Source of the DNA: a virus
Lineage: Duplodnaviria; Caudoviricetes
IMG/VR virus record: IMGVR_UViG_3300044712_000786
Coordinates: 32,001-96,000 of that record
Strand: one strand, 5' to 3'
Length of the DNA stretch: 64,000 nt
In this document: positions 1 through 64,000 of the stretch, piece by piece
How the letters are laid out: each line of letters opens with the position of its first letter
Position numbering within the stretch: position 1 is the stretch's first letter
The notes under the pieces: generated by a model
The model's database searches: none
Seen by the model: the letters and a program-made list of their open reading frames with translations, nothing else
What the model was told of the DNA's origin: nothing
Program-made: the position numbers and the translations under genes

Positions 1-2
1 TA

Positions 3-1913
3 AAATGGCTACAAGCTACGAACCTCACGAGTAGCATAGGTAATGGTATTCGAATATTGGGCATTAGTGGAGAAGTCGATGGCTGTATAGTGAAAGGATA
101 TGATACTACGCAACATAGCGCGGGAATCATGAGTAATACTGATGGCGTCTTAGTGCGTAATTGTGTGGTATCTGATTATCGTTCTACAGGGGGCGTACTC
201 CATTATGGATTTGAATTTACTGAAGTAGTGAATAGGAAGCTTTATAATAACACTTGTGTTAATTGTGATTATAGCTTCGTAACAAATAGCTCTGTAGACA
301 TGATGAATTGTTTATCTAACAATTGTCCGCAAGGATTTCATGGGGGAGCATCTGCTGCAAGTTCAAATAACCTTTCAAACTTAGCTAGTGATGCTCCCGG
401 CCTTAATCCTCGAACTGGCGCAGCTTTGTTCATGGATTCAGGTAACGGAGACTTTCGCCTATCCCCTTACGATACGGGCGCGATGCTGCGAGGAACAGGG
501 TTATCCCATATCTTTACTACGGATATCGTAGGAACTAGCCGTGGGACTGGCACCGTTTGGGACATCGGGGCACATCATAGCACTGAGATTATCAAAACAG
601 TAAAGCCATCAGGACAAAGCGGAAATTATAATAGCCTCTCCGCTTGGGAAGCGGGAGAACAAAGAGACTTAACTATCATTAACAAGATAGAAATAGCAGA
701 AATTGACGGTAACTGGACTGAGGTAGACCCGAATCAATTAGACATTAATGGCTACACAACCGATATAGATAACTATTTAGTCATAAGAGCCGTAGGCTCA
801 GCACGACATGCAGGAAAATGGGATAATACGAAATATATCTTAAGTCCAACAGTCAGCCCCACCACGAGAACCTATGAAAACTATACTCGTTATGAGGGTC
901 TGCAAATGACTACTCAAGTAACGGGTGCTTCAATCATTGTTCATTTCGGGTTTTCTTTTTACAATACTATTGACTCATGTTTAGTGGTTGCTAACGGGCC
1001 TCGCGCCGATTCGGGAATATGTTATGGTATTATCGCTGAAACAAGCGGAAGTTTAGTTAAAAATTGCGTAGTAACTAATGCCAAATCAGCAGACGCGAGT
1101 AGCGCAGAAGGGTTCTCAATACAATATAATAGCGTTGCTTTAAATTGCACGGCCTATAACTGTGGCAGAGGATTTAGGGCATATCCTAATGATGTTGCTA
1201 CGGTTATCAACTGCTTAGCCCAGAATTGCAATGATGGATTCTTCACGGCGTCTAACTGGCATACGGGTTCTTCTAATAACTGCTCAGACTTATCGAGCGA
1301 TACTCCCGGCGCTAACCCTCATACGGGCACCGTCCAATTTGTCAACGCTGCCAACGGCGACTTTAGACTTAGCAGTGAAGACACAGTAGCGAAAGGTCAG
1401 GGAGTTAATCTTTCTTCTCTTTTTACTACAGACGTTGGCGGCAATACTAGAACTGAGCCTTGGGACATCGGCGCTAGTATTTGGTTTGATGTTTCTGTCT
1501 CGGGTGCAAATGTTCAGATAAGTAGTCCAATTTCTGATGTCTCCACGGGCTTTTGGTCGATAGCCCCGCTATACGAGAAGATAGATGAAATTTCTCCGAG
1601 CGATTCGGATTATATCTACTCTTCAACTAATCCTAGCAACGATACTTGCGAAGTATTGTTAACTGGAGCAATTAATCCAAATGTTCATACTGGGCATTAT
1701 TTAACTTATAGATATCAAAAAGAACTGGATAATTCAAATCAAATTAATCTAGTAGTCGGGCTATATGAAGGAACGACTTTGATTTCTCAGCAAACCCACA
1801 ATGACATTCCTTATGGCTGGATAACTACTGGATTCTATTTAACTTCGGGCGAAGCGGCTACTATCACAAACTATAACAATATTAGGGTAAGATTGACGGC
1901 AAATAAGGTCTAA
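3..1913 (+). CDS. Virion/fibre-associated parallel beta-helix (pectin-lyase-like) repeat protein, 5' truncated by window
   Basis: Frame is open from nt 3, so the TTG start at 57 is not the true start. Two copies of a module with NC/NN beta-helix rungs followed by GDFRL...FTTD..G..R...WDIGA. Confidence 0.65.
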   Translation, partial: KWLQATNLTSSIGNGIRILGISGEVDGCIVKGYDTTQHSAGIMSNTDGVLVRNCVVSDYRSTGGVLHYGFEFTEVVNRKLYNNTCVNCDYSFVTNSSVDMMNCLSNNCPQGFHGGASAASSNNLSNLASDAPGLNPRTGAALFMDSGNGDFRLSPYDTGAMLRGTGLSHIFTTDIVGTSRGTGTVWDIGAHHSTEIIKTVKPSGQSGNYNSLSAWEAGEQRDLTIINKIEIAEIDGNWTEVDPNQLDINGYTTDIDNYLVIRAVGSARHAGKWDNTKYILSPTVSPTTRTYENYTRYEGLQMTTQVTGASIIVHFGFSFYNTIDSCLVVANGPRADSGICYGIIAETSGSLVKNCVVTNAKSADASSAEGFSIQYNSVALNCTAYNCGRGFRAYPNDVATVINCLAQNCNDGFFTASNWHTGSSNNCSDLSSDTPGANPHTGTVQFVNAANGDFRLSSEDTVAKGQGVNLSSLFTTDVGGNTRTEPWDIGASIWFDVSVSGANVQISSPISDVSTGFWSIAPLYEKIDEISPSDSDYIYSSTNPSNDTCEVLLTGAINPNVHTGHYLTYRYQKELDNSNQINLVVGLYEGTTLISQQTHNDIPYGWITTGFYLTSGEAATITNYNNIRVRLTANKV

Positions 1914-4900
1914 TGCCTTACGATGTATTAACAAGTTCGAATGCTGCATGGCCATGGCCAAGCGGAGTAACGGGTTTGTACGTTGAAGGTATTGGTGGTG
2001 GTGGCGCTGGTGGTTATGGTGCTGCTAACCCCGCTTATTGCGGCGGTGGTAAAGGCGGTACTTATGTAAAGAAATTTATTACTAAAGGTGTTGAAAGCAC
2101 GTTAAATATTACTGTTGGCGCGGGTGGCTTGGGAAATAATACTGCGGCTCAAAACGGTTCAGCTTCTTATGTCATACAAAATGGCACGGCGGTTTTCTCC
2201 GCTCCCGGTGGTGCGGGAGTAGCTACTAATGGGACAGTGGGAGCAACGGCTCTTATAGGGGCCATCACTGGTACTACTTTTTATCACGGAGGCAATGGAG
2301 CTAGCTCAACGAGCACTTTTGGTGGTGGTGGTGGCGGTGCAGGTGGACCTACTAGTAGCGGAGTCAATTGTACGGCAGGAGCTTCGGCGGGTCTATTTGG
2401 AGCAGCAGGCAACGGGACTTTTCTTAATGGTTTGACTTATCAGGGTGGGGGTGGAGCCAGCGTAGCCGTTCGTACTGTTGGTAATACTGGTATAGCCTAC
2501 GGTGGTGGTGGTGCTGGCGGAAGCACTAACCAAGTTTCTGACAAAGCGGGTGGTAACGGCGGTCAAGGTATAATTGTTTTATCTTACTCAGTTATTAACA
2601 CTAACTCCATTAATGGTTTAGCGGCAATTACAGCAGGTTCGACTACTTATACTTATACCATTGACGGTCTAGCTAACATACAAAAGACTTTATCTAGTGA
2701 TTTATTGGGCCTAGCTCGAATTTTAGTTACTAATTTCAACTCAATAGATGGTTTATCTAGAATTTCTAAAAGTAGCGCTTCTGAGATAAGCGGTTTGACT
2801 AGAATTCAAAATAGTAGCACAGAAACGGCAAAAGGTAGCGCTCGTATTCAAGTTTCTAGCGCTTATAATCTAAATGGTTTAAGTAGAATCCAAGCAGTCG
2901 AATCTTTTAGCGTATATGGCTTAGCACGCATTCAATCCGCCCAATCCTATAGCGTTTTGGGTTGTGCGAGTATTGTTGCAACAGCGGGTAACTCTGCCCA
3001 AGTTTCTTGGGTTCAGTTTCAAGTTCCCCTAGTTCAGGGCGCGGCACCAACTACATATACAGAGACCATCAATGGCCTAGCTAGGATACTAAATACTTCT
3101 AGTTCTAATTTACTTGGCTTAGCTCGAATTCAATCGACGCTTATCAACAATATAGTTGGTCTAGCGAGAATTAGCAAATCTAGTTCATTTACGATTAGTG
3201 GCTTATCTAGAATACAATCTTCGTATTCTAATTCAATAAATGGTTTAGCCCGAATTCAAGTAACTAATTTAAGTTCTATATCGGGTCTTGCAAGAATCCT
3301 GAATTCAGCAAGTTACGCAATTTTAGGCTTAGCTAGAGTAAAAAATACCCTATATGGTAGTATCTCTGGCTTAAGCAGAATACAAAGCGCTTATTCTTTC
3401 TCGGTTCTTGGCTTAGCTAGACTTAAAATAACGAACGCTAATACCGTTCAAGGTTTAGCTCGAATTACCGCTTCTTCTAGTAGTTCAATTATCGGTTTAG
3501 CGAGAATAAGGGCTTCTCTATCTAATACTATTTCTGGTTTAGCTAGAATTTTAAATAGTTCTTCTGCCTCTGTTAGTGGTTTAGCTCGAATTTCTAGCTC
3601 GGCTAATTATAGTATTAATGGCTTAGCTCGAATTTTTGCGACAACTCAGTATTCGATTAGCGGCACAGCACTTATTCAGGGGTTATTCGAAAAGAGCCAT
3701 TCTATTTATGGTTTAGCTAGAATATTTAATACCTCTTCCGCTAATATTAGCGGTTTAGCTAAAATATCGATTACTTATTCTAATAGTCTTTCGGGCTCTG
3801 CTCGTATTACTTCTCCAGTTTCAAGCTATTTAATCGGCTCAGCTAGAATTCAAAAGACTTCTGGAAGCCAGATAAACGGTAACGCTAGGATACTAGTTCC
3901 CCTTACTTATAATATTCAGGGTCTTGCGAGAATTCTCAAGACGGTCTCTAGTGATATCCAAGGTTTAGCAAGGATTCAAAATAGCTCGGTTAATACGATT
4001 TCTGGTCTAGCCCGTATCTCTAAAACAGCCCTTTACAGCGCATCGGGCTTGGCGAGAATTCAGAAAGCTAGCTCGTTCACCATTTCTGGCCTTGCGAAAA
4101 TTGCCGTTAACTACAACTATTCAATTAACGGTCTAGCTAGAATATATGCAACTTCGACTAATAGCATATTTGGTCAAGCCTATATCGCAAGTTTAGTAGG
4201 TAAAACTAATAGTATCATTGGTCTAGCTCGAATCTTCAATACTAGCCGCTCTCAGTTATTCGGCCTAGCGAGAATTTCCAAGAGTTTCTCTAGTAACGTT
4301 TCGGGCCAAGCTCGAATACAAAAATCTCTATCTAGCAGTATTAATGGTCTAGCGCGAATTCAGGCGGCTCAAGTTTATACTGTTAATGGCTTAGCTAGAA
4401 TTCAGAATGCGTTTAGTTCATTTGTCTTGGGCTCAGCTAGGGTAAGTAAATCTTTAGTTAGTGCAATTTCTGGTCAAGCTAGGATTTCTAAGAGCTTGGA
4501 AAGCTCTATCTCTGGACTTTCGAGGATTAAGACTTCTTCTGTTTATTCCCAATTGGGGCTAGCACAGATTAAGAGCACGTTAAGTTATTCTATATCGGGA
4601 ACAGCTAACATAGTTCAAACGAGCAGTCAGGTTAAGACTATTTCTGGCTTAGTCCGAATTTATAACACCTACTCATCTTCCATTAATGGTTCCGCTAGAA
4701 TCTTAAGGCACATATCTACGGATATCGTTGGTTTAGCTCGAATCAAAGCCTCCAGTAGCCAGAATATCAGCGGATTAGGAAGAATTGAAAAGAGCTTTTC
4801 TAATACTGTTTCTGGCTTAGCTAGGGTGATGTTGGTTCAAAGTGGAGAAATCAGCGGCTCTGCTAGAATCTTCAATACTTACTCTTACGGTATCCAAGGA

Positions 4901-5110
4901 CAAGTTTTAATCATTGGAATTACCATAGGATTTGGAATAGACATTACTTTAAATACTTCCAAGCCCAATAATTCGGCTATTACAACTAAGCCTAATAATT
5001 ACGCTAATACAACTCAACCCGACAACAATATAACCACAACTAAGCCCAGTCACCAGCTTATAACGACTAAACCTTCATTTTCTATAGAAACTCAACGTCC
5101 TAATACCTAA
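1913..5110 (+). CDS. Fibre-like virion protein: Gly-rich N-terminal domain plus ~53 14-aa (I)xGLARI repeats
   Basis: GGGGAGG-rich N-domain typical of phage tail-fibre modules; regular 14-aa repeats; C-terminal TxP 9-aa repeats. Confidence 0.7.
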   Translation: MPYDVLTSSNAAWPWPSGVTGLYVEGIGGGGAGGYGAANPAYCGGGKGGTYVKKFITKGVESTLNITVGAGGLGNNTAAQNGSASYVIQNGTAVFSAPGGAGVATNGTVGATALIGAITGTTFYHGGNGASSTSTFGGGGGGAGGPTSSGVNCTAGASAGLFGAAGNGTFLNGLTYQGGGGASVAVRTVGNTGIAYGGGGAGGSTNQVSDKAGGNGGQGIIVLSYSVINTNSINGLAAITAGSTTYTYTIDGLANIQKTLSSDLLGLARILVTNFNSIDGLSRISKSSASEISGLTRIQNSSTETAKGSARIQVSSAYNLNGLSRIQAVESFSVYGLARIQSAQSYSVLGCASIVATAGNSAQVSWVQFQVPLVQGAAPTTYTETINGLARILNTSSSNLLGLARIQSTLINNIVGLARISKSSSFTISGLSRIQSSYSNSINGLARIQVTNLSSISGLARILNSASYAILGLARVKNTLYGSISGLSRIQSAYSFSVLGLARLKITNANTVQGLARITASSSSSIIGLARIRASLSNTISGLARILNSSSASVSGLARISSSANYSINGLARIFATTQYSISGTALIQGLFEKSHSIYGLARIFNTSSANISGLAKISITYSNSLSGSARITSPVSSYLIGSARIQKTSGSQINGNARILVPLTYNIQGLARILKTVSSDIQGLARIQNSSVNTISGLARISKTALYSASGLARIQKASSFTISGLAKIAVNYNYSINGLARIYATSTNSIFGQAYIASLVGKTNSIIGLARIFNTSRSQLFGLARISKSFSSNVSGQARIQKSLSSSINGLARIQAAQVYTVNGLARIQNAFSSFVLGSARVSKSLVSAISGQARISKSLESSISGLSRIKTSSVYSQLGLAQIKSTLSYSISGTANIVQTSSQVKTISGLVRIYNTYSSSINGSARILRHISTDIVGLARIKASSSQNISGLGRIEKSFSNTVSGLARVMLVQSGEISGSARIFNTYSYGIQGQVLIIGITIGFGIDITLNTSKPNNSAITTKPNNYANTTQPDNNITTTKPSHQLITTKPSFSIETQRPNT

Positions 5111-5131
5111 AATACAAGTGTAATTAATAAC

Positions 5132-5470
5132 ATGGCAGTCGAGACATCAAATTTTTCGATAAGGCAAGGCGACACAGTTAATATCAGGATTTACGCTAAG
5201 GATTCTGAAGGCAATTATCTTGATTTAACTAATTATTCGGTAACAGGGTCGGTAAGAGAAAGGTTTTCAAGCACTACAGCTTTATTCCCTTTAAGTCCGA
5301 CAATCCATCCCTCGTTAGTCAGCGGAATAGTGGATATAACCATTAGTAGCTCCGATACGGAGTCTATTCCTGTTAACCGATATGTCTATGATATAGAGGT
5401 TTACGACTTTTCTTCAACTTATAAAGTCGCCAATGGTTATTTATCTATTCAGCCTGAAGTAACGAGATGA
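5132..5470 (+). CDS. Small tail-tip/baseplate adaptor-like protein (BppU/LtfC-like Ig fold)
   Basis: IRQGDT...DLTNYSV...G.VDITIS...YVYDIEV pattern; lies between fibre genes; GTGTAAT motif upstream. Confidence 0.55.
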   Translation: MAVETSNFSIRQGDTVNIRIYAKDSEGNYLDLTNYSVTGSVRERFSSTTALFPLSPTIHPSLVSGIVDITISSSDTESIPVNRYVYDIEVYDFSSTYKVANGYLSIQPEVTR

Positions 5471-8400
5471 CTACTAGAATTCCTGTAACAGACATATCGG
5501 GTAAGATGGTTTGGCCATCTGCCATATCTAACTATCAGACGGTAGTAGATTCCATGGCCGCTTTAAGGGCTTTTGACGTAGGACCAGTAGTAGATGGACA
5601 AACGGTTTTCGTCAAAGGGTATTATGCCGTAGGCGACTTAGGAGGGGGAAATTTTCGTTGGGACGCTACTTCTACCGCTACTGACGATAGCGGCATGTAT
5701 ATTGTTCCCGATTCTAATCCCGCTGCTGGACGATGGATTCGGTTTCTTAATGGGGAAGCGTTTAACGTCAAAATGTGGGGCGCGAAAAGCGATATGGTGT
5801 TTTCAGACCCAGACCATTGGGTAGATGGAGCGGGAACAGATAATGCCCCCATGTTTAATAGGGCTATTCAGTCAATTGCTGGCCAGCAAGTTTTTAACCA
5901 TTCTCGGGAATTAATATTTCCTCATGGAGCCTATTTAGTTAAAGATACTATTTATCTTTGGGCTAATATGAAATATTCTACAGACGGTGCATTAAATAGC
6001 ACGTTTGTATGGATGTCAAGCGGAGTTAATAAAGACATCTTTGTTTCTAGAAATGCTTCTGGAGCTATAGATAGGATGAATCGCCCCCCTCCCGCCGCTT
6101 CTGGAACAGTCCCAGATGGATATTATCAAACAGTGGGAGATGACCATGCGCTGAAATTTGATGGAATGGTTATCGCTTACTGCGGGTTTAATGATGCACA
6201 ACCCCCTGATGCTGGAATAGTTAGTTATACCTCCCAGACTGGATATAGCTGCTTTGTTTGGTGTCATCCCGGTGAAGGTTCAGAACTTAACAACCTTTAT
6301 ACTTGGGGTGGTAAATATGGTATTAGAACAATAGGCGGGGGCGCTCCCGGTCCTTACGTTAGAAGAGTTTCGGCTTGGCACCCAGCTAAAGCGGGTTTCG
6401 GTTACGAAGCTATTAAAAATTGGTTCAGGGTAGATGGCTCTTGGGTTCTCAAAAAAGATGGCGCTGGGAATATCTTTAGTTTAGACAATCCCTCCTGTGA
6501 TTATAGGGCTTGGAATTGGTCTGGCGGTATGGTTCATATTCAAGATAACGCTGGAAGCGTTTATCTCAAGGGGCCTAAATTCGAAGGAATTGCTAGGAAT
6601 GGGGTAGTATGCGTAGAATACGGTCCAGACGATTGGACAATAGGACAAATCGATATTCAGGGGGGAACATTCAACTGTGGTATTCTGGGAGCCGTTGCAG
6701 ATTATAATAATGTTTGGTCTAGCGCCGTTACATTTAATAAGATTCAAGATACTGGCACTTATGGGGCGGCTATCTATTCTGGGAATTATGACATGCCTAC
6801 TGTTACTATTGACAAAGTCAATATGTATCAAGTCAAATACCTTGTGGAGGATAGAGTAAACGATTATCGATGGGGAATCAGGAGTCTCGGTTTAGACCAA
6901 GGTAGATGTAATAGAAGATTTACTTACAATGGAAGAAGAACTCTTGCTTCTGGGGTAGCTCATTCATCTTATTTCAAGCCATTCGTATCGACGGAAGATA
7001 CGTCTGTAATTCAATTCAGGCCCGACAAAACGGGTTGGTGGAGAATTGCTACGGCAACTAATTATAATTTCGGCGGGACTTTCGAAATTAACGGTGTCTA
7101 TTCTGACTCTACTTCTTTTAACGTAAGTTGTCCTACTTGGTTAGAGAGTGGTTCGGCTAGAGAAGTCGAACTTTCATTAAATAGGTCACCCAACGTAAAA
7201 TCTAAAACAAGCACCTATAACCAAAAACATGTTACTAAAGCTCGTGCGTATTTAGCTTATGGACCGAAGGGGGCTAATTATGAATCTGGTTATACTTGCT
7301 ATTTAGATGTTTATGTAGATAAACCCTTATGGACAAACCCAGCTTGGACGGGCGTAAATTCGGAAGAGTCTTTTATTTATGATTTTCTTTATATAACCTC
7401 TAGAACAGAAAATCGTTATGCGGACTCTAGGGACGAATCCTCATTTATTAAACCAATTTTCTTAGGAACTGGTAAAATAGACTATAGCGGGTTCAATCCA
7501 AATGACCCCAACCTTTATTCATTCGGACAGTTGGATTTCGAAAATCAGGGATTTGTTTGCAACGATGGTTCGCCCGTGGGCGCTCACTTAAAAATGGGCG
7601 ATGAGCATATCTTTGTAGATAATAACGGTGTTCTGAAAAGATATAATCAGGGCGCTCAAGTTATCATAGTAGATAATCAGAACGCTCAAACTTATACAGA
7701 TTATAGAGCCTTCTTTACTTCTGGTGGTGGTGGAGTTGAATATATTTTAAGAAGTCATACGGGGAACCTGAGGGATGCGATTACTACTCCTAGAGTATTT
7801 GTTTCCCCATACGAGACGGGAAATGGTATAGGCGCGTTGTTTTCAGCTACCCCATTCTATCTAACTGGTATTACCGTAGTCAATGCGGGTTCTGGCTATA
7901 ATAAGAATCCCTCTATGACAGATGGCCATAAAATCTTATTTGAAGAAGATTATGGCAACGAAATAATGGCGAGTCGCAGGTTATACGCTAATGACGTATT
8001 CTATATTACTAATCCCAGCGCTAATTCTAGAATTATCTCGGGCTCTGGATTTTATACCAGTCTATTCGTAGGAGACAGACTAGTAGGACCCAACAACTCG
8101 AACTATTTAATTGATTACGTAGTAGACGATAAAGTTGCTATTATAAGCCCTTTTTATCCAGCAGCCGTAACCAATGGTATGTTCAGGAGAGCTGGATATA
8201 GTTTAGTTAAACAGGAAACTGGTTTTTATCATGCCGTAACTGATGTAAAAATTTCGTTATTACATGATACGCCTTGGCATTCTGGCAGCGGATTTACTAA
8301 ACTTGTGGTGCGCTCTACTAATGGGGCAACGGTAGCCGAAATAGCAAGGACGGGTATGTCTGGTGTTCTTCAACCCCCAATTAGCTTTTATTGGCCTGTT

Positions 8401-8556
8401 ATCGGAACGGGTGGATTTGGCGGGGCATTAGAAAATAACGCTGGTCTTGAGGCTGTTTTTGTTAATAATAGTAATGTTATTACCCCTCCCACAGGTTCGG
8501 GGATTGCTAGAATCACCGTTTATTCAGTTAAAAATAAAGTCGGCATAGCATACTAG
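5467..8556 (+). CDS. Tailspike / receptor-binding protein with pectin-lyase-like domain
   Basis: VVDSMAALR...VKGYYAVGDLGGGNFRWDATSTATDD particle-binding module, then NVKMWGA...TDNAPMFNRAI...FPHGAYLV beta-helix start. Confidence 0.75.
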   Translation: MTTRIPVTDISGKMVWPSAISNYQTVVDSMAALRAFDVGPVVDGQTVFVKGYYAVGDLGGGNFRWDATSTATDDSGMYIVPDSNPAAGRWIRFLNGEAFNVKMWGAKSDMVFSDPDHWVDGAGTDNAPMFNRAIQSIAGQQVFNHSRELIFPHGAYLVKDTIYLWANMKYSTDGALNSTFVWMSSGVNKDIFVSRNASGAIDRMNRPPPAASGTVPDGYYQTVGDDHALKFDGMVIAYCGFNDAQPPDAGIVSYTSQTGYSCFVWCHPGEGSELNNLYTWGGKYGIRTIGGGAPGPYVRRVSAWHPAKAGFGYEAIKNWFRVDGSWVLKKDGAGNIFSLDNPSCDYRAWNWSGGMVHIQDNAGSVYLKGPKFEGIARNGVVCVEYGPDDWTIGQIDIQGGTFNCGILGAVADYNNVWSSAVTFNKIQDTGTYGAAIYSGNYDMPTVTIDKVNMYQVKYLVEDRVNDYRWGIRSLGLDQGRCNRRFTYNGRRTLASGVAHSSYFKPFVSTEDTSVIQFRPDKTGWWRIATATNYNFGGTFEINGVYSDSTSFNVSCPTWLESGSAREVELSLNRSPNVKSKTSTYNQKHVTKARAYLAYGPKGANYESGYTCYLDVYVDKPLWTNPAWTGVNSEESFIYDFLYITSRTENRYADSRDESSFIKPIFLGTGKIDYSGFNPNDPNLYSFGQLDFENQGFVCNDGSPVGAHLKMGDEHIFVDNNGVLKRYNQGAQVIIVDNQNAQTYTDYRAFFTSGGGGVEYILRSHTGNLRDAITTPRVFVSPYETGNGIGALFSATPFYLTGITVVNAGSGYNKNPSMTDGHKILFEEDYGNEIMASRRLYANDVFYITNPSANSRIISGSGFYTSLFVGDRLVGPNNSNYLIDYVVDDKVAIISPFYPAAVTNGMFRRAGYSLVKQETGFYHAVTDVKISLLHDTPWHSGSGFTKLVVRSTNGATVAEIARTGMSGVLQPPISFYWPVIGTGGFGGALENNAGLEAVFVNNSNVITPPTGSGIARITVYSVKNKVGIAY

Positions 8557-8570
8557 TGTAATAAAAGTAT

Positions 8571-9059
8571 ATGCTAGTTGTAGACATCGCAGATTCTCTC
8601 TATGAGGACTTGGGACAACCAAGTTCGACAAGTATTGCTTCTATTGCGTTTTGGTTAAGAAACCACATAGGACACTTAAATACTTTAATTGGAACATCTT
8701 ACGTCTTAGACGAAGACCAAGAAATTATGTCGGGAGACAACGAGATTGGAACTTCTGAAGCCGACATTCTTAAACAATTGTATATGGTTTATTGGGCGAA
8801 GCTCCAAGTTAAGAATTATTTGGGCGCTTCTGGCACCGAATCCGTTCTAACTATAGAAGATGATGGGGCGAAAGTAACCAAAATAAATAAAACAACTCTA
8901 GCATCTGAATATAGGAATTTAGCGAAAGATGAGCAATTAGCCTTAGACCAAATGGTTAATTCCTATAAGAGGCATGGCTCTTTGCCAGTTCAGGTTACTG
9001 GAGACGATACAGTTGCAGCAGTTTATCAAGTAGTTGACCCAAGGACAAGATATGTCTAG
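8571..9059 (+). CDS. Putative head-tail adaptor (neck) protein
   Basis: Size, synteny before closure/terminator/tube genes, late motif upstream. Confidence 0.45.
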   Translation: MLVVDIADSLYEDLGQPSSTSIASIAFWLRNHIGHLNTLIGTSYVLDEDQEIMSGDNEIGTSEADILKQLYMVYWAKLQVKNYLGASGTESVLTIEDDGAKVTKINKTTLASEYRNLAKDEQLALDQMVNSYKRHGSLPVQVTGDDTVAAVYQVVDPRTRYV

Positions 9060-9486
9060 TTTAATAGGCGCAGCCGCTCAAGCGGAATTTACTGGTCAAT
9101 TAATAGACCATTTTGATACTTTTAAAAAGCCTCTAATAGTCTTTAAAGAGCCTATACAGACGGTCAATACGGACGCTAATGTTTACGTTGGTTATAACGA
9201 AATACAAGGAGAAACCGTTACTTATGCTCCCGTAAGCGGAGCGTTTTACGCTTTAAAAGTAGCTAATAATAAAGTAGCCGTCAACTATGTCCCCCGAACA
9301 GATAACGTTGTTTATTCAAGCATTATCAGAATTAAAGTCCTTCCCGAAACTCATAAATTTATAAGCGAGGGAAAAACTGAGTCGGTTTTATTCAACGATA
9401 TGACTTATAACGTAATTAGCTCCCCTATCCCCAAAGACATATTTGGGCTAAGGTTTTATTATTACGATTTAGCACAGTCCTTCTAA
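9052..9486 (+). CDS. Putative head-closure protein
   Basis: Synteny; ATG at 9052 overlaps the upstream gene end. Confidence 0.4.
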   Translation: MSSLIGAAAQAEFTGQLIDHFDTFKKPLIVFKEPIQTVNTDANVYVGYNEIQGETVTYAPVSGAFYALKVANNKVAVNYVPRTDNVVYSSIIRIKVLPETHKFISEGKTESVLFNDMTYNVISSPIPKDIFGLRFYYYDLAQSF

Positions 9487-10094
9487 TGAAAAACATTGTT
9501 TTAAATATTAACTCTATCAATGAAAGGGTAATTAAAAACGCCCCGAGTATGAAGGGTTTTATGAACAATGCGGCTAGAGCAAAGCTTGTATCTAGAAAAA
9601 ACGCGCTAATTAAAGCGTTTGACGCGCATTCAGTAACCCGAGAAATAGAAAAGGGACCAGATTCTACCTCTAATTCTAGTTCTACTTTAGGCGGAAAACC
9701 CAACTTATTCAGTTTTATTGGATTCGAAAGCGGGAGTAACCCCACATCGGAACTTAGGCAGTTCCTAATGAGTTATATTGATTTGTATAAAACTCCCCCT
9801 AAGATAAAGGGAAATAGTAGAGAAGTCTTCTTCGAATATCAAGTTAAAATCCCTAGCAAAGCTGAAATTGGCGCAGTTACGCCATTACCATTTAAAACAA
9901 GGTCTTCTAATAAAAGCTGGGCGCTTAGTATCGAAAGTGGCCTTTGGGGACTCTCCCATTACCTCTTTGGACTTTTTGCTTCTTCTCGTTCAGGCACGGG
10001 CTTAGAGTCTAAGTATAAAGTAAGGGATACCGAATTTGCCCCCGTTCCGTATTTGACTAAATTGTTATACGATTTTCAGGAATCATTATTTTAA
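9486..10094 (+). CDS. Putative tail-completion/neck protein
   Basis: Synteny; basic composition; WALSIESG motif. Confidence 0.4.
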   Translation: MKNIVLNINSINERVIKNAPSMKGFMNNAARAKLVSRKNALIKAFDAHSVTREIEKGPDSTSNSSSTLGGKPNLFSFIGFESGSNPTSELRQFLMSYIDLYKTPPKIKGNSREVFFEYQVKIPSKAEIGAVTPLPFKTRSSNKSWALSIESGLWGLSHYLFGLFASSRSGTGLESKYKVRDTEFAPVPYLTKLLYDFQESLF

Positions 10095-10942
10095 TGAAGG
10101 CGCAATATAAAAATAAGTTATTGTCGAGTTTTACGTTATGGTTTAACCATCAGTTACTATCTGAAGGGGAAGCTTTCAAAAATCATGGTTCGTATTTTTA
10201 TCCTACTAATCAGATTTTTAATGGATTCCATACATATGCCTGCCCTTTTAATCAATTGGTCTCTGATTCTTCTATAAGTGGGGCACAGGTTCCCACTGGG
10301 CTTTATGTTAATAATGTCTTTGTTACTTCTGGCGTAAGTGGTTTCCATGGAATAGATTACGAGAGAGGCAGAGCTTATTTTACCTCTCCTTTACCTAGCA
10401 CCGCTAAAGTTTCTGGCAACTACGCATATAAAGAAGTTAATGTTGTCTTAAGTAACGAGCCAGAAGAAAAATTATTGTTCGAAACTAAGTATTCCCCTCG
10501 TTCTCCCATAGGTAAGACACCAACTGGACTCTTCTCTAACGAACTTACGTATCCCGTTGTTTTTATTAAATATTTTAAAAATACAAATACCCCCTTTGCT
10601 TTAGGTGGAGACGATAACTCAACCAGTCAAATCTCAGCTATTGTTTTAGCTGATTCAGACTTTACTCTTGATGCTATTACTTCGATTTTCGAAGATAAGG
10701 CTAGGACTATAGTACCCCTATTTAGCCCTAACGAATATCCATATAACTATTATGGTGAACTTAGAAGCGGATTTAACTATACCGCAGCTTCCGAGAATAA
10801 AGATTATGCCTTTATAGATGACTCTAGCTCAACATATTTCAGCCCTAACTTCCAAAATAGGATAAGAGAAGTTAACCCTAATCTATTCTTAGGTGTAATA
10901 GATTTTGTTGTGACTAAAGTCCGTGCCCCTCGAACAGATTAA
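10094..10942 (+). CDS. Putative tail terminator protein
   Basis: Directly upstream of the tube gene; YPVVFI...QISAIVLAD pattern. Confidence 0.45.
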   Translation: MKAQYKNKLLSSFTLWFNHQLLSEGEAFKNHGSYFYPTNQIFNGFHTYACPFNQLVSDSSISGAQVPTGLYVNNVFVTSGVSGFHGIDYERGRAYFTSPLPSTAKVSGNYAYKEVNVVLSNEPEEKLLFETKYSPRSPIGKTPTGLFSNELTYPVVFIKYFKNTNTPFALGGDDNSTSQISAIVLADSDFTLDAITSIFEDKARTIVPLFSPNEYPYNYYGELRSGFNYTAASENKDYAFIDDSSSTYFSPNFQNRIREVNPNLFLGVIDFVVTKVRAPRTD

Positions 10943-10996
10943 TTTTCACAAAAAAACAAAAATAATGTAATACTCATTAACAATAGGATTTAAATT

Positions 10997-12121
10997 ATGG
11001 CAAGAAATCGTGTTATTTACCAGTCTGAAGGCGTGTTCGTTGGTCAAAAGACCCCTTGCACTGGCGACCACTACCCCGCAGATATCAAAGAAATTTATCG
11101 TGTACAAAGCGCGAACTACTCTTTCAACCTTAATAAGCGTGACGTTAACCAGTTTGGTGAACTAGCCGCTATTGATAGAGTCGTTCTCGACCCTCCCACT
11201 GTTTCCCTTGACGCTACTTATTTGCTCGCAAACGCTTATAATGAGAACGCTTTGGGAATGAACGTTGCCGTTGCTGGAACTGCTACTTGGAGCAATGCTC
11301 TAACTGGTATTCTTGGCGGCACCACTGACCAAAAATGTATTTGGGTGAAGACAGTTGCTTATGGCTCCGACCTTCATAACCTTAATACTACTGGCGCTTC
11401 AGTAACTCCTTTCGGCGTTATTGGCTTTGGTAATGGTTATTTAAGCTCATATTCTGTTGATGCTTCGGTTGGTGATTTTCCTCGCGCTAGCGTTCGTTTC
11501 GACGCATCAAACGTTAAGTTCGATAACTTTACTGGCGGTGGATTTACTAACTATGCAACCCAAGCTTTAGTAAGCCCCGCTATTTCGATTACGGACGGCA
11601 CGCTTATTAACTCTAAGTATTGGTTGCCTTCTGGTGTTTCGACTACCGACGCTACGGATAAGACTACTGTGTTACGTCCCGGTGACCTTGTGTTTGATTG
11701 GGCTAGCGCAACTGGCTTCATGGGAGCTAACCTTGCTGACGCTAAAATTCAGAGCTTCTCGATGTCTGCTGACGTTGCTAGAACCCCGCTGAATCGTCTT
11801 GGCACTAAGTTCCCATTCTCATACGAAATTAATTTCCCTATTAATGCTACGTTGAGAGTGTCGGCTAACGTTGGTGATATGAATACTGGCTCGCTTACTG
11901 CCCTAGTTAGCGATACTGGTAGCTTCGACCTGACCGTTAAGATTAATAAGCCGGGTACTACTACCGTTGCTTATGCTGCCGCTCTTAAGGGCGCTCAGCT
12001 TGACTCTCAGGAATATAGCTCGTCCATCGGTGATAACAAATCCGTTAACTGGAGCTTCTCGGTTCCTATCGGTGGCGTTAACGATGTTACTAAGGGCTTG
12101 TTCATCAGTGGTTTGCTGTAA
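10997..12121 (+). CDS. Major tail tube protein
   Basis: beta-rich S/T/G/A composition; precedes chaperones and tape measure; own late motif and terminator. Confidence 0.7.
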   Translation: MARNRVIYQSEGVFVGQKTPCTGDHYPADIKEIYRVQSANYSFNLNKRDVNQFGELAAIDRVVLDPPTVSLDATYLLANAYNENALGMNVAVAGTATWSNALTGILGGTTDQKCIWVKTVAYGSDLHNLNTTGASVTPFGVIGFGNGYLSSYSVDASVGDFPRASVRFDASNVKFDNFTGGGFTNYATQALVSPAISITDGTLINSKYWLPSGVSTTDATDKTTVLRPGDLVFDWASATGFMGANLADAKIQSFSMSADVARTPLNRLGTKFPFSYEINFPINATLRVSANVGDMNTGSLTALVSDTGSFDLTVKINKPGTTTVAYAAALKGAQLDSQEYSSSIGDNKSVNWSFSVPIGGVNDVTKGLFISGLL

Positions 12122-12142
12122 TTAATCTAAGTTAATCAAAAG

Positions 12143-12178
12143 TAAGCTCGATTTTCCAAAATCGGGCTTATTTTTTTC
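12143..12178 (+). terminator. Intrinsic terminator after tail tube gene
   Basis: AAGCTCGATTTT-CC-AAAATCGGGCTT followed by a T run. Confidence 0.7.
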
Positions 12179-12224
12179 CCCTTTATCTAAAACAGTGTAA
12201 ATCTGATTGGTAAAAGGTCTATCT

Positions 12225-12527
12225 ATGGATACGGATGAAACTCGTTTAAAGGAATACGCATTATTCCATATAAATCGAAAAGTTGTTAATCTCTACAAAC
12301 AATTACTATTTGTTTTAGAGGACGTTCGAGACGAAAAGTATAACATACAAGATGATAGAATCTATCAAATTACCAGAAAGCGAATATTAGATTTGGGGAA
12401 TGACACTATTAGAGAAATAGAAGAGCACTTTAAATTTTTAGAGCTAAATGTCAAAAATGAATATAGAGAATGTCATCAGACAAAGATTAAACCTTCAGAG
12501 CACGCAAAGGGCGCTGGAGGAATTTAA
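12225..12527 (+). CDS. Hypothetical protein (tail module)
   Basis: ORF; ATG downstream of a GTGTAAA motif at 12195. Confidence 0.5.
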   Translation: MDTDETRLKEYALFHINRKVVNLYKQLLFVLEDVRDEKYNIQDDRIYQITRKRILDLGNDTIREIEEHFKFLELNVKNEYRECHQTKIKPSEHAKGAGGI

Positions 12528-12672
12528 CGTTTCCCCTAAAATAGACTTTATAAAGTCGAGCACTTTCGCTATAATTTATAGAACATGGACCGTAGAAAAA
12601 CAGAAAAAGTTTTTAATCAAATTGGGCGGTCATGTTAATTTAAAAGAAACGGAATCATTTATAAACAGGTAA
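12448..12672 (+). CDS. Hypothetical protein
   Basis: ORF filling the gap in the tail operon. Confidence 0.4.
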   Translation: MSKMNIENVIRQRLNLQSTQRALEEFNVSPKIDFIKSSTFAIIYRTWTVEKQKKFLIKLGGHVNLKETESFINR

Positions 12673-12677
12673 AAGGC

Positions 12678-13424
12678 ATGAAAAAACTACATGAATTCAC
12701 AGTAAACAAAGAACAAGAAGTTGACGAAGCTATTGTTAGCAAAGACGAAAAGGGTCAGGAAATTACCACTATTACTAAGGTAAAGAAGCCCGTTCCCCAA
12801 AAGTTTTTCCTAGCTAAGCCAACTCGTTCCTTATATGACGAAGCGGACCTATTCTACGCCGTAAAGCTATCTGAAGGCATTAAGGCGGGGCTGCTAACTA
12901 AACCCCTGCTGGCTAAGCGTTATGCTAACGATGGCGGCTCCATGAGCGAACCAGAAAAGCAAACCTACGCTAACTTATATGTTAATCTGTTTGAAAAGCA
13001 GAGCGAATATCAGAAATTTATTTCCGAGAAGCCTGAGACAGAGCGCACGGCAGAAGATAAAGCTAAGATTAGCGAGATTCTTAAGGATTTAACTAATCTT
13101 CGTCAGCAAATTCAAGAATTTGAGCTATCTCAATCTAGTTTGTTCGACCAAACCGCCGAAAGCAGAGCTAGGAATAAGACTATCCTTTGGTGGGTTCTTT
13201 TCCTTTGTCACAAGGTAGAAGGGGATAAAGAGCTTCCCTATTTCGGTGAAGGGGACTATGACTCTAGGCTAGCTAAATATGACGAGATAGAAGAAATAGA
13301 AGACCAGTTCGTTACTGATACTGTGTCCAAGTTCCTTTACTACGTAAGTTTCTGGTATATGGGTAAAGCGTCCAATCCCGAAGATTTTGCCATGTTAGAT
13401 AAGCTCCAAGAAGAAAATAAATAG
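12678..13424 (+). CDS. Putative tail assembly chaperone
   Basis: Helical, acidic; between tube and tape measure. Confidence 0.5.
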   Translation: MKKLHEFTVNKEQEVDEAIVSKDEKGQEITTITKVKKPVPQKFFLAKPTRSLYDEADLFYAVKLSEGIKAGLLTKPLLAKRYANDGGSMSEPEKQTYANLYVNLFEKQSEYQKFISEKPETERTAEDKAKISEILKDLTNLRQQIQEFELSQSSLFDQTAESRARNKTILWWVLFLCHKVEGDKELPYFGEGDYDSRLAKYDEIEEIEDQFVTDTVSKFLYYVSFWYMGKASNPEDFAMLDKLQEENK

Positions 13425-13429
13425 TCCTA

Positions 13430-14434
13430 ATGTTCGATAAGTTTCAAGAAGTTAAATTAAAAATAGCTCTCTTTGAAATTATTCGGGGGTTTACAGTAAT
13501 TGACGTAGGTAGGCATAAGTCTATCTACGTCAAACACTTTACATTCATCGATACTGCCAGTATTGATTTAAAATATGCCGAAGCTTACAAATTCGCTATA
13601 GGTAAAGGCTTGCCCCTTATAGACGAACAGATAAAAACCGCTATTGGCAATAATACATGGACGGAAAAACAGGAAAAAAGATATTCGGAAATTCCCGCCG
13701 AAATCAATACTCTTAAACTAACTAAATCTAAGCTATTTTTAAAAAGGGAACTAGACTCTATTAACTCCGAAATAGAGACGCTGGAAAAAGAGCTTCTTCG
13801 CTTGGAGTATGAGCGTTCTGAGGTAGTAGGTTATACAGCGGAAATATTTGCTACTAAAAAAGCAAATGAACATGCTATTTATTACTCATTCAGGGGTAAG
13901 AACTTAGATACATTTTACTTCTCGGAAGAAGAATACGAAACCTTCTCCAACGAAGAAATTAGCAATCTTATCGTGGGACACGCAGGTTATGTAGCCAAAT
14001 TTACTCCGAAAGAAATGAAGCGTATAGCTATTTCTACGGCTTTCATGAATATGATATATCTAGCTGGAGAAGATATCATGTCATTCTTCGGGAAACCCGT
14101 CTTAGAGCTAACTAATAGACAGATGGAAGTCTATAATTTAGGGCGTTATTTCAAAAATCTAATGGCTGAATATAAGGGAACTATTACGGATGATTTACTA
14201 GCGGACCCAGATAAGTTTATCGAAGCGGCAGAAAATACCAAAACAGCCCAAAATTTCGCAGATAAATTAGATAATAAAGAATCTTCTGGAACAGCTATTG
14301 TAGGCGCTACTAAAGAAGATATCGAAAAACTAGGACTTACTAAAGAAGCTGGAACCATCAGTTTGGCAGACGAAGCCTCTAAAAAGGGCGGCAGCTTGAG
14401 TATGGAAGAGTTAATGAAACTCCACGGATATTAA
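13430..14434 (+). CDS. Putative tail assembly chaperone 2
   Basis: Coiled-coil-like; immediately before tape measure. Confidence 0.45.
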   Translation: MFDKFQEVKLKIALFEIIRGFTVIDVGRHKSIYVKHFTFIDTASIDLKYAEAYKFAIGKGLPLIDEQIKTAIGNNTWTEKQEKRYSEIPAEINTLKLTKSKLFLKRELDSINSEIETLEKELLRLEYERSEVVGYTAEIFATKKANEHAIYYSFRGKNLDTFYFSEEEYETFSNEEISNLIVGHAGYVAKFTPKEMKRIAISTAFMNMIYLAGEDIMSFFGKPVLELTNRQMEVYNLGRYFKNLMAEYKGTITDDLLADPDKFIEAAENTKTAQNFADKLDNKESSGTAIVGATKEDIEKLGLTKEAGTISLADEASKKGGSLSMEELMKLHGY

Positions 14435-14478
14435 TCATTTGCCTTATCCTAAGTGTAATATTAAAAGGATAAAGGCAT

Positions 14479-17400
14479 ATGAACTTAGACGGAAAATTAG
14501 TAATTGGTGCGGACGTAACCCCAGCCCTTAATGAGATAGTAAGGATGGCGGGTAAGCTGCCCCCCTTCAAAATTAGAGTAGACACCCGAAATTTCCCATT
14601 AGGCTCAATGGCGAAATCGGCTGACCAGTTTGCTCAATCCATTCAGGCCGCTAATCAACGTGTGTTAGCTTTCGGAGCTTCGGCGGGAACCATTTACGCA
14701 ATAGAAAAAGCTTTTAGATTCCTAGTATCTTCTACTATCGAAGTAGAAAAGAGACTTACTGAAATCAATGTAATTTTGGGGGCTTCTAGCTCGAACTTAA
14801 AACAATTCAGTAATGAATTATTTAACATTGCCAAAACGACTGGTCAAAGCTTTGATGAAGTATCTAAAGCAGCCCTAGAATTCAGCCGTCAAGGTTTGGG
14901 AGTAACTGAAACTTTAAAAAGAACTCGTGACGCCCTTATCCTGACCCGTCAAACTGGTATTGATGTTGGCGAGGCGGTTAGCGCCATCACCGCTACTTTA
15001 AACAGTTTTACTAAAGCTGCTTATGATTCTACTACGGTAATTAATAAGTTAGCTAAAGTTGACCAAAACTTTGCTGTTAGTGCAGGCGACTTAGTCGAAG
15101 CTATTAAGCGCGTAGGTAGCTCCGCTGAAGACGCGGGAGTTTCCTTGGATGAACTTATCGCTATGGTAACCTCTGCTCAACAGATTACCGCTCGTGGAGG
15201 TTCTGTTATTGGTAACGCCTATAAGACTATCTTTACTAGGTTACAACGTCCTGAAGTATTGAACCAGTTAGAGGAAATTGGTGTAGCCGTTAGAGATAAC
15301 AGTAACGCTATTCTTCCCGCTATTAAAATACTGGAGAACTTCTCTAAGTCCTATGATAACCTTAATCAGTCTCAGAAATCCGCCGCTACTGAATTAGTCG
15401 GTAGCGTTTATCAGATTAACGTTTTAAAAGCTGGATTGAAAGACTTGGGGAGTAGCTATTCTTTCTACGAAAGAGCTTTAAATGACTCCGCTTCCGCTAC
15501 TGATGAAGCTATCCTTCGTAACGAGAAGATGAATAAGTCTATCGCTGCAATGGTGAACTCTACTAAGGAAAGTTGGAAACAACTTTCTGCTGATATTGGC
15601 GAGCAAGCTATTGGCCCAGCTATTAAAAGGGCTTTGGGGGCTTTTGATTTTGCTGCTGGTGGATTAAGCGAACTCTTTTCCAAAAACAAGGGCTCTGGAG
15701 AACAATCAGTTAATATTGGTAAAGACATCGGTCAAGGAATTCTAAAGGGACTTTCTCAATTTATAGAAGGACCGGGATTAGCTTTGGTTGGCTTAGTAAT
15801 GTTTCGCTTCGCTAAAACATTTACTAAATTTGCGATTGATTCTGCTAAAGTAGTTGGCGAACTTAATAAAAATATAGAAAATCGGGCTATCTTGGAAAGC
15901 GAAATTGCGACTGTTTTAGCTCAACAACCTAAAATCTACGAAAGACTTCTAAGCGGAGAGATTACCCGAGAACAAGCGGAAAGGGAAGTTCTTACTATTA
16001 TTAGAAATCAAAATGCCGCCTTAGATATCCAAAAGGGTATTATTACTAGCATGGGAACTTCTATTTCTACTCGTGGAGCAGCGGCAGTTACAAGAGATAA
16101 AAAGGTTGTTGTGGCTGCTTCTAGAGGATACATCCCAAACTTCGCAAACCCCGTTCTTACTGAAAGGGCGGGGGCTTACAAAGCTGGTTACGTGCCGGGA
16201 AAAGTTAAACTTTTCGAAAATAAAGTCATTAATGATGCGGAAAGAGTTATTCCTCCTTCTAATCTAAAAAATCTGGGCTCGACAGCTAATACTTCTGCCA
16301 TCGTCCCTCCTTTAGCTAGCCCCGCTGGACAGGTTTATAAAGCTGCTTTTAAGACTATGTCGGGAGTAGATTTAGCTACTGGACAAAAGGGTTTCATGTA
16401 TGGAAGAAATTACTTTCAACGCGAATGGATTAAAAGCACGGCTAAAAATAGAAAGCTGAGCGTTAATGACCCCGATGTTATTATGACTTTGGGGAAGGAA
16501 TTCGCGAATAAATATGGAACTAAACAGGGGTTCCTTGCTGTAAATAAAGGTTTTGTACCTAATTTCGCGCAGTACCAGTATCCTACCATTGCTGCTATAA
16601 GGAAGCAGCGTCCTCAATTAGGGGATATCTTGAAAAATGCTCCTACAGTTTGGGGGCAGGCTACTGGACAGAGATTCCTTAATCATGATTTGACAGGCGA
16701 TAAAATCCCCATCAGCTATAGAGATAATATTAACTTAGGGGATATGATGAATAACATCCTAGCGAAAGGTAAATTCAGGGCTAGTGAGGGATTCGTTCCT
16801 AGTTTCGCTTCCTTTAAAGAATATAAGGGTATCGGTCTAACCGCCAGAGTCCCCGATAGCGAAATCCTTGACCCCGAAGCTGCTTCAAAATTTGCTCAAA
16901 AACTTTCCTTAGATGGAAACGTATCTACTTTGCTGAAAGTTATTCGTAAAGTTGCACCTAAAAGCCCCGCGCTCGAAGATAATTCTTTGAAATTTGAAGT
17001 AAACTCGGGACTTAGATTTGGTAACGATTTTAAAGCTAGTGGCTTATATCAGTCTGATAATGATACAATATCTATATCCTCTTCTGCTAGAAGCCAGACC
17101 CTAGCTCATGAAATGGGGCATATGGTAGATATATCTTCATTCAGTGATTTTTATAAACAGTCGGGTTTTTCAAGAAAAAAACTTATCAACGCATTAAGAA
17201 GGGACCAAATAAAGTTTAAATCTCGACCTTATTTAATGACTGGAGCTTTTGACGGAGACATGGTTAGAGACATGCTAATGATGTATAGAAGCCCAGATAA
17301 AAGAAATAAGGAAGCTATTGCTGATATTTTTGCGGATTCTGGAAGGATATTCAATCCCAAAATGGAGGATTATAGTCATAAAAAGTATCTAACTACTGGT

Positions 17401-20400
17401 GAAGCGCCGAAAATGATTCGCAAAGGGATTAAGAAAATATTAGGATTAAAATCTAGCGGATTTATTCCTAACTTTGGACCCATCAAAGACCCCTATAAGG
17501 TAAATCCTATTTATCATGTACTAGAGACGATTAGAAAATCAAGTGGCAGCGATTATCAAAATAATTGGGGTGAGCCCATAAACTACGATGAGAGACAAGA
17601 AGAGAATAAAAGACTAATAGCTTCTGTAAAATCTATCGGTTTTGCAGGCTACGGAATCAAAAGTGATAATAAAGATTACCAAATTGGTTCTATGTTTGCC
17701 CCTTATGCTATAACTACTGGATATGAAGAAAAGGAGGTGGCTAAATACATCCCCATGGATAAACTGAAGGCGGCTGGGCTATCCGAAAGACGTATTTATA
17801 AAATGCTCTTTAAAGGAGATAGACTGAGTTCTCGTTTCCAGCAGTATAACGACCCCTTTTCTATCGAATCCTCTCAGGCAAAAATACGCAGAGCCAAAGA
17901 GGGTATCGCCGTTAAAAAAGCCTCTGGAAATACTATAAACCTAAATGCTGCAACATATCTAGCTAGCCGAATGAAGGAAAATAGTCAAGATAAGTGGGCT
18001 CAGCAAAACGCTATTAGCGAAGCTCTTAACACTATAGTTCCTTATCCAGAGCTACAATCTGAGAAACAGGAAGGAAAGGTAGTTAAACAATATCTTAGTT
18101 CAGGCGACAATAAATATAAGCGCGGTTCCCTTAAGGAAACCAAAGAAAAGCTTATGCAATATTTTGGAATCAAAGTAAACAAAACAGACGCCGCAGGAAT
18201 GTTATCTGAGAAACGTCTACTAAGAAGTTTAGGTTTGGCTTCTCGTGGAAGCCCAACTTTAGCAGAGGACAGGGGGCTAGAGCTTAATGACTATAAAAAT
18301 AATCAACAAAGACGTATAACGGTCTCTTCTAAAATAGGTCAATATAGAAAAGAGTTAGAAATAGCTTCTTTAGTTGATAATCCTATATCTCCCGCGATGT
18401 CTTTAGATGACTATAGGCGTTATATTTTAACGCACGGCGCTACTCCAACTACCCCATTTTCGAGGGTAATTACTCAGTTACAAAGGGCGTCTGCTAAGGA
18501 GGACAAGGGGGATAGAAAAACTAATCTAGAATATGCATTACGAAGTATAGCGGGGGGAAGTGTATCATCCACTGCCACAATTAGAAATTTGCCGCGCCTA
18601 AATAAAATATTTCCAGAATTGAAATTGACAAATAAAGAAATTATTAGAGCTTTCAAAAATTCCACTTATGGAAAAATATTCCGACCCGCAGAACAAAAAC
18701 CGTCTATTTTAGGTCAAACGATGGAGTCCCTTAAGGCATTTAAAGGCTTTAGGTCAACTCAAGCAAAGGCTAGATTAGGTAGAGGGGAAGTAAAAGGCGT
18801 TACTCAAGATATGTTCAATTCGGATATAACCCCTTATGCATCATTCTCTATTATTCAAAGGGAAACCCCTAAAAATATACAAGATATCTTATTTAATCTA
18901 GAAAAATCATTTGCCGACAGAGTCAGTCAATCCAAGCTGCTATTTAGAGGCTCTAGTATAATTGAGCCAATGCTAGTTAATCTATTAGGTTCATTTACTT
19001 CTCTAGGAGGTAGGACAGACGAAAAAAGAATAAGGTCTTATCTTACTTCTTCTATTGTAAAATCCGCTAGTTACGGACTTAGCTCTCCGATAGGGGATAA
19101 AAAAGGCGTAGTAAGCATTTATTCTCGACCAATATTGGAAAATTTAGGACTGCTTCAATCTGGTTTAGTTCCTAGTAATGAACAAGCTAATTCTGTTGTT
19201 GCAGAAAGGCTACATAGAAAAGCTTTAATGGGGGTATTAAATCTAGAGAATGGCAGACTGCTTAAGCCAAAAGACTTCATGTCTTCAGTAAGAGATATAG
19301 AAATACCAGAAGAACTGATTCAATTTAATAGGGGACTAAACGAGTTAGCTTCTGGCTCTATTATAAATCGAGCAAGTCCTAAAATAACCTCCACTCCGAT
19401 GGGCGGGGTTATGAACCTATATCGAAAAGTAGAAACAAGTGGAATGACGCCAAGACAAAAAGATTTTAGAGGGCCTAAAACACCGCTGCCTTTCGAAGAT
19501 ATAAAGGGCTGGGATAGCGAGCGAATGGTTAAATACCTACGAAGTTCTCTAGGTGATACTGAAAGGGGAGTAGCTCCATTTGGTTCAGAACATTCTTCTT
19601 ATTTCGATTTAAGATACATGTCTTTTACTGATAGGAAGATGAGAAAAGATATTGCAGAAGGTAGAGTTAGTCTTCAAGATTACTCTTCTATTATTTTCCA
19701 AAGAAAAGTTCCCGTTCAGGAACTTGTAACCCCAGAAAACTTGGGCGATATAATGACTTCTGGGGAAGCTACTAAAAAGAAAATATTTGATAGGGGCGTG
19801 TTTTTTGACCTTCCTCGGTTTAGAGATAAGTTCGGAATTAGTGAACATACTTCAGAACGCGAATATCCATTTTTAACAACTGCTCCCGCTGGAAAAGTAT
19901 CTAACTTCGGTAAAATTTTCGGGCTTTCGAGAAGTAAGGGATATGTTCCTAATTTTGCCTATATTCCCGGCATAAGTCAATTAGCTGGAAGACTACTTAC
20001 TAATATAACTCATACCGAAAGCTATGGGTTAAAAGAAAGAATGGATTCCATCAAACAATTAAAACTTAAAGACTATATTGGGGCTCTGGTAAAAGATATA
20101 CCTACCCCCGCTGCATCCCCTAAAGGAGAGGTATGGAATACTTACGATAGGGATATCCTATTCCGTTCGGTCTTTAAATTGCCACATAGAGTTCTAATGC
20201 CCGAAAATCAAGACTTTCTTAAGTCTAGAAAATTAGTTAAAACTTCTGATAGTACATATAGGTTGACTAACAAAGGACGCATACTAAGTAATGCTTTACA
20301 AAGTCTATCTCAAGGCAAGTATGCTCCACAACCTAATAACCCCAACGAGCTTTATATTCTAGGCCAAAATAAAACTATGGGGGGTTTTGACTTTACGATT

Positions 20401-23400
20401 AACAAAGACCAAAATAAGGTCGGCTATCATGACCTTTGGGATTTCGCCAAAAACCCTTGGGAAAAATTCGATTTCAAAGGCGCGCTAAGTTTTGCTGGCC
20501 AATATGCTAAAAGCGTAGTTAAGAATCGTTCTTTTGGAATGACTGACGAATTAAGGTCTCACCCCTTTGTAGCGGAAGATAACTCGATGTATCGCCAAAG
20601 CCCAGCTTCTATGTTGGCTAGAATGGCAATTAGTCCGTTTGCTAGACCTGTTCGAGTTCAAGACTCTTTCTCCCCTCTAAGTAAAGAGAAAGTAGAAAGA
20701 CTGCAAAAACTCAAGTCCTCTTCTTCATATGGAAGCAAGAGACATAAAGTTTATAATCAAGCTCTAACAGATGATAGCCTAGTAAAGCAACTGCTAGAAC
20801 TAGCAAAAAATCCCCCTCCTTCTGTAGGCATAATGAATAAAGGCTTTGTTCCTAATTTCGTTCTACCCAACAAGGGTTTCTTGGGCTCTCCATTCCCGTT
20901 TGAAGACTTCAGAAAGCTTAAAACGCTTGAAGAGCAATATAAGTTCATTAAAAGCGAGTTTCCTAAAGTGGGGCTAGCTAACCATCCTATTGGCGAGGGC
21001 TCTTCTCGCGCCGTTTATGGTATCGGCGGTAATATGGTATTAAAAATGGTTAAAGATACCAAGCATATTATCGATGGATATAAAAGCCACCCTCTAAACG
21101 AAGCTATTAGACAGAAAGTTTTACTAAAAGGATTTGCTCAAAATCAAACAGAGGGAAGTCAAATGTTTGCTGGCTTCCGAGACATTGTTCCTTATAACTA
21201 TGAAGTAGACGATAGATTCAAATACATCATAGCCGAAAGAGCAGCGGCAATGACCCAAGCAAATGCGGTTAAATTCGGTTATCCATCTGTTTCCGATGCT
21301 CTATATGAGCCCCGCTTCCGTAGGAGACTTACTTCTCTTTATAAAACGGGAGTAATTCCAGATGAAGGTTCTAAAAACTTTGGATTTATAAGGAGAGGGG
21401 GAGAAAATAGACCCGCGTTAATCGACTATGGATTAGACACTCAAACAGCTAAAAATCTATATGGTTTTACTGGGCAGGATTTTATTTCTAAGGGTTTAAT
21501 CCCGAATTTTGCTATAGAGTTTAAGGATAGAAAGCGCATCTATAAGACAGGCTTTGGTGGAGATACAGAGTTTCTAGAAAAGGTTCTATCTAAAATTAGC
21601 CCCGATACATCCTTACTGCAAGCTACTATTCATGGTAGTAGAGACGAATTATTGCAGCGAGTTACCCCAGCGGAATTAGAAGAAATTCTCGCGCTTAAGA
21701 ATATACCTATTAATAAAGACACTATTGCTCATATTAATATAGTAAAAACCCGTTTCGGTAATCTTCCTCATACCTTTGGTATTCAGCAGAAACTTTCTGG
21801 AAGCACGGCCCCCCTTGTGGTTGTTCCTTCGTTCCCAGACCCAGTAATTAACGCTGAAACTGGATTAGGCACTAAAGAAGGTAGGGGAACACTTATTAAT
21901 ACTATCCTAACGAGAAATCCTCGCGGAGAAGGAATAGTTCGCCCATCAGTAGATAGATTTGGACAGATAATGAAGATTCTCCAAGATAAATGGGGTAATA
22001 CTACAGAAGTTATTGGACTAGAAAGAGCTAGGCAGATGTTCGGCCTAAACGCAAAAAGGAAGGCTAGTGGATTCATTCCTAACTTTGCTGACCCGCTTAA
22101 ACTTGCTATAGCTCGCGAAATAGCCGCTGGTGTTCCAGCTAGCTTAATTAAAGTAGAAAATCACGCAAGTCTTAAGAGCGCAAATAATCCATTGGGATTA
22201 GCGGTTACCAATAAAAGAGACGAGCCCAACGGAGTATCCCAAGGTATTTCCCGCGCTATACGCGAGGGAGCTAACCCTAAAACTTATGGTAGCGGTAGGG
22301 TTCCCAACTTTGCTGACCAACCCCGAATTCTAACTGGCTTAAAGGGAATTTTACAGTCTAATCCCGCAACCGATGCTAACTTCAATCAGGGAGTTAGAGA
22401 CGAAATACTAGAAAAAGCTAAGACCCTAGTATTAAAAATGAAAGATAGTCAGGTTCCTATTGGGGAACTCGGGGTTCAAGCAGATAAGGCAGTTAAACAG
22501 TTTACCAAAATGGTAGCTGGTTTGACTAAGTCTCAGGAAATGATTGACTCATTTTCTAAGTCAATTAGTTATTGGAAGAGAGAAAATCAGAAGAACCGCC
22601 CTTCTACTCCGCTGAAGAATCAAGCGGATATTGGGGCTGGATTAGCTGCCCAAAATGCTTTAGAAGCCGAACTTCAAGCAAAAAGACAAGCTCAAGAAGA
22701 AAGAACTCAAAAGAGAAGATTAGATGCTCAAAGTTTCAAAGAAAAGACAATTACATCTACAGTAGGGCGCATTAATCAAGGCGAATTTATTCCTAATATA
22801 AGAAAGCCTATTTTGGCAGATGAAAGAGTAAGCGGAGCCCTGAAAAATCAAGCGATTTCCGTTGTCTCTGATGGAGGATTTGTATTAAGTGGGGATAGGA
22901 AGAAATACTATGACTGGTTAGCGAAGAACGATAAACAAGCCTTCAGGGGCGCTAAACAAATGAGAAACGCTAATCTCCAAAACAGAGCCTTTGGAGTAAG
23001 TTTCGGGGCTTCTATGGTTGGTGGACTAGCTAGCCAATTTATTGGTGACGCTACTCAAGAAAGAAGAGGATATAGTAAAGCTGTCGAAGGTGGGGCTAAC
23101 ACTCTAGCTATGGGAGCATTAGGCTTTCAGGTAGCTGGGCCAGCAGGAGCATTAGCTTTGGGTGCTGTATCGGGATGGGGTGCTGTTACGGATACTATTA
23201 AAGCCTTTAATGACACTCTTCCTGATTTACAAAAGAATCTGGAAGCTGTAACCGAAAGGTCTACAAGGACTTCAGACGCATTTAGTAAGTTCATACAGAC
23301 TAGCGAACAAATCAATAGTATTTTACTAAGTCCTAAACCGGGAGCAGCTAGAGAGTTACAACGCTTACGCACTCAACAATCTTCGGCGCTCGCAGATATT

Positions 23401-26400
23401 CCAGATAGAGACTCATTTGGTAAGTCTGCACGACAAGACCTATTAGACGCATTTAAAACTGGCGACGTAAACAAACAAATCGAAATCTCCGAAAGAGTAG
23501 CTAAGAGAATAGGAACAGAGAAAACCGCTGCCGAATTAGAAACTGGCTTTGCCGAATATCTTGACAAAAATAAGAAGATAAACAGCGAGGGATTTAGCCG
23601 AATTGACAGCTTTGAAAGGACTCTAAGGAGTTCTGTTAATAAGCAGGGATTAACCTTTGACCAATTCTTAGCTACTAATCCCGGCTCCTTAGACTATATT
23701 AAAAGCTCTGGAAGCGCCGAACAAATGGATTCTCGCCTAAGGGAATTAATTAATAAATTCGACCCTAGCTTTAATACTTCGTTTTCTGGAGCATTAAATA
23801 AACTATTTACAGAAGAAGGACCGCTTAAGCAGAACGCATATAAGAGAGTATTTAGCGGAGCTACTAACGAACAATTGGATAGCGAGCGAAAAGCCCTTGA
23901 ATTAATGAATAGAAATCAAGTAGAAAGCGCTAAATATATCGAATCCTTCGGTAATCAAGTTTTCTTAACTAAGGAAAAATTCCGCTCATTTACTGATGAT
24001 ATCGTCGCCTCGATGGAGAGGTTTAATGCTAATCTGCAAGCCGCAAATGAAAGAATAGATATATTCGGTAAGGGTCTAATTGATTTAAATGAACCTTCCT
24101 TGCGCCCCGAGGGACAACTAAATATTAGTCAGGGATTTAGAGATATACAGACAAAAGCGCAAGCCCAATCTCAATTTTCTCTAATTCAGAAACAGTTTGA
24201 ATCTGCTATGAGCGCTGCCCTAACTAAGGCGGAAACCCAAAGGTTCGACGCATTTGAAAAGTTAATGGGCGAAAAAGCTGGTGTTCTAAGTGGCGCTCAA
24301 CAAGTATCTAACGCCGCTTATACCAACGTTCTTTCTGGCGGTGACTTACTACAAAAACTAAACAATATTAATAATAGGACCGAAGTAACGGGTGGATTAT
24401 CTGAGATTAACAAAATTAATCAAGAATCTATCAGAAACACTTTAGAGGAATTTAACAAGATTGCCCGAGAAAAAGATAGCTCTATTACTGCTTTAATAGA
24501 TACTACCGCTAATAAGTTAGCCGCTCTTGATTTAACCAAGACTTTGGAAACTAGCCGCCTTAACTTGAATCAAAAGTTGAATTACGGGGGCGGGTTATCC
24601 GAAATACTAAATGGTAATATCAAAGCCCAGATGGTTCAGCTAGGAACCTCCGCTAATGTAGCTAATACTCTTAGAAACAGCACTGCTCCCGGTGAAGTAG
24701 CTTATCAAAGGGCTGAAATTCTTAAGAAATTCAACGTAGAAGTTCCCGAAAGCCTTAGGAAAGAACTATTTACAGAAAGTAAAAAGAATTTAACTCAAGC
24801 TGGTTTTTCGATTCCCGATGAGGTAATTCAAAAACAAATAGATTCTACATTCCCTAAATCTGACCCAGAGCGAGAAGCTAAAATAATTAAAGCTATGGAG
24901 GAAATGGCTAAACTAAGCCTCGCTGCTGTAAATGAAGAGTCATTAATCAAGCAAACCGAGCTAAGTATTGCTACTCAAACCCAGATTAACACTAAGAATA
25001 TATCTGATGGAATAGCACAAATATTAAAAGATGGATTGAAGGTAAGCGAATCTAAGAACACTAAAGATAGTCCCGCTCCTAGCTCATTTGAAATGCCAAT
25101 GTCTTGGGACATGCCTGCTAATCCGATGCTAAAGTATGATATTGGCTCAGTTTCTAAATCTATTAAATCTAAGGAAGAAGAATTTAAGAAAATAGAAGAT
25201 AATCCTGTAATGACTGTAATGCAGCGCGAAGGATGGTCTCCGTTTGCCGAAGCTAAACCTAAAAAACTTTATACTTTTTCTGATTTAAGGGAGATGGAAA
25301 GACTACAGGGAGAAATTGATAAAGATAAAACGACTCTTGCTAAAATCAAATTAGACGCCGCCAGAAATCAAATCTCTATTCCGTTTGGAATGTCACAAGA
25401 CTGGGAAGATAGCAAACCTAGCAAAATTACCCCTAATATAGGAACAACGAAAGCTAACTTAGGTTATTACGGAGGGATGGCTTATGATTTACCGATGCCG
25501 ATGACCCCTTCTCTGCCAGTCTATAATAACAAGAATATTATTACTCTAGCGGAAATTAAAGCTAAACAAATTAACGCAGCTAACGAAAAGAACTTCGGGG
25601 ATGTTATAAGGGAAGGACCGTTGCCTATTTCAACTACGGACCCAACTGCTCGACCACAAGCTAAAAATACTAGATACGCGGCAGAATTAAGACAGAGAAT
25701 AGAATTAGACGCCGCTACTAAAGATTATATAGCTAGCACGAAAGAATTAACAGAAGCTATGTATGGTGCCGTTGGAGGTTTTACTACCTTTAATGATACC
25801 ATTATCTCTACTCAAAAAACTCTAATTGACTTTGCGGGGTCAGTAAAAGAAGGTTTCCATGACTTAATTGGCTTAGCTATAAGAGGAACGGGCGATATTG
25901 AGGAAAGATTCCGCGAAATGTTCGAGGAAATACTTAATAAAGCCGCAACAAATATGGCTTCTAGCGGACTTGACTTTGTATTTAGCCAAGTTACTAAGGG
26001 TATTGGAGTTGAAAGCCTATTCAAGAATAAGGGCGGTTATATTCCTCGATTCTCTGAGGGTGGAGTAGTAAGAGGGGGTTCGGGAACTAAAGACGATGTT
26101 CTAGCTCAGCTTAGCGGCGGCGAATACGTTATCAATAGGTCCGCTGCTGAAAAAATTGGTTATAAAAACCTAGAAGCAATTAATAAAGGAGGTTCTTCGG
26201 GCGGTCCTTCTAACTGGGACGCTTTTGGGGCTGCTGGTGGAGCCGATTCATTTATTAATCAGCGCTCTAGCGGGATTACCGCTCATTTACAGAATGCTTA
26301 TCGATATAATGACCCTCGTCAGCCAACTGCTGGAGAGGTTGTAGTTGACCCTAGGTTGTCTATCCAAGCTCTAACTGACATGGATAATCCTCAAAGCAGG

Positions 26401-27213
26401 ATTAGAATGGAAAGGGAAGAGAATCTATTAAACTACATAACAGATAAACAAGATTTTCAAAAAGCCCAAGACAAGGCTCAGAAACAGTATAAGGAAGGTC
26501 TATGGTGGAGCTTTGGAACATCTTTAGCTGGCGCTGCTGGCAATACTTGGGCAGCGGGAGCTAAACCTAATACTTTAGGTGGCAAAGACTTTAAGGGAGC
26601 TTATGATACCTCTACTTCGGCTGAAGGCGCTGATTGGTCTAATCCCGGCTTTGAATACGAAAGATTCCAGTGGGATAGTAGTGTATCTCGCAGACCCCTA
26701 ACCCGTAATTCGGGAGGTTCTATCAATTCTAAGACAGCTTTATTAACTGGGGGCGAATATGTTATGTCGCCTGCTACTGTAAGCCGCCTAGGGGTGTCTA
26801 GAATGAATACCTTGAACGCTGGACACGTTCCCACTTTCGCTCTAGGAGGGCTTATGGGCTCTTCTAACGCTGGAAGCTCTCCAGACTCACTTAAGGAGTC
26901 TATAGACAAGCTAGTAGCCGTTTCCCAAGAGATACGGGGCACCCTAGAGGGTAAGGATACTAAAACGGGTAATAAAGATTCGGCACCCGCTATATCCAAT
27001 AACGTTAATATAACTATTTCTGTTACTCAGACTGGAAAAGTCAACTCAGACACTCAAGTTTCGTCTGGTGCAGGGGCTTCCGAGAAGGAAGACAAGAATA
27101 AGAAGCAGGACGAATACAAGAAACTTGGTATGATGATTGAAAACAAGGTCTTGGAAGTTATTGTTCAGGAGCAGAGACCGGGGGGTCTGCTTTATGATTC
27201 CGAATCTCGTTAA
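14479..27213 (+). CDS. Giant tape measure protein (4244 aa) with internal enzyme-like cassettes
   Basis: N-terminal TMP core (LKQFSNELFNIAKTTGQSFDEV...NKLAKVDQNFAVSAGDL...GNAYKTIFTRL); helical distal region; C-terminal GGYIPRFSEGG...LSGGEYVIN module present twice; position after chaperones. Confidence 0.9.
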   Translation: MNLDGKLVIGADVTPALNEIVRMAGKLPPFKIRVDTRNFPLGSMAKSADQFAQSIQAANQRVLAFGASAGTIYAIEKAFRFLVSSTIEVEKRLTEINVILGASSSNLKQFSNELFNIAKTTGQSFDEVSKAALEFSRQGLGVTETLKRTRDALILTRQTGIDVGEAVSAITATLNSFTKAAYDSTTVINKLAKVDQNFAVSAGDLVEAIKRVGSSAEDAGVSLDELIAMVTSAQQITARGGSVIGNAYKTIFTRLQRPEVLNQLEEIGVAVRDNSNAILPAIKILENFSKSYDNLNQSQKSAATELVGSVYQINVLKAGLKDLGSSYSFYERALNDSASATDEAILRNEKMNKSIAAMVNSTKESWKQLSADIGEQAIGPAIKRALGAFDFAAGGLSELFSKNKGSGEQSVNIGKDIGQGILKGLSQFIEGPGLALVGLVMFRFAKTFTKFAIDSAKVVGELNKNIENRAILESEIATVLAQQPKIYERLLSGEITREQAEREVLTIIRNQNAALDIQKGIITSMGTSISTRGAAAVTRDKKVVVAASRGYIPNFANPVLTERAGAYKAGYVPGKVKLFENKVINDAERVIPPSNLKNLGSTANTSAIVPPLASPAGQVYKAAFKTMSGVDLATGQKGFMYGRNYFQREWIKSTAKNRKLSVNDPDVIMTLGKEFANKYGTKQGFLAVNKGFVPNFAQYQYPTIAAIRKQRPQLGDILKNAPTVWGQATGQRFLNHDLTGDKIPISYRDNINLGDMMNNILAKGKFRASEGFVPSFASFKEYKGIGLTARVPDSEILDPEAASKFAQKLSLDGNVSTLLKVIRKVAPKSPALEDNSLKFEVNSGLRFGNDFKASGLYQSDNDTISISSSARSQTLAHEMGHMVDISSFSDFYKQSGFSRKKLINALRRDQIKFKSRPYLMTGAFDGDMVRDMLMMYRSPDKRNKEAIADIFADSGRIFNPKMEDYSHKKYLTTGEAPKMIRKGIKKILGLKSSGFIPNFGPIKDPYKVNPIYHVLETIRKSSGSDYQNNWGEPINYDERQEENKRLIASVKSIGFAGYGIKSDNKDYQIGSMFAPYAITTGYEEKEVAKYIPMDKLKAAGLSERRIYKMLFKGDRLSSRFQQYNDPFSIESSQAKIRRAKEGIAVKKASGNTINLNAATYLASRMKENSQDKWAQQNAISEALNTIVPYPELQSEKQEGKVVKQYLSSGDNKYKRGSLKETKEKLMQYFGIKVNKTDAAGMLSEKRLLRSLGLASRGSPTLAEDRGLELNDYKNNQQRRITVSSKIGQYRKELEIASLVDNPISPAMSLDDYRRYILTHGATPTTPFSRVITQLQRASAKEDKGDRKTNLEYALRSIAGGSVSSTATIRNLPRLNKIFPELKLTNKEIIRAFKNSTYGKIFRPAEQKPSILGQTMESLKAFKGFRSTQAKARLGRGEVKGVTQDMFNSDITPYASFSIIQRETPKNIQDILFNLEKSFADRVSQSKLLFRGSSIIEPMLVNLLGSFTSLGGRTDEKRIRSYLTSSIVKSASYGLSSPIGDKKGVVSIYSRPILENLGLLQSGLVPSNEQANSVVAERLHRKALMGVLNLENGRLLKPKDFMSSVRDIEIPEELIQFNRGLNELASGSIINRASPKITSTPMGGVMNLYRKVETSGMTPRQKDFRGPKTPLPFEDIKGWDSERMVKYLRSSLGDTERGVAPFGSEHSSYFDLRYMSFTDRKMRKDIAEGRVSLQDYSSIIFQRKVPVQELVTPENLGDIMTSGEATKKKIFDRGVFFDLPRFRDKFGISEHTSEREYPFLTTAPAGKVSNFGKIFGLSRSKGYVPNFAYIPGISQLAGRLLTNITHTESYGLKERMDSIKQLKLKDYIGALVKDIPTPAASPKGEVWNTYDRDILFRSVFKLPHRVLMPENQDFLKSRKLVKTSDSTYRLTNKGRILSNALQSLSQGKYAPQPNNPNELYILGQNKTMGGFDFTINKDQNKVGYHDLWDFAKNPWEKFDFKGALSFAGQYAKSVVKNRSFGMTDELRSHPFVAEDNSMYRQSPASMLARMAISPFARPVRVQDSFSPLSKEKVERLQKLKSSSSYGSKRHKVYNQALTDDSLVKQLLELAKNPPPSVGIMNKGFVPNFVLPNKGFLGSPFPFEDFRKLKTLEEQYKFIKSEFPKVGLANHPIGEGSSRAVYGIGGNMVLKMVKDTKHIIDGYKSHPLNEAIRQKVLLKGFAQNQTEGSQMFAGFRDIVPYNYEVDDRFKYIIAERAAAMTQANAVKFGYPSVSDALYEPRFRRRLTSLYKTGVIPDEGSKNFGFIRRGGENRPALIDYGLDTQTAKNLYGFTGQDFISKGLIPNFAIEFKDRKRIYKTGFGGDTEFLEKVLSKISPDTSLLQATIHGSRDELLQRVTPAELEEILALKNIPINKDTIAHINIVKTRFGNLPHTFGIQQKLSGSTAPLVVVPSFPDPVINAETGLGTKEGRGTLINTILTRNPRGEGIVRPSVDRFGQIMKILQDKWGNTTEVIGLERARQMFGLNAKRKASGFIPNFADPLKLAIAREIAAGVPASLIKVENHASLKSANNPLGLAVTNKRDEPNGVSQGISRAIREGANPKTYGSGRVPNFADQPRILTGLKGILQSNPATDANFNQGVRDEILEKAKTLVLKMKDSQVPIGELGVQADKAVKQFTKMVAGLTKSQEMIDSFSKSISYWKRENQKNRPSTPLKNQADIGAGLAAQNALEAELQAKRQAQEERTQKRRLDAQSFKEKTITSTVGRINQGEFIPNIRKPILADERVSGALKNQAISVVSDGGFVLSGDRKKYYDWLAKNDKQAFRGAKQMRNANLQNRAFGVSFGASMVGGLASQFIGDATQERRGYSKAVEGGANTLAMGALGFQVAGPAGALALGAVSGWGAVTDTIKAFNDTLPDLQKNLEAVTERSTRTSDAFSKFIQTSEQINSILLSPKPGAARELQRLRTQQSSALADIPDRDSFGKSARQDLLDAFKTGDVNKQIEISERVAKRIGTEKTAAELETGFAEYLDKNKKINSEGFSRIDSFERTLRSSVNKQGLTFDQFLATNPGSLDYIKSSGSAEQMDSRLRELINKFDPSFNTSFSGALNKLFTEEGPLKQNAYKRVFSGATNEQLDSERKALELMNRNQVESAKYIESFGNQVFLTKEKFRSFTDDIVASMERFNANLQAANERIDIFGKGLIDLNEPSLRPEGQLNISQGFRDIQTKAQAQSQFSLIQKQFESAMSAALTKAETQRFDAFEKLMGEKAGVLSGAQQVSNAAYTNVLSGGDLLQKLNNINNRTEVTGGLSEINKINQESIRNTLEEFNKIAREKDSSITALIDTTANKLAALDLTKTLETSRLNLNQKLNYGGGLSEILNGNIKAQMVQLGTSANVANTLRNSTAPGEVAYQRAEILKKFNVEVPESLRKELFTESKKNLTQAGFSIPDEVIQKQIDSTFPKSDPEREAKIIKAMEEMAKLSLAAVNEESLIKQTELSIATQTQINTKNISDGIAQILKDGLKVSESKNTKDSPAPSSFEMPMSWDMPANPMLKYDIGSVSKSIKSKEEEFKKIEDNPVMTVMQREGWSPFAEAKPKKLYTFSDLREMERLQGEIDKDKTTLAKIKLDAARNQISIPFGMSQDWEDSKPSKITPNIGTTKANLGYYGGMAYDLPMPMTPSLPVYNNKNIITLAEIKAKQINAANEKNFGDVIREGPLPISTTDPTARPQAKNTRYAAELRQRIELDAATKDYIASTKELTEAMYGAVGGFTTFNDTIISTQKTLIDFAGSVKEGFHDLIGLAIRGTGDIEERFREMFEEILNKAATNMASSGLDFVFSQVTKGIGVESLFKNKGGYIPRFSEGGVVRGGSGTKDDVLAQLSGGEYVINRSAAEKIGYKNLEAINKGGSSGGPSNWDAFGAAGGADSFINQRSSGITAHLQNAYRYNDPRQPTAGEVVVDPRLSIQALTDMDNPQSRIRMEREENLLNYITDKQDFQKAQDKAQKQYKEGLWWSFGTSLAGAAGNTWAAGAKPNTLGGKDFKGAYDTSTSAEGADWSNPGFEYERFQWDSSVSRRPLTRNSGGSINSKTALLTGGEYVMSPATVSRLGVSRMNTLNAGHVPTFALGGLMGSSNAGSSPDSLKESIDKLVAVSQEIRGTLEGKDTKTGNKDSAPAISNNVNITISVTQTGKVNSDTQVSSGAGASEKEDKNKKQDEYKKLGMMIENKVLEVIVQEQRPGGLLYDSESR
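16126..22314 (+). repeat. Nine copies of peptide motif G[FYLR][IV]P[NS]F[AGV] inside the TMP
   Basis: Motif starts at nt 16126, 16549, 16789, 17458, 19939, 20842, 21493, 22069, 22294; looser copies near 22783, 26035 and 26821. Confidence 0.9.
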
Positions 27214-28072
27214 TCTGTTCTCTTAAGCTGATAATCTCACGCTCAAGCATGTTAATAGCCTGATTATAAACAACATCTATAGTCAGGCTGTTTTGCATCA
27301 TCATAGGAAGCTCTAAAACGGGGGTAAAATCTCTCGAAATTGAATAGGGAGCCCTATTTACTAAATTTGGGTATAGCGTATTAAGAACAAGCTTCCATTT
27401 TTTAACAGATAGCTTGCCCGAAGATAGCCCTTCTTGGATAGGGTTACTTACTATAATAGTAGAAGTGTTATCCTGAGAGCTTAAGGAGGATACTTCGCGC
27501 TCTAATACGAGGGCTTCATCTAAAACGCTAAAGCTAATATCGAATACAGCCCCCTCTCCAGAGCCCCCCTTCATTTTACATTCTCCTTCAGGCGCTTTAA
27601 TATACAAACCTCTATTCTTTACCCCTATACGAGATATTACCCCACCTTCTTTGATGTTGGTAACGATTATCTTAGTAGAAAGATACTCCCCCTCTTTTAC
27701 GTCAAGGGAGGGTATGCCAGCATCTACGCTCAAAATATCCCCTACTTTATATCCAGAACCATTGTTAAGAATAGCGGTAACTATGTCCATTTCATACTGC
27801 GGGAAACTTAGAAAAATAGAATCCCCATATTGAAGCTTTGGAATGACATCTTCAGCTATGGAAATACATTTAGAATCTACTACCTTGAAATCCCAAGCTA
27901 ACTCTTCCTTTGAAGCGAAGTTAATGACATAGAAAGCATTCTCTTTATTGACCCGTAAATAGCTGCCTTCTCTGACCTTAGATAGGTCATCTAGGGTACA
28001 ACAATACGCTTCATTAGTATTGTTTTTAATCGAAAGAGAACTTCCGTTAAACAAACTTCGTGGATTAATCAT
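27158..28072 (-). CDS. Hypothetical virion-associated protein
   Basis: Long ORF; ILNNGSGYKVGD motif like tail-fibre spacer modules; converges on and overlaps the TMP end. Confidence 0.5.
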   Translation of the reverse strand: MINPRSLFNGSSLSIKNNTNEAYCCTLDDLSKVREGSYLRVNKENAFYVINFASKEELAWDFKVVDSKCISIAEDVIPKLQYGDSIFLSFPQYEMDIVTAILNNGSGYKVGDILSVDAGIPSLDVKEGEYLSTKIIVTNIKEGGVISRIGVKNRGLYIKAPEGECKMKGGSGEGAVFDISFSVLDEALVLEREVSSLSSQDNTSTIIVSNPIQEGLSSGKLSVKKWKLVLNTLYPNLVNRAPYSISRDFTPVLELPMMMQNSLTIDVVYNQAINMLEREIISLREQINEIRNHKADPPVSAPEQ

Positions 28073-28074
28073 TT

Positions 28075-30612
28075 TTAGCTATAAACGATAGGAATTAAAG
28101 GAACGTAAGTCCAAGCGGGAACGTTATTGTCTAGTCCCCCGCCTACGCCCGTAGAAGTATAACCCGTGCATACAAACAAATGAACGATAGAACCAGTCAT
28201 ACCCATGTCTGGATTACCAGTGCCTACGGTTACCATACCGGGGTATCCCGGTCTATAACCACGAGCCTTACTAGGGGTATACATGTTATTCTGAAGAACT
28301 AAAGCCCCACTTCTAACCCATACGTTTCCAGAAGCAAAGAAATTGACCGAGTTATCCCAAGTAGGAGACTTGGCATAAGTAGAAGCGTCTGCGATAACAC
28401 TCGCCCCGCTCTTAGTAGTAATGTTATGACCAAAAGCCAAGGAAGAATTAGCAGCCGTATTTTTTGTTCCACCTAGGACTAATCCGTAATCGCTAGAAAC
28501 AGTGTTGCCAGTTCCATTAAGAACTGTTCCATAATTAGCTGCGGAGACGGTATTGCCTCGACCATTACCGATGAATGAAAATGTAGAGCTAGAACTTACC
28601 GTTTGTCTTGTTCCATGAACAATAACCGAATACTGGGCGGAAGTAATTTGATTTAGCTTACCGTTTAAGATGACATCCATATGGTCACCAACGGGAGTAT
28701 CAATAGAGTTTCCAGAGCCATTACCTATCAACGAAAAATTACTATAGCAGAAATTAGTAACACCATTGCCAATGGTAGCATAATTAGCAGCGGTTGCTCC
28801 GCAATTAACGCCATTTGCTTCAGTATAATTACATTGAAGAATAACTACTCCAGAACCAAAAGACTGACAAAATGAGCCATCGCTTGTGCTGTTTTCCGCG
28901 CCTCCTAAAATCGTAGAATAATTATTTGAACTAATGGAGTTACTATAACCTCCAGCGGAAGAATAATCGCTGCTCGTAACATGGTTATCGAATCCAAAAA
29001 TAATAGAGCTATAGCTACTATCAACCGTATTACTATAACCTCCTAAAATTGTGCTGTATAGCTTCAAGGTTTTAATAGTATTACTACGTCCCCCGAGAAT
29101 TCCCCCGTAAGCTCCAGAATTAGTATTGCTGCGCCCACCAGCTATAACGCCATAAGTCGCGTCTAGATTATTATCGTTTCCTCCCCCGATAAAACTAGCT
29201 GATGAATTTATCTTGTTAGTATCTCCACCAGCAATAACGGAATTAGTAGCCTTTAGTAAATTAGCTTGCCCCCCACCCACAACCGAATATGTTCCGCTAC
29301 AAATGTTATTCAATCCCCCCAGCAGAGAAGAGAATCCTAGCAAACAAGAATTGCCTAATCCTCCACCAATAGTAACATACAAATCGGCGGCTGTTCTTCC
29401 AGCTACATTAGTAGCTCCACCCACAATACAGCTATAAGTGCTAGCAATAGTATTGCTTTCCCCACCTAAAGAGCAAGATTTAGCTCCACTTATTCTATTG
29501 GATAAGCCACCTACAATACATGAATCGGTAGCACCCGCTACGATAATGTTACTGGTTCCCCCCGCAATAACGCTAGAATCGCTCAGAACAGAGTTTTTAA
29601 ATCCCCCACCAATAGAAGCTCCGTCTGCATTTTGAAGTAAATTACCAGTTCCACCTACGCAAGAGCTATAATCAGAACCGCTGATAGTATTTGTAAATCC
29701 AGCTAAGCTAGCTACATATTTGCTTAACTTAACTGAGTTAGAGCTTCCCCCTAATATTAATGCTCCAGTAGCTCTATTAACATCTGAGTTCGTAGAAGAT
29801 ACAATAGAAGAATTAATTGCAGAAATTAAGTCGGAGTTATCTGAACCTATGACAGTAGAATAATTAGTTCCAGATACCATTGTATTAGTGCTGCCCACTA
29901 GAGAACATCCAGCCCCGCCAGTAACAGAATTATAATTACCTCCCAAAATTGAGCTATTAAGCGAGTCGGTAATCTGACTATAACCGCCCATAATAGTGCT
30001 CTGGTCCGAATTAACAATGGTGTTGCTATAACCTCCAATAAGAATTGAGTAGTCTCCAGAAGTTATTGAGCTTGCTTCGTTGGCTATAATAGAGGCATTA
30101 GTAGAAGCATGAATATTAGCGCTGCGAGACGAAATAACGGATGATAAAGTCGAATTTCCAGTAATATTACCCTGTCTGCTTCCTCCAATTATAGAATTAG
30201 AACCATAAATCGTATTGGTAAAGCCGCCTAGAACAATATTATTATTTCCAGAAATCGCCTGTTGATTTCCTCCTATAATATTACTGTATTGCCCAGTAAT
30301 CTTATTAGACCTAACCTGACCCACTACAAGACTTTCGAATAAACCAGTAGTATCAGCGGCACTAAAAACCGTGCCAGCCCCAGTCACCATTAAATTGCCG
30401 CTAAATATCCTCAGGGCTCCGTATCTCTCGCCAAAAAGACCATTCATCCCAACGGAGTTATTTAAAGAAATAAATAATCCAGAATGCAGGGCGCTCAAGA
30501 AGACGCTAGTCAAATCTACGCCATAACTAACCCCGCCCTTGTTAACGAATATTGTATCCGCTAAAGCTGGATTAGTAACCGTTGTCAATTGTGATACTTT
30601 TTTATCTGCCAT
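28075..30612 (-). CDS. Fibre protein with S-x-I-x-GG-x-x-N repeats (YadA-head-like beta-roll)
   Basis: Dozens of IxGGxxN repeats; MADKKVSQL N-terminus common in phage fibres; late motif upstream. Confidence 0.7.
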   Translation of the reverse strand: MADKKVSQLTTVTNPALADTIFVNKGGVSYGVDLTSVFLSALHSGLFISLNNSVGMNGLFGERYGALRIFSGNLMVTGAGTVFSAADTTGLFESLVVGQVRSNKITGQYSNIIGGNQQAISGNNNIVLGGFTNTIYGSNSIIGGSRQGNITGNSTLSSVISSRSANIHASTNASIIANEASSITSGDYSILIGGYSNTIVNSDQSTIMGGYSQITDSLNSSILGGNYNSVTGGAGCSLVGSTNTMVSGTNYSTVIGSDNSDLISAINSSIVSSTNSDVNRATGALILGGSSNSVKLSKYVASLAGFTNTISGSDYSSCVGGTGNLLQNADGASIGGGFKNSVLSDSSVIAGGTSNIIVAGATDSCIVGGLSNRISGAKSCSLGGESNTIASTYSCIVGGATNVAGRTAADLYVTIGGGLGNSCLLGFSSLLGGLNNICSGTYSVVGGGQANLLKATNSVIAGGDTNKINSSASFIGGGNDNNLDATYGVIAGGRSNTNSGAYGGILGGRSNTIKTLKLYSTILGGYSNTVDSSYSSIIFGFDNHVTSSDYSSAGGYSNSISSNNYSTILGGAENSTSDGSFCQSFGSGVVILQCNYTEANGVNCGATAANYATIGNGVTNFCYSNFSLIGNGSGNSIDTPVGDHMDVILNGKLNQITSAQYSVIVHGTRQTVSSSSTFSFIGNGRGNTVSAANYGTVLNGTGNTVSSDYGLVLGGTKNTAANSSLAFGHNITTKSGASVIADASTYAKSPTWDNSVNFFASGNVWVRSGALVLQNNMYTPSKARGYRPGYPGMVTVGTGNPDMGMTGSIVHLFVCTGYTSTGVGGGLDNNVPAWTYVPLIPIVYS

Positions 30613-30632
30613 ATACCTTAAAGTAGTTTACA

Positions 30633-31943
30633 CTAATAAATGAATCGTCGGGCGCTCTCTAATAGAATTCTATCCCCGTTTTCAAACAATAAATAGCCTG
30701 TTTCTGCTAATGCATCGAATTGTAGCAAATTAACATAAGCTGAAGAATTGAGTCCCAAAACACCGCTAATAAATAACCCCTTGGATAAGTCTTGAGGGTC
30801 TATTTCTGTTTCAAAATCGAATCTAGCTGTTTTATTAGCTCCGATTCCGTCTCTAAATGACACGCTATTTAATTTCGACTTTCTAAAAGCATAAACTACC
30901 TTTAAACTGTTCCTGTTACTACCACTTATGTCTATATTAAAATGATTATCATTGGCAAAAAACGAACCAATGGAGCCAGTTACTACATCATTTATCATCG
31001 CCTCAAAAGACAGGTTGACAAACACTGGTAAATTAATAACCCTATCCATGGGAGCCGTATACCCTAAATTAGTCAACGGTAACCTATTTAAGTCCATAGA
31101 CCATTCATAGGATTGTAATGACATAGAGCTAGAAGTAGTACCCAAATAACTATCTAATCCCGAGATATTTACCTTAATGTCTCCCGGTAATATAACGCTG
31201 GCGTAATTTCCAGAATCGAACATCGAAGGCAGAGAAAATCTTTGTTGAGCCCCTGAATAAGTTCTAGGGTCAATAGCGGGGACCATAATATTATCTGCCC
31301 CGCTGTTATAAGACATGTGTTCAGCTATATAAGAAACGGTGGTTTGAGGAAAAGCCCCCACCGAAGCAGAAGTTCTATAGGAAGTAAGATAACAATTACC
31401 AAAACCCAATGTATCGACATCACTTCTTCCGCTCACTCCATAAACATCCGTATTTAAATCTTGATTATCGCGAGCAATGCCCACAAAAATATTCCTACAA
31501 TCTCTATATCTCTTAGGCCAGCCCAGAGAACTATCAGAGCCGTCTTGTCTAGTTAGAAAACCAGATATAAGACATACGTTGTAATTATCTGGAAACGCCT
31601 GTCCACTATCATAATGGTTAATATAAAATCCCATCCTAACTTCATTAATAGGGTTGAAGTTAAGATAAGAGAAGCTAAGGCTAACACTGGGCGGCTCTAT
31701 CATTACGTTAGCAGCCGTTCCCATTTTTCCTAAAGAATAAACCTTTGTCCTTGCGGCGGAAATACTATAATCAAATGAGTTAATCCTATGTAATGGAAAG
31801 ACTAAGTTCTGATAATCTCCGCTAAGTAAACCATTATTACCAGTGCAAAACACCCCATAGTTATCCATGATATGGTAACCAGTGGCAGGAGCAGGGCCTA
31901 TAAAGACGCCCTGAACATTATAAATGATTCTATTCCTTGGCAT
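30633..31943 (-). CDS. Tail-tube paralog (minor tail / tube-initiator-like)
   Basis: Colinear similarity to 10997..12121: RNRIIYN/RNRVIYQ, FGNCYLTSY/FGNGYLSSY, PGDI/PGDL, KGLFISG/KGLFISG. Confidence 0.75.
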   Translation of the reverse strand: MPRNRIIYNVQGVFIGPAPATGYHIMDNYGVFCTGNNGLLSGDYQNLVFPLHRINSFDYSISAARTKVYSLGKMGTAANVMIEPPSVSLSFSYLNFNPINEVRMGFYINHYDSGQAFPDNYNVCLISGFLTRQDGSDSSLGWPKRYRDCRNIFVGIARDNQDLNTDVYGVSGRSDVDTLGFGNCYLTSYRTSASVGAFPQTTVSYIAEHMSYNSGADNIMVPAIDPRTYSGAQQRFSLPSMFDSGNYASVILPGDIKVNISGLDSYLGTTSSSMSLQSYEWSMDLNRLPLTNLGYTAPMDRVINLPVFVNLSFEAMINDVVTGSIGSFFANDNHFNIDISGSNRNSLKVVYAFRKSKLNSVSFRDGIGANKTARFDFETEIDPQDLSKGLFISGVLGLNSSAYVNLLQFDALAETGYLLFENGDRILLESARRFIY

Positions 31944-33840
31944 CTATTTGACTTGCAAAAAGAATAGATGCTAGATACCCATCTAATTGATGTTCTTCGG
32001 CTACATCGGCTATAGCGTCTACTCTTTCTGGATTTGTATCAACTGGCTTTTCGACATAACTCTTTACTTTATCTAGCCAATCTTTGGGCTCTTCATTACT
32101 AATTAAAACGGAAGCTATGTTGCGAGCGATTTTGTTCTGGTTATCGTCCAGTTCTTTCGTTTTGAATTTCTTAAGAAGAATCTTCTTAATCTCATCTTCC
32201 GCTTTCTGAGCAGCCCAAAAGTTATCCTTTACTTTCATTACGCTGTAAGTCGCGCCCATAGGTCTAACTTTCTTAGTAGACTGTTTACTCTTGGTCCCCT
32301 TGGGTCTTCCATTTGCGCCAGATATTTTAGGCTTGGGAGCATTATCTACTTTATATTTAGCCATGGCCATTTGGTCCGCTGGACCCCCCGCAATTGGTTG
32401 ATACAAGCCCTTGTCTCTAGCCTGTTTAAATGCGGTTTGGCTTTCTAAGGATGAAATATTATCGGGTAGAATGCCCGTTTCAATAGCTTCTATAGTTTCT
32501 TCCGCTGTAAGTAGACCAATTTCCGCTAACCTTGTATAAAGCTTGGCATACTCTAAAGAATCCTTCAGGTTAATATCAGCAAAATAAGGAGTAGGGAAGC
32601 TTTTAAATCCCATGTCCTTACTAATCCTCTTAATCTCAGGAATTAGGAAGTCATAAAGAAAAGCTTGACGCCCTTGCTTTAATCTTTCGATGAAAACCTG
32701 AACCTTCATGCTCTGATTAGCAAACTTTTCCCCATCGCCCATAAGAACGTTATTTAAGCCCATCCTAATGTCTCTATCAACGCTTTCATACTTCTTGGGG
32801 TCTAAGAAATTCGAAATGTCAGGGATAATAAACTGAGCCTTCGTTGTCCAATCCGCTATAAGAACCCTGCCAACAGACTCATTTTGGAATAGCTTCTGCA
32901 TTTCCACCATTGCCGCTACGTTAGTCCCTCCCTCATCAGGGGGAGCGCCCATAGTAATCAACAAAACAGCCTGTTGAACTGTTCTAGTAACAGCCATGTC
33001 CATTTTGCGCATTTCGGCTTTCCAGTTAAGGTCAGCCAGCACTGGATAACCCATGGGAATAGCAAAAGGCTCATAGCTTTGTTTCTTATAGAAGACAGCG
33101 TATGTTTTATTAGGGTCAAGCGGCATAGACATATTGACCGTGCCGCCTTTTTTAATTTGTTTCTGAATTTCTGGAGGTAGACTCTTAAAAACCTCAAGGT
33201 CTTCATCGGTAACTGGCTTGCGGAGTCTCGACAATTCATATTCACTAAGTATCTTGTTATACAATGTATTAACGAAAGAGATATTCCCAGACGCTTCAAT
33301 TTCCGCTGGATTTAGAACTACATATTTAACTGGCAATCTGAGCGCTGCTGTAGATTGTTCTAGCCCATAGGTTTGTGTAAGTTTTGTAATAAAAGCTTCA
33401 TCGATAAGCGAGTCTAAACGAAGCAGGAACACGCTGCCAGAGCGATAATATTCTCTAAAGAAAATATCCTGTATATTCCACATGCTTATTTTCTTAAATA
33501 AAGCATTAAAAAATTCTCTAGCTTTGGCCGTCCCCCCCTTGAATGATATATCACTAATAGAGAATTCGGTCATTAGGTCTATAGTATTGCGGAATATCGA
33601 AAAGTTATAATAGGCTTTCTGGCATAGCCTTATAGCGTCTTTGACATCGATACTGCAACTAGAACTCCTATGGAAGGGGTCTATACCTGACTCGATATTG
33701 GTATAATTATCCGTCCTTTCTATAGTTCCCGCTCTATTACGTCTCGTTGGCGAAGTGGAAGCTATGCTTTCCGTTACCAGAGGGATAGCCTTACTAACCT
33801 CTACCTTAGCGTCTGCCTTTATATCTTTCTTCTTTGCCAT
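31930..33840 (-). CDS. Portal protein
   Basis: Directly downstream of TerL; 636 aa; AIRLCQKAYYNFSIFRNTIDLMTEFS N-terminal helix; charged C-tail. Confidence 0.7.
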   Translation of the reverse strand: MAKKKDIKADAKVEVSKAIPLVTESIASTSPTRRNRAGTIERTDNYTNIESGIDPFHRSSSCSIDVKDAIRLCQKAYYNFSIFRNTIDLMTEFSISDISFKGGTAKAREFFNALFKKISMWNIQDIFFREYYRSGSVFLLRLDSLIDEAFITKLTQTYGLEQSTAALRLPVKYVVLNPAEIEASGNISFVNTLYNKILSEYELSRLRKPVTDEDLEVFKSLPPEIQKQIKKGGTVNMSMPLDPNKTYAVFYKKQSYEPFAIPMGYPVLADLNWKAEMRKMDMAVTRTVQQAVLLITMGAPPDEGGTNVAAMVEMQKLFQNESVGRVLIADWTTKAQFIIPDISNFLDPKKYESVDRDIRMGLNNVLMGDGEKFANQSMKVQVFIERLKQGRQAFLYDFLIPEIKRISKDMGFKSFPTPYFADINLKDSLEYAKLYTRLAEIGLLTAEETIEAIETGILPDNISSLESQTAFKQARDKGLYQPIAGGPADQMAMAKYKVDNAPKPKISGANGRPKGTKSKQSTKKVRPMGATYSVMKVKDNFWAAQKAEDEIKKILLKKFKTKELDDNQNKIARNIASVLISNEEPKDWLDKVKSYVEKPVDTNPERVDAIADVAEEHQLDGYLASILFASQIDAKE

Positions 33841-33857
33841 ATTATTAAATTACACTC

Positions 33858-35708
33858 CTAAATCATCATAGGAACGAACATTCCAGTGCTCGTATCCTTA
33901 GGTTGTCTCATGATGTCAAAATAGCACTTATTGGCCCAATTACCCAATAAAAGAGCAGTATAATTGTCCTTCCTAGCCCTATCTACCGAAGTGCTTCTTT
34001 TAAGGTGAAGGGGCAGGTCAAACGATTGGGTTCCCTTAGCTGTAGATTTTACTTCAATTAAGGCACACTGTTTCTTAACGTCATTAATTAATCTATCCTG
34101 AGTATCAATAAGGTCAATTATAGATTCTTCTTTTAACAAGTCCATCGGAATCTTAGCCGAAGACTGAGTAGATAAAGCCGAACCATTAGGATTAATTCTG
34201 GAGCCGAACCATACCTTTTTATGGTCTATGCTAGTCTGTAATAACACGTTAGCATTTCTAATAAAATCGCTGGAGAACACTTGCTTAGTGACAATTCTTC
34301 CACCAATCTTATTTTTACTGTATTGTTGCCTAGCGGTTTTTAACATTACTTCGTAATCCTGTCCGATTAAGTCGCTATCAAAATCTATGAAATCAAAACT
34401 AATGCCAGCGCGTTTAAATAGTTCACTTTCCGTCGCGCTATCAATAAACTGGAAACCTGCATTATCGATTGTGATATATACGATATCAAAACTATTTACT
34501 AAGTAGTATAGATAAGCAATGTGCTCTTTTAAATCTCCACCCGCTACCGCATAATTATGGACTACAGTAGGAACCTCAGTAGCTTCATCTATTTCCATTA
34601 AACACATAGCGAAAAAGTCGCTTGTGGGAGAGTTACTAAAGCTAGGGTCAATCGCTAAGATATACTTTTTATCTCCAGTTCCAACTAACTTAAGAGTCGT
34701 TTCTTCTCCGTCTGGGATTGTGCAAATCTGCATCTTCTTAGCTGAGAAATATCCCTCGCTATCGTCTACAAAAGCTGCTCCATACTCGCGCATGAAGGAG
34801 GAATGAGAAGACCCACCATCTTTTGCCGCCTGAATGATTTCCTGAGAAAGCATGTGCGAAGGTAGGGCTTCATAGCTCATTTGAGCGATGAAATACTTAG
34901 ATGATGTTATCTCTGGGGACTTGATATTATCAATAAATTCGCAGTATTTTTGATATAAATACTCAAAAGTATAGCTAGCCGAAGAAAGAAAAATAACCCT
35001 AGTTTCGTTCTCGAAGACAGTCCTTTTAGCGGGGTCCAACTTGCCTTCTTTAATAAGCTTATCTTCAATTTCGGTAACTCTAATTCTCTCCTTGACGTTC
35101 ATGGGGACGCTCAAGAAGGGGGTCAAAACAGACTCAACAATATCCTGAGGCATTAATAGGAACTCGTCAATAATCAAGACGTTAGCGCGAAAACCACGAA
35201 CCTTATCACCGCTAAGAGGAATAGCTGATATAGTAGAAACGTCTCCCGTAGGATGAGCCATGTTCCATTCGAATAAGTCGTTTCTTCTCTGCTTTAGTCC
35301 GAAAGCTTGCTGCAAAATAATAGAGCTAGGTGAATCTACTATCTTTTCTAATTCAGTAAATATATGTCTAGCTGTTCTGAATGTAGGGCCAGCTATGATA
35401 ATCTTTGCACCGGGATTAAAGATGGGATACAAAAAGCAAAAGAAAGCCGCCATGGTACTTTTAGCTCCACCACGGGAAAGAACCGCGAGACTGAAGTTTC
35501 TATTAAACCATGCTTTAAGCATGATTTCCTGATAAGGAGCTAACTTAATACCACTAAATAATTCGGTGGCTATATATAGATTATGTCTAAGGAATTTTAC
35601 CAAACTGGACTGAGCTTGCTTATCTTCTAGCTCCCCTGTTAACTCCATTAAGCCTTGATTAACGTCAGCCAAGTTTAACTCGTATTTTTCTGGGCACCAA
35701 AAAGCCAT
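33858..35708 (-). CDS. terL: Terminase large subunit
   Basis: Walker A SRGGAKS, Walker B VLIIDE, RNase H-like nuclease YILAIDP...D...KDNYTAL. Confidence 0.92.
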   Translation of the reverse strand: MAFWCPEKYELNLADVNQGLMELTGELEDKQAQSSLVKFLRHNLYIATELFSGIKLAPYQEIMLKAWFNRNFSLAVLSRGGAKSTMAAFFCFLYPIFNPGAKIIIAGPTFRTARHIFTELEKIVDSPSSIILQQAFGLKQRRNDLFEWNMAHPTGDVSTISAIPLSGDKVRGFRANVLIIDEFLLMPQDIVESVLTPFLSVPMNVKERIRVTEIEDKLIKEGKLDPAKRTVFENETRVIFLSSASYTFEYLYQKYCEFIDNIKSPEITSSKYFIAQMSYEALPSHMLSQEIIQAAKDGGSSHSSFMREYGAAFVDDSEGYFSAKKMQICTIPDGEETTLKLVGTGDKKYILAIDPSFSNSPTSDFFAMCLMEIDEATEVPTVVHNYAVAGGDLKEHIAYLYYLVNSFDIVYITIDNAGFQFIDSATESELFKRAGISFDFIDFDSDLIGQDYEVMLKTARQQYSKNKIGGRIVTKQVFSSDFIRNANVLLQTSIDHKKVWFGSRINPNGSALSTQSSAKIPMDLLKEESIIDLIDTQDRLINDVKKQCALIEVKSTAKGTQSFDLPLHLKRSTSVDRARKDNYTALLLGNWANKCYFDIMRQPKDTSTGMFVPMMI

Positions 35709-36649
35709 TAGATTAGTCCTTTCTCGTAAGATAACTGTAAGTCGAACTTAAGAAGTTCCCCTTTAGAGGCAAATATCTTCTGGATAATTTCAGTCGCCTT
35801 TTTCCTATTATAAACGAATAGGAATTGAACATTAGGAAACTCCTGAATCAAATCTCTCACATTATGGAAGATAAAATCGGGGGTTACTCTCATTCCACGG
35901 GGAACATATAAACCGTTGAGTGTAAGGGCGTTACTTATATCAGATTCTATTAAGACTACTAGTCTTCCGCCAGCCTTCCTAGCTCTAACGAATTCAGAAT
36001 TTAATCGTTTGTAACTGGAGCCGAAACTTGATATGAAATCTCCCAGTGATTTACGTTCGATGAATATGTCTGAAGCCTCGACTCCTTTACCTTCATCATT
36101 TCTGTAAATACAGGAATAATCACCAAAGTTAAGAGTTGCAATCTCTGTCCCCCATCTAAATTCAAGAGGTTTTTGTTCTCTCGTGTCAACGAGAATTGTG
36201 GGGGTTTGGTGACTAATGGTTTGACTGATTTCATAATAAGGCTCGTATTTCACTAAATACCCCATCTTTAGAAGCTCTCCATAAAAGCTTTCGAATAATT
36301 GGGTCATGTAGTTAAAGGATGGTAAATACAAGCTTTTACATTCTACCTCCGAGGGAGCATACAACAAATTTTTGTCTGACTTTCGCTTAAGTAAGTAATC
36401 TAAACAGTATTTTTTTTGTCTCTCTTTGTCCTGTTTAATAAACCAAAAATGAAAGTTGTCCTTACAATTAAAATCGTGACTAAAATAGTGTTCTTTATTC
36501 TTAAAAGCCATTGGCTCACAAGTAAATAAATCTACTTTAGGAAAATGCTGGGTATAGTATTTTTCCACAGTAGTTTTATGAGAACGTAGATGACGATGTA
36601 ACTTTACATCATCCTCAAACTCAGTTTTACATATAAGACAATTAACCAT
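35708..36649 (-). CDS. C2H2 zinc finger plus ERCC4 (XPF/Mus81-type) nuclease
   Basis: CLIC...HRHLRSH; VDTREQ, GDYS and IERKSLGDF motifs of ERCC4 domains; start re-assigned to ATG 36649. Confidence 0.8.
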   Translation of the reverse strand: MVNCLICKTEFEDDVKLHRHLRSHKTTVEKYYTQHFPKVDLFTCEPMAFKNKEHYFSHDFNCKDNFHFWFIKQDKERQKKYCLDYLLKRKSDKNLLYAPSEVECKSLYLPSFNYMTQLFESFYGELLKMGYLVKYEPYYEISQTISHQTPTILVDTREQKPLEFRWGTEIATLNFGDYSCIYRNDEGKGVEASDIFIERKSLGDFISSFGSSYKRLNSEFVRARKAGGRLVVLIESDISNALTLNGLYVPRGMRVTPDFIFHNVRDLIQEFPNVQFLFVYNRKKATEIIQKIFASKGELLKFDLQLSYEKGLI

Positions 36650-37727
36650 TGAATACTTCTCCCCTAGACAGGCCGAATATTCTAGCTTTTGTTTCATCAA
36701 GGGCGGATAGTTTCTCTATTTCGTCGCCCAGAAGTCTTTTTCTTTCTTCCGCATACTCTATAAGTCTCTTTCGTCCCTCTTCCTCTTTCCATACTTGGAC
36801 TAAATTAAGGACAGTCGCGTTTTCTTTAATTTGGTCTTGTATTCTCTGACTGCGTTCTTCAGTTAAAGCCTTAAATAGCTTCTGCTGGCGTTGCACGCTA
36901 GAATTGTGCTCCGTTCGGGCAACATTAATAGCTTCTACTAACTGCATGGACATTTTTCCACCCTCTTGGACTATTTTAGTCTGCTCATTTTGAAGCATAT
37001 TAATAGTTCTTTGAATGCTAGAGGCCATAACAACTTCCGTGCATAGCATAATATACTGGTCTATATCTTCCTTAGTAAGGTCGGGCTTATCAAAGGTATA
37101 TTTAATAAAGCTGCTTTCAAATAGTTCCCTGTCTGACTTAGTATCATAGGTTTCCATCTGATATACGAACCTGAAATCATGGAGGTAAGTCATCAGAGAT
37201 TCTATCTCTTTTCTTATCTTAGTAGATATGGTTTTGTAGTCGTAATTACAGCCATGAACATATTTATTAACTCTCGCAACTGCCCTATCTATAGTATTGG
37301 GGGCTTTATATTCGGCTTCAACTGAATTAGGGTCCTCGAAAGGAGAAACTCCCTCTAAGTTTTTAATAAACGATAATACTAACTTGACTTCCGAATGTAA
37401 ATTAGTTAGATTGGGATTATTAAATAAGATTTGGGCTATCTCGAAAGCCTTCATCGTCTGACAGTTATTCTTAATATATTCTTCCTGCTCGGGGGTTAGG
37501 GTAATAGCTGGTTTAACGATGGGCGCAGATTGATTTTTAGGAACTATTTTTCTCTCCGCAAGAAAGCTCTTAATAAGTCTTGCGTGTTTGGTAGTTCCCT
37601 TGTCGCTAACATCAGGTCCGAAAGCCAGACGAATTAACTCTGAAATAGATGGAGGGTCATAAGGTCTATTATTCCACTCGTCTAGGATTTTTTGCTTCTG
37701 TTCGTCTGTTAATGTTAATTCGCTCAT
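36642..37727 (-). CDS. Hypothetical protein in packaging operon (small terminase candidate by position only)
   Basis: HTH-like N-terminus, coiled-coil C-terminus, two genes upstream of terL. Confidence 0.4.
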   Translation of the reverse strand: MSELTLTDEQKQKILDEWNNRPYDPPSISELIRLAFGPDVSDKGTTKHARLIKSFLAERKIVPKNQSAPIVKPAITLTPEQEEYIKNNCQTMKAFEIAQILFNNPNLTNLHSEVKLVLSFIKNLEGVSPFEDPNSVEAEYKAPNTIDRAVARVNKYVHGCNYDYKTISTKIRKEIESLMTYLHDFRFVYQMETYDTKSDRELFESSFIKYTFDKPDLTKEDIDQYIMLCTEVVMASSIQRTINMLQNEQTKIVQEGGKMSMQLVEAINVARTEHNSSVQRQQKLFKALTEERSQRIQDQIKENATVLNLVQVWKEEEGRKRLIEYAEERKRLLGDEIEKLSALDETKARIFGLSRGEVFNG

Positions 37728-38416
37728 AGAATATCTATTTCGCCTCTATTTAAGCTTTCTTTTACCTTCTTCATAATCGTCTTTCGAAGGTTTTTAATCT
37801 GTTTGTAACCGGGAGCGCGATGTTTTTCTGAAGTTTTAAAGCCCATAATTGCCGCCGCTTCTTCTTCGCTCTTATGCTCAATAAATAAGAGCTTGTAACA
37901 TTTCCACTCCGAAGGCTTTAGAATCTCTTCCATTCTTTTGTGAATATTGGGGGCGGTCCTTTCTATATCTATAGTATCTTCGTAACGGTTGAACACTTCT
38001 TGAGTATGATTGTCTAATGGGACTGGCAACTTAGTATCATAGGCACGCTTTTTAGTCTTTTCCCATCTAGCATAAAGAGGACAAGTAGAGCATTGCTTAG
38101 TGTATATGTTGCATAAGTCATCCCCTTCCGCAGCAGCACATTTTAAGCATGGCCTTGAGAAGTTATAATACATATTCCTAATCAAGTTCTTAATTTGACT
38201 AGAAATAACGGTATTAATCCAAGGGGCTAAGGGTCTGCTGGCATCATAAAGATGCCACTTCTTAAATATATGTATCCTAAGGATTTGCGCAACATCATCG
38301 AAATCGAACCAAGATAACGCCGTCAGGGTCCAACGGCTCTTGCGCTTATTTATTTCGTTATCTATCTCCCCGATATGCTCTTCGAAAAGGGGAGCATTTT
38401 TTTTGCGTCGGGGCAT
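37724..38416 (-). CDS. Phage RNA polymerase sigma factor (ECF-like) with Cys-rich insert
   Basis: Region 2 DFDDVAQILRIHIFKKWHLYD...PWINTVISSQIKNLIR; region 4-like helices SEWKCYKLLFIEHKSEEEAAAIMG; CLKC...C...CSTC insert. Confidence 0.7.
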   Translation of the reverse strand: MPRRKKNAPLFEEHIGEIDNEINKRKSRWTLTALSWFDFDDVAQILRIHIFKKWHLYDASRPLAPWINTVISSQIKNLIRNMYYNFSRPCLKCAAAEGDDLCNIYTKQCSTCPLYARWEKTKKRAYDTKLPVPLDNHTQEVFNRYEDTIDIERTAPNIHKRMEEILKPSEWKCYKLLFIEHKSEEEAAAIMGFKTSEKHRAPGYKQIKNLRKTIMKKVKESLNRGEIDIL

Positions 38417-38419
38417 AGG

Positions 38420-38839
38420 TTACTTTTTCTTACCGCGAACCCTGTTTTGGGGTCTAATAGAGCCAGCTTCCCTAGAAAACTCTTCTAGAAACTTTTTCTG
38501 TGATACTTTGGGTCCTTGTCTTGATGGGAGGTTGGCTTTAGAGCCTCCTACACCGCTCATAAGAACATCATTTAGAGTGCTCTTGGGTCTGGCGGGGGCT
38601 ATAATTTCAGATTCTAGCTCTAAATCTTCGGCGCTTAAGGAAGTTACTGCATTATCCGCGTCATCATCGTCATCATCTAGGGTATTATCGTCATCGTCAT
38701 CTGGAGGGGGAGTAACGAAAGTAGAAACTTTGGCCGTTGTTTTGCTCAGAAAGGACTTGCCACAATAGCCACAGAAAGCAGGCGTCTTAGACGAATATTC
38801 AGTCCCCTGACCACAAGACTTACAATAATACTTAAGCAT
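38420..38839 (-). CDS. Zinc-ribbon protein with acidic tract
   Basis: CKSCG...CGYCG; poly-Asp run. Confidence 0.6.
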   Translation of the reverse strand: MLKYYCKSCGQGTEYSSKTPAFCGYCGKSFLSKTTAKVSTFVTPPPDDDDDNTLDDDDDDADNAVTSLSAEDLELESEIIAPARPKSTLNDVLMSGVGGSKANLPSRQGPKVSQKKFLEEFSREAGSIRPQNRVRGKKK

Positions 38840-38928
38840 AACTGTTAGATTATGTTACACTTAAAGGGATGTTTCTAGAAAATCTTTATTTTTTTTATAG
38901 CCCACTTAACTACTGTAATTAAAATAGG

Positions 38929-39216
38929 ATGCATTCTAAACCATTCATTTTCAAAAATTCTAAAGGAGTAGAATACAGCGTGACTGTAGAGAATATTCCC
39001 CCGAAGAGGGAAGCTTTAGGGGAATGTGATGCCCCTTGGAATAATAACCCTAAGATAGTGATAGAAGCAGACTTAACCGATAGGAGAAGGCTTTCAGTAG
39101 CTATAGAAGAGATAGCTCATGCCTTCTTTTTCGAAAGACCCGAAAAAGATATAAAGAAATTCGCCGCTACTTTAGCGAAATTCCTTTATAAAGATGATTG
39201 GAGAAAGACTTATTAA
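38929..39216 (+). CDS. Small zincin-like protein (EExxH variant of HExxH)
   Basis: LGECD...IVIEADL...AIEEIAHAFF...IKKFAATL. Confidence 0.5.
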   Translation: MHSKPFIFKNSKGVEYSVTVENIPPKREALGECDAPWNNNPKIVIEADLTDRRRLSVAIEEIAHAFFFERPEKDIKKFAATLAKFLYKDDWRKTY

Positions 39217-39947
39217 GCTATAGGAGCATGAATAGCTTCCAAAGCACTTACTAAGAACTTAAGGAATTCGGACCTAACAATGTCCTCTTTCCCAAATTTA
39301 AAATGGTAAACTCCATGTTCAGCCGCTCCCTCATAACTAGATAAGTGATTGGCTAAGGTCTCAAATCCGCCCCGATTACCGTTCTTTAAGTCTGTCTGAC
39401 TAGGGTCAGCGATAACGAAACACTTAGAAAAGTGACCGAAACGAGTTAGAATGGTTACTATTTCCTTCATGGAGCTATTTTGAACTTCGTCAAATACTAT
39501 TGCTTTTGCGTTCCAGCTTAAACCACGAGCGAAATTAGTTGGAAAAGCAACAGCCCTCTCTTGTTTAAGGAGATTGTCGGCTTCCTGCTTGGGGAGTAGC
39601 TCTTGCAGCTTATCCATAAACGGGATATTATAGAACTGCATCTTATCACCTATGCTTCCCGGTAAATAGCCTGTTTTACTATCCGAACTTTCTACAGCGG
39701 ACCTTACGTAAATTAATTCCGAAACCCTCTTTTCATTTAATAGCTTTAAAGCACAGTAAATAGAAATTAAAGTCTTGGAAGTTCCCGCGCAACCAGAAAC
39801 AAACATAACTCTAGTATTCTTGTCTAGAGCTAATTTTATGAATTCTTTTTGTTTTTCGGTCCAGTTTAATTCTCTGATGTTCAAAATACCCTGAAGCTTA
39901 TCCCTTTGATGAACGTATAACGACTCGTCCTTGTTTCTTTTTTTCAT
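39213..39947 (-). CDS. phoH: PhoH-family ATPase
   Basis: GCAGTSKT Walker A; SAVES...GYLPGSI; RGLSW...FDEVQN; DPSQTDL; FGKEDIVRS. Confidence 0.93.
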   Translation of the reverse strand: MKKRNKDESLYVHQRDKLQGILNIRELNWTEKQKEFIKLALDKNTRVMFVSGCAGTSKTLISIYCALKLLNEKRVSELIYVRSAVESSDSKTGYLPGSIGDKMQFYNIPFMDKLQELLPKQEADNLLKQERAVAFPTNFARGLSWNAKAIVFDEVQNSSMKEIVTILTRFGHFSKCFVIADPSQTDLKNGNRGGFETLANHLSSYEGAAEHGVYHFKFGKEDIVRSEFLKFLVSALEAIHAPIA

Positions 39948-40101
39948 ATAGTAAGAACCACAATAGATTACACTAGAGACACTTTCGAATAAAAAAATCG
40001 GTTAAAATCTACTTTAAATTTCACAAAATCACTTATCTATTTTAATTTAATCGTGCTTTTGTAAGATTGACAAGATTTAAAACTATTCCTAGAATTAGGT
40101 T

Positions 40102-40311
40102 ATGGATGCAGCAGAAAGAGTTAAAAAGCTGTTCGAGCAAGCAAAAACAATAGGTCTTCCTTTTCCTTCGGCGGGAATGATAGAGGATTCTATAAGAGAC
40201 GCGGAATGGGACGCTCTGTATAAACCATTGGAAGTGTCTCAATATCACCACGTTAAACCTCATTTTATGAAGGAAGTATGGAAACGAGCAAACGAAAAAG
40301 TGGAAGTTTAA
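40102..40311 (+). CDS. Hypothetical protein
   Basis: ORF at the start of the + strand block. Confidence 0.5.
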   Translation: MDAAERVKKLFEQAKTIGLPFPSAGMIEDSIRDAEWDALYKPLEVSQYHHVKPHFMKEVWKRANEKVEV

Positions 40312-40514
40312 TAACGGAACTAATATTCATCCTTATAGGATTTGGCTTATTATTCCTAAAACTATGGTTTCCCATCCCTTGGTTGGTTATCCTAGCGGTG
40401 GCGACATTCCCAATGTGGTTTGGTTGGCTCTTTGCCATTAGCGCTTTTATTTTATCGTTGCTCGCCGCTTTCTTAGGCGGGGTTTTAATCTGGATTTTTG
40501 GAAAAAGCAAATGA
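40278..40514 (+). CDS. Small membrane protein (2 TM segments)
   Basis: Two hydrophobic stretches. Confidence 0.55.
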   Translation: METSKRKSGSLITELIFILIGFGLLFLKLWFPIPWLVILAVATFPMWFGWLFAISAFILSLLAAFLGGVLIWIFGKSK

Positions 40515-41083
40515 CCCTACAGGACAGAATTGACAATTACGTTGCCGAGACTGGGTTTCCTAGAACTTTATTTTTAGGAGAAGATGGGCGTCTAGTCGGC
40601 ACTTGGGTTATGGGAAATAACTATCATGTCACAACTAGCTATTATGGAGGTTATCCTCACGGTTACTTAAAACGAATTAAGGCAATGTTTCCCGATAAAC
40701 GGAACGTGCTTCATCTTTTTTCGGGCAAGGTAGACACGAAAATTATTCCCGGTCAAACAGTTGATATAAATGATACAAACAAAGCCGATTATGTAGACGA
40801 TGCCCAAGAGTTAACAAGCGTACCTCTGGAACTCTTCGACCTTGTTTTAGCTGACCCCCCTTACTCCGTAGAGGACTGCGACCACTACCAAACTACGATG
40901 ATTAAACGGAACAAGGTAATGGACGCTCTAGGGCGCAGACTTTCAACTAAAGCTCATGTTGTTTGGCTTGACCAAGTACTTCCAATGTATCGTAAAACAG
41001 ATTTCGATATGGTAGGCGTTATCGGTATGGTAAAGTCTACAAACCATCGTTTTCGAGTAATAACTATTTTTCAAAAAAAATAA
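40511..41083 (+). CDS. Amino-methyltransferase (N6-A/N4-C DNA MTase-like)
   Basis: LHLFSGK motif I, TVDIN, DLVLADPPY motif IV. Confidence 0.75.
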   Translation: MTLQDRIDNYVAETGFPRTLFLGEDGRLVGTWVMGNNYHVTTSYYGGYPHGYLKRIKAMFPDKRNVLHLFSGKVDTKIIPGQTVDINDTNKADYVDDAQELTSVPLELFDLVLADPPYSVEDCDHYQTTMIKRNKVMDALGRRLSTKAHVVWLDQVLPMYRKTDFDMVGVIGMVKSTNHRFRVITIFQKK

Positions 41084-41269
41084 ATGACTACTATAACTTG
41101 CGACCTTTGTAAAAGTAAAATAAATGGACAACCCATCAAAGTTATTATGCGCGATGGCGAACACCCGCATAATGGCTCAACTATGTATACTACAGTTGAT
41201 TGCTGCGATTTCTGTATTCGGAAGCTTCCTCTAGAATGTAACGCGGAAGTAGACGATTATAAACAATAA
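41084..41269 (+). CDS. Small zinc-finger protein
   Basis: CDLC...CCDFC. Confidence 0.5.
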   Translation: MTTITCDLCKSKINGQPIKVIMRDGEHPHNGSTMYTTVDCCDFCIRKLPLECNAEVDDYKQ

Positions 41270-41270
41270 T

Positions 41271-41456
41271 ATGTATACCCTATATTTCAAGCATGAAGGG
41301 AATTGGTATCATTACGCCACTTTTGACGGTAGCGAAATTCCTAAATATGTAGAGTTTATAAAAGTAGATAAAAAAACTAAATTTAGATTAGTCAAGACTG
41401 AGCTTCTGGTTGAGGGGACGGCTGAACGGGTTGCGAAGACTTTAAGCGAGCTTTAA
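41271..41456 (+). CDS. Hypothetical protein
   Basis: ORF in a tightly packed operon. Confidence 0.45.
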   Translation: MYTLYFKHEGNWYHYATFDGSEIPKYVEFIKVDKKTKFRLVKTELLVEGTAERVAKTLSEL

Positions 41457-41682
41457 CGATATACTTTTCCTTGATTTGCTTTAATAAATCTGGATGTGCG
41501 GCTTGCCATTTCTTAGCATTACTTACGTAACGTTCTTTATTCTGTTGATAATGAGATTTCTGGCGTGCATCTTGACAAGACTTACAATCATATCTCAGTC
41601 CATCTTTAGTAGCCGACTGTTTACGAAATTCGCTAATAGGCTTTTCAACTTTGCATTTGGAACAAGTTTTCAATATATCCAT
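41392..41682 (-). CDS. Zinc finger of the type fused to HNH/endonuclease VII enzymes, without a nuclease domain
   Basis: KTCSKCKVEKPISEF...DGLRYDCKSC; GTGTAAT 8 nt upstream. Confidence 0.6.
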   Translation of the reverse strand: MDILKTCSKCKVEKPISEFRKQSATKDGLRYDCKSCQDARQKSHYQQNKERYVSNAKKWQAAHPDLLKQIKEKYIVKARLKSSQPVQPSPQPEAQS

Positions 41683-41725
41683 ATAGATAGATTACACACA
41701 ATTAAGGATTTTTGAAAAATTATTT

Positions 41726-43714
41726 ATGAATGAAGATGTCAAATTTTCTGATACGGGCGAAGCTCACCTTCACCCTAATACAGACTGCCCTTATGCTGGA
41801 GACTGTCTAGTGGAAATAACCGATGGCCAAGAAAAATATGTCTATTGCGAGGGGTGCGATAAGACTTGGAACGTAAAAGAACTTAAAACTATATGAGACC
41901 AGTCCATAACTCAATTGTCTTCTTTAATAGAACTCTTTATAGACAATACCCAATGACCTTCGATTGCCGCAAAATTCTTAACGAACATATGGAATCTAAA
42001 GTAATCCCCCTACATAATAGGTTTGACAAAGAGGGATTTTTACAACTACCTAATTATGGGAAATTGTCTGGGATTTTTGAAAATAAGCTATGAAACAACA
42101 ACGCTCTCGCATTTTTCCAGAAGTGTTTGATATAGTAGGAGGTAATCGAAACTACGCGTTAATCCGTAGTAATATAAGAATGCTCGTATTTAATTTTCGT
42201 TATCAGGATACAATTAATATAGCTAACAATATCATGGACACTTATAAATATGAATAAGGTTAGCCACCACTTCTTTAATCAATTTAATATAGGCGAGTTA
42301 ATGCGAATAAGGGCCTTAGCCAATCATCTTGATTTCATTGAGAGAGGATTTCCAACTTATGGTTTCGCGGCGGTTATTAAAAACAATTTAGCTCATTGTC
42401 GTTTTGTAGATTTTTGAAAAATACCTTTATGAAGAGTGTCACCCACCTTATCGATGATAACTTTTTTTCATTATTAGAAAATAATGTTCGACATAGTTGT
42501 ATCGACAATGTCCGAGTTAATATGAGGTTTCTTGTTTTTAACAGGGGTCAAAGAATGACGGACAGTATCAGTATGGTTATTTATGAAGGGTATGATTTTT
42601 GAAATATGAAATCCGTAGCTGTCCAAGTTCGCTTGCCTCATTTAGACGTTGATTGTGATTGCATGTGGGAATCTGTATACTATAACATAGAAATAAAATT
42701 AGCTCGTATAGCAAGACTAAGAGACCCGATAAGATTTGGGTTGGAAGAGATTTTTGAAAAATATGAATAGTGTCGGGTTCACATTTGATAGCTTCACAAT
42801 CCAAATGCTTTTCAGTGCTAATGTCAAATACTCTTTTGCTAACAGTAATATATTTGGGACTTTTACTCTTGCCCTGAATATAAAGCATAATTTAAAGGGT
42901 CTATATGAAGAAAATTAAACGCACTTTAGGACCCCACGGTTCCCCTCTTTCTTATCTATTATCCTATCCTCAATGGTTAATATTCGAGAACTACATGGAC
43001 AAGCATTCTTTCAGACCTAATAGAATATTCTACTTAAATCCGTGCGGTTTTCTAAAGTTTGATTATAATGCGATAGATTTTTGAAAAATAACTATGAATG
43101 AATTAGCCCCCCATTTTAATGATTTTATGACTTTCAGTATGGATATTACTGCGCCTGCAATCAACTCAAACCTTGTTTTTGATTCATATAATATGGCGTT
43201 TAATATAAAGTATGATATATGGCTAGATGATAATGTCTATGATGAAGTAAACCTAAATGAACTTTTAATGTGGGAAAATATAGACCATGATTTTTGAAAC
43301 ATGAATAGTTTAAGAGCCCCCCTTGACCATTTCATAACCGACATAATTCAACGCCAGCTAGTCTATCCCTATCCTTTTTTCTATGGCTTTGCCTCTTATG
43401 GAACGGCTGCAATCTTTCGTTTAAATCTAGCTCTACACGCTTATAACGAAATAGGAGACATCGATATATCAAGATTTGCTCCTTTGTCTCTTACCTCTAT
43501 TCCCAGTGGTTTAGACGTTGATGATTTTTGAAAAATTACTATGAATAGATTGCGCGACCATTTTCTCACCTTCGTCCATCACACTCTTATACATAAACCC
43601 ATTTCTTCCGAAGTTTCTTTCACTGGATTTATGTCTTATATGAACGCTTTGACTATTAAGGTTTCATTGTATCGATACGTAAGGAATAGAGATAAAGTAT
43701 TGTTGGATTTTTGA
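41726..43714 (+). other. Array of 11 translationally coupled micro-ORFs (51-76 aa)
   Basis: ORFs at 41726-41896, 41893-42093, 42090-42257, 42250-42417, 42429-42602, 42606-42770, 42763-42918, 42905-43084, 43094-43297, 43301-43531, 43541-43714; six end in D-F-stop. Confidence 0.7.
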
Positions 43715-43724
43715 AACTTACTGA

Positions 43725-43749
43725 ACGGGAATATACCGTCCCGTTTTTT
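43725..43749 (+). terminator. Intrinsic terminator ending the + strand block
   Basis: ACGGGA-ATATACCG-TCCCGT-TTTTT. Confidence 0.7.
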
Positions 43750-43899
43750 CTATATTAAGCGATGTTGTTCCCTAGCGGGAATATTAAGCGAGATTTTTGA
43801 AAAGTTTATTAAAATGTCTTTTTTGGTGCAACATATGAGAGTATACGTAAATACATATATTTATGTATAGATTTTTGAAAATATCTAGTTTAGTGAAAA

Positions 43900-44000
43900 G
43901 GGGTGGAGTGAAGTCAAGCACCCCCCCCGCCCATATAAATTTCGCTAATGGGCATTTTTTCAAAAACACCCCCCCTACTGGCCCCTCCCCCGTCATTAGA
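43900..44000. other. Non-coding C-tract island at the convergence of + and - transcription
   Basis: Homopolymer C tracts near 43920, 43969 and 43983, an inverted TTTTTGAAA at 43958-43966, flanked by opposing terminators. Confidence 0.6.
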
Positions 44001-44016
44001 CAAACTAATATTTGAA

Positions 44017-44045
44017 TTAAAAAAAAGGGAGCATAAGCTCCCATA
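44017..44045 (-). terminator. Intrinsic terminator
   Basis: GGGAGC-TTAT-GCTCCC then T run on the - strand. Confidence 0.7.
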
Positions 44046-44046
44046 A

Positions 44047-44253
44047 TTAGCACACTCGCGCATCACATACCCTTACAGTATGACCCAAGCTATTAATGAA
44101 GCTGATATGTTCGCCCCGCTCATTAGTCACAAGGCCGATGGCCTTTTCGCATAAGGCTTGCTCATTACGTTCGCGCAACTTGCGCGTGCTAATGTAACGT
44201 TGGCTACGTTGTTTGGCTATTACGTTTCCTTGTGCATCGCGTACGATAATCAT
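44047..44253 (-). CDS. Hypothetical early protein
   Basis: ORF with A-rich leader and terminator. Confidence 0.55.
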   Translation of the reverse strand: MIIVRDAQGNVIAKQRSQRYISTRKLRERNEQALCEKAIGLVTNERGEHISFINSLGHTVRVCDARVC

Positions 44254-44398
44254 ATTTTATTCTTTCGTTTTAGGGGACATTGGTTTTTCTAACATGGCAA
44301 GGGCAAGGCAGGCTTGCCACAAGTTGAACTTCTTAGTGCGCTTTCGAGATTTCATGGGCTAATATGGCAATGGTTGTCAGTAGTAGGATTGTCATAGC

Positions 44399-44833
44399 TT
44401 ATTCTTGATGGCCATCCCAGCTACCATGAGGGGAACCCATAGACAAGGCATCGCACAAGGCGGCATTAGCTGAGATAACATGGCATTTCTCCGCACTGTC
44501 AAACATCGATTTCGCCATGTCGATTGCTTCCTGCCATAGCTTGCCCCGCATACGCACGTAATCCCCTTTGCCGTTAAGGATACGCAATTGGGCAAGGTTG
44601 AATAATCCCCTTTGCAGCTTGGCAAGGGTAGTAGAGACATAGAAGAAAGCACCAGCATCGCACATGGTCTCAGCGGAATGTGCGTTGACATTCCACAATG
44701 TCATGAAAGCGCCCTGTGCCTGCTCTTCACTGCCATCAAATATGATATAAACTGAGGTGCCATTCAGTTGCACCTTGATAGGACAATTCGCGATTACTAA
44801 CATATCTTGCCTTTCGTTAATGTTGGTTGCCAC
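44399..44833 (-). CDS. Hypothetical early protein (GTG start)
   Basis: ORF; variant promoter TAGACT-16-TAATCT 7 nt upstream. Confidence 0.55.
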   Translation of the reverse strand: MATNINERQDMLVIANCPIKVQLNGTSVYIIFDGSEEQAQGAFMTLWNVNAHSAETMCDAGAFFYVSTTLAKLQRGLFNLAQLRILNGKGDYVRMRGKLWQEAIDMAKSMFDSAEKCHVISANAALCDALSMGSPHGSWDGHQE

Positions 44834-45070
44834 TGGTAAAAGATTATCACACCTAGTAGAGAAGTCTAGACCTTAGTTGTAAGTAGTTAATAATCAATAT
44901 AATCCAGTTACTAGAAAAAACGGCCCAGTTAGTAAATATGGTTAAGTGGCTTACTAGCAAGGGTATAGGTTGACAAATGCAAGTTAAGGCTAGCTCATAG
45001 TATGCATAAGCGCAACTCACGCTTCCTAGGCTGCTCTATAGTGCATCGCACGCTTGACCCCTTGTCCTGC

Positions 45071-45103
45071 CCTTGCCTAGCCTTGCCTAGGCTAGCCTTG
45101 CCT
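45071..45103 (+). repeat. CCTTGCCTA(G) tandem repeats
   Basis: ccttgcctag ccttgcctag gctag ccttgccta. Confidence 0.7.
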
Positions 45104-45144
45104 ATACTGCGCTTATTTCCGCCCTCTTGTATTTCGCTAAGTAC

Positions 45145-45175
45145 AAAAAAAACGGGGGATATTATCCCCCGTGTG
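45145..45175 (-). terminator. Intrinsic terminator after ardC
   Basis: ACGGGGGATA-ATATCCCCCGT hairpin then T run. Confidence 0.75.
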
Positions 45176-46021
45176 TTATGCTGCCATCGCTTCTTCTGTT
45201 ACTGCCTGCTCTGCTTTGTTCTCACCTAGCAACCAGTCAACGCGCTTTTGTGCCTGCCCTGCTGCTGCTATAACTAGCTTAGTATCACTACCTAACCTGC
45301 TCGCCCATCCCCTAATGTATGCAACAGAGTTATTATAGACATTGCTTGCATCTATGCCTAGGCGAGCTAAGAGCATATTAGCTCCAATCTCAGCAACTAG
45401 CTCTTCTTTGCTATACTCTTCTCCCACTCCTACAGTATCCTTGCCATCGACAAGCTTGCCAGTCCAGTGAATCAATTCATGCGCGAGCGTAGTCCAGTAA
45501 CCCTCATTAGTAGCAAACTGTTCTTTATTAGGCATTTGCACGTAATGCTCGCTAGGCATATAATACGCACGATTGCCACCATGCCGCAAGTCAACATTAT
45601 GCTTGCTAATAACGTCCATTAGGTTAGTGTCAACCACTACGTTCTTAACCTCAGGCAGCTTAAAGCCATGATTCTCAACATCATCAAGAGAGAATACGTT
45701 GTAGTAACGTAGCATAGCCCAACTTCTCTCTAGCGTGCTGCCATCACTACCCTTAACAGCGTCAAATTTCTTCCAAAAGCAGATAGGATAAGCCTTGCTT
45801 CCCTTCTTAATGTAGCCACCACGTTCTTTGATTTGATTGAACGTAGCAAACCACTGGCCTTTACCTACTAAGGACAACAGAAGGAGGTTAATGCCACGAT
45901 ACTGCTTTTGGGTTAGTGCGTTCTTAGGCCATACCATAGTCCAATCACGTTGCCAAGGCAAGGTCGAACTATCAGTAATGTCTTGTACGATTTTCGAAGT
46001 AATAATGTCGTAAACGTTCAT
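45176..46021 (-). CDS. ardC: ArdC-family antirestriction protein (ssDNA-binding domain plus zincin domain)
   Basis: LPWQRDW...NALTQKQYRGINLLLL...ATFNQIKERGGYIKKGSK...RYYNVF; AYYMPSEHYVQMP...LAHELIHWTG...YSKEELVAEIGA. Confidence 0.9.
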   Translation of the reverse strand: MNVYDIITSKIVQDITDSSTLPWQRDWTMVWPKNALTQKQYRGINLLLLSLVGKGQWFATFNQIKERGGYIKKGSKAYPICFWKKFDAVKGSDGSTLERSWAMLRYYNVFSLDDVENHGFKLPEVKNVVVDTNLMDVISKHNVDLRHGGNRAYYMPSEHYVQMPNKEQFATNEGYWTTLAHELIHWTGKLVDGKDTVGVGEEYSKEELVAEIGANMLLARLGIDASNVYNNSVAYIRGWASRLGSDTKLVIAAAGQAQKRVDWLLGENKAEQAVTEEAMAA

Positions 46022-46235
46022 AAGCTTATAATAGGCGTTCTTTTTGAGAAGTCAACATCTATCTTTGAGTTAGTAAGTGTTGACTAACTAAAAATAGCTG
46101 TTAGTATGTGGTTAGTCAAAGACGACCACCGCTAGGGGGAATGGTAATAGGGGCGGAGCCTGCTCTGATTTTAATTAATAAAATTAGGGGTAGGTGAGTG
46201 GCTTTGTCACGCTAAAAAAGGGGAAAGCCCCCGTG

Positions 46236-46373
46236 CTAAGGTCCAATGTCACGTAATACTTCTGACATGAATATGTCAAGCCACTCGTTATACTCGGCTT
46301 GCTCTTCTGGCGTCATTTGAGCAAAGCGCGAAGTTTCGTCCTGTGCGTCGATTGTTGCGAAGTCGTTTTCCAT
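46236..46373 (-). CDS. 45-aa acidic peptide (not in ORF track)
   Basis: Own promoter with ATG at +1; 12 D/E versus 2 R. Confidence 0.65.
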   Translation of the reverse strand: MENDFATIDAQDETSRFAQMTPEEQAEYNEWLDIFMSEVLRDIGP

Positions 46374-46403
46374 AATCAGAGAATATAGAATCTTTTTAGG
46401 AAG

Positions 46404-46568
46404 TCAAGCTCTTTCAAGCTCGCCGCTCCAAAACTCAATTACCTTGTCGCCCACTCGAACAAAGTAAACAAAGTAATGATACCATTCTTCTACCCTTTCA
46501 ACTACACCATAAGACTCTAAAGAAGGGATTACTACTTCCTGCCCGACTTTGAATTTTGGCTCATTCAT
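46404..46568 (-). CDS. 54-aa SH3/KOW-like small protein (not in ORF track)
   Basis: MNEPKFKVGQEVV...YGVVERV; own promoter. Confidence 0.65.
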   Translation of the reverse strand: MNEPKFKVGQEVVIPSLESYGVVERVEEWYHYFVYFVRVGDKVIEFWSGELERA

Positions 46569-46598
46569 AAGCTAAGAATAGCAAATCTTTTTAAATTG

Positions 46599-46802
46599 TC
46601 AAGCCCCCTCTTTTTTGACTTGTACTTTCCATCCGTGAATATGGGCTAACTCATACAGTAGTTCGCGGAATCCCCAATGGCACGCGCCCGATGGAAACAG
46701 ATGATAAAACGCATACTCTTGAGTCAGGTCTATTCCCCCAAGATGAGACGCATTATCAGAAACTAAGTAGTCTCCCTTCTCTTTAACCTTGAGTATAAAC
46801 AT
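46599..46802 (-). CDS. Hypothetical early protein
   Basis: Coupled to the upstream ORF. Confidence 0.5.
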   Translation of the reverse strand: MFILKVKEKGDYLVSDNASHLGGIDLTQEYAFYHLFPSGACHWGFRELLYELAHIHGWKVQVKKEGA

Positions 46803-46988
46803 TTATTCCCCGCAATCTTGTTTGAATTGTTCTACTCCTTCCGCGTATCCCGCCCAATAATCATCTTGGGGAGTATCAGAATCTTGCATGTTCTGTTTAG
46901 CTACGCAATATTCCCCCGCCCATGTATACCCTTTTTGCTCCGCTGTTTTGTAGCCGCTATTAAAACCGCTTTTGTAATCGCTTTTCAT
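46803..46988 (-). CDS. Hypothetical early protein
   Basis: Own leaderless promoter. Confidence 0.65.
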   Translation of the reverse strand: MKSDYKSGFNSGYKTAEQKGYTWAGEYCVAKQNMQDSDTPQDDYWAGYAEGVEQFKQDCGE

Positions 46989-47029
46989 AGTTGAATAATA
47001 GACGGTCTTTTTAAGAAGTCAAGCTTTAG

Positions 47030-47295
47030 AAAAGCGGGAGACTTTGGCAGCGTATCCAAAGTCCCCCGTAAACCCCTAATAGTCATGCATTTATCCCTTT
47101 TCATGCACCGCCGCGTCTTTTGTAGGTAGCACCCATTAATTCATTCCCTGCTACTTTCGGGTATATCCCCCAATATACATTGTGAGTCACGCGGTCTTTG
47201 TGCTCACACCCCGCTTTCTAGTTCCTACTGGGCCTCTTTTCGAGCGAGGAAACGCGCCAGTCACGGGAACTTACTTTTGGTGGGTCTTTGTTCAT
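47030..47295 (-). ncRNA. Candidate structured RNA A (5' part could encode a 25-aa peptide)
   Basis: Promoter (-35 47324-47329, -10 47302-47307), several hairpins, strong terminator 47030-47068. Confidence 0.4.
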
Positions 47296-47334
47296 ATTCA
47301 AATATTATCAGTCTTTTTTGAATTGTCAATACTT

Positions 47335-47580
47335 TCAACCGATAATCAAAAACTTTTTCTTGGCAATGTGCGCAATGTTATCTAACTCATTCATATCCCA
47401 GCCATCACCGAAAATGTATTGGCATTGCCAGCGAATTAACTTAGCTACTACTTCCAAAGTCACATAAACAGGCTTAAAGTCAGGCAAGCCGCAACCATAG
47501 ACAGTGGAATCATCCACATTAGTAAGGTCTTTGTTGCTCTTGGCGATTTCGAACGCTTGCTTGAATTCGGCTTTTGTCAT
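47335..47580 (-). CDS. Hypothetical early protein
   Basis: Own leaderless promoter. Confidence 0.7.
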   Translation of the reverse strand: MTKAEFKQAFEIAKSNKDLTNVDDSTVYGCGLPDFKPVYVTLEVVAKLIRWQCQYIFGDGWDMNELDNIAHIAKKKFLIIG

Positions 47581-47634
47581 AATCAGATAATACGCAATCT
47601 TTTTAAAACGTCAAGCCCTTTGTTTACGCAAAAC

Positions 47635-47799
47635 TTAGTACCTATAATTAAAACAATAACGGCCTTGTCTTTTTTTGCGGATTGCGTTTTGCTTTTTAGT
47701 AAATCTTCCTTTCCATGGATAGCATTTTAAGCAAACCCAAGAGCCATGCAAACAATAGTTAGCTAGACAATTACAGTTTGTGCAGTGGGGCTTATTCAT
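47635..47799 (-). CDS. 54-aa basic Cys-rich peptide
   Basis: MNKPHCTNC...WVCLKC...K/R-rich tail; ATG overlaps the upstream stop. Confidence 0.55.
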   Translation of the reverse strand: MNKPHCTNCNCLANYCLHGSWVCLKCYPWKGRFTKKQNAIRKKRQGRYCFNYRY

Positions 47800-47932
47800 C
47801 GCATAAGTTATGCTCATAGTCTTCATCAGTTCCCATTCCCGCACTGGCCATGGCAGAATCAAAGTCGCCGTCCATATCATCAGGCAACTCGGTTTGAGAC
47901 TCGTAATAACTATCGATATATTCGTCTTCCAT
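47792..47932 (-). CDS. 46-aa highly acidic peptide (not in ORF track)
   Basis: Own promoter; 17 D/E and no K/R; DGDFDSAMASAGMGTDEDY. Confidence 0.75.
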   Translation of the reverse strand: MEDEYIDSYYESQTELPDDMDGDFDSAMASAGMGTDEDYEHNLCDE

Positions 47933-48008
47933 AACCAAATAATAGCGAATCTTTTTAAAATGTCAAGCCAATCCAAACAAAAAAAGAGAGGGGCTTTCGC
48001 CCCCCGTG

Positions 48009-48545
48009 CTACTCGATTACCATTGTATCCCCATCCATTCGAACACTTTGCAGAGTCTCACCGCTCAAAACAAACTCGCGCACACGATTAATGGGCAACT
48101 TATCCCGCAAGTTATTCTTTTCTACAGTCAACGGGCGACTTTTGACTTCCTTGTATTCGCCCTTTTCGATTACAACTTTAGTATGGGCCAAACCCATCAC
48201 GTTAATGCAACCCGTTGAAATGCAATACTTTAGTCCATTTGCAATCTGAATGTATGCATCCGCTTTGGTGTAAGCGGGATTATAAGTCCCGTTCTTGATT
48301 GCTTCTCTGCTGTTCAAGAGCGAATCATAGACTTCCTGCCAAGCTTGCAACTGTAAAGCACCAACCATAGCAGGCTTAAGCAATTCCATTTCAGTGATGC
48401 TAGCCTCTATCTGTTTTGCATAGCTTGCGCCCAAAATCAGAGTATGACGGGCGACTTCTCCCGTTCCCTTAGCTTTGTAGGTAAAGGACACAAACTGAGC
48501 TTTACCCGCGTTCTGTCGAATAGACTCGATGATGTCGTGTAGCAT
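48009..48545 (-). CDS. Hypothetical early protein
   Basis: Own promoter and downstream terminator (47985-48008). Confidence 0.75.
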   Translation of the reverse strand: MLHDIIESIRQNAGKAQFVSFTYKAKGTGEVARHTLILGASYAKQIEASITEMELLKPAMVGALQLQAWQEVYDSLLNSREAIKNGTYNPAYTKADAYIQIANGLKYCISTGCINVMGLAHTKVVIEKGEYKEVKSRPLTVEKNNLRDKLPINRVREFVLSGETLQSVRMDGDTMVIE

Positions 48546-48597
48546 ACCTAAATAATACAGAGTCTTTTTAAAATGTCAACTGTTTTGAACAAGTTCG

Positions 48598-48777
48598 TCA
48601 ACACTCAACTTGAACTATTGTTTTAATAACTAAACGACAATTACGATTAGGAAAACACTTAGCCCATACGCGAAACTGTTCTTTAGCTTCTTTTTCGCCT
48701 GTATGGACGGGTAACCCGATAGAATCGTAATAACCGCCATTTGGAGCTTGTTCCTGAATCCAATATTGATGTTCCAT
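48598..48777 (-). CDS. 59-aa hypothetical protein (not in ORF track)
   Basis: MEHQYWIQEQAPNGG...; coupled to the upstream ORF. Confidence 0.5.
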   Translation of the reverse strand: MEHQYWIQEQAPNGGYYDSIGLPVHTGEKEAKEQFRVWAKCFPNRNCRLVIKTIVQVEC

Positions 48778-48947
48778 TATATTGCCTCCGAAGCGTGAAG
48801 AGATTCAATCATGTTCTCTTTATTCCAGCCGCAATTGTCGCAGCCCATCACCCAAGCACAAGCGTCAATCTGTTCTTGCGTCATGGTTGAAATTGCTTGG
48901 CGCATATTAGCGAAAAATTGTTCCCTTGTTAGCAGCTTTTTGTTCAT
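48777..48947 (-). CDS. 56-aa hypothetical protein (not in ORF track)
   Basis: Own leaderless promoter. Confidence 0.6.
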   Translation of the reverse strand: MNKKLLTREQFFANMRQAISTMTQEQIDACAWVMGCDNCGWNKENMIESLHASEAI

Positions 48948-48977
48948 GTCCTAATACTAAAGGATTTTTTTAAATTG

Positions 48978-49178
48978 TCAACATTCCCTTGCATCAACGT
49001 ATAGAATCAAGTCAAGGACAATTTGAGTGATTCTCTGGGGATACCGGATTTTGCGCCACAATAATTGATAACGCGGCTTGCGAGTTTTGATGTATTTTTC
49101 CCCCGCCCATTTGTTAATGTAATTTATTAATCTGTAACCACATGGATACAGATAGAGGAACCGAATGAGTTTTATCAT
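48978..49178 (-). CDS. Hypothetical basic protein
   Basis: Start re-assigned from TTGCCC-16-TATAAT-7-ATG. Confidence 0.5.
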   Translation of the reverse strand: MIKLIRFLYLYPCGYRLINYINKWAGEKYIKTRKPRYQLLWRKIRYPQRITQIVLDLILYVDAREC

Positions 49179-49219
49179 CGCCCTTATTATACAATAAATT
49201 GTCAAAAGGGCAAGCTAAT

Positions 49220-49366
49220 TCAGATAGTATCAGTCTTTTTTGAATTGTCAATATCTGCTTTAGCCGCTCGCCTTTCGGCTTTAGCCACCTTGCGCTTATT
49301 GTAAGGCCGAAGATGTTTCCACCACTCGGGAGATTTTGTCAGGGTGTCTTTTCTTTTGTGCGCCAT
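49220..49366 (-). CDS. 48-aa basic peptide (not in ORF track)
   Basis: MAHKRKD...EWWKHLRPYNKRKVAKAERR; own promoter. Confidence 0.65.
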   Translation of the reverse strand: MAHKRKDTLTKSPEWWKHLRPYNKRKVAKAERRAAKADIDNSKKTDTI

Positions 49367-49388
49367 ATTTGAATAATATGAAATCTTT

Positions 49389-49619
49389 TTAAGATGTCAA
49401 TTCTTTTGCGCGTTGGATAATCTTTTCCCTTATCTCTAAACCATTCTCCTTATATTGTCTGGGCGACTCATCCACAGCTTGTAATACTGCTCTATAGCAA
49501 CATTCCCCGAATAGTCCTAAGCTTTCGCCCCGCCTATCATTGACGGGCATAATCCCGCCCCATCCCTTTTTGTTCGTCCTATCTACTCCACATAAAGAAC
49601 AAATTCTTTTGATGTCCAT
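49389..49619 (-). CDS. Small Cys-containing protein
   Basis: CSLCG...ECC; coupled ORF. Confidence 0.55.
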   Translation of the reverse strand: MDIKRICSLCGVDRTNKKGWGGIMPVNDRRGESLGLFGECCYRAVLQAVDESPRQYKENGLEIREKIIQRAKELTS

Positions 49620-49624
49620 AACGA

Positions 49625-49945
49625 TTACTTAAGCCCATAATAATAATCTTCCTTAGGCAAGCGAGCGTTCTTAGAGACAAAGCTAATAAAGTCGCCCCAA
49701 TTCTCCACAGCCCACTTAGCATCAGCTAGGCGCATAATGCTTTCGCCTTCCCTAGTTGCCTCGCGCAACTCCTTAATAGCCATAATCTTCTGGTCTGAAG
49801 TAAAGCGATATTTCTCTACTGCCCCTTTCAGCTTATTAACCAAATCAGCAGAAACGATGATGTTTACTTCGTCAATGGTTGTGCCCAATTGATTAGACAG
49901 CAAGCCAAGCAATTCAGAGTAAGTAAGAGTAAGTCGCAATTTCAT
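49625..49945 (-). CDS. Small protein with ribosomal L7/L12-C-terminal-like motif
   Basis: KIMAIKELREAT...LADAKWAVE; start set by promoter geometry. Confidence 0.5.
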   Translation of the reverse strand: MKLRLTLTYSELLGLLSNQLGTTIDEVNIIVSADLVNKLKGAVEKYRFTSDQKIMAIKELREATREGESIMRLADAKWAVENWGDFISFVSKNARLPKEDYYYGLK

Positions 49946-49990
49946 AATCAAATACTAGCAAGTCTTTTCTAATTGTCAACACCTAACATC

Positions 49991-50197
49991 TTATATGCTA
50001 ACTTGAACAATAAATTCCCCCGTGGAAATAGAGCAGTAATTCCCAATCATATCCGCTCTAATAAGTTGTTCTACTTCCCTGCGGTCACTATCGGTATTAC
50101 CTTTACCCTCAACTCTATTGCGTAAACTATCTTCTGTTTCACCTGAATGGACTATCTTGTTTCCAATTGTGAATAAGTAAATGTATTTGCGTTTCAT
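49991..50197 (-). CDS. Hypothetical early protein
   Basis: ATGA overlap with the upstream ORF. Confidence 0.5.
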   Translation of the reverse strand: MKRKYIYLFTIGNKIVHSGETEDSLRNRVEGKGNTDSDRREVEQLIRADMIGNYCSISTGEFIVQVSI

Positions 50198-50505
50198 ACC
50201 AGTTCGATGTTAAGAGTATAGCAGATGCATGATGCAAGGTCAGAGCCATTTTCGAGTAAGCGCCTGATTAGCACGGGCATACTCTCAGGGGAGATAAGAC
50301 AAATCAGCTTTGCGCCATCATCTTGAAACTTATCGCCCCGCTCGGGGACAAAGCACGCTTCTAAGTGGCTATCAATCCCCTGATTAACCGCTTTCATGCA
50401 GTCTGTTCTATCGACCCCCGCTAAAGACATCAGATAAGGCTCTGTCATAGCTTCTTTAACCGCCTTGCCTAGTTCCTCACTCCACATTGCGCTAAATCGT
50501 TTCAT
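50194..50505 (-). CDS. Hypothetical early protein
   Basis: Own leaderless promoter. Confidence 0.7.
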   Translation of the reverse strand: MKRFSAMWSEELGKAVKEAMTEPYLMSLAGVDRTDCMKAVNQGIDSHLEACFVPERGDKFQDDGAKLICLISPESMPVLIRRLLENGSDLASCICYTLNIELV

Positions 50506-50527
50506 ATCTCTATAATAGAGAATCTTT

Positions 50528-50755
50528 TTAAGATGTCAAGAGCGTCTTTTCTACTATATGCCAATGCTCACCTAGAAAGCGCTGAGCTTGCTTCTTAGTA
50601 ATCTTCTTAGCGAAGCCATGGCCCATTTCTTTTTTCTGCCAGTTACAGGCTCCCGGCAGTCCGCTTTTGAAGAAACTACGCCCCCAAACTGATTTATCAG
50701 GGAAAACGAAGATTCGGGGGGTTTGTGTGCCGTATGTTATTTTGTAGTATGTCAT
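50528..50755 (-). CDS. Hypothetical early protein
   Basis: Coupled ORF. Confidence 0.55.
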   Translation of the reverse strand: MTYYKITYGTQTPRIFVFPDKSVWGRSFFKSGLPGACNWQKKEMGHGFAKKITKKQAQRFLGEHWHIVEKTLLTS

Positions 50756-50961
50756 TTTTCTAATTGTAGTTCGCTAAGGTTCCAATCGATTACCAGCCTA
50801 TGATTTCCATCATTCTCAAATTTTAGGAAAGCGGAAGTCCGAACTGTCCAATCGATATTGCCATTATACCCAATGCCGAGTTTTAGCTCGCCCTTATCGA
50901 CATTACTGTTATGAACAAGGGAGTTATCCCTATCGTAAACTTTAAAAGAAGAGACGTTCAT
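50752..50961 (-). CDS. Hypothetical early protein
   Basis: Coupled ORF. Confidence 0.55.
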   Translation of the reverse strand: MNVSSFKVYDRDNSLVHNSNVDKGELKLGIGYNGNIDWTVRTSAFLKFENDGNHRLVIDWNLSELQLEK

Positions 50962-51130
50962 TTAATATCTTTCTTAGGGTCATTTCTCGCCTATAGGCCC
51001 AATCCGCATTCTTAGCAAAAGGGTTAGGGTGTTTTAACGTCCAAAGTGATTTTAGACGGTCAATTTCTTCCTGAATAGCTTCCTTAGTCTCACCTTTAGC
51101 CCAATCTTCGGCGTGATATTCTGCTGACAT
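50942..51130 (-). CDS. Hypothetical early protein
   Basis: Own leaderless promoter. Confidence 0.65.
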   Translation of the reverse strand: MSAEYHAEDWAKGETKEAIQEEIDRLKSLWTLKHPNPFAKNADWAYRREMTLRKILNERLFF

Positions 51131-51153
51131 AATCAGAGAATACAGGGTTTTTT

Positions 51154-51336
51154 CTAATTGTCAACCTTTTTAGTCGGAAGCTCGCTCGGATTGCTATCCC
51201 CACAATAATTACAGCAATATCCGCTAATAACAGGATGACCGCATTTCTTACAAGCGTAGATTGTGGGGACAAAGCTGCGAGCAAGCTGATTAGCCAGAGC
51301 TTGCCAGTGCGGAGTATACGGTTCGATGGTTTTCAT
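51154..51336 (-). CDS. Small zinc-ribbon protein
   Basis: CKKCG...CCNYCG; own promoter. Confidence 0.65.
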   Translation of the reverse strand: MKTIEPYTPHWQALANQLARSFVPTIYACKKCGHPVISGYCCNYCGDSNPSELPTKKVDN

Positions 51337-51581
51337 ATAGTCAACAATATAGAGTTTTTTCTAATTGTCAACCCATTCATAGAGTAGGGCTAACAACAGA
51401 GCTAATATGAGAATTTCCACGATGTTTGGGGCATTTAGCATAAGGTGCGGAATCTGCCCCGCACGTTTGGCATTTACCTTGCGCCTTTTTACGCAACTGA
51501 TACTTGCGTTGACGGGAGATTTTCAAAAATCTTATTTGGTCTCTTATCATGTGTAAATTCTATTGGTTTTTTACTAACTTG

Positions 51582-51839
51582 CTATACAATCTCTTCCAAC
51601 GTAAGGTAATAATCGAGTTTGCGGGTGGATTCTTGACCCAATACCACAAAAGTAAAAGGTATGAGAGTATTAGGATTCTTAACCCTGAAATGAACAGATT
51701 TAGCTTGTGCTAACAAGTTACGCAACTCTGTAATTTGATTTTCCGCCTCGCTGAATGTCATTACGTTATTATCCAGATAAACATCGTATGAGTAAGCTCC
51801 CACACGAGCGACAATAAACACTTTATATTGCTTTTCCAT
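51582..51839 (-). CDS. Hypothetical early protein
   Basis: Coupled ORF. Confidence 0.55.
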   Translation of the reverse strand: MEKQYKVFIVARVGAYSYDVYLDNNVMTFSEAENQITELRNLLAQAKSVHFRVKNPNTLIPFTFVVLGQESTRKLDYYLTLEEIV

Positions 51840-52033
51840 TAGCTTAACCTCGCAATCTCTACCTTGCTTTCGCCCCGCCGAGACTTGGCTTTAGCGAGTT
51901 TCTGTTTCTTGGTTAGAAGGTCATGAGCCGCTTGACGCGCATCCGCCTCACGTTGCCGCTTCTCTCGTTTAGCGTGCAACACATTCGACTTATAACCGTT
52001 AATCTTGATGTTCCGTTTGGTTTCTGCTTTCAT
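51839..52033 (-). CDS. Basic helical early protein
   Basis: Own promoter TTGAAA-16-TAGATT-6-ATG. Confidence 0.65.
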   Translation of the reverse strand: MKAETKRNIKINGYKSNVLHAKREKRQREADARQAAHDLLTKKQKLAKAKSRRGESKVEIARLS

Positions 52034-52055
52034 AGTGTAAATCTATATGAGTTTT

Positions 52056-52478
52056 TTAAGATTTCAAGCCGTTACGCGCTCTGACTAACTTATCGATAAC
52101 ATCGATGGGAAACTCCTGACAGCCGACTATAACTTTATCTTTATAAACAAGGGCAGTATGATTGTTGTTTAGTTTGACTTTTGCTCCCCTACTGAGAGAC
52201 CAATCTATAGAGATAAACTCTTCAAAAGAAAGGTCTTTACACATAGTATCGCCGCATTTAGAGCCCGAAACTTCGCGCAAGTTTCCTTCTATTCTAATCA
52301 TAGAGTAAGGCCAAGTCTCAAAGTCCTGCTCAAAAGAGCCCCTTTCAAGATAGCTTTTCAGGAAAACATTAGGATTCTCATCAGAGTTAATGGACACGTT
52401 CCTATAGCCAGCAATAGCTAGAATAGAAAGAATTGCAACGTGCTCGCTAACGTTTTTTGATTTAATTTGGTATCTCAT
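52056..52478 (-). CDS. Hypothetical early protein
   Basis: Own leaderless promoter. Confidence 0.7.
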   Translation of the reverse strand: MRYQIKSKNVSEHVAILSILAIAGYRNVSINSDENPNVFLKSYLERGSFEQDFETWPYSMIRIEGNLREVSGSKCGDTMCKDLSFEEFISIDWSLSRGAKVKLNNNHTALVYKDKVIVGCQEFPIDVIDKLVRARNGLKS

Positions 52479-52491
52479 GTTCTAAGTCTAT

Positions 52492-52884
52492 TCAGTTTTT
52501 TTGTTTTGTCAAGTTCGACTTTACTTTGCGCCAGTAAGCATCTGTCAAATGTTTTTTACTTTTCCAATCGGGACCCGAGTTATGAACCCGCGCCATAGTC
52601 TCGAAGTCGTTACTAGCCAACGCTTTAGGACAATAGCGCGACATGTAAGCCTCCATTACTTTAACGCTATAGTCAAGGTTAGTAACCATGCTATAACTAC
52701 CTTTAACTCGGGAGTCAAGCCAATAAGATTTGGAGATTTGCAGGGGACCTAGCGATTTGCCAGCATCCCCCACAATCCGCCCGTGCCTCCCACTAGTCTC
52801 AGTCAGGTGAATAGCACGGACGAAATTGGTATTGATTGCGCCCTGCAAACTAAAGGCGAGAAATAGAATAGGCAGAAATTTCAT
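52492..52884 (-). CDS. Signal-peptide-bearing lysozyme-like protein (i-type/destabilase-like)
   Basis: MKFLPILFLAFSLQGA signal; AIHLTETSG catalytic Glu helix; GPLQISKSYWLD; MARVHNSGP. Confidence 0.75.
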   Translation of the reverse strand: MKFLPILFLAFSLQGAINTNFVRAIHLTETSGRHGRIVGDAGKSLGPLQISKSYWLDSRVKGSYSMVTNLDYSVKVMEAYMSRYCPKALASNDFETMARVHNSGPDWKSKKHLTDAYWRKVKSNLTKQKN

Positions 52885-53090
52885 ATCTTATCAATAAAGT
52901 ATTCTGCTACGGAAAACGCTACACAATCATCCCCCCCATAAATGGGGACGGGAAAACGTGCATAAGTTAATTGAATTACGTATGAATTAAGATTCTTATC
53001 GCGAGGCGGATGAAAACGCGCTATAACTCTTCCTTCAAATCCAGTTATTGTCTTAACTACATCGCCGATTTTGAATTTATATGTTCTCAT
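52881..53090 (-). CDS. SH3/KOW-like small protein
   Basis: YKFKIGDVVKTITGFEGRVIA; own promoter. Confidence 0.65.
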   Translation of the reverse strand: MRTYKFKIGDVVKTITGFEGRVIARFHPPRDKNLNSYVIQLTYARFPVPIYGGDDCVAFSVAEYFIDKI

Positions 53091-53126
53091 GCCTTGATAC
53101 TATCAGGTCTTTTTGAATTGTCAAGA

Positions 53127-53215
53127 TGGTACCAACGACTGGATTCGAACCAGCAAGGCTTTTAATGGCCGAGGGATTTTAAGTCCCTTGTGTAAACCAA
53201 TTCCACCACGTTGGC
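53127..53215 (-). tRNA. trnL: tRNA-Leu (anticodon UAA), CCA encoded
   Basis: GCCAACG/CGTTGGT acceptor, AGGGA-CTTAAAA-TCCCT anticodon arm, long variable arm, GTTCGAATC T-loop, ACCA end. Confidence 0.93.
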
Positions 53216-53221
53216 AAAGAC

Positions 53222-53409
53222 AGCGCGATGGCGGATTCGAACCACCGACCTATGAAGCTTCTGGCCTCATTGCTCTGGGATTTAGGCAAGTTGTTAACGA
53301 CCCACCATTTACCCCATCCCCACTAGTATACAGCGCACGCAAGCCTTATTCTAGAATTATCTCTATTGCACGCCTTAAACCGTCGAATGAACCGCTGAGC
53401 TAATCGCGC
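53222..53409 (-). ncRNA. tRNA-shaped gene with 114-nt D-loop insertion and enlarged anticodon loop
   Basis: GCGCGAT/ATCGCGC acceptor; GCTCAGCGGT[53390..53277]AGAGC D-arm; ATGAG-GCCAGAAGC-TTCAT arm; AGGTC variable region; GGTGG-TTCGAAT-CCGCC T-arm. Confidence 0.75.
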
Positions 53410-53410
53410 A

Positions 53411-53678
53411 TAAATTCTAGGCTATTAGACTTGCTCCGCTTAGTTATGTATTCCTAAGCATTCTAGCTTCGGGAATTACCCGTCATTATCTAATTCTTTC
53501 CCGCCGAAGGAACAGACAGCATTAACGTAGCTGCCTACACGTTCGAAATTCTGATTGACTTGCGGGGGGTTAAACATAAGCAAGGTAGCTACTCCTCACT
53601 CATGCCGCTTATAGTCGGGATTCCTCCCAATGGGTCTACCCGATTCGCCAGCCGCCAATCAAAGCTGACTTGCTAGCT
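53411..53678 (-). ncRNA. Candidate structured RNA B, 5' of the tRNA cluster
   Basis: Promoter (-35 53707-53712, -10 53685-53690) with no ATG at +1; multiple hairpins with GNRA/UUCG loops. Confidence 0.5.
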
Positions 53679-53715
53679 AAATTGAATCTACCAAACTTTT
53701 TTCAGAAGTCAAGCT

Positions 53716-53856
53716 TTAGACTTCGGTATAAGCTACGGTAATATCTACAACCCCATTGCCATACTTCTTCTTAGCTTTCTTTTCAGCTGCATTGTGGGAG
53801 CCAGCTTTAATCAAAGCTATCTCAATTCCATTACAATAAACAATATAGGTCTTCAT
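53716..53856 (-). CDS. 46-aa hypothetical protein (not in ORF track)
   Basis: TAATG coupling; MKTYIVYCNG... Confidence 0.55.
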   Translation of the reverse strand: MKTYIVYCNGIEIALIKAGSHNAAEKKAKKKYGNGVVDITVAYTEV

Positions 53857-54014
53857 TAATTTCCTCTCACGTAAGCTTTTTCTTCTGTCTTGCACTTAGG
53901 GCATTCAAAAGTCATAACGTCATAGCCCTGAAAATCTTCCTCTATGTTGAGGAACTTAACCTTAGCGGCATCGAACCGCTCTTTACATTTGGGACAGGTA
54001 ACGAAGTGTCTCAT
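53856..54014 (-). CDS. 52-aa zinc-ribbon protein (not in ORF track)
   Basis: CPKC...CPKC; own promoter. Confidence 0.7.
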   Translation of the reverse strand: MRHFVTCPKCKERFDAAKVKFLNIEEDFQGYDVMTFECPKCKTEEKAYVRGN

Positions 54015-54044
54015 ATCTAAAGAATACAAAACCTTTTTAAATTG

Positions 54045-54236
54045 TCAAGGTCTGTATTTAGTTTCGATGTCCTTTAATTCCTTTTCCTTTTCCGCCTTTC
54101 GCACTAAATACGTTCGCAATATAGTACCGTGATAATCGATTGTCTTATCCAATTCTATAATGTCCCTCTTAAGTTGAGCCCTCTTTTGCTCTATAGAAGT
54201 CCTTACGGCTTTAGGCAGCTTCCAGATTTCAGTCAT
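54045..54236 (-). CDS. Small coiled-coil protein
   Basis: Coupled ORF. Confidence 0.55.
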   Translation of the reverse strand: MTEIWKLPKAVRTSIEQKRAQLKRDIIELDKTIDYHGTILRTYLVRKAEKEKELKDIETKYRP

Positions 54237-54448
54237 ATTTTCCTAAGTGATTTCTTCCAGTCCCCGCCGCTAGGTCCCCCGCATATCTCATATTCATCTC
54301 GTTGGAGACCCCAATAAGACAATAGCATGTCTTCTTCCATTTCTTTGTGAATACGCGGCTTTCTCTTAAACGCGACCCATATACCCCAAGGTTGACGGGC
54401 AAGCCACTTATACCCATTAGGGATTTCTGCGTTAATTAATACAGTCAT
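54233..54448 (-). CDS. Hypothetical early protein (Trp-rich)
   Basis: YKWLARQPWGIWVAFKRKP...GDWKKSL; ATG overlaps the upstream stop. Confidence 0.6.
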   Translation of the reverse strand: MTVLINAEIPNGYKWLARQPWGIWVAFKRKPRIHKEMEEDMLLSYWGLQRDEYEICGGPSGGDWKKSLRKI

Positions 54449-54660
54449 TAGTCTGCCCAAATTGCGGGAATTGAATGTATGTCTAAATCGCTCGCAAGGA
54501 TAAATCCTTCTATACCCTTAATCTGGATTAATCCCATATAAGGGTCAAGAAAAAGTCCATTGCGAGGACCACTAGGAAAGAAAGCTAAGAACGTCCTAGG
54601 ATTAGTCATCGCATCTGACTGCCTTTCGGCTTCTGCCATTAACTTAGCGAGCGTTTCCAT
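54448..54660 (-). CDS. Hypothetical early protein
   Basis: Own leaderless promoter. Confidence 0.65.
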   Translation of the reverse strand: METLAKLMAEAERQSDAMTNPRTFLAFFPSGPRNGLFLDPYMGLIQIKGIEGFILASDLDIHSIPAIWAD

Positions 54661-54734
54661 AACCGAAGTATAGAGGGACTTTTTAGAAAGTCAAGCTGGT
54701 TCAAAAAGAGGGGAGTTTTACCTCCCGTTGTCAC

Positions 54735-55709
54735 TTACGCCACAAGCAAGTCAATCGCTTGCTGTTTGAGCCTTGCCCCACTCCCCAAGAGGATAGAATC
54801 AAAGCGGCTTTCGCCCTTTTCCTTATCGCCCGTCACGCGAATCGAACGGGAGAAATCGGTGAATTCAGTAATCGCGTTCAAGTAATCATAGCGGCTCTCG
54901 CCTACGTTACCCGTTCCCCGCTGAAACAGAGAGATAACTTCCTCCCGCACGTTTTCAGTTCGAGTAGAAACTTCCACTTCCCCAGTTTCCTCGTTAACAG
55001 AAGCGGGAAACAGGACTTCGTTGAACTTGACCGCGTCATCCACGGTCATTTTCTTGGTTTTAAGCATGTTCATCACTTCACCGAGCTTAGTGAAGTAAGC
55101 TTCAGCAATACCAAGCACGCGCTGAGCCTCTTCTTTCTTGCTCTTGTAGTTCTTGGTATGGCGAATCTTAATCTGATTAGTTGCCCCGTCAAGAGCAGCA
55201 GTCAGAGTATTCTGACAAACTACGCGCACCGCAACATGTTGCATCCAAACACCATGGGAACCATCATGGGCGGTGACCAAAAGCACCCACTGTTCATGCT
55301 TGTCAGTCGAGTCAACATAGACCGTATTAGGCAGCTTTGCCATAATCCAAATCTTGCGCCCGTCATGCAAGGCACCCGCAGTCTCATAGATTGCCTGCCC
55401 CGCACCAACAACTTCGTCAAAGAACCCGAAGGCATCCGCGTTCTGAATGACAGTGTAGCGATTCTTCACCACACCAAGGGGGAAATTGTTGTCGCAACGA
55501 ACGACAGCTTTATAATCCCTCAACTCGATGTCCTGCCCCTTGACAGTGAGGGGACGCTTCTCAACTTGCCAATCCAAATGTGCATGTTGAATTGCTTCGG
55601 CAGCAGTGGCAAGCCCTTCGATGACTTGTCCCTGCCCGTGCCAAGGCACTTGGCGATTACCACTGAACATTTCCGTTACTCCGTTTACGACTGATAGATT
55701 TGCGCTCAT
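54735..55709 (-). CDS. DUF932-family phage/plasmid protein
   Basis: PWHGQG...AIQHAHLDWQVEKRP...VVRCDNNFPLGVV...YTVIQNADAF...ETAGALHDGRKIW...AHDGS...VRVVCQNTL...RHT; terminator at 54705-54728. Confidence 0.85.
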   Translation of the reverse strand: MSANLSVVNGVTEMFSGNRQVPWHGQGQVIEGLATAAEAIQHAHLDWQVEKRPLTVKGQDIELRDYKAVVRCDNNFPLGVVKNRYTVIQNADAFGFFDEVVGAGQAIYETAGALHDGRKIWIMAKLPNTVYVDSTDKHEQWVLLVTAHDGSHGVWMQHVAVRVVCQNTLTAALDGATNQIKIRHTKNYKSKKEEAQRVLGIAEAYFTKLGEVMNMLKTKKMTVDDAVKFNEVLFPASVNEETGEVEVSTRTENVREEVISLFQRGTGNVGESRYDYLNAITEFTDFSRSIRVTGDKEKGESRFDSILLGSGARLKQQAIDLLVA

Positions 55710-55778
55710 ATTGTTTTTTGTTTAATTGTTTACTACTCTCTAATCTTAAACAATCTTTTTGAAATTGCAAGAGGTTTT

Positions 55779-56012
55779 TTACTTAAATCCAATTCGATTT
55801 GACTTCGGGGGTTCGTCCCGCACTTCCATCACAACATTAGGACTGAAATCCCAGATAAAGCCTTGATGCCCATAGGTTTTCACAAACTCGCGCATTTTAG
55901 TGTGACACAATGCTGCCAACTCCAATATCTCAAAGCCTAGCTTAATTTGCTTTTCACTAGTCTCGTGAGGCGAAACTAAACGGTATTTGTTATCTTTTTC
56001 GGCGATATACAT
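55779..56012 (-). CDS. Hypothetical early protein
   Basis: Promoter overlapped by a 20-bp palindrome. Confidence 0.6.
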   Translation of the reverse strand: MYIAEKDNKYRLVSPHETSEKQIKLGFEILELAALCHTKMREFVKTYGHQGFIWDFSPNVVMEVRDEPPKSNRIGFK

Positions 56013-56054
56013 ATGTTTTGAACAAGTTCAAAACTAATCAGTCTTTTTAAGAAG

Positions 56055-56435
56055 TCAAGCCTTCTCGAAGACAAAGCTTCTATTTCCTTTATCGTTAATG
56101 AAAGCAAGTGCTTTATCAGCATCATCAAAGATAGGGAACCAGTCAGGGTCATTGTCATCGCAGTAGAAACTCTTTTGCACCCTGAACTTATATTTCTTAG
56201 CTTCTAATTCAGCTAAAGATAAGCTCTTATATATTTGCTGAGTAACCCAGTATTCCACAATGGGTTCAGGACCGAATACAACATGAGCTAATTCGGCCAT
56301 GGTCTTATGTCTGGAGTTACCGAAGCGCCTCCAATAAGTTCTCTCATGCAAGATAGGCTCCCCCTCAGGGGTGACATAGTTTGCTGCTTCCCAACCCCGA
56401 CCAGCAAATACAGGTTCGCTATGTAATTCTATCAT
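56055..56435 (-). CDS. Hypothetical early protein
   Basis: Own leaderless promoter. Confidence 0.7.
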   Translation of the reverse strand: MIELHSEPVFAGRGWEAANYVTPEGEPILHERTYWRRFGNSRHKTMAELAHVVFGPEPIVEYWVTQQIYKSLSLAELEAKKYKFRVQKSFYCDDNDPDWFPIFDDADKALAFINDKGNRSFVFEKA

Positions 56436-56484
56436 ATTTCGAGAATAGAGAGATTTTTTAAGAAGTCAACATTAGTTCAAAACG

Positions 56485-56739
56485 AAAAAACCCCGCCAGT
56501 TTCCCAGCGGGGTAAATACCCTTGGTTCAGGTCATGACTCCCGAAGCAAGGTTATCTCAGGCAGCATCCAAGGCGAGATATCCAACATCGCCTTCATGGG
56601 TTAGCCGTTGGCGGCTGGGTCTGCCATATTGAAAATGATGGGTGGTTCAGCCCGAGTCTCTACAACCTAGGTCAATGGCCACTTCCCTAGAATTGCTGCA
56701 TGGTTTCAACAGCCGATTTATGCTATCTTTGCGCCACCC
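56485..56739 (-). ncRNA. Candidate structured RNA C
   Basis: Promoter (-35 56768-56773, -10 56746-56751), +1 GGGTGG pairing with CCACCC, nested hairpins, terminator 56485-56513, no ORF over 21 aa found. Confidence 0.55.
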
Positions 56740-56769
56740 AAAGACAGTCTAGCAAGTATTTTTCCGTTG

Positions 56770-57006
56770 TCAACCTCGAAACAATCCGAAAAGAATAAGC
56801 AGTCCTATTATAATCCAGCCTATGATATTTAGGCCAGCACCTAAACCCTTGGCTTGATTCAGAAAATCTTTAGCGTTATCGGACATCCGAGGATTATCCG
56901 TTACCGTTATACGCCATTTCTCCTTGTCAGATAAAGGTCTAGGCGTAACAGATTTCTTATATTTCTCTGCCATTTCCCTAGCGAATTGTCGTTCGCCTTC
57001 TGTCAT
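56770..57006 (-). CDS. Small protein with C-terminal transmembrane helix
   Basis: NIIGWIIIGLLILFGLF; start set by promoter geometry. Confidence 0.6.
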   Translation of the reverse strand: MTEGERQFAREMAEKYKKSVTPRPLSDKEKWRITVTDNPRMSDNAKDFLNQAKGLGAGLNIIGWIIIGLLILFGLFRG

Positions 57007-57062
57007 ACCCACCATGCTACATTAAATTTTAAAATTGTCAACTCGTTTGAACTAGTTCAAAC

Positions 57063-57353
57063 AAAAGGACCCCCGACAGGGTAATTACTCCCATCGGGGG
57101 TTTTGGCCTATCTATCTTTGCGCGAAGACCTTTCAGCCAGTGTTATTAGGCGTTTTCTCGCCCGTCCATTCCCCTCATAACGCATCGAGCTAAGGACGCT
57201 ACGGCATCGCGGGTTATCTTTCGGACTTTTCTCTTCACAGTGCGGCAACCATGACCTTCAGGAAGTTTTTTGTTTGCATTTTAACAAGAACCTATAGTGC
57301 TCTCATCGGGCCGCTAGAGAATCATATCTCGTTTCCCATGCCATTGCTGGCAC
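57063..57353 (-). ncRNA. Candidate structured RNA D
   Basis: Promoter (-35 57382-57387, -10 57360-57365), +1 GTGCCA-GCAA-TGGCAT hairpin, terminator 57063-57104. Confidence 0.5.
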
Positions 57354-57369
57354 ATCCTAAATCTATCAG

Positions 57370-57657
57370 TTATTTTCCAACAGTCAAGCCCCACTTCAGC
57401 AATTCTTGCCACGAATCAAACTCAAAAATCTTAAATGCACCATTTTCGAGGAGCATTGTCGCAAGGCCCTGAATAGACGGCGAGGTAAATGCAGACCAAC
57501 TATTACCCGTGGTTAAATAATAAAAGCAGAAGGCTTTGTATTCTGTCCCGTTGTGGGTAATAAAACCCGCACGAGAATCCGTAGTAACCCCGTAATATTT
57601 GTCAGTGGAGACTTTATCGGGGGTGATTTCGACACATGCTTTAACAACTTGTTTCAT
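57370..57657 (-). CDS. Hypothetical early protein
   Basis: Own leaderless promoter. Confidence 0.7.
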   Translation of the reverse strand: MKQVVKACVEITPDKVSTDKYYGVTTDSRAGFITHNGTEYKAFCFYYLTTGNSWSAFTSPSIQGLATMLLENGAFKIFEFDSWQELLKWGLTVGK

Positions 57658-57673
57658 ATTTGAATAGTATCTA

Positions 57674-57844
57674 TTATTTTCCTTCAGTCAACTCTTTAAT
57701 GCAGAAAGGGCAACCCCCTTCGCGCCGTTCTCGCTTGCTGCGAGGCACACCGACAACAACATGTCGAATGCGCAAATTTTCATCTGATTTGGTTAGATAG
57801 CGCCCGTGTTTCAGGCAGCTTACTTCGTAGAATTTAGGACTCAT
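57674..57844 (-). CDS. 56-aa Zn-binding peptide (not in ORF track)
   Basis: CLKH...CPFC; ATGA coupling. Confidence 0.55.
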   Translation of the reverse strand: MSPKFYEVSCLKHGRYLTKSDENLRIRHVVVGVPRSKRERREGGCPFCIKELTEGK

Positions 57845-58155
57845 AAATGTTTTCCTTTATAAACAGCTTTATATTTTTCAAGATACGCTATAGCTTTTTC
57901 GGGGGTTGTTACGTATCTATTTTCCTCGCAACACCATGCGCTGAAGGAGTCTCCAAACAATCCCAACAGAGCACATTCAGGACCGAGGATAGCAACCACA
58001 AATCTGGTTAACGTATTTCCAAAATAAGCTTCGAATATCGCCCCCGATTGGAAATTTGTCCGAATATCCTTTTTCCTTTCAGCAAGTATATTTGATATCT
58101 CGTCAAATTCAACGGGATGTCCCGCAGCCCAATCTAGGATTGTCTCTTTAGTCAT
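57841..58155 (-). CDS. Hypothetical early protein
   Basis: Coupled ORF. Confidence 0.55.
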   Translation of the reverse strand: MTKETILDWAAGHPVEFDEISNILAERKKDIRTNFQSGAIFEAYFGNTLTRFVVAILGPECALLGLFGDSFSAWCCEENRYVTTPEKAIAYLEKYKAVYKGKHL

Positions 58156-58390
58156 ATCTCGATTCTATATTACTTTTTGAATGTGTCAATACCCATTTCT
58201 TAGCTCGCTTTAGATAACTATCAAAGTATCCCTTATCTTCGTTATCTACTCTCTGACCACAGTTGGGGCAAATACCGAAGTTCTTATAACCAAACAAGGC
58301 CGCTTGTATTTCCCCCTCAGTGTCACTACCCCAATACTGTTTACATACGGGACACTCTAATGCTAGCTTTAACGATAAAGAAAGGCTCAT
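58148..58390 (-). CDS. Zinc-ribbon protein
   Basis: CPVC...CPNCG. Confidence 0.6.
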   Translation of the reverse strand: MSLSLSLKLALECPVCKQYWGSDTEGEIQAALFGYKNFGICPNCGQRVDNEDKGYFDSYLKRAKKWVLTHSKSNIESRYD

Positions 58391-58510
58391 TTGCTTCTCA
58401 CTACATAACTTCCATCTGATTTCTTAAAGATATAGCCAATCACCTTCCTATTAGACCAGATAAAGATGAAATGACTATAACCGAGAAAGCCAGCGTAATT
58501 ATGTTCGAAT

Positions 58511-58735
58511 TCAATCATTCAGCCGAGAGATATTAGCCCTTGCCAGCCCATCGATGGCACCGTTTTTCAGGCCCCGTTTGATAGCACCCGCTAAGATAGC
58601 TGCAATCTTATGAGCCGTCTCCGCGCCACCTTTAGCTTCCGAGATAAGTGAGAAGCCATCTTTCTTGAAGTGCCATTTCCGAAAAGTAGGACTGAATTGA
58701 AATTCGATATCTTTGATTTTGTAAGTTTTAGCCAT
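58511..58735 (-). CDS. Hypothetical early protein
   Basis: Own leaderless promoter. Confidence 0.65.
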   Translation of the reverse strand: MAKTYKIKDIEFQFSPTFRKWHFKKDGFSLISEAKGGAETAHKIAAILAGAIKRGLKNGAIDGLARANISRLND

Positions 58736-58758
58736 AGCTCAAGGATAGATAGCTTTTT

Positions 58759-58998
58759 TCAGATGTCAACACTATTACCATCCTTGTCTAACCTAAAGAA
58801 CTCGGGTTGACTTCCCGCGTCGATTAGATTATCAGCAGCCTCTTTAGGGGTAAGCTCTTGAACACTAGAAACGTCAAATGTATGCAAGACAGATGTTTCA
58901 TTTACTTCCCTAGCAATATCTTCTAGGTCTATATTAGAGATATCTTCCTCGCTTAAAATGATAAGCTTGAATTCGGTTTTGTAGTATTTTTTAGCCAT
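58759..58998 (-). CDS. Acidic hypothetical early protein
   Basis: Own leaderless promoter. Confidence 0.7.
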   Translation of the reverse strand: MAKKYYKTEFKLIILSEEDISNIDLEDIAREVNETSVLHTFDVSSVQELTPKEAADNLIDAGSQPEFFRLDKDGNSVDI

Positions 58999-59086
58999 GT
59001 CCTAATACTAGCTGGACTTTTTAGGAAGTCAAGCCCAACGCCGCTTTTGAATTTCCCTTTTCTAAAAGTCACATGTAATACTTTAT

Positions 59087-59770
59087 GTGATATCTCTTTA
59101 TACTGAAGAAGAACTTCTAAATTCTAAACGAGGAACTAAACTAAAGCTTAGATGCGAGCACTGCCTTAAGGAGTTTTATGTAATGGCGTCTGTAGTAAAA
59201 CAGAAATTAATGGGAAAAAAAAGATGGGAAAAGAAACTCCGTTTTTGTTCTCAAGATTGTTCCTATTTAGGCCAAAGAAAAAGAATAAAGACTAATTGCA
59301 AACAGTGTGGAAAAGATATGGATATATGGCCATGCGACCTAAAGACACATATTAATCAATTTTGCTCTCAAAGTTGCTCTGCCAAACACCGAAATGCTCA
59401 TAAAACTTGGGGCTCAACCCGTTCTAAATTAGAGATTTATATTGAAAAATGCCTCACCGAAATTTATCCCAAGTTAGAAATACATTATAACAAGACTTCT
59501 GCAATTGGCTCAGAGCTAGATATTTATATTCCGTCTTTGCGGCTAGCTTTCGAACTAAACGGGATATTTCATTACGAACCAATTCACGGAGACAAAACCC
59601 TTCAAAGAATGCAAAATAACGACCAAAGGAAGTATCATGCTTGCATTGAAAATAGTATAAGTCTCTGTATTATCGATTCGTCTTCTCTGAAATATTTCAA
59701 GGAAGAGCGTGCAAAGCCCTTCCTTAAAATCATTACTGATTTGATAAATGGGAAACTGGGGTCAGGGTGA
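59087..59770 (+). mobile_element. Free-standing PD-(D/E)xK (Vsr/DUF559-like) endonuclease with CxxC fingers, likely homing-type
   Basis: Repeated CxxC...FCSxxC fingers; SKLE, ELDIYIP, AFELNGIFHY; opposite orientation to neighbours; late motif ATGTAAT 7 nt upstream. Confidence 0.65.
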
Positions 59771-59787
59771 CTGAACCCCAGCTTTGA

Positions 59788-60039
59788 TTATGCCGCTACA
59801 GCGGTAGGCGCAACGGGCGCGGACGTAGCTGCGGCAGCAGCAGCCTTCGCTTCGTGATACTTGCGCCAGCGACGTTTCTGGGCTTGCCCAATCTTCGCTT
59901 TCGCCGCATCGCTCATACCGCTCTTCGTGACTTCAACCGTTCCGCCGAGGATACCCTGAAGGCGAACCTTAAGAGTCTCGATTTGCTTGGCGAGTTCCGC
60001 CGCTTCCGTAAGTTGCTGACTTGTCAATACTGTTTCCAT
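59788..60039 (-). CDS. Small putative DNA-binding protein (coiled coil plus basic helix)
   Basis: LTSQQLTEAAELAKQIETLKVRLQGILGG; MSDAAKAKIGQAQKRRWRK; Ala-rich tail. Confidence 0.65.
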   Translation of the reverse strand: METVLTSQQLTEAAELAKQIETLKVRLQGILGGTVEVTKSGMSDAAKAKIGQAQKRRWRKYHEAKAAAAAATSAPVAPTAVAA

Positions 60040-60123
60040 ATTACCTTTCGTTTTGTTTATTGTTTAACTACATCCCCAATCTACTACCTTTTTTTAATAA
60101 GTCAACAAACTCTTTTTTACTAG

Positions 60124-60390
60124 CTAACTCGTTGTTACTGACTTCTTTGTAGCCTTTCCTATTAGATGACCAAGAGGAATTTGTTCCCCGATTAGGTGAT
60201 TTTCAGAACCAGCATCCCTAAGAACATAGCCATAGTTATTGACTTCAGCCGTGTCATCCCCTTGGATAAGAAGGACATTTGCCTTGTCAGTGCGCTTAGC
60301 TCCTTTGTTCTTACAGTTTTGGGCAGCTTCATGCAGTGTTTTGCCCCTTCCCCAGTAACCCATTACTATCACGATAATTGTATATTTCAT
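60124..60390 (-). CDS. Hypothetical early protein
   Basis: ATGA coupling. Confidence 0.55.
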   Translation of the reverse strand: MKYTIIVIVMGYWGRGKTLHEAAQNCKNKGAKRTDKANVLLIQGDDTAEVNNYGYVLRDAGSENHLIGEQIPLGHLIGKATKKSVTTS

Positions 60391-61070
60391 TTTCTTGAAT
60401 ATCCGTTTTTCCTGATTGATTTGGCTTGAATACTACCTTTTTTACCCTGCCCGTGGATGAGTAGAGCAAAAGACTTTTCTGCTTTCATGGCTAGAGAATC
60501 ATCATGGTCTATTTCTAACCCCAATTCTTTAGCTTCCTCTTCACTATAAACAACTTGCGCGAATACAAGATTGTATTTAGCTATTAAGTCATCACACTTT
60601 CCACCCTTCGAAGCTGTCAACTTAAAATTAGAAGGAATCTCATTAATCCTTGCTATCCAATAGGGTAGAGATTTGGTATAAGTATAAAACAGCTTATTAG
60701 GAAACCGCCGCGCTACTTCCATCCATGCATCGAAATAGGTCTGATTAAAGAAGTCCCCGCTACCACCAGTCCTAACATAACCCATGTCGTCCTGCTTAAC
60801 CCCCTCCTCTAATAGGGATACCATTTCTTCAAAGGATTTCCCTTTTAGTTGGTCAAAGTTTTTCCATCTGGATTTACGCACAGAGGGAAAGCCACACTCC
60901 ATACTAGCAGCATAGCACCTAAACCCTTCCCCGTCCTCCACCATCTTACCCGTCGCCCTATCAGCGCAAGTTAGACAATCCTTAGCAAAAGGACAGCTAT
61001 ACCCCGCAGGTAGCGAGAATATAGCTATCTTTTTTGAAAGTTTGGCGTTGCCAGTTGTGAACTTAAGCAT
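60387..61070 (-). CDS. GP88-like phage protein
   Basis: GNAKL...FSLPAGYSCP...C...CYA...SGDFF...FYTYTKS...NFKLTAS; own promoter. Confidence 0.7.
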   Translation of the reverse strand: MLKFTTGNAKLSKKIAIFSLPAGYSCPFAKDCLTCADRATGKMVEDGEGFRCYAASMECGFPSVRKSRWKNFDQLKGKSFEEMVSLLEEGVKQDDMGYVRTGGSGDFFNQTYFDAWMEVARRFPNKLFYTYTKSLPYWIARINEIPSNFKLTASKGGKCDDLIAKYNLVFAQVVYSEEEAKELGLEIDHDDSLAMKAEKSFALLIHGQGKKGSIQAKSIRKNGYSRK

Positions 61071-61167
61071 ACGCCAATCTTAAATATTCTTTTTAAAATG
61101 TCAACTCTTAATAAACCTCCCGTCGATTAGAATTAATAAAGCAATGCATAATAACAGTATGTCCATA

Positions 61168-61422
61168 TCAACGATACAACCCTTCCTTGATGGAAGCAAT
61201 GCTCCCCTTGCCCAGTAGTATTAATACAGAACCTTCTTTATGCACAAGCTCTTCTTTATCGTTAAAGTGCGCGTTTTCATCATCTATTTCGTAAGCGTAT
61301 GCTTCTGCCCCATAGAATGTATGACCGTTCTTTTTGATGTCATTGACTGCCTCGTGCCAAGTCTTGCCGAAGCCCCAAACAGTCTTTTTATTAATTGGGT
61401 GTAGCTGACTGACCACTTTCAT
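61168..61422 (-). CDS. Hypothetical early protein
   Basis: TTGCCA-16-TAGACT-6-ATG. Confidence 0.65.
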   Translation of the reverse strand: MKVVSQLHPINKKTVWGFGKTWHEAVNDIKKNGHTFYGAEAYAYEIDDENAHFNDKEELVHKEGSVLILLGKGSIASIKEGLYR

Positions 61423-61444
61423 CGCACTAGTCTAGCGGATTTTT

Positions 61445-61849
61445 TCACGCTGGCAAGGATGAAAGGTCAGGCGTCTCAAATTCAATATAGCCAAACTTAT
61501 AAGGATACAAATCCATTTCTGCATCTTTAACGATAAAGTTTGTTATTTGAATGCTTTGTAATATTTGTTCCGCTCTTATTTGTGCCTCCGGTAGTAGCCC
61601 ACGCTTTTTCCCTTTGGATTTTCCATAGTCGATATTTAGCAGTTCAAAAAGAGCTATATTTAATAGGGCTTTATTTAAGTCCTCGTTATTTGTCCAGAAG
61701 TAAGCAAAGTTTGAAGTAAGCCAGTGAAGCTCACCCGAAGTTGCCTGATGGTTATAGAATGAGTAATATTTTCGTTCTATTTCGATGGGGTCATCGTTTT
61801 CGATTCCAATTGCTGTAACGGAACCAAAGTCATGGCGATGCAGAAGCAT
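61445..61849 (-). CDS. Hypothetical protein
   Basis: ORF; start uncertain. Confidence 0.5.
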   Translation of the reverse strand: MLLHRHDFGSVTAIGIENDDPIEIERKYYSFYNHQATSGELHWLTSNFAYFWTNNEDLNKALLNIALFELLNIDYGKSKGKKRGLLPEAQIRAEQILQSIQITNFIVKDAEMDLYPYKFGYIEFETPDLSSLPA

Positions 61850-61987
61850 AAGGGGCTGCTGCCCTTATATTTAACGTTAACTGCTTCCAAATCAGCTAAC
61901 TTAAACGGCGAGAGAGTCTCTCTTAAGAGTAGCATTATCCCAATCATACCAAGAATTTTCCCAGTGTCAAGTGGGTAAATCCCCCAT

Positions 61988-62260
61988 TTATTGGCTCGCT
62001 TTTAACTTCAAAATCGCTAAATTCTCATGCAGTAGATAAGATGATAGTTGAGATAAGTTAGAGAAACGCATATCAGGATACATTTCCTGAACCCCGTCAG
62101 CAATCTGGACTAACATATTTGAGATAGTAACCATTTGCTCGGGGCCATCTTGGTTTAATACGTCTCTATTATTTAGCACGATTTCGCTCGACATTCGCGC
62201 CAATTCATCTGCCTTATTTTGAATTATTTCCGTTAACTCAGGTCCGCTATATGTTCTCAT
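61988..62260 (-). CDS. Helical hypothetical protein
   Basis: Likely start MRTYSGP at 62260. Confidence 0.5.
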   Translation of the reverse strand: MRTYSGPELTEIIQNKADELARMSSEIVLNNRDVLNQDGPEQMVTISNMLVQIADGVQEMYPDMRFSNLSQLSSYLLHENLAILKLKASQ

Positions 62261-63799
62261 AAATTGCTGTTTCAACTGAATGCCATAAAAGATTAAGAGG
62301 ATTATCTTCGTAGATAAATAGCCTCGCCCCATCTAAATCAACCTTACGAACCTTTTTCTTTAATTTATTCCAAGCTTCGTTATCTATCTGAGGTTTGATT
62401 TTGTAAAAGCACGGGGACATAAGCTGGTTAAATGATATTTCCAAAAAACAGCTTAAAAAATCGTAATCTGTGCGAAATAGGCATTCTAACTCGTAATTTT
62501 ATAAAACTTATTAAAACAGACATATTCTTATATGCCTCAACTAAGGCCGTTGAGCGATAGAATTTAAATCCTTTATTATTGAACCACATTACCTCTGAGT
62601 CGAATTTGTCTTTTACTGACTTCATCCTATTAGCTTTTTTTCACTTGTCAAGTCCTTATAGATTTCTCTTGTTATTGCCGTATAAGGTATATTTCTTAAA
62701 AATCTAAATTTTGCCCAGCTAATACCCATATCTACCCTATGATAGATATGGGAGTGTCCACAACCATTCCTAATCTCATTTGCAAAGTCAAATATTTGTT
62801 TATTTAGCGCTCCCATACGAATATCCTTATTTTATCTACAAGAACATCTACTAATATCCATATTTGGCTTTCGTCTTCTATTCCTTTATAAGCTAACTTA
62901 CGGATATCCGAGTTTACATTAGCAAATAGCTTTCCATAGCTTTGACAGTCTATTTCCCAAAATCTAGACTTAATAGAATCCATATACAGCCCCCCTTACA
63001 TTTGACCTGATGTTCCTAATAACAGATAAATACAGGTGACGAAACACTTCCATATAGATTCCTTCGCGTGCATCTATCTGATTAAGTCTAACAAGGATAA
63101 CAGGTTGCATATTTATTTGAACTTAGTGCGTTAAGTGATATCACTTTGATAGCATTAAATAAAGAAATTCATTATTTAGGGAGAGAAGTTTTTGACAGAA
63201 CCCTATTTGTTATTTTAATCATTCCCATACTATCCTCCATTCTTCTCTATTTCCTATATCCCGCAAAGAGCCTAAGACACTTTCCGTTATCGAATCAATA
63301 TAAGAACAACGCGTCTCTATTTTGTCATAGGCAGAATCAAAGTCCATTGGATTGATATCGTTTAAAGCTTGGTGGCAAAAGGAATCTATTTGCCAATAAA
63401 CTTTATCTTTCAGACTTTTCATCGATTAAATAAACAATTATAAGAGTAAGCTTCGTCCTCTACTTGGAGCCTTAAATCACTTAATGTAAGTGATATTCCA
63501 CTATTATTGATTTTCCTTATTTCTTCAAATTGAACGAAGTCTTTTAATCGCCCCCATGCCCACACATCTAATTCAAAACGTATTAATTTACGTAGCGGGT
63601 TCATCTTTGATTAAATAAACAAATGGATTTTTGAAACATCTGCCCTAGTATTAAGCTTTATATTGATAAAATGAGCTAATTTATGCTCTGTCTCGCGCAT
63701 AACTGAATTAAACATTGGGTTATCTATGCTATTAGCTAAACAAATATGGTAACAGCTATTGTCGCACTGCCAGCCGAAAAATCTAAATAAAGGCGTCAT
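62247..63799 (-). other. Second array of coupled micro-ORFs (45-70 aa)
   Basis: 62247-62444, 62428-62625, 62622-62816, 63219-63422, 63419-63604, 63611-63799 plus shorter ORFs near 62828-63100; MKSVKDKF / MKSLKDKV / MNPLRKLI N-termini. Confidence 0.6.
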
Positions 63800-64000
63800 T
63801 TAAAGCCTATCCCTATTATATCTACCCAAAGGAAGTTCCTCAAGCCGTATGTCTTTGCTTTGAGGTTTATTTCGTGGTTAGCTAGGCTTACGCTTTCCCA
63901 ATAAATACAAATATTTAATAGACGCCATCCAGATTTCTCTTCTTCCAATATTAAATTAAAACAGGGCTTCATTTTTTAGACAGACGTTTTCTAGACTCGC

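Follow-up and report, generated by a model that had tools for sequence, protein, structure and literature searches.

A giant phage tape measure protein with a motif-delimited array of apparently modular cassettes, one with a predicted ADP-ribosyltransferase fold

Introduction

The tape measure proteins (TMPs) of phages lambda and T5 are cleaved within assembled tails (PMC12617516; PMC10038345). Maturation cleavage of T5 pb2 after R1127 (...SFVPR↓AEGG...; the arrow marks the cut) produces pb2* and pb2C (Linares et al. 2023, PMC10038345) and parts an enzymatic domain from the ruler (PMC10038345), and lambda gpH is converted to gpH* and the ~14 kDa gpHC (PMC12617516). The 5,002-aa TMP gp96 of Thermus phage P23-45 contains at its N-terminus a virion RNA polymerase responsible for transcription of the pre-early genes (PMC10770324). 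Polyvalent proteins are giant chains of unrelated effector domains, including ADP-ribosyltransferases (ARTs), kinases, zincin peptidases and nucleases (Iyer et al. 2017, PMC5512222); mosaicism among them is extensive, and they are believed to accompany the DNA and to come apart once deployed (PMC5512222). In the Sle1-type effectors of actinobacterial contractile injection systems, a TMP-derived scaffold with an exchangeable functional domain is loaded in the tail-like tube (PMC13277306).

Here we analyzed a TMP gene in a 64,000-nucleotide window, the whole stretch under study, from the 203-kb (202.7 kb) genome of an uncultured phage. An earlier note on this DNA had proposed that the protein carries a row of effector-like cassettes bounded by a short motif.

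Results

The protein, P0001, matched the Pfam family PF10145 (PhageMin_Tail) over residues 118-305 (E 6e-29) and 13 PHROG tape measure families (best E 7e-49), and was ~26% identical to the TMPs of Bacillus and Lactococcus siphophages. By these sequence matches P0001 is a TP901-type TMP, in agreement with the earlier assignment. A hydropathy scan located hydrophobic stretches at residues 424-453 of the N-terminal domain and at residues 2837-2903 of the C-terminal part. The surrounding tail-gene neighbourhood was conserved in 20-45 of 57 loci, and two conserved genes without assigned function immediately preceded the TMP gene in 44-45 of them. No sheath family was found in the 203-kb genome.

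Nine copies of a delimiter, G-[FYLR]-[IV]-P-[NS]-F-[AGV], were present between nt 16126 and 22314 (Table 1), and the eight segments that they bound (cassettes 1 to 8) were 134, 73, 216, 820, 294, 210, 185 and 68 aa long; the array and its segment lengths are thus confirmed. The strict form G[FY][IV]PNF fits six of the nine copies and did not occur once in 2000 shuffles of P0001, and the motif was absent from every other ORF >72 codons when all six frames of the 202.7-kb genome were scanned. In the family logo, built from 227 instances, G, P and F were invariant and N was found at 96%, and the delimiter could be extended to the decapeptide A-[AS]-x-G-[FY]-[IV]-P-N-F-A.

Table 1. Positions of the TMP gene, its domains, delimiters and cassettes in the window
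Feature	Residues	Nucleotides	Strand	Remark
Tape measure protein gene (P0001)	1-4244	14479..27213	+	single stop-free frame
N-terminal TP901-type TMP domain	1-549	14479..16125	+	42-53% identity kept in all relatives
Delimiter 1, GYIPNFA	550-556	16126..16146	+	sequence
Cassette 1	557-690	16147..16548	+	P0003 homologue covers cassette end to end
Delimiter 2, GFVPNFA	691-697	16549..16569	+	sequence
Cassette 2, orphan	698-770	16570..16788	+	no family match
Delimiter 3, GFVPSFA	771-777	16789..16809	+	sequence
Cassette 3, zincin-like candidate	778-993	16810..17457	+	HEMGH 877-881, EAIAD 945-949
Delimiter 4, GFIPNFG	994-1000	17458..17478	+	sequence
Cassette 4	1001-1820	17479..19938	+	C-terminal half common to six other giant TMP-like proteins
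Predicted ART-fold core in cassette 4	~1481-1599	18919..19275	+	AF2 model and fold comparison
Delimiter 5, GYVPNFA	1821-1827	19939..19959	+	sequence
Cassette 5	1828-2121	19960..20841	+	recurs in P0002
Delimiter 6, GFVPNFV	2122-2128	20842..20862	+	sequence
Cassette 6, protein-kinase-like candidate	2129-2338	20863..21492	+	complete kinase motif set
Delimiter 7, GLIPNFA	2339-2345	21493..21513	+	sequence
Cassette 7, orphan	2346-2530	21514..22068	+	no family match
Delimiter 8, GFIPNFA	2531-2537	22069..22089	+	sequence
Cassette 8	2538-2605	22090..22293	+	sole family-wide conserved module
Delimiter 9, GRVPNFA	2606-2612	22294..22314	+	sequence
C-terminal ruler and channel part	2613-4244	22315..27210	+	two GG..GEYV end modules
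Degenerate motif GYIPRFS	3853-3859	26035..26055	+	just before first GG..GEYV module
Degenerate motif GHVPTFA	4115-4121	26821..26841	+	leaves 123-aa C-terminal piece

The set of relatives comprised 107 distinct giant TMPs: 49 came from a protein search, five from an exhaustive search and the rest from 57 viral contigs. All but one contained two to 15 motifs. The end points of homology lay a median of 5 residues from the nearest motif versus 47 for random positions, and 51% of them were ≤5 residues away versus 7% of random positions. In two close pairs of relatives, L007/P0022 (71-83% identical) and L012/P0013 (75% identical), one member had exactly one more cassette and one more motif than the other. 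The architecture table of the relatives showed identical cassette clusters in varied combinations and orders, and cassettes 4 and 5 of P0001 stood in swapped order in P0002. These sequence comparisons indicate that the cassettes are true modules, that the unit of gain, loss, duplication and reordering is a cassette together with its motif, and that the cassettes come from a large, fast-turning pool. The turnover exactly at the motif and the single-cassette differences bear out the earlier proposal of cassette gain and loss at this peptide.

Gain and loss exactly at the motif could also arise if it were a DNA-level recombination site, that is, a by-product of shuffling that has no role in the protein. 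However, codons differed at every motif position among the nine copies (3 Gly, 4 Pro, 2 Asn and 2 Phe codons), which places the conservation at the protein level, as had been claimed, and there was no conserved DNA word. Moreover, the 227 near-invariant amino acid motifs sit in proteins whose sequences elsewhere share 15-45% identity. The recombination-site explanation is thus largely refuted and we regard it as highly improbable.

Cassette 8 was 57-71% identical across the aligned module (32 aligned relatives) and was present on 57 viral contigs; it always began immediately after a motif and was usually the last cassette before the C-terminal region, and neither a Pfam nor a PDB relative was found for it. 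The first ~75 aa of cassette 1 were related to the small cassette that comes first in the minimal family members (hhalign probability 97%, cluster 5). Cassette 5, which was unrelated to the family core cassette, also matched P0068 to P0072. Cassettes 1, 5 and 8 recurred solely in related TMPs. Cassette 2 had no homologue among 49 relatives, cassette 7 had no match among 1.84 billion representative proteins, and neither matched Pfam; indeed, no Pfam profile recognised any P0001 cassette, and the Pfam PolyVal ART and kinase profiles gave no match on P0001. Identity to P0002 was 48% for cassette 5 (end to end with its residues 1165-1457), 38% for the C-terminal half of cassette 4 (4C) and 42% for the N-terminal domain, suggesting that the cassettes are constrained like the N-terminal core.

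The N-terminal half of cassette 4 was an orphan with no detectable family. In its C-terminal half, FRG (1489-1491) and the T-S (1507-1508) of FTS (1506-1508) were unchanged in all seven proteins compared, at 25-39% identity, and the Glu expected in an R-S-E type ART was missing in two of the seven. An AF2 model containing the core (m5c8299c94b27) had a mean pLDDT of 67; its matched core scored 65-93 per ten-residue block, except for a loop at model residues 151-157 (<50). VIA-align superposed this model on Tpt1/KptA (8tg6) with Z 10.8 (rmsd 2.0 A, 96 aa) and on heat-labile toxin LT, cholera toxin CT, pertussis S1, TreX and Scabin with Z ~7, and the toxin-type ART matches included Rhs toxins (Z ~7). 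The ART superfamily dominated both the PDB and the AFDB lists of Foldseek. According to this model, cassette 4 has a toxin-like ART fold with putative enzyme activity, and it is the one cassette of the eight with such predicted fold-level support.

The catalytic signatures described in the earlier note were all present, namely HEMGH, FRG with FTS, and kinase-like motifs at 2171-2318. The ART assignment was strengthened by the fold match to Tpt1. For the kinase and the zincin, complete motif sets and language-model look-alikes were found but no profile or fold. Cassette 6 contained a G-loop (2171-2180), VLK (2187-2189), AQNQTE (2220-2225), D..N (2295-2300) and DYG (2316-2318), and its only homologue, the free-standing 229-aa P0074, had the full kinase motif set as well. 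Its look-alikes in the Atlas were SteC effector kinase clusters (0.95) and one Kinase-PolyVal cluster (0.94); its AF2 model was unusable (pLDDT 40.6). Cassette 3 contained HExxH plus ExxxD, as read from the sequence, and its Atlas look-alikes included ATLF, Peptidase_M90 and DUF7211 clusters (scores 0.91-0.95). It matched Pfam DUF6782 at E 0.06 only, and the search for a homologue, including among the 49 relatives, found none. We consider cassette 6 a candidate minimal protein-kinase-like domain and cassette 3 a candidate HExxH/ExxxD zincin-like domain.

The cassettes might instead serve chiefly as filler for length or packing, or be decayed captured genes; they would then be inactive and tune tail length or ejection mechanics, with the motif as a tolerated junction. 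Most cassettes have no recognisable family, and the Glu lost from two ART homologues would agree with decay. An embedded motif in the TMP of mycobacteriophage TM4 reportedly counts toward tail length (Piuri and Hatfull 2006). However, conservation of the cassettes equals that of the essential N-terminal domain, the kinase motifs are kept in full in cassette 6 and in its free-standing homologue, the FRG and T-S residues have stayed invariant in divergent proteins, and an invariant 10-residue delimiter would be needless. Inert filler is therefore an improbable explanation.

Discussion

We are highly confident that P0001 is a TMP, that it bears the motif array and a predicted ART fold, and that its cassettes evolve as modules at the motif. 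The observation of the earlier note is confirmed and its overall interpretation is partly supported. We propose that eight unrelated, independently folding cassettes form a "cargo train" between the N-terminal TP901-type domain and the C-terminal ruler and channel. The TMP would be assembled into the tail lumen. As in other siphophages, it would then leave the tail before the DNA and enter the cell envelope, thereby bringing the cassettes to the host. ART, kinase and zincin are enzyme types that act on cytoplasmic substrates. Because modules turn over exactly at the peptide and one has a toxin-like enzyme fold, the ruler probably doubles as a carrier of enzymes into the host. We infer the presence of the cassettes in virions, their delivery, cleavage and enzyme activity, which may be host-modifying or anti-defence as the earlier note suggested, and give the whole chain, from cargo-train TMP to active enzymes, a probability of roughly 0.45.

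For the delimiter we favour, by analogy, a TMP maturation site of the T5 kind, because it resembles the published T5 cut site (FVPR↓A). The cut would then follow Asn (G-F-I-P-N↓F-A) and free the cassettes from the ruler. The T5 P4-P1 residues F-V-P-R fit [FY][IV]P[NR], and BLASTP places GYIPRFS of P0001 onto the pb2 cut site; this likeness is short and was spotted post hoc, and the pairwise alignment is weak and not significant (E 0.19). A related junction, GG-x-[IV]-x-[KRN]-[FY]-A-x-GG, was found in front of the GE[FY]V modules at the C-terminus of 34 of 90 family TMPs, compared with 5.7% of random windows. The genes neighbouring the TMP contained no protease signature, no candidate protease was conserved with the TMP, and the MPTase-PolyVal gene of this genome was missing from two complete relatives. 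Since cutting at all motifs would split the N-terminal domain from the ruler, cleavage could occur only after tail assembly. A difficulty for the cargo proposal is space: 2,000 globular residues, present three (or six) times, would have to fit a tube lumen of ~4 nm.

Alternatively, the motif may stay uncut and act as a docking or register peptide for the tail assembly chaperone, the inner wall of the tube or the motif in other TMP chains. The tube could then polymerise over the non-helical stretch, and the ruler and channel would not release the cassettes. The motif is short, aromatic, Pro-containing and confined to the TMP, it falls in a very-low-confidence region (model residues 445-471, pLDDT <50), as is common for docking motifs, and the two conserved upstream genes could supply a partner. 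However, docking leaves the T5 likeness unaccounted for, no partner was identified, and polyvalent proteins are thought to come apart on deployment (PMC5512222). We consider docking a serious but rather unlikely alternative to processing.

TMP-fused enzymes, as in P23-45, and polyvalent proteins are already published; a delimiter-bounded, shuffled cassette array appears to be unpublished. The T5 site ...SFVPR↓AEGG... resembles both G[FY][IV]PN↓FA and GGYIPRF↓SEGG of P0001, although P1 is Arg in T5 and Asn in the delimiter and the T5 site lacks the invariant Phe. Lambda gpH and T5 pb2 share the GG..GE[FY]V end module with P0001, whose 123-aa C-terminal piece after GHVPTFA is comparable in size to gpHC. 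[quoted passage not shown] In P23-45, too, a giant TMP is fused to an enzyme whose site of action is the host cytoplasm, at the very start of infection, with the cargo in the N-terminal part, but that enzyme is single, fixed and essential, and a delimiter, cassette pool or shuffling is not reported there (PMC10770324). Polyvalent proteins of phages and conjugative elements are described as packaged in the head or transferred by conjugation, in contrast to the TMP-borne cassettes of P0001, and the paper on them reports no conserved delimiter and does not mention TMPs ("tape" occurs 0 times; PMC5512222). The Sle1-type effectors resemble P0001 in that a TMP scaffold carries an exchangeable functional domain, but theirs is a single C-terminal domain in a contractile non-phage particle, whereas that of P0001 is a motif-bounded array.

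A motif-delimited cassette array in the tape measure protein

P0001, the 4244-aa tape measure protein (TMP), is encoded by the longest ORF in the window, open over 4244 codons, in a 202.7-kb IMG/VR virus record that has direct terminal repeats and of which the window covers bases 32001-96000. When tested against TMP-family profiles (TP901 and PhageMin_Tail), P0001 scored above the curated cut-off, with PF10145 (PhageMin_Tail) matching within the first 400 residues with a score of 101.8 bits (cut-off 33.2; E 6e-29). The same residues matched 13 PHROG tape measure families (E down to 7e-49), and the N-terminal part is ~26% identical to TMPs of Bacillus and Lactococcus siphophages. P0001 also contains hydrophobic stretches and, in its C-terminal part, two GG..GE[FY]V end modules of the kind present in lambda gpH and T5 pb2, with which its sequence was compared. 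Eight genes upstream are kept alongside the TMP gene in 20-45 of 57 related loci, indicating a tail gene module, and searches did not put a name to the individual neighbours. Tail fibre-like genes are found upstream of the TMP gene, and no sheath family was found in the genome.

The presence of a motif-delimited cassette array in this TMP was confirmed. The delimiter, G-[FYLR]-[IV]-P-[NS]-F-[AGV], occurs nine times and separates cassettes 1-8, and its span and the intervals between copies were exactly those reported in the earlier note. Its strict form, G[FY][IV]PNF, did not occur once in 2000 shuffles of P0001, and a six-frame scan of the whole genome detected no further copy in any other ORF of more than 72 codons. 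Codon choice differs among the nine copies at every position, so that selection acts on the peptide and not on a DNA word; the earlier description of a delimiter conserved as protein with variable codons is thereby borne out, and this variation largely excludes a DNA-level recombination site. In a logo of 227 non-identical instances the consensus was A-[AS]-x-G-[FY]-[IV]-P-N-F-A, in which G, P and F are invariant and N is present in 96%; Ser or Thr replaces the Asn in ~3% of motifs.

Coordinates of features in the window and in P0001 (nucleotide positions on the window; residue numbers of P0001)
Feature	Window position (strand)	P0001 residues	Remark
374-aa protein	10997-12121 (+)		looks like a paralogue of the 436-aa protein
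First conserved gene upstream of TMP	12678-13424 (+)		could be a tail assembly chaperone
Second conserved gene upstream of TMP	13430-14434 (+)		could be a tail assembly chaperone
TMP (P0001)	14479..27213 (+)		4244 aa
TMP gene and converging head gene	14479-28072
Nine delimiter copies, total span	16126-22314
Cassette 8	22090-22293 (+)		68-70 aa; alignment A5
Head-decoration-like ORF	27158-28072 (-)		304 aa
436-aa protein	30633-31943 (-)		looks like a paralogue of the 374-aa protein
MPTase-PolyVal ORF	45176-46021 (-)		281 aa
Hydrophobic stretches		424-453; 2837-2903
HEMGH, cassette 3		877-881	putative zincin motif
EAIAD, cassette 3		945-949	putative third-ligand Glu
ADP-ribosyltransferase-like core, cassette 4		about 1481-1599	fold supported by model
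FTS, cassette 4		1506-1508
NE, cassette 4		1567-1568	candidate catalytic Glu
End-module junction		3852-3862
GGYIPRF-SEGG		3853-3859 (GYIPRFS)	place equivalent to T5 cut site
GGEYV end modules		3880; 4091

Genes around the TMP

The TMP gene is the last gene of the plus-strand tail operon and converges on minus-strand head genes, its 3′ end overlapping a head-decoration-like ORF by 56 nt. The placement of fibre-like genes before the TMP is an unusual order. The two genes that immediately precede the TMP recur in 44-45 of the 57 related loci and belong to no recognisable family. Judged by position, both could encode tail assembly chaperones. They are also candidates for a partner of the motif; inspection of the two for a protease signature gave nothing either way. 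The 374-aa and 436-aa proteins look like paralogues, because both match one and the same ORF in several related contigs. One is encoded within the tail operon; the gene for the other lies on the opposite strand, surrounded by head genes.

Neither the DNA nor cassette 8 matched the GenBank phage collection, and therefore no cultured relative is at hand. Host-linked matches were confined to four from metagenome bins (Cellvibrionales, Marinimicrobia and Flavobacteriaceae), which are too weak to name a host.

Cassettes are gained, lost and reordered at the motif

A search with P0001 residues 550-2610 returned 49 other giant TMPs of 2338-5468 aa, each with 2-15 motifs after the N-domain, and an IMG/VR scan with cassette 8 added 57 further loci, all with 2-10 motifs. 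When the motif was used as a DNA pattern against IMG/VR, at least 120 entries were obtained; single matches may be due to chance and only multiples on one strand were counted, which gave at least two same-strand matches in ~35 of the 80 entries listed. By the search with residues 550-2610 and the cassette 8 scan, the array is a family trait.

All proteins were cut at the motif and the resulting pieces were clustered. The general layout is an N-domain, a variable number of pool cassettes, a conserved ~70-aa module (cassette 8 in P0001) and a long C-terminal region. Written as cluster numbers, the orders included 0|3|1|4, 0|3|9|1|4, 0|3|27|25|35|1|4, 0|2|25|1|4 and 0|2|21|12|1|4, and duplications (8|8 and 7|7) were also seen; two relatives, P0004 and P0005, each contain the conserved ~70-aa module twice. 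Cassettes 4 and 5 of P0001 occur in reversed order in the related protein P0002, with each alignment reaching up to the motif.

The earlier note had proposed comparing TMP orthologues for the presence or absence of cassettes at the motif, and two close pairs differ by exactly one cassette plus one motif: locus L007 and protein P0022, whose identity is 83% on one side of the gap and 71% on the other, and locus L012 and protein P0013, which are 75% identical. It had also held that the idea would fail if orthologue boundaries were unrelated to the motif. In a set of 107 distinct TMPs, BLAST alignments that ended within an array did so no more than 5 residues from a motif centre in 51% of cases, compared with 7% for random positions, and the median distance to the motif was 5 residues compared with 47; the TMP pairs are not independent, and the effect is large. 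The end points thus cluster at the motif, in favour of the original proposal. These comparisons make a solid case that the cassettes are real modules that evolve modularly at the motif. Cassettes shared with P0002 are 38-48% identical, compared with 42% for the N-domain; they are conserved like that essential domain and are under constraint.

Cassette 4 has a predicted ADP-ribosyltransferase fold

We modelled P0001 residues 1360-1830 with AF2 from a seven-row alignment. The pLDDT was 67 overall and 65-93 per ten-residue block in the matched core, except for a loop (model residues 151-157) at <50. The Foldseek PDB list for this model was filled by the ADP-ribosyltransferase (ART) superfamily, including the Rhs toxins TreX and TreTu, Tpt1/KptA, cholera toxin, LT, DarT and Arr, and the AFDB cluster matches were PARP, pierisin-like and enterotoxin entries. 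The E-values were weak (0.03-0.5 for PDB; 0.003-0.5 for PDB and AFDB together). Structural re-alignment of the core to Tpt1 (8tg6) gave Z 10.8 and an rmsd of 2.0 Å over 96 aa, and re-alignment to LT, cholera toxin, pertussis S1, TreX and Scabin gave a Z of about 7, with model residues 122-240 matched in every case; 17 chains had Z of at least 8. The model therefore supports an ART fold, that is, a split beta-sheet NAD-binding core, in cassette 4.

R1490, within FRG on strand 1, is invariant, as are T1507 and S1508 at the start of the next strand, and these positions are just 17 residues apart. For the Glu of an R-S-E or H-Y-E type signature, the candidate is present in at most six of the seven sequences. 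No Pfam profile matched cassette 4 at E up to 10, PF18760 (ART-PolyVal) matched nothing in the whole genome, and an Atlas search with cassette 4C, the C-terminal half of cassette 4, gave no usable match. As modelled, cassette 4 is a relative of the ART superfamily at the level of fold only.

Kinase-like and zincin-like patterns in cassettes 6 and 3

Cassette 6 contains, in order, a Gly-rich loop, a beta3 Lys (VLK), an alphaC Glu (AQNxTE), a D..N loop and a DFG-type DYG. All five kinase motifs are shared with P0074, a free-standing 229-aa homologue, as a pattern rather than a profile match. Its Atlas language-model neighbours were SteC-type effector kinases and a Kinase-PolyVal cluster (0.94-0.95), which we treat as a lead only. 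PF18762 did not match cassette 6, and a PDB profile search with it found no kinases. The AF2 model from the two-row alignment had an unusable pLDDT of 40.6 and was therefore left out of the fold search. Cassette 6 is a well-founded pattern match to kinases, and we describe it as kinase-like in that sense and no further.

In cassette 3, HEMGH is followed 64 residues on by EAIAD, so that HExxH and an ExxxD third-ligand Glu form a gluzincin layout. Its match to Pfam DUF6782, a putative metallopeptidase, was below the cut-off (E 0.06), and its Atlas neighbours included metallopeptidase clusters, with ATLF, M90 and DUF7211 among the clusters matched. Neither a word-based search nor a scan of viral contigs found homologues of cassette 3. 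The PF18818 match in this genome is in a different gene.

From these motifs, the kinase identity of cassette 6 and the zincin identity of cassette 3 are plausible. At least three catalytic signatures had been read in the array beforehand. The ART now has fold support (Z 10.8 to Tpt1), and the kinase and zincin are complete motif sets that gave no profile match above cut-off. The P0001 array would thus hold one supported and two plausible enzyme folds.

Almost no cassette belongs to a known family

Pfam searches with the whole of P0001 and with each cassette gave nothing above threshold in any cassette, and the arrays of 44 relatives yielded four weak families, each in a single member. PDB sequence and profile searches with cassettes 3, 4, 6 and 8 and with the family core cassette also gave nothing, and a word-based search with cassette 6 alone found no homologue. 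An exhaustive HMMER search with residues 1340-2537 against 1.84 billion representative proteins returned 13 matches including the query: cassettes 4C and 5 were found again chiefly in further giant TMP-like proteins, cassette 6 had one free-standing 229-aa homologue, which is motif-free, and cassette 7 had zero matches.

Cassette 8 is the sole module kept family-wide, with 57-71% identity to P0001 across the part that aligns. Usually it ends the array, just ahead of the C-terminal region, and it has no known relative. A predicted complex of three copies with both motifs scored 0.01, which gave no verdict.

The commonest cassette type in the relatives comprises clusters 2, 3, 10, 17 and 19, which are linked by hhalign, and is about 250-330 aa long (alignment A3; for example, P0022:580-876 and P0023:638-905). 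Its conserved E ... (P)FD ... [DE]xK pattern, which has no Pfam or PDB sequence match, looks like that of a PD-(D/E)xK nuclease. This core cassette is absent from P0001; cassette 5 was considered as its counterpart and rejected (hhalign probability 0.1%). In P0072, a TMP-like fragment returned by the exhaustive search, a motif-bounded cassette of ~80 aa matches Sigma-70 region 4 at residues 113-157 (E 1e-4), and two A3 members match a Myb-like DNA-binding domain. Judged by such matches, some cassettes may bind DNA and not be enzymes.

The delimiter resembles a TMP maturation site

The TMPs of lambda and T5 are cut within assembled tails, and the catalyst and precise site for lambda gpH are unknown (2025 Ur-lambda paper, PMC12617516). 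In T5 the cut has been mapped after R1127, where it parts the metallopeptidase domain from the ruler (PMC10038345). The site in T5 pb2 (NC_005859) reads ...NSFVPR|AEGG... and directly precedes the GG..GE..V end module. In P0001, GGYIPRF-SEGG is in the equivalent place ahead of the first end module, and a BLASTP alignment of P0001 with T5 pb2, which is weak (E 0.19), runs through the cut site. The [FY][IV]PN of the array motif corresponds to F-V-P-R at P4-P1 in T5, and the P0001 site reads YIPR.

A junction that recurs in the C-terminal regions of family TMPs, GG-x-[IV]-x-[KRN]-[FY]-A-x-GG, is similar to the array delimiter as well as to the cut site of T5 pb2. Of 90 family TMPs, 34 have it ahead of the GE[FY]V end modules, compared with 5.7% of random windows. 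In one subclade, the canonical motif itself is 77-115 residues from the C-terminus, and the piece that it bounds recalls the 92-residue T5 pb2C and the 14-kDa lambda gpHC. Because of the likeness to the T5 site, the end-module junction and the C-terminal motif of this subclade, we favour the reading that the delimiter may be a multiplied TMP maturation site. In lambda gpH, AAAKFHFATGG (728-738) has the same position relative to the end module.

As the chief rival we consider a docking or register role, in which the peptide would stay uncut. The likeness to T5 is short and was found after the fact, and no protease conserved along with the TMP was found, both of which weigh against a maturation site; the T5 and end-module correspondences speak for one. 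A maturation site would also require cleavage to wait for the completed tail, a further point against it. Self-cleavage by Asn cyclisation is not favoured, since T5 has Arg at this position and the motif Asn is sometimes replaced.

The genome also encodes a free-standing MPTase-PolyVal (PF18818, E 1e-29, above cut-off), the kind of zincin peptidase that characterises polyvalent and ArdC-like proteins. Since two complete relatives lack the gene, it is not a general partner of the TMP motif, which also counts against the maturation reading; we rejected it as a universal processing protease.

Discussion

TMPs are expected to be part of the particle and to enter the cell along with the DNA, and delivery and cleavage of the cassettes would be a reasonable expectation. 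Enzymes embedded in TMPs are usually cell-wall hydrolases. The recognisable cassettes are enzyme types with cytoplasmic substrates and therefore do not belong to this usual class. A bolder reading, to which we give a probability of roughly 0.3, is that the delimiter serves as recognition element for a general TMP cleavage mechanism common to T5 and perhaps lambda, and that this phage lineage has multiplied it to make the tail lumen a programmable cargo train. Any domain with the decapeptide on both sides would be packed into the tail, enter the cell before the DNA and be set free, and the cassette pool would be a large reservoir of first-strike host-takeover and anti-defence enzymes.

If the reading of a maturation site and delivered cassettes holds, G-[FY]-[IV]-P-N-F-A, compared with FVPR|A in T5, would provide a sequence handle on how TMPs are cleaved in assembled tails, and at which site. 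The only published TMP-fused cytoplasmic enzyme, the virion RNA polymerase of P23-45, would then have counterparts across an entire lineage of aquatic, uncultured phages, in which the tail lumen would serve for modular delivery. The >60 cassette families, nearly all of which have no known relative, would be candidates for early host-takeover or anti-defence functions, and the defined junction could be used for loading foreign proteins into phage tails.

Full-text literature searches with motif strings and related concepts did not find a delimiter-bounded, shuffled cassette array described in TMPs. Enzymes embedded in TMPs are already known from T5 pb2C and from P23-45, where the virion RNA polymerase is fused to a 5,002-aa TMP (PMC10770324), and contractile injection systems have TMP-like reconfigurable effectors (PMC13277306). 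Polyvalent proteins are giant mosaic effector proteins, whose description by Iyer et al. 2017 never mentions tape measure proteins (PMC5512222). Like them, P0001 combines multiple unrelated domains of effector type in a single giant phage polypeptide, and its evolution is mosaic.

Follow-up and report, generated by a model that had tools for sequence, protein, structure and literature searches.

A minimal protein-kinase-like domain was identified in the middle of a giant phage tail tape measure protein (TMP), and we believe, with modest confidence, that it is a self-contained kinase-like phosphotransferase that is carried as TMP cargo and would phosphorylate host proteins before phage gene expression. 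The domain occupies 210 residues (aa 2129-2338; nt 20863..21492, + strand, as for every feature given below) of the window, by which we mean the whole 64,000-nucleotide stretch of the IMG/VR record IMGVR_UViG_3300044712_000786 that was analysed, and its assignment is based on family membership, an AF2 model and matches to known structures. Residues of this cassette are numbered from 1, which corresponds to protein residue 2129 and to nt 20863.

On the basis of its TMP domain, its tail-gene neighbours and its hydrophobic Gly/Ala-rich segments, the carrier is classified as a tail tape measure protein. It is encoded by an ORF of 4244 aa (P0001; 14479..27213), the sole long open frame here, whose N-terminus contains the Pfam domain PhageMin_Tail (E 6e-29, aa 118-305) and which is matched by TMP families of PHROG down to E 7e-49; the initial annotation had called this protein a TMP, and both resources agree with it. 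Genes resembling tail fibres lie upstream of the TMP, and the gene order around it is syntenic in L001, which has a TMP too. One hydrophobic segment (aa 424-453; 15748..15837; Kyte-Doolittle 19-residue window peak 1.39) precedes the cassette zone described below, and hydrophobic Gly/Ala-rich segments (aa 2837-2903; 22987..23187; Kyte-Doolittle peaks 1.31-1.48) follow it. The phage, a soil virus with a genome of 202.7 kb (~203 kb), is known solely from rhizosphere metagenomes, as sequence. The kinase cassette and both of its flanking joints are present in one contig, with 0 differences, in each of two separate Logan assemblies, both from runs flagged as possible sources of the IMG/VR record, which makes a chimeric join unlikely.

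The earlier reading of the sequence had listed a series of kinase motifs in the correct order and spacing, and every one of them was recovered at its position, in the frame of ORF 14479..27213. When 109 copies of the domain were aligned, the residues it had named turned out to be invariant or near-invariant columns, and in the model they fall in the secondary-structure elements where they are expected. The Gly-rich loop (I43-Y52) begins at nt 20989, and its G-E-G-S-S-R core (G44-R49; 20992..21009), which the family profile aligns to the Gly loop of the Salmonella kinase SteC, is conserved as follows: G46 and R49 in 109/109 copies, S47 in 101, S48 in 100 and G44 in 92. The beta3 lysine K61 (aa 2189; 21043..21045), predicted to anchor ATP, lies in model strand E58-63 and is present in 109/109 copies. 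The helix-C motif Q-N-x-x-E (Q93-E97, QNQTE here; 21139..21153) ends model helix 78-97, with Q93 in 108/109, N94 in 107/109 and E97 in 108/109 copies, and a hinge (Y121-R126) is present as well. The catalytic loop D167-E-G-S-K-N172-F-G174 (21361..21384) is located between model helix 150-160 and strand 173-178, Asp167 being encoded at nt 21361 and Asn172 (i+5) at nt 21376; in sub-threshold profile alignments with canonical kinases, D167 falls on the HRD Asp and position 172 on the Asn. Of the 109 copies, 103 have D and the other 6 have E at position 167, and G174 is found in 105. Finally, the D-Y-G motif (D188-G190, within L-I-D-Y-G; 21424..21432), the equivalent of DFG, comes directly after model strand 181-186; D188 and G190 are present in 109/109 copies and Y189 in 80. 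All the invariant residues (G46, R49, K61, D188, G190) and those conserved in at least 90% of copies (Q93, N94, E97, D167, G174) are thus found in this copy, together with N172. Counting against our reading, position 172, the metal-binding Asn, varies across the family (H in 44, N in 31, S in 24 and Q in 8 of 109 copies).

The AF2 model of the cassette (pLDDT 86.3, pTM 0.82) presents the elements in the order of a kinase: a beta-sheet N-lobe with helix C, then helix E, the catalytic loop, beta7-8 and a DFG-type turn. The domain stops 22 residues past D188 (~20 after DYG), with a single short helix (193-200), so that the alphaF-alphaI section of the C-lobe is wholly absent. Foldseek against the PDB returned 28 matches at E <=1e-3, nearly all of them kinase-like (the exception among those listed is SAICAR synthase); Bud32, COQ8A, NleH1, PINK1, Rio1/2, OspG and APH(2'') were matched with E values from 2e-4. 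A VIA structure search retrieved PRPK (Z 8.8, with 156-162 residues aligned at an rmsd of 4.0-4.4) and RIOK3 (Z 8.7), and when 48,161 chains were scanned exhaustively with VIA, the top 50 rows were kinase-like in 50/50 cases (Z 6.8-8.1); the kinase-like families in these scans include Bud32/PRPK, RIO, UbiB, NleH and OspG. Searches of AFDB, BFVD and Atlas structures agree with this fold, and among reviewed entries Bud32 and UbiB match the structure best. The kinase-like fold that had been proposed from the motifs was therefore borne out by the AF2 model and by the Foldseek and VIA matches. With G44-x-G46, K61, E97, D167, N172 and D188 all in place, the domain is, as modelled, a protein-kinase-like (PKL) fold with the full predicted set of catalytic residues. 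It is not a canonical eukaryote-like kinase (Pfam Pkinase): that model gave no match, and the C-lobe is without activation segment, APE motif and alphaF-alphaI. Small uncharacterised proteins of similar structure also occur in jumbo phages, for example Klebsiella phage RaK2 and Pectobacterium phage CBB.

The domain belongs to a phage-restricted family without a name, phrog_4301, whose members are usually free-standing genes or sets of 2-4 tandem copies in large phage genomes. With the single cassette as query, phmmer recovered 8 independent homologues (best E 1e-9) among 1.84 billion representatives, and a profile built without either TMP copy matches the cassette at E 3.3e-13 (Z = 1.84e9). 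The family profile search collected 107 + 17 clusters (~125), all unannotated. The only PHROG match of the cassette is phrog_4301 ("unknown function"; E 6e-5 to 9e-5), which is also matched by 14/14 seed members (best E 6.4e-18). General domain models gave little: Pfam scans of the whole TMP, the cassette and 14 family members returned no kinase model at E <=10, only spurious weak matches such as SASP (E 0.003), and NCBIfam returned nothing significant, with Bud32 models at E 0.11-0.13 in one member only. For the single cassette, phmmer against the PDB gave chance-level matches (the best an endolysin, E 0.24), and neither tblastn against 50,697 phage records nor a pattern search of IMG/VR gave a match. 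In the family tree, the two TMP copies, that of this phage and that of the related TMP P0004, form a sister pair (support 100/97; branch lengths 0.75 and 1.44) that is embedded in the stand-alone phage kinases, and the spacing of D, N and G in the catalytic loop is the same in both. As part of the explanation that we favour, and held jointly with it at the same modest level, one stand-alone gene would have been captured once into the TMP cargo zone in this phage lineage.

Our motif scan located nine G-x-[IV]-P-N-F joints that segment a cassette (cargo) zone at aa 550-2612 (16126..22314), and a tenth, related motif at aa 4115. The kinase cassette fills exactly the gap between two G-[FL]-[VI]-P-N-F joints (2/10 in the protein), namely G-F-V-P-N-F-V upstream (aa 2122-2128; 20842..20862) and G-L-I-P-N-F-A downstream (aa 2339-2345; 21493..21513); pLDDT is <50 over the first 5 model residues after the upstream joint and over the last 4 of the cassette. 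In the P0004 TMP, G-L-I-P-N-F stands at the same place as the downstream joint, and the kinase domain lies between the same joints, preceded by an ART-PolyVal cassette. Across three TMPs, the cassette zone measures ~2060 aa (this TMP), ~720 aa (P0004) and ~3250 aa (L020), a 4.5-fold range, whereas the non-cassette length is 2182, 2112 and 2222 aa, respectively. Since the cassette zones vary 4.5-fold and the remaining parts are near-constant, the kinase can be considered variable cargo. P0004 is the only other TMP found with the kinase domain by exhaustive phmmer; the family profile did not find it in the full 5469-aa TMP of the nearest relative (hmmsearch) and gave 0 matches in five related virus records. 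When giant proteins of 2334-7427 aa were searched for the domain by word index, the query alone came back, and P0004, which exhaustive phmmer did find, was missed. As for the remaining cassettes, their Pfam matches were faint only: a DUF6782 metallopeptidase match (E 0.06) in the cassette at aa 778-993, which has an H-E-M-G-H motif, and an HTH_45 match (E 0.002) in the cassette at aa 1828-2121. A language-model search with the neighbouring cassettes (aa 1828-2121 and aa 2346-2530) gave nothing usable.

Catalysis and the class of substrate are inferred from these observations, as are the packaging of the cassette in the virion, its release and its passage into the cytoplasm. The TMP would be assembled into the tail with its cargo non-globular or extended, and at infection it would be expelled via the tail tip ahead of the DNA. 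Whether cut loose at the joints or still attached, the kinase cassette would then come to lie on the cytoplasmic side, where, ahead of all phage gene expression, it would phosphorylate host proteins with ATP of the host, much as the T7 early kinase disarms defences. The proposal of the earlier reading, that a kinase in the tail would act before phage transcription begins, is plausible. Three copies of a folded 24-kDa domain should be too large for the ~4 nm lumen of a tail tube, so this route would require unfolded travel and refolding. More tentatively, and as a possibility that we would not yet back, the middle of the TMP in the long-tailed jumbo phages of this lineage may be an exchangeable, joint-delimited cargo bay that injects a changing set of ready-made enzymes, with the kinase as a broad, pre-transcriptional anti-defence weapon equivalent to the T7 kinase.

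"Protein kinase" is the leading but not the sole reading of the domain, because the alphaF-alphaI section of the C-lobe is absent and the best structural matches, Bud32, RIO and UbiB, are largely ATPases. It is rather unlikely, in our judgement, that the cassette is an active nucleotide-using enzyme of another kind, still carried as TMP cargo, such as an ATPase or switch (like Bud32, RIO or UbiB) or a kinase of small molecules, lipids or envelope precursors (like APH or Kdo kinase). Such an enzyme would agree with the lead of Bud32 and UbiB among reviewed structural matches, to which the PDB adds Rio1/2, COQ8A and APH(2''); Bud32 and UbiB, and RIO too, act mainly as ATPases. The substrate platform of the C-lobe is missing, and the Gly-rich loop contains an invariant Arg (R49, 109/109) that, to our knowledge, is no feature of canonical protein kinases. 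Pulling the other way, the one protein linked by significant sequence similarity, SteC, is a protein kinase, as are the minimal matches NleH1 and OspG; the fold by itself cannot tell protein kinase activity from that of an ATPase or small-molecule kinase. A loss of catalysis, which would leave a folded binding or spacer module acting as decoy or adaptor, might be suspected from the truncated C-lobe and from the pseudokinases ULK4 and IRAK3 among the structural matches. We regard it as improbable, given that the 109 copies never deviate at Lys61, Asp188 and Gly190 and rarely at Glu97 and Asp167, a pattern typical of active enzymes, and that the catalytic residues are retained in both diverged TMP copies. 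A purely accidental likeness of the motifs, in a TMP region that is not globular, would fit the lack of any Pfam or NCBIfam match, but homologues significant at database scale, a confident model and uniformly kinase-like structure matches speak against it; it was refuted by the phmmer homologues, the TMP-free profile, the AF2 model and the exhaustive VIA scan, and the probability that we leave to it is negligible.

A different objection concerns delivery rather than the enzyme. The cassette zone might never enter a new host, either being cut out at the joints during tail assembly, with the kinase acting late in the producer cell or being discarded, or remaining stuck in the ATP-less periplasm or the tail tip. 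The near-constant non-cassette length of 2112-2222 aa would fit those parts alone measuring the tail, the joints resemble processing sites, the cassette at aa 778-993, with its H-E-M-G-H motif and DUF6782 match (E 0.06), could be seen in the same light, and folded cargo in a tube poses a steric problem on general grounds. Nevertheless, fusing at least 8 enzyme-like cassettes to a virion protein would have little point if they acted only in the producer cell, where free genes suffice, as in most members of the family, and by our own estimate the whole trimer would take up only ~40% of the volume of a 330-nm tube with a 4-nm bore. We therefore consider a failure to enter the host unlikely, and retain injected TMP cargo as our preferred reading.

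These results provide the first structural and catalytic annotation, as predicted, for phrog_4301, a family of ~125 clusters that have been listed as hypothetical. The host may receive a kinase that the phage brings along in finished form, and this would close a window of vulnerability, since T7 has to transcribe and translate its kinase first. If the cargo-bay reading is true, it would give a new route of effector delivery, unfolded and via the tail lumen, and a first function for a widespread phage kinase family. TMPs as modular effector carriers would also bear on the relation between TMP length and tail length and on the amount of protein that a tail can inject.

One of the closest known systems is Kinase-PolyVal (PF18762), a kinase-like domain of the polyvalent virion proteins of phages and plasmids that has lost its C-terminal subdomain and kept its active site (Iyer et al. 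2017, PMC5512222). The phage cassette resembles it in that the C-terminal subdomain is gone while the ATP-binding and phosphotransfer residues are kept, and in being one effector domain among many in a giant protein that presumably enters the host alongside DNA; the ART-PolyVal domain in the related P0004 TMP is a further likeness to polyvalent proteins. PF18762 is characterized by a conserved phosphotransfer-loop His and Asp split by an insert and by a conserved Gln in the last N-lobe strand (PMC5512222). Within the phage family's own 109-copy alignment, the catalytic Asp is not preceded by a conserved His, the position before D167 being Gly in 70/109 copies, and no conserved Gln was found in strand 121-125. 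The carrier differs as well, being a TMP, a context for which the term "tape measure" has 0 occurrences in PMC5512222. The PF18762 model had no match (hmmscan) in the cassette, the whole TMP or 14 family members, and it ranks 27th among the language-model neighbours of the cassette. A six-frame search of the 202.7-kb genome with PF18762 gave 0 matches, a result that is weak alone, as control genomes gave none either. Virion-borne polyvalent effectors are known already, and the system proposed here would be a variant of that kind.

SteC, a Salmonella SPI-2 effector kinase, is the sole significant PDB sequence match of the family profile, with E 1e-4 (alignment A1) and 6e-3 (A2). The match covers the N-lobe only, from the Gly loop via the beta3 Lys to the start of helix C, and the solved SteC chain is itself N-lobe only; SteC clusters are also the top language-model neighbours (0.95). 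Like SteC, NleH and OspG, the cassette is a minimal kinase-like domain with a depleted C-lobe, and those effectors are delivered ready-made into the target cell. The routes differ, type III secretion serving the SteC-type effectors and a phage tail with a bacterial target being proposed here, and so do the motifs: HD and DGD in SteC, G-D...[HNS]-W-G and D-Y-G in the phage family. SteC keeps two more C-lobe helices that are needed for activity (PMC13395416), whereas the phage family ends sooner. A SteC construct truncated just past the DFG-like motif is inactive, and OspG requires a host partner (PMC13395416). Given these two cases and the absence of alphaF-alphaI, the cassette alone may be weak or need an activator.

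As a functional model, the T7 kinase (T7K, gp0.7) is the nearest, being phage-encoded, of Ser/Thr type and active at the very start of infection, the timing that we propose for the cassette. It disarms defence systems via promiscuous phosphorylation; members of its family have DPV instead of DFG, and those of Autographiviridae also have a shut-off domain (PMC13645617). Whereas T7K is expressed from an early gene once the phage DNA has entered, the cassette is fused into a late structural protein. Membership of the T7 gp0.7 family was considered and rejected, since the motif is D-Y-G and not DPV, and the only PHROG match is phrog_4301.

With regard to size and fold, Bud32/PRPK, RIO and UbiB/COQ8 are small kinase-like domains of ~200-250 aa, like the cassette, and they are its best structural matches (Bud32, Foldseek E 2e-4 to 4e-6). 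Unlike the cassette, they are cellular housekeeping factors with partner proteins, and no significant sequence match links them to it.

Finally, enzymes delivered with the virion provide precedents for the principle. T4 Alt is an ADP-ribosyltransferase delivered with the virion, although it travels in the head, and TMPs with embedded muralytic domains include T5 Pb2 and mycobacteriophage TMPs. In both cases a pre-made enzyme arrives with or ahead of the DNA, and the latter indicate that TMPs tolerate embedded enzymatic motifs. TMP enzymes of the T5 Pb2 type attack the cell wall, which lies outside the cytoplasm, and need no ATP, whereas a kinase must reach the cytoplasm. As a further precedent, a biotin ligase fusion to the inner-membrane protein ManZ labels the lambda TMP during DNA injection (PMC13190303).

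The virus record that holds the window is a complete genome of 202,704 bp with direct terminal repeats, whose DNA comes from rhizosphere metagenome runs. A single plus-strand ORF (14479..27213) encodes P0001, a tape measure protein (TMP) of 4244 aa whose first 400 residues form the TMP domain (Pfam PhageMin_Tail, E 6e-29; PHROG TMP families down to E 7e-49). It is preceded by tail-fibre-like genes and followed, on the opposite strand, by head and terminase genes; the minus-strand genes at 33858-39947 and 54735-55709 encode a large terminase (weak match), an ERCC4-type nuclease, a sigma-70 region-2-like protein, PhoH and DUF932. Most of the tail-module neighbours of the TMP (8571-14434) have no Pfam or PHROG match. 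The window phage also carries, as a free gene on the minus strand (45176-46021), an ArdC-N and MPTase-PolyVal protein (E 2e-23 and 4e-28), a typical anti-restriction module of polyvalent proteins.

Within this ORF, the segment at 20863-21492 (residues 2129-2338) has a kinase-like fold and a complete, long-conserved catalytic set, and it is fused into the TMP as variable cargo. The initial annotation had proposed a kinase-like domain here from its motifs; all of the motif positions are correct in the frame of the ORF, and the reading of the fold is borne out by uniform fold-search matches and their agreement with the catalytic columns. The cassette went unrecognised by Pfam, by NCBIfam and in a PDB search with the single sequence. 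When 1.84 billion representatives were searched exhaustively with phmmer, eight homologues emerged (best E 1e-9), and their profile retrieved 107 further clusters of stand-alone size together with 17 longer proteins containing one to four copies, several of them with two to four in tandem. The members found by the profile all lack a Pfam domain and a meaningful name, "Bud32" being one automatic JGI label among family members, and phrog_4301 ("unknown function") is matched by each of the 14 seed sequences. Conversely, a profile of the 107 non-TMP copies matches the cassette with an E of 3.3e-13 at a database size of 1.84 billion, and chance resemblance is excluded. The cassette and both flanking joints occur on one contig, with zero differences, in two separate Logan assemblies; since both runs are possible sources of the record, this is evidence against a chimeric join and not fully independent support. 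In the tandem-copy proteins (P0005, P0006 and P0117-P0122, from L003 and other loci), Lys61 and Asp188 are intact in every copy, and their genes lie among small early-type genes on phage contigs of 150-200 kb.

Conservation was counted over 109 aligned domain copies, with residue 1 at nt 20863. G46, R49, K61, D188 and G190 are invariant, and S47, S48, A63, G90, Q93, N94, E97, an aromatic residue at 121, D167 and G174 are conserved in at least 90% of the copies. Position 167 is Asp in 103 copies and Glu in six, while position 172 is His (44), Asn (31), Ser (24) or Gln (8); the window copy retains all of the listed conserved residues and has an Asn at 172. These columns are the ones that a kinase requires, namely the Gly-rich loop, the beta3 Lys, the helix-C Glu, the catalytic-loop Asp and the DFG-type Asp, and in sub-threshold profile alignments to canonical kinases D167 pairs with the HRD Asp, position 172 with the Asn and D188 with the DFG Asp. 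The Gly-rich loop (20992-21009) reads G-x-G-S-S-R in the family; its Arg, found in 109 of 109 copies, is not known as a feature of canonical kinases and may contact phosphates or a substrate.

An AlphaFold2 model from a 14-sequence alignment (pLDDT 86.3, pTM 0.82) predicts two N-terminal helices, then two strands that bear the Gly loop and K61, and a long helix with Q-N-x-x-E at its end; two strands lead to the hinge Glu and are followed by helices D and E, the D167...N172 loop, another pair of strands, D-Y-G and a single short helix. The first five and last four residues, which adjoin the joints, are disordered. Foldseek against the PDB retrieved Bud32, COQ8A, NleH1, PINK1, Rio1/2, OspG and APH(2'') (E from 2e-4), and VIA re-alignment gave PRPK a Z of 8.8 (156-162 aligned, rmsd 4.0-4.4). 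In an exhaustive VIA scan of 48,161 chains, independent of Foldseek, the top 50 of 50 rows are kinase-like (Z 6.8-8.1). The matches among AFDB clusters are small proteins, unnamed or called "Ser/Thr kinase" (E 3e-8, TM by hit up to 0.74); those in BFVD are uncharacterised jumbo-phage proteins, for example of RaK2 and CBB (E 2e-11 to 2e-5). A search of the Atlas by shape returned viral hypotheticals (TM 0.71) followed by Pkinase, YrbL and RIO1, and the Swiss-Prot models returned Bud32 and UbiB. By themselves the Z values are middling; the assignment is secure because the hit lists are uniform and agree with the catalytic columns.

The chain ends 22 residues past the DFG-type Asp, and alphaF-alphaI are therefore absent. 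Stand-alone members are just as short (about 200-230 aa); the domain is thus autonomous and does not rely on the following cassette to complete it. Among solved structures, a significant sequence match exists only to the N-lobe of the Salmonella effector kinase SteC (E 1e-4), and the closest neighbours by language model are SteC clusters as well (0.95). The minimal domain recalls the Kinase-PolyVal domains described in polyvalent proteins by Iyer et al. (PMC5512222); however, the conserved His of that family is not seen in the 109-copy alignment, and the PF18762 model matches neither the cassette, its relatives nor the phage genome. Homology to the T7 gp0.7 kinase was rejected, as its homologues carry DPV in place of the D-Y-G seen in this family (PMC13645617). 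We therefore regard the family as an unnamed branch of its own within the kinase-like superfamily, one that in sequence appears closest to SteC-type effector kinases. It is important to note that a SteC construct truncated directly behind its DFG-like motif lacks activity and that OspG requires a host partner (PMC13395416); assays of the isolated cassette could therefore give false negatives.

A motif scan identified ten irregularly spaced G-x-[IV]-P-[NST]-F-[AVG] joints in P0001 (16126-22314 and 26821-26841), at aa 550, 691, 771, 994, 1821, 2122, 2339, 2531, 2606 and 4115. Nine of them split residues 550-2612 into segments, and the kinase-like cassette coincides exactly with the one bounded by joints 6 and 7. 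Hydrophobic segments (aa 424-453 and 2837-2903) flank the cassette bay on both sides. The joints could be processing sites, and the candidate cutters are a cassette with an H-E-M-G-H motif (aa 778-993; 16810-17457), a putative DUF6782 metallopeptidase by a faint match (E 0.06), or Asn-based self-cleavage. Asn-Phe self-cleavage occurs in some capsid proteins; its extension to the joints is our own conjecture.

The same joint motif delimits cassettes in two other TMPs. One is P0004 (2833 aa; L001 10001-18502), encoded in a syntenic tail module and the only other TMP with the domain in the 1.84-billion library, where the kinase cassette lies between G-L-I-P-N-[YF] joints and is immediately preceded by a recognised ART-PolyVal cassette. 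The other belongs to the nearest relative, a 209-kb phage whose TMP (5469 aa, 15 joints; L020 241-16650) is 64% identical at its N-terminus by tblastn (50% by BLASTP, residues 16-697), and no kinase cassette was found in it. The region at aa 1464-1820 of P0001 (18868-19938) is 26% identical to aa 2551-2933 of this relative's TMP, and Pfam recognised no ADP-ribosyltransferase there. A maximum-likelihood tree built from the 109 copies joins the two TMP copies as sisters (support 100/97); they have long branches (0.75 and 1.44) and fall within a set of stand-alone phage proteins. This indicates one capture event and long retention thereafter, and the catalytic-loop spacing P-D-x-x-x-x-N-x-G is the same in both. 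Outside the joint zone the three TMPs have a near-constant length (2182 aa in P0001, 2112 in P0004 and 2222 in the relative), whereas the zone itself varies (about 2060, 720 and 3250 aa) and its cassettes are mostly different. This makes the kinase an exchangeable passenger in a cargo bay, and the constant flanks alone are suggested to act as the tail ruler.

A plausible functional account can be drawn by analogy. At infection the TMP would leave the tail first. The lambda TMP is the one phage protein labelled by a biotin ligase-ManZ (inner-membrane) fusion during DNA injection (PMC13190303), so TMP segments can reach the cytoplasmic face. By our own rough estimate, a trimer of the full 4244-aa protein would fill, by volume, ~40% of a tube with a 4-nm bore and a length of 330 nm; this would leave room for the cargo provided that it is unfolded or elongated, and it would have to refold after ejection. 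A kinase delivered in this way could draw on host ATP to modify host proteins in advance of any phage transcription.

Other readings have to be weighed against this account. That the cassette is an ATPase, or an enzyme acting on a non-protein substrate, is unlikely but the most serious of them: Bud32 and UbiB rank first among the reviewed structural matches, the domain has no substrate platform and its Gly loop carries an invariant Arg. It is somewhat less probable that the cargo is cut away during assembly and never delivered. A pseudokinase is improbable, given the invariant Lys and Asp.

For tail-delivered kinase action, the T7 gp0.7 kinase, which disarms retron and DarTG defences through promiscuous phosphorylation, may serve as a precedent for early modification of host proteins (PMC13645617), and delivery as virion cargo would resemble that of T4 Alt (PMC9503650). 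In the literature searched, the coverage of which is incomplete, we found no description of a TMP-embedded kinase. Polyvalent, virion-borne effector proteins are known; the novelty here lies in the carrier, in the kinase family and in the evidence that the cargo bay is variable.

Follow-up and report, generated by a model that had tools for sequence, protein, structure and literature searches.

What keeps an 11-base word, GATTTTTGAAA, exact and in one orientation across an array of very small phage genes? The word is carried by an uncultured soil phage of 202,704 bp (~203 kb), of which we analyzed a window of 64,000 nucleotides (positions 32,001 to 96,000 of record IMGVR_UViG_3300044712_000786). 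This window contains 15 exact copies, whereas 0.21 are expected and no more than one was present in any of 100 shuffles of the window. Eleven of these copies are co-oriented on the + strand within positions 41707-43880, and an exact-word search for their starts reproduces every gap listed in an initial, sequence-only reading of this DNA. The longer consensus surrounding the word is GATTTTTGAAAaaT. When mapped by strand over the entire genome, the word has 16 copies, 11 of which are confined to 1.1% of the molecule, so it is not equally frequent elsewhere; the other five are found on mixed strands. A KOPS- or Chi-like signal, which the sequence-only reading had offered as one candidate function, can be rejected because the word lacks a genome-wide distribution. 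A blastn search of phage GenBank sequences with the array region returned no match.

The ORFs of the array are 11 mini-genes on the + strand, coding for 51-76 aa and arranged head to tail across 2 kb at 34.5% GC. Seven of the 11 belong to a single paralogue family (blastp E values of 1e-5 to 1e-3, identity of at most 34%), namely mini-genes 3 (42090..42257; 55 aa), 4 (42250..42417; 55 aa), 5 (42429..42602; 57 aa), 7 (42763..42918; 51 aa), 9 (43094..43297; 67 aa), 10 (43301..43531; 76 aa) and 11 (43541..43714; 57 aa). Mini-gene 1 (41726..41896; 56 aa) is outside this family and carries a zinc-ribbon-like CxxxxC...CxxC pattern, and the set is completed by mini-genes 2 (41893..42093; 66 aa), 6 (42606..42770; 54 aa) and 8 (42905..43084; 59 aa). 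The array recurs at 99.96% identity on a second contig, from another sample, and thus no variation can be read from this contig. The JGI gene call for that contig, made independently, recovers the same mini-genes. Together with the tight tiling and the seven-member paralogue family, this gene call speaks against the earlier proposal that the ORFs are mere AT-rich spacers.

No homologues of the mini-proteins were found outside this phage, and a search of 5.8 billion proteins with the mini-gene 10 product matched only the query itself. An AlphaFold2 model based on the paralogue alignment reached a pLDDT of 53, which is too poor for a fold search. Another mini-gene region, at genome positions 94-104 kb, contains a family of approximately 60 copies. 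Kinship between the two families was considered and is not demonstrated (hmmsearch E values of 0.2-3, hhalign probability of 0.6%), and they have in common only the first 4-5 residues (M-N/K-S-V/L).

The copies of GATTTTTGAAA occupy the minimal intergenic spaces of the array, overlap stop codons, and are always oriented in the direction of transcription. Eight of the 11 are located 1-9 nt upstream of the ATG of the next mini-gene, a pattern that is absent from the sequence-only reading. These are copies 1 (41707..41717; 8 nt before the ATG at 41726), 2 (42072..42082; 7 nt before 42090), 3 (42409..42419; 9 nt before 42429), 4 (42594..42604; 1 nt before 42606), 5 (42749..42759; 3 nt before 42763), 6 (43076..43086; 7 nt before 43094), 7 (43289..43299; 1 nt before 43301) and 8 (43523..43533; 7 nt before 43541). 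All three mini-genes that have no copy of their own upstream overlap the preceding gene: mini-gene 2 overlaps its stop codon (ATGA), and mini-genes 4 and 8 overlap by 8 and 14 nt, respectively. Copy 9 (43706..43716) is located 6 nt before an intrinsic terminator (43723..43752, + strand), whose 8-bp stem followed by a T run closes the + strand unit. The only other + strand terminator match inside the array is a weak one at 42929. As the sequence-only reading stated, the last two copies, 10 (43792..43802) and 11 (43870..43880), are past the terminator, where both are non-coding. An 18-codon micro-ORF (43813-43869) begins 10 nt after copy 10. Beyond copy 11 is a non-coding C-tract island (43881..44026) between two opposing terminators, and a G-run plus C-tract element that starts about 19 nt after this copy is kept in two relatives.

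Within the array, six of the copies are read as D-F-stop and two as I-F-E, and three are non-coding. The six D-F-stop endings, formed by copies 3, 4, 6, 7, 8 and 9, belong to the mini-genes that begin at 42250, 42429, 42905, 43094, 43301 and 43541, whereas the I-F-E readings of copies 2 and 5 fall in those beginning at 41893 and 42606. Both assignments agree with the initial reading. Elsewhere, the copy at 51521 is read in the third frame as R-F-L-K. All six D-F-stop endings use GAT-TTT-TGA, although the codon usage of the genome predicts this with a frequency of only 0.127 each (P ~4e-6). The varied frames and the fixed codons thus bear out the suggestion that it is the word, as DNA or RNA, and not the peptide that is constrained: selection acts on the nucleotides of GATTTTTGAAA. 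No nucleotide similarity was found between array units outside the word. An antisense ORF (41494-41715) that would be a seventh D-F-stop gene is merely the shadow of a real zinc-ribbon gene on the other strand. The next ATG is in frame at four of the five D-F-stop junctions, but recoding or readthrough of TGA, with fusion of in-frame mini-genes as the outcome, was rejected as a code change because a 4244-aa ORF and a coding density of 85% are read with table 11.

A word that bounds each unit in the same exact form might be a recombination joint at which mini-gene cassettes are moved, duplicated or deleted, in the manner of integrons or PeSLs. The second mini-gene array also carries an exact copy at genome position 98470, which again forms a D-F-stop ending and directly abuts an ATG (0 nt). 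PeSLs, the elements of T4-type hyperplastic regions, are composites of a sigma-70 early promoter and a terminator stem-loop spanning tens of base pairs, and their example demonstrates that shuffling can proceed through repeated regulatory motifs (Arbiol et al. 2010, PMC2839356; Comeau et al. 2014, PMC4122927). Like PeSLs, GATTTTTGAAA bounds small, fast-evolving ORFs of a plastic region and could serve as a shuffling joint, but it is a word of 11 bp that lacks promoter hexamers and is not accompanied by a stem-loop at the internal junctions. However, cassette joints, also among the earlier candidates, are difficult to reconcile with a genome in which tyrosine and serine recombinases (PF00589 and PF00239, searched with positive controls) are absent. 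Unlike integron cassette arrays, this array has neither a site-specific recombinase nor structured attC-type sites, and no attC-like inverted repeats flank the word. In addition, 11 bp is short for homologous exchange, and the nearly identical array of the second sample reveals no shuffling. We therefore regard a recombination joint as highly improbable, and recombination at the word would more likely be a side effect than its function. Very unlikely as well is a cassette-building "gene nursery" that would combine the word with a neighboring zinc-ribbon protein (described below) and operate without a classical recombinase. The repeats at the junction would then be landing or duplication points for the birth or capture of mini-genes, the ORF of 18 codons that separates copies 10 and 11 would exemplify a nascent gene, and control by the same site would extend automatically to any gene added in this way.

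True promoters of this phage hold a fixed distance to the ATG. Class I promoters (sigma-70, leaderless) are defined by a TTGACA-like -35, a 16-18 nt spacer, a TAnnnT -10 and a fixed N6 before the ATG, and class II promoters by GTGTAAT-N7/8-ATG. Outside the array, almost all small genes or gene pairs of the phage have individual promoters that directly abut the ATG. A regular-expression map of the array reveals no class I promoter, and the class II word is absent from the + strand of this region, the only example there being on the - strand for the zinc-ribbon gene. On the + strand between 41700 and 43900, there are no sigma-70 matches of at least 10/12, and two 9/12 hits represent no excess over shuffles. 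A manual reading of the flanks found no -10 at 16-18 nt from the TTGAAA within GATTTTTGAAA. Shine-Dalgarno sequences are also lacking in the array, whereas late genes with leaders do use AAAGG. The only good + strand promoter upstream of the array is of class I (40067..40095), and a polycistronic transcript of 3.7 kb, extending from 40102 as far as the terminator, could originate from it. The 94-104 kb region likewise has long, promoter-poor, translationally coupled mini-gene operons, which makes a polycistronic array plausible.

The same observations leave room for a close rival to the operator reading developed below, in which GATTTTTGAAA is itself the core of a third promoter class used by the host RNA polymerase with a phage factor, such as the product of an ECF-like sigma gene (37724-38416) or another protein. 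We consider this possible but doubtful. Transcription would start within or just after the word to yield one- or two-gene mRNAs with leaders of 0-9 nt, and the transcripts would be nested, with a common end at the 43723 terminator. The missing class I, class II and Shine-Dalgarno elements are consistent with such a promoter, as is the composition of the units (motif, gene and sometimes a coupled gene), which resembles that of the neighboring class I region, with each motif-less mini-gene overlapping its predecessor. Furthermore, an antisense gene isolates the first gene of the array from transcription arriving from upstream, so that this first gene needs a start close by. The second array adds to this picture, because, besides the exact copy at 98470, motif-like copies at genome positions 97556 and 96894 precede ATGs by 2 and 14 nt, respectively, on that array's own strand. 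There is also a precedent in halovirus HF2, where intergenic repeats of 29-58 bp proved to be archaeal promoters in reporter tests (PMC8707807). GATTTTTGAAA is similarly a repeated intergenic word upstream of genes, and the HF2 host uses leaderless mRNAs, but here the phage is bacterial, the word is only 11 bp and the promoter role is putative.

However, several features do not fit a promoter. The spacing of 1-9 nt between word and ATG contrasts with the fixed spacing of the leaderless class I and class II promoters, and neither manual reading of the flanks nor a pattern scan revealed a -10 or -35 in sigma-70 geometry before or after any copy. Copy 9 would transcribe nothing but the terminator. 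In the relative G001 (described below), none of the 13 copies is located within 25 nt before a gene, although the class II promoter is common to both phages. Finally, no phage RNA polymerase was detected in the genome. We also considered a leftward promoter of the MotA-box type at each copy; apart from copy 1, manual reading found no - strand -10 at a constant distance.

Viral and metagenome pattern scans yielded only two true relatives that carry the word, G001 (L194/L262) and L219/L257. Most other contigs recovered by 14-mer, 17-mer and gapped-pattern scans were chance hits or tandem repeats in unrelated viruses. Relatives identified through a 190-aa methyltransferase-like protein (L123-L132) or through TerL (L133-L186) have no motif array, and the ArdC-like protein used as a query for relatives gave no loci. 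G001 is syntenic and 172 kb in length. At the corresponding junction, its non-coding DNA contains three copies, all of them exact and co-oriented, after a terminator-like hairpin. Copy 9 is in the GATTTTTGAAACTT form, which matches these junction copies. L219, likewise syntenic, has two copies of TATTTTTGAAAA in non-coding DNA at this junction. They come immediately after a rightward promoter that resembles the sigma-70 type, and their locations at about +5 and +41 are those of operators. In both relatives, the junction copies are co-oriented with the local transcription unit and adjoin conserved C/G tracts, and the C-tract island is partly kept.

A second conserved location is the promoter of a divergent gene (41392..41682, - strand) that codes for a 96-aa zinc-ribbon protein and is kept beside the word in both relatives. 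Its class II promoter word, GTGTAAT (41691..41697, - strand), lies 8 nt upstream of the ATG. When viewed from this strand, copy 1 is 24 nt upstream of the same ATG and inside the -35 region of the promoter. In all three phages, a copy of the word ends 23-24 nt from the zinc-ribbon start codon, across the -35 region, although the G001 copy is a degenerate T6A5 version. The stretch between the word and the start codon has diverged among the three, with a -10 of TGTAAT versus TATAAT. The upstream regions of zinc-ribbon homologues from more distant phages are unrelated. The domain of this protein is matched by the module at the N terminus of phage HNH and endonuclease VII proteins, but the 96-aa protein lacks the nuclease part.

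The junction copies raise the possibility that the sites serve a DNA machine located there, such as small-terminase (pac) sites, origin iterons, a polar fork barrier or centromere-like sites, with mini-genes filling the spacers. Copy density is indeed highest beside the junction, the copies of the relatives at this location are found only in non-coding DNA near conserved C/G tracts, and anti-restriction-type (ArdC-like) genes are located just across it. An Rfam search at the locus gave no match better than an E value of 0.8, and fold z-scores of -1.8 to +0.5 in the three phages give no indication of a stable conserved fold. Thus, no structured RNA was found downstream, and the junction element probably acts as DNA. 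However, the 78-365 bp spacings are dictated by gene lengths and are not helically phased, motif-like copies occur at gene starts 20 kb away, and the position in the zinc-ribbon promoter would be left unexplained. The extremes of the cumulative GC skew fall at 59.5 and 169.3 kb instead of 75.9 kb, the terminase gene is 8 kb distant, and a 127-bp repeat at the contig ends is an assembly overlap. We consider such a machine unlikely.

The placement of copies at start codons, their presence in a second array 20 kb away and the fixed position in a divergent promoter all point to control of gene expression. GATTTTTGAAA is probably a cis-acting transcription-control site, be it an operator or a promoter. 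Our leading reading, which we hold tentatively, is that a DNA-binding protein of the phage uses the word as an oriented operator or a stoperator-like site, in an array that grew by duplication of site-plus-gene units. Under this operator reading, a sequence-specific transcription regulator encoded by the phage would recognize the word in one orientation and act at it much as regulators do at the operators and stoperators of cluster A mycobacteriophages. The class I promoter at 40067 would drive early transcription of the + strand block 40102-43714, and the mini-genes would be translated via stop-start coupling. The regulator would subsequently bind the sites, which would face the oncoming polymerase, and might thereby shut off the array gene by gene, stop read-through into the convergent junction, and autoregulate the divergent promoter overlapped by copy 1. 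We infer protein binding here, as well as the identity of the protein and repression in preference to activation. The best candidate for the regulator is the conserved zinc-ribbon protein encoded beside copy 1, whose gene would, in this phage, owe its expression to a class II promoter, probably a late one. The junction copies might be ancestral, and the eight gene-start copies might have arisen from duplicated units whose proteins then diverged while the site stayed exact.

Stoperators are asymmetric sites of about 13 bp that are bound by a monomer, the L5 repressor gp71 being one example, and that occur genome-wide in temperate phages at about one per 1-2 kb (McGinnis et al. 2022, PMC9283540). 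The binder is the immunity repressor of the phage, which has an HTH and a stoperator domain and blocks both initiation and elongation. The intergenic, stop-overlapping and co-oriented placement of the GATTTTTGAAA copies matches this description, as both systems have a repeated, short asymmetric site in a promoter region and in short intergenic spaces. In both, site orientation follows the direction of transcription, which here applies to the 11 array copies and to the junction copies of G001 and L219. By analogy, one protein might autoregulate as well as block elongation. Other observations that favor an operator over a promoter are the variable ATG spacing, the lack of a detectable phage RNA polymerase to use an 11-bp promoter, the operator positions of the L219 copies and the fixed site in the zinc-ribbon promoter of three phages. 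Such an operator also accommodates the 11 exact co-oriented copies within 2.2 kb and the selection on their nucleotides, and it draws on the plausibility of a polycistronic array.

Some evidence does not sit well with the operator reading. Eleven roadblocks in 2.2 kb, or about one site per 200 bp in a single array, are far denser than known stoperators. The genome has no integrase and the phage looks lytic, so the logic of an immunity repressor does not apply. The candidate zinc-ribbon binder is unrelated to stoperator-binding repressors, its family matches are weak and no solved relative was found. Moreover, the array units mirror the promoter-per-gene design of this phage, which favors the promoter alternative. 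An operator also leaves the translation of mini-gene 41726 unexplained: this gene begins 270 nt past the previous + strand gene, with an antisense gene between them and no Shine-Dalgarno sequence. A transcription start near copy 1 would explain its translation.

There is a close anatomical match to the SAS elements of cluster K mycobacteriophages, which are 13 bp in length (GGGATAGGAGCCC) with an AGGAG Shine-Dalgarno core, and which precede start codons by 3-8 nt, all in a single orientation and only among non-structural genes (Pope et al. 2011, PMC3203893). Each system has a short asymmetric word present in 11-19 copies of one orientation, located a few nucleotides upstream of the mostly ATG starts of small non-structural genes, with the upstream stop codon sometimes inside the word. 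This likeness suggests that GATTTTTGAAA might act in the mRNA, either as a site for translational regulation or enhancement or as a processing site that yields near-leaderless mRNAs. The word is AU-rich and, as read from its sequence, cannot fold into a stable hairpin by itself, a property that would favor access by ribosomes. However, GATTTTTGAAA is AT-rich and has neither the SAS consensus nor a Shine-Dalgarno core, and 11 of its 16 copies are within 2.2 kb, unlike SAS elements, which are spread over half a genome. Copies 10 and 11 are past the terminator, the junction copies in G001 and L219 do not adjoin start codons, and the position of copy 1 is conserved relative to an opposite-strand gene whose mRNA excludes it. 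The copies of the relatives in non-coding DNA and the divergent promoter thus argue for a role in DNA rather than in translation, and we judge a function in mRNA to be quite unlikely.

Repeated start-linked or intergenic words are already known in phages (SAS elements, stoperators and PeSLs), and the role of some, including SAS elements, is still open. What is new here is the sequence and the layout of a word that is most likely a transcription-control site. The example is very clean, in that an exact word read in multiple frames heads a private family of tiny genes and also holds fixed spots in a divergent promoter and in non-coding junction DNA across three distantly related phages. If the zinc-ribbon protein binds GATTTTTGAAA with a polar effect, the two would constitute a new regulator-site pair of lytic jumbo phages and would also show how phages with leaderless mRNAs turn off blocks of early mini-genes. 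Should the word prove to be a promoter instead, it would define a third promoter class without -35/-10 geometry.

The word also resembles several known binding sites. A literature search pointed to the CodY box, which matches at 11/15 positions but has the wrong geometry and context. The geometry and context of other likenesses, including the Hin hix half-site, the UP element, the sigma-32 -35, the ECF -35 (TGAAAC) and IHF, Fis and DnaA sites, do not fit either, and we treat all of these as chance resemblances of an AT-rich word.

The window has 15 exact copies of the 11-bp word GATTTTTGAAA, where 0.21 are expected, and the whole genome has 16. Eleven copies lie on the + strand within 41707-43880, with exactly the spacings given by the sequence-only reading, and the array is the sole cluster even when one mismatch is allowed (52 sites genome-wide). 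Also as first described, six genes read the word as D-F-stop and two as I-F-E; the copy at 51521 is read in another way (R-F-L-K), and three copies lie outside coding sequence. The six D-F-stop endings all use the codons GAT-TTT-TGA, for which genome codon usage gives a probability of 0.127 per ending, or ~4e-6 for six, and the units have no nucleotide similarity outside the word. These observations uphold the earlier claim that the constraint is on nucleotides rather than on the peptide. Moreover, because the codons are so uniform and the units otherwise dissimilar, the exactness of the word reflects selection rather than recent copying. Positions 12-14, directly after the word, are partly conserved (A in 8/11, A in 7/11 and T in 9/11).

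The array (41726-43714, +) is tiled by eleven ORFs of 51-76 aa, which had been regarded as mere spacers. We instead judge them to be real genes, because they tile head to tail (the chance of an open frame of at least 51 codons at 34.5% GC is ~0.02), because seven of the predicted proteins share the motif F..Y...A..IK.NL (mutual blastp E values of 1e-5 to 1e-3), and because the JGI gene caller also called them on an independent contig. The mini-proteins match no Pfam or PHROG family, a homologue search found none elsewhere, and a relation to the ~60-copy mini-gene family of this phage is not demonstrable past the first few residues. Their AlphaFold2 model is helical, with low confidence (pLDDT 53).

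The word precedes eight of these ORFs, at distances to the ATG of 8, 7, 9, 1, 3, 7, 1 and 7 nt, and the three word-less ORFs (41893, 42250, 42905) overlap the preceding stop by 4-14 nt. The last mini-gene ends in copy 9, and a hairpin and T-run terminator follows 6 nt later. Copies 10 and 11 indeed lie past this terminator, in the non-coding junction before an opposing terminator (44042-44027, - strand). An 18-codon ORF laid out like the mini-genes (43813-43869) starts 10 nt past copy 10 and ends on the first base of copy 11; it may be a unit that is just emerging or one that is decaying. Mini-genes 5-6 (42429-42770) and 8-11 (42905-43714) share one frame with only the motif TGA between them, and four of the five junctions concerned are in frame (P ~0.045). 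UUU UGA after a U run is a textbook shifty stop, and readthrough or frameshift products across the motif TGA are conceivable.

The window covers bases 32001-96000 of the IMG/VR phage record, which spans 202,704 bp at 39% GC and has a 127-bp repeat at its ends that is an assembly overlap. The window includes tail genes, among them a 4244-aa tape measure, and - strand genes for portal, TerL, an ERCC4-type nuclease, an ECF-like sigma factor and PhoH. A short + strand block (40102-43714) comes next, and from 44047 onward small genes, one of them for an ArdC-like protein, form a long block on the - strand. Dozens of - strand genes carry a sigma-70 type promoter (class I: TTGACa, spacer A-tract, TAnnaT, N6, ATG) predicted to yield leaderless mRNAs. 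The spacer tract is strongly conserved: counted from the first T of TTGACA, AAAA occupies +11 to +14 in 45-55 of 61 promoters (46000-62000, -). It is absent in relatives. Given its likeness to the A-run of the motif, one factor might read both. A second class (GTGTAAT, 7-8 nt, ATG, without a -35) precedes the portal, tape measure and other late genes; genome-wide examples lie at window positions 33855 (portal), 14453 (tape measure) and 41697 (- strand). This class, common to this phage and its relative G001, is likewise predicted to give leaderless starts and is plausibly read by the ECF-like sigma (37724-38416), the only one in the phage; a search for a phage RNA polymerase detected none. Late genes with leaders use a Shine-Dalgarno-like AAAGG.

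A scan of the array revealed neither promoter class and no Shine-Dalgarno sequence, and the + strand has just one good promoter, at 40067. That the word is itself a promoter is a close rival reading, possible if somewhat doubtful: it alone explains translation of the first array gene without a Shine-Dalgarno sequence and it fits the promoter-per-gene design of the phage, but the variable spacing between word and ATG, copy 9, and the lack of gene-linked copies in G001 speak against it. Long coupled operons also exist in this phage, as indicated by the 94-104 kb mini-gene array, which is almost promoter-free and has overlapping stops and starts. An ORF of 73 codons that runs antisense to the zinc-ribbon gene (41494-41715, +) likewise has a D-F-stop ending, within copy 1, and is probably a shadow frame; if it is translated, the coupled + strand ORFs would continue without a break from 40102 to 43714.

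Scans by protein and by pattern turned up the element in only two relatives, both informative. In G001 (172 kb, locus L194) the gene order is conserved (sigma, PhoH, zinc-ribbon gene), with a 95-aa zinc-ribbon protein that is 41% identical. Beyond this gene, a class I promoter drives genes for a 376-aa AAA ATPase and an 81-aa protein, and the AT-rich non-coding junction that follows has three exact copies in one orientation (GATTTTTGAAAC), together with C/G tracts and a - strand terminator; no G001 copy precedes a gene. L219 (11 kb; also L257) carries two TATTTTTGAAAA copies 36 nt apart that directly adjoin the zinc-ribbon gene, just downstream of a rightward sigma-70-like promoter. Elsewhere in G001 (97500-98200, L206), a 700-nt AT-rich non-coding region has two more motif-like copies, both on one strand, TATTTTTGAAAATG and GATTTTTGAAACAGG.

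In all three phages the word (a T6A5 version in G001), read along the zinc-ribbon gene (41392-41682, - strand, here), ends ahead of the start codon, at distances of 24, 24 and 23 nt. The sequence in between, even the -10 type, differs among them, and more distant zinc-ribbon domain homologues lack the arrangement. This fixed place in a divergent promoter, the non-coding junction copies in relatives and the operator-like positions in L219 argue for a protein-binding DNA site rather than a general promoter class or an RNA signal; action at the RNA level seems quite unlikely. Gene starts in another array, at a distance of 20 kb, also carry the word or a near match (genome 98470, 97556 and 96894; each on the gene strand), and the link of the word to gene starts in two arrays argues for a role in gene expression, not a purely local one in packaging or origin function. 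We therefore tentatively favor an oriented operator or roadblock to which a phage protein would bind, with the neighboring zinc-ribbon protein as the obvious candidate. Of the systems described so far, the stoperators of cluster A mycobacteriophages (PMC9283540) come closest, as do, in anatomy, the start-associated sequences of cluster K (PMC3203893).

Past the last copy, a non-coding element is partly conserved in all three phages (window 43881-44026; L194 5919-6030; L219 1085-1193, -), with GTTTA(A/G), a G run and then C tracts (C8, C7 and C4TC5 in the window) beginning ~19-20 nt on; a G-quadruplex could form on the opposite strand. The element has no Rfam match, and it probably acts as DNA, since no significant RNA fold was found in the three phages (z -1.8 to +0.5). 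It might serve as a terminus, pac site or origin. For the word itself, a role as pac, origin or fork barrier is unlikely, and the GC skew extremes at 59.5 and 169.3 kb give it no support.

The three junction copies look ancestral, and the CTT after copy 9 also follows the G001 copies. Repeated duplication of a site-plus-gene unit would best account for the eight gene-start copies; the proteins would then have diverged while the site stayed fixed. That the word serves as a recombination joint is very improbable; the genome lacks a recombinase. In L137 (1099-2067, -), whose TerL is 56% identical, a whole leaderless promoter and first codons (MNNT...) are repeated before several unrelated genes, another case of promoter-plus-start module copying in this phage group.
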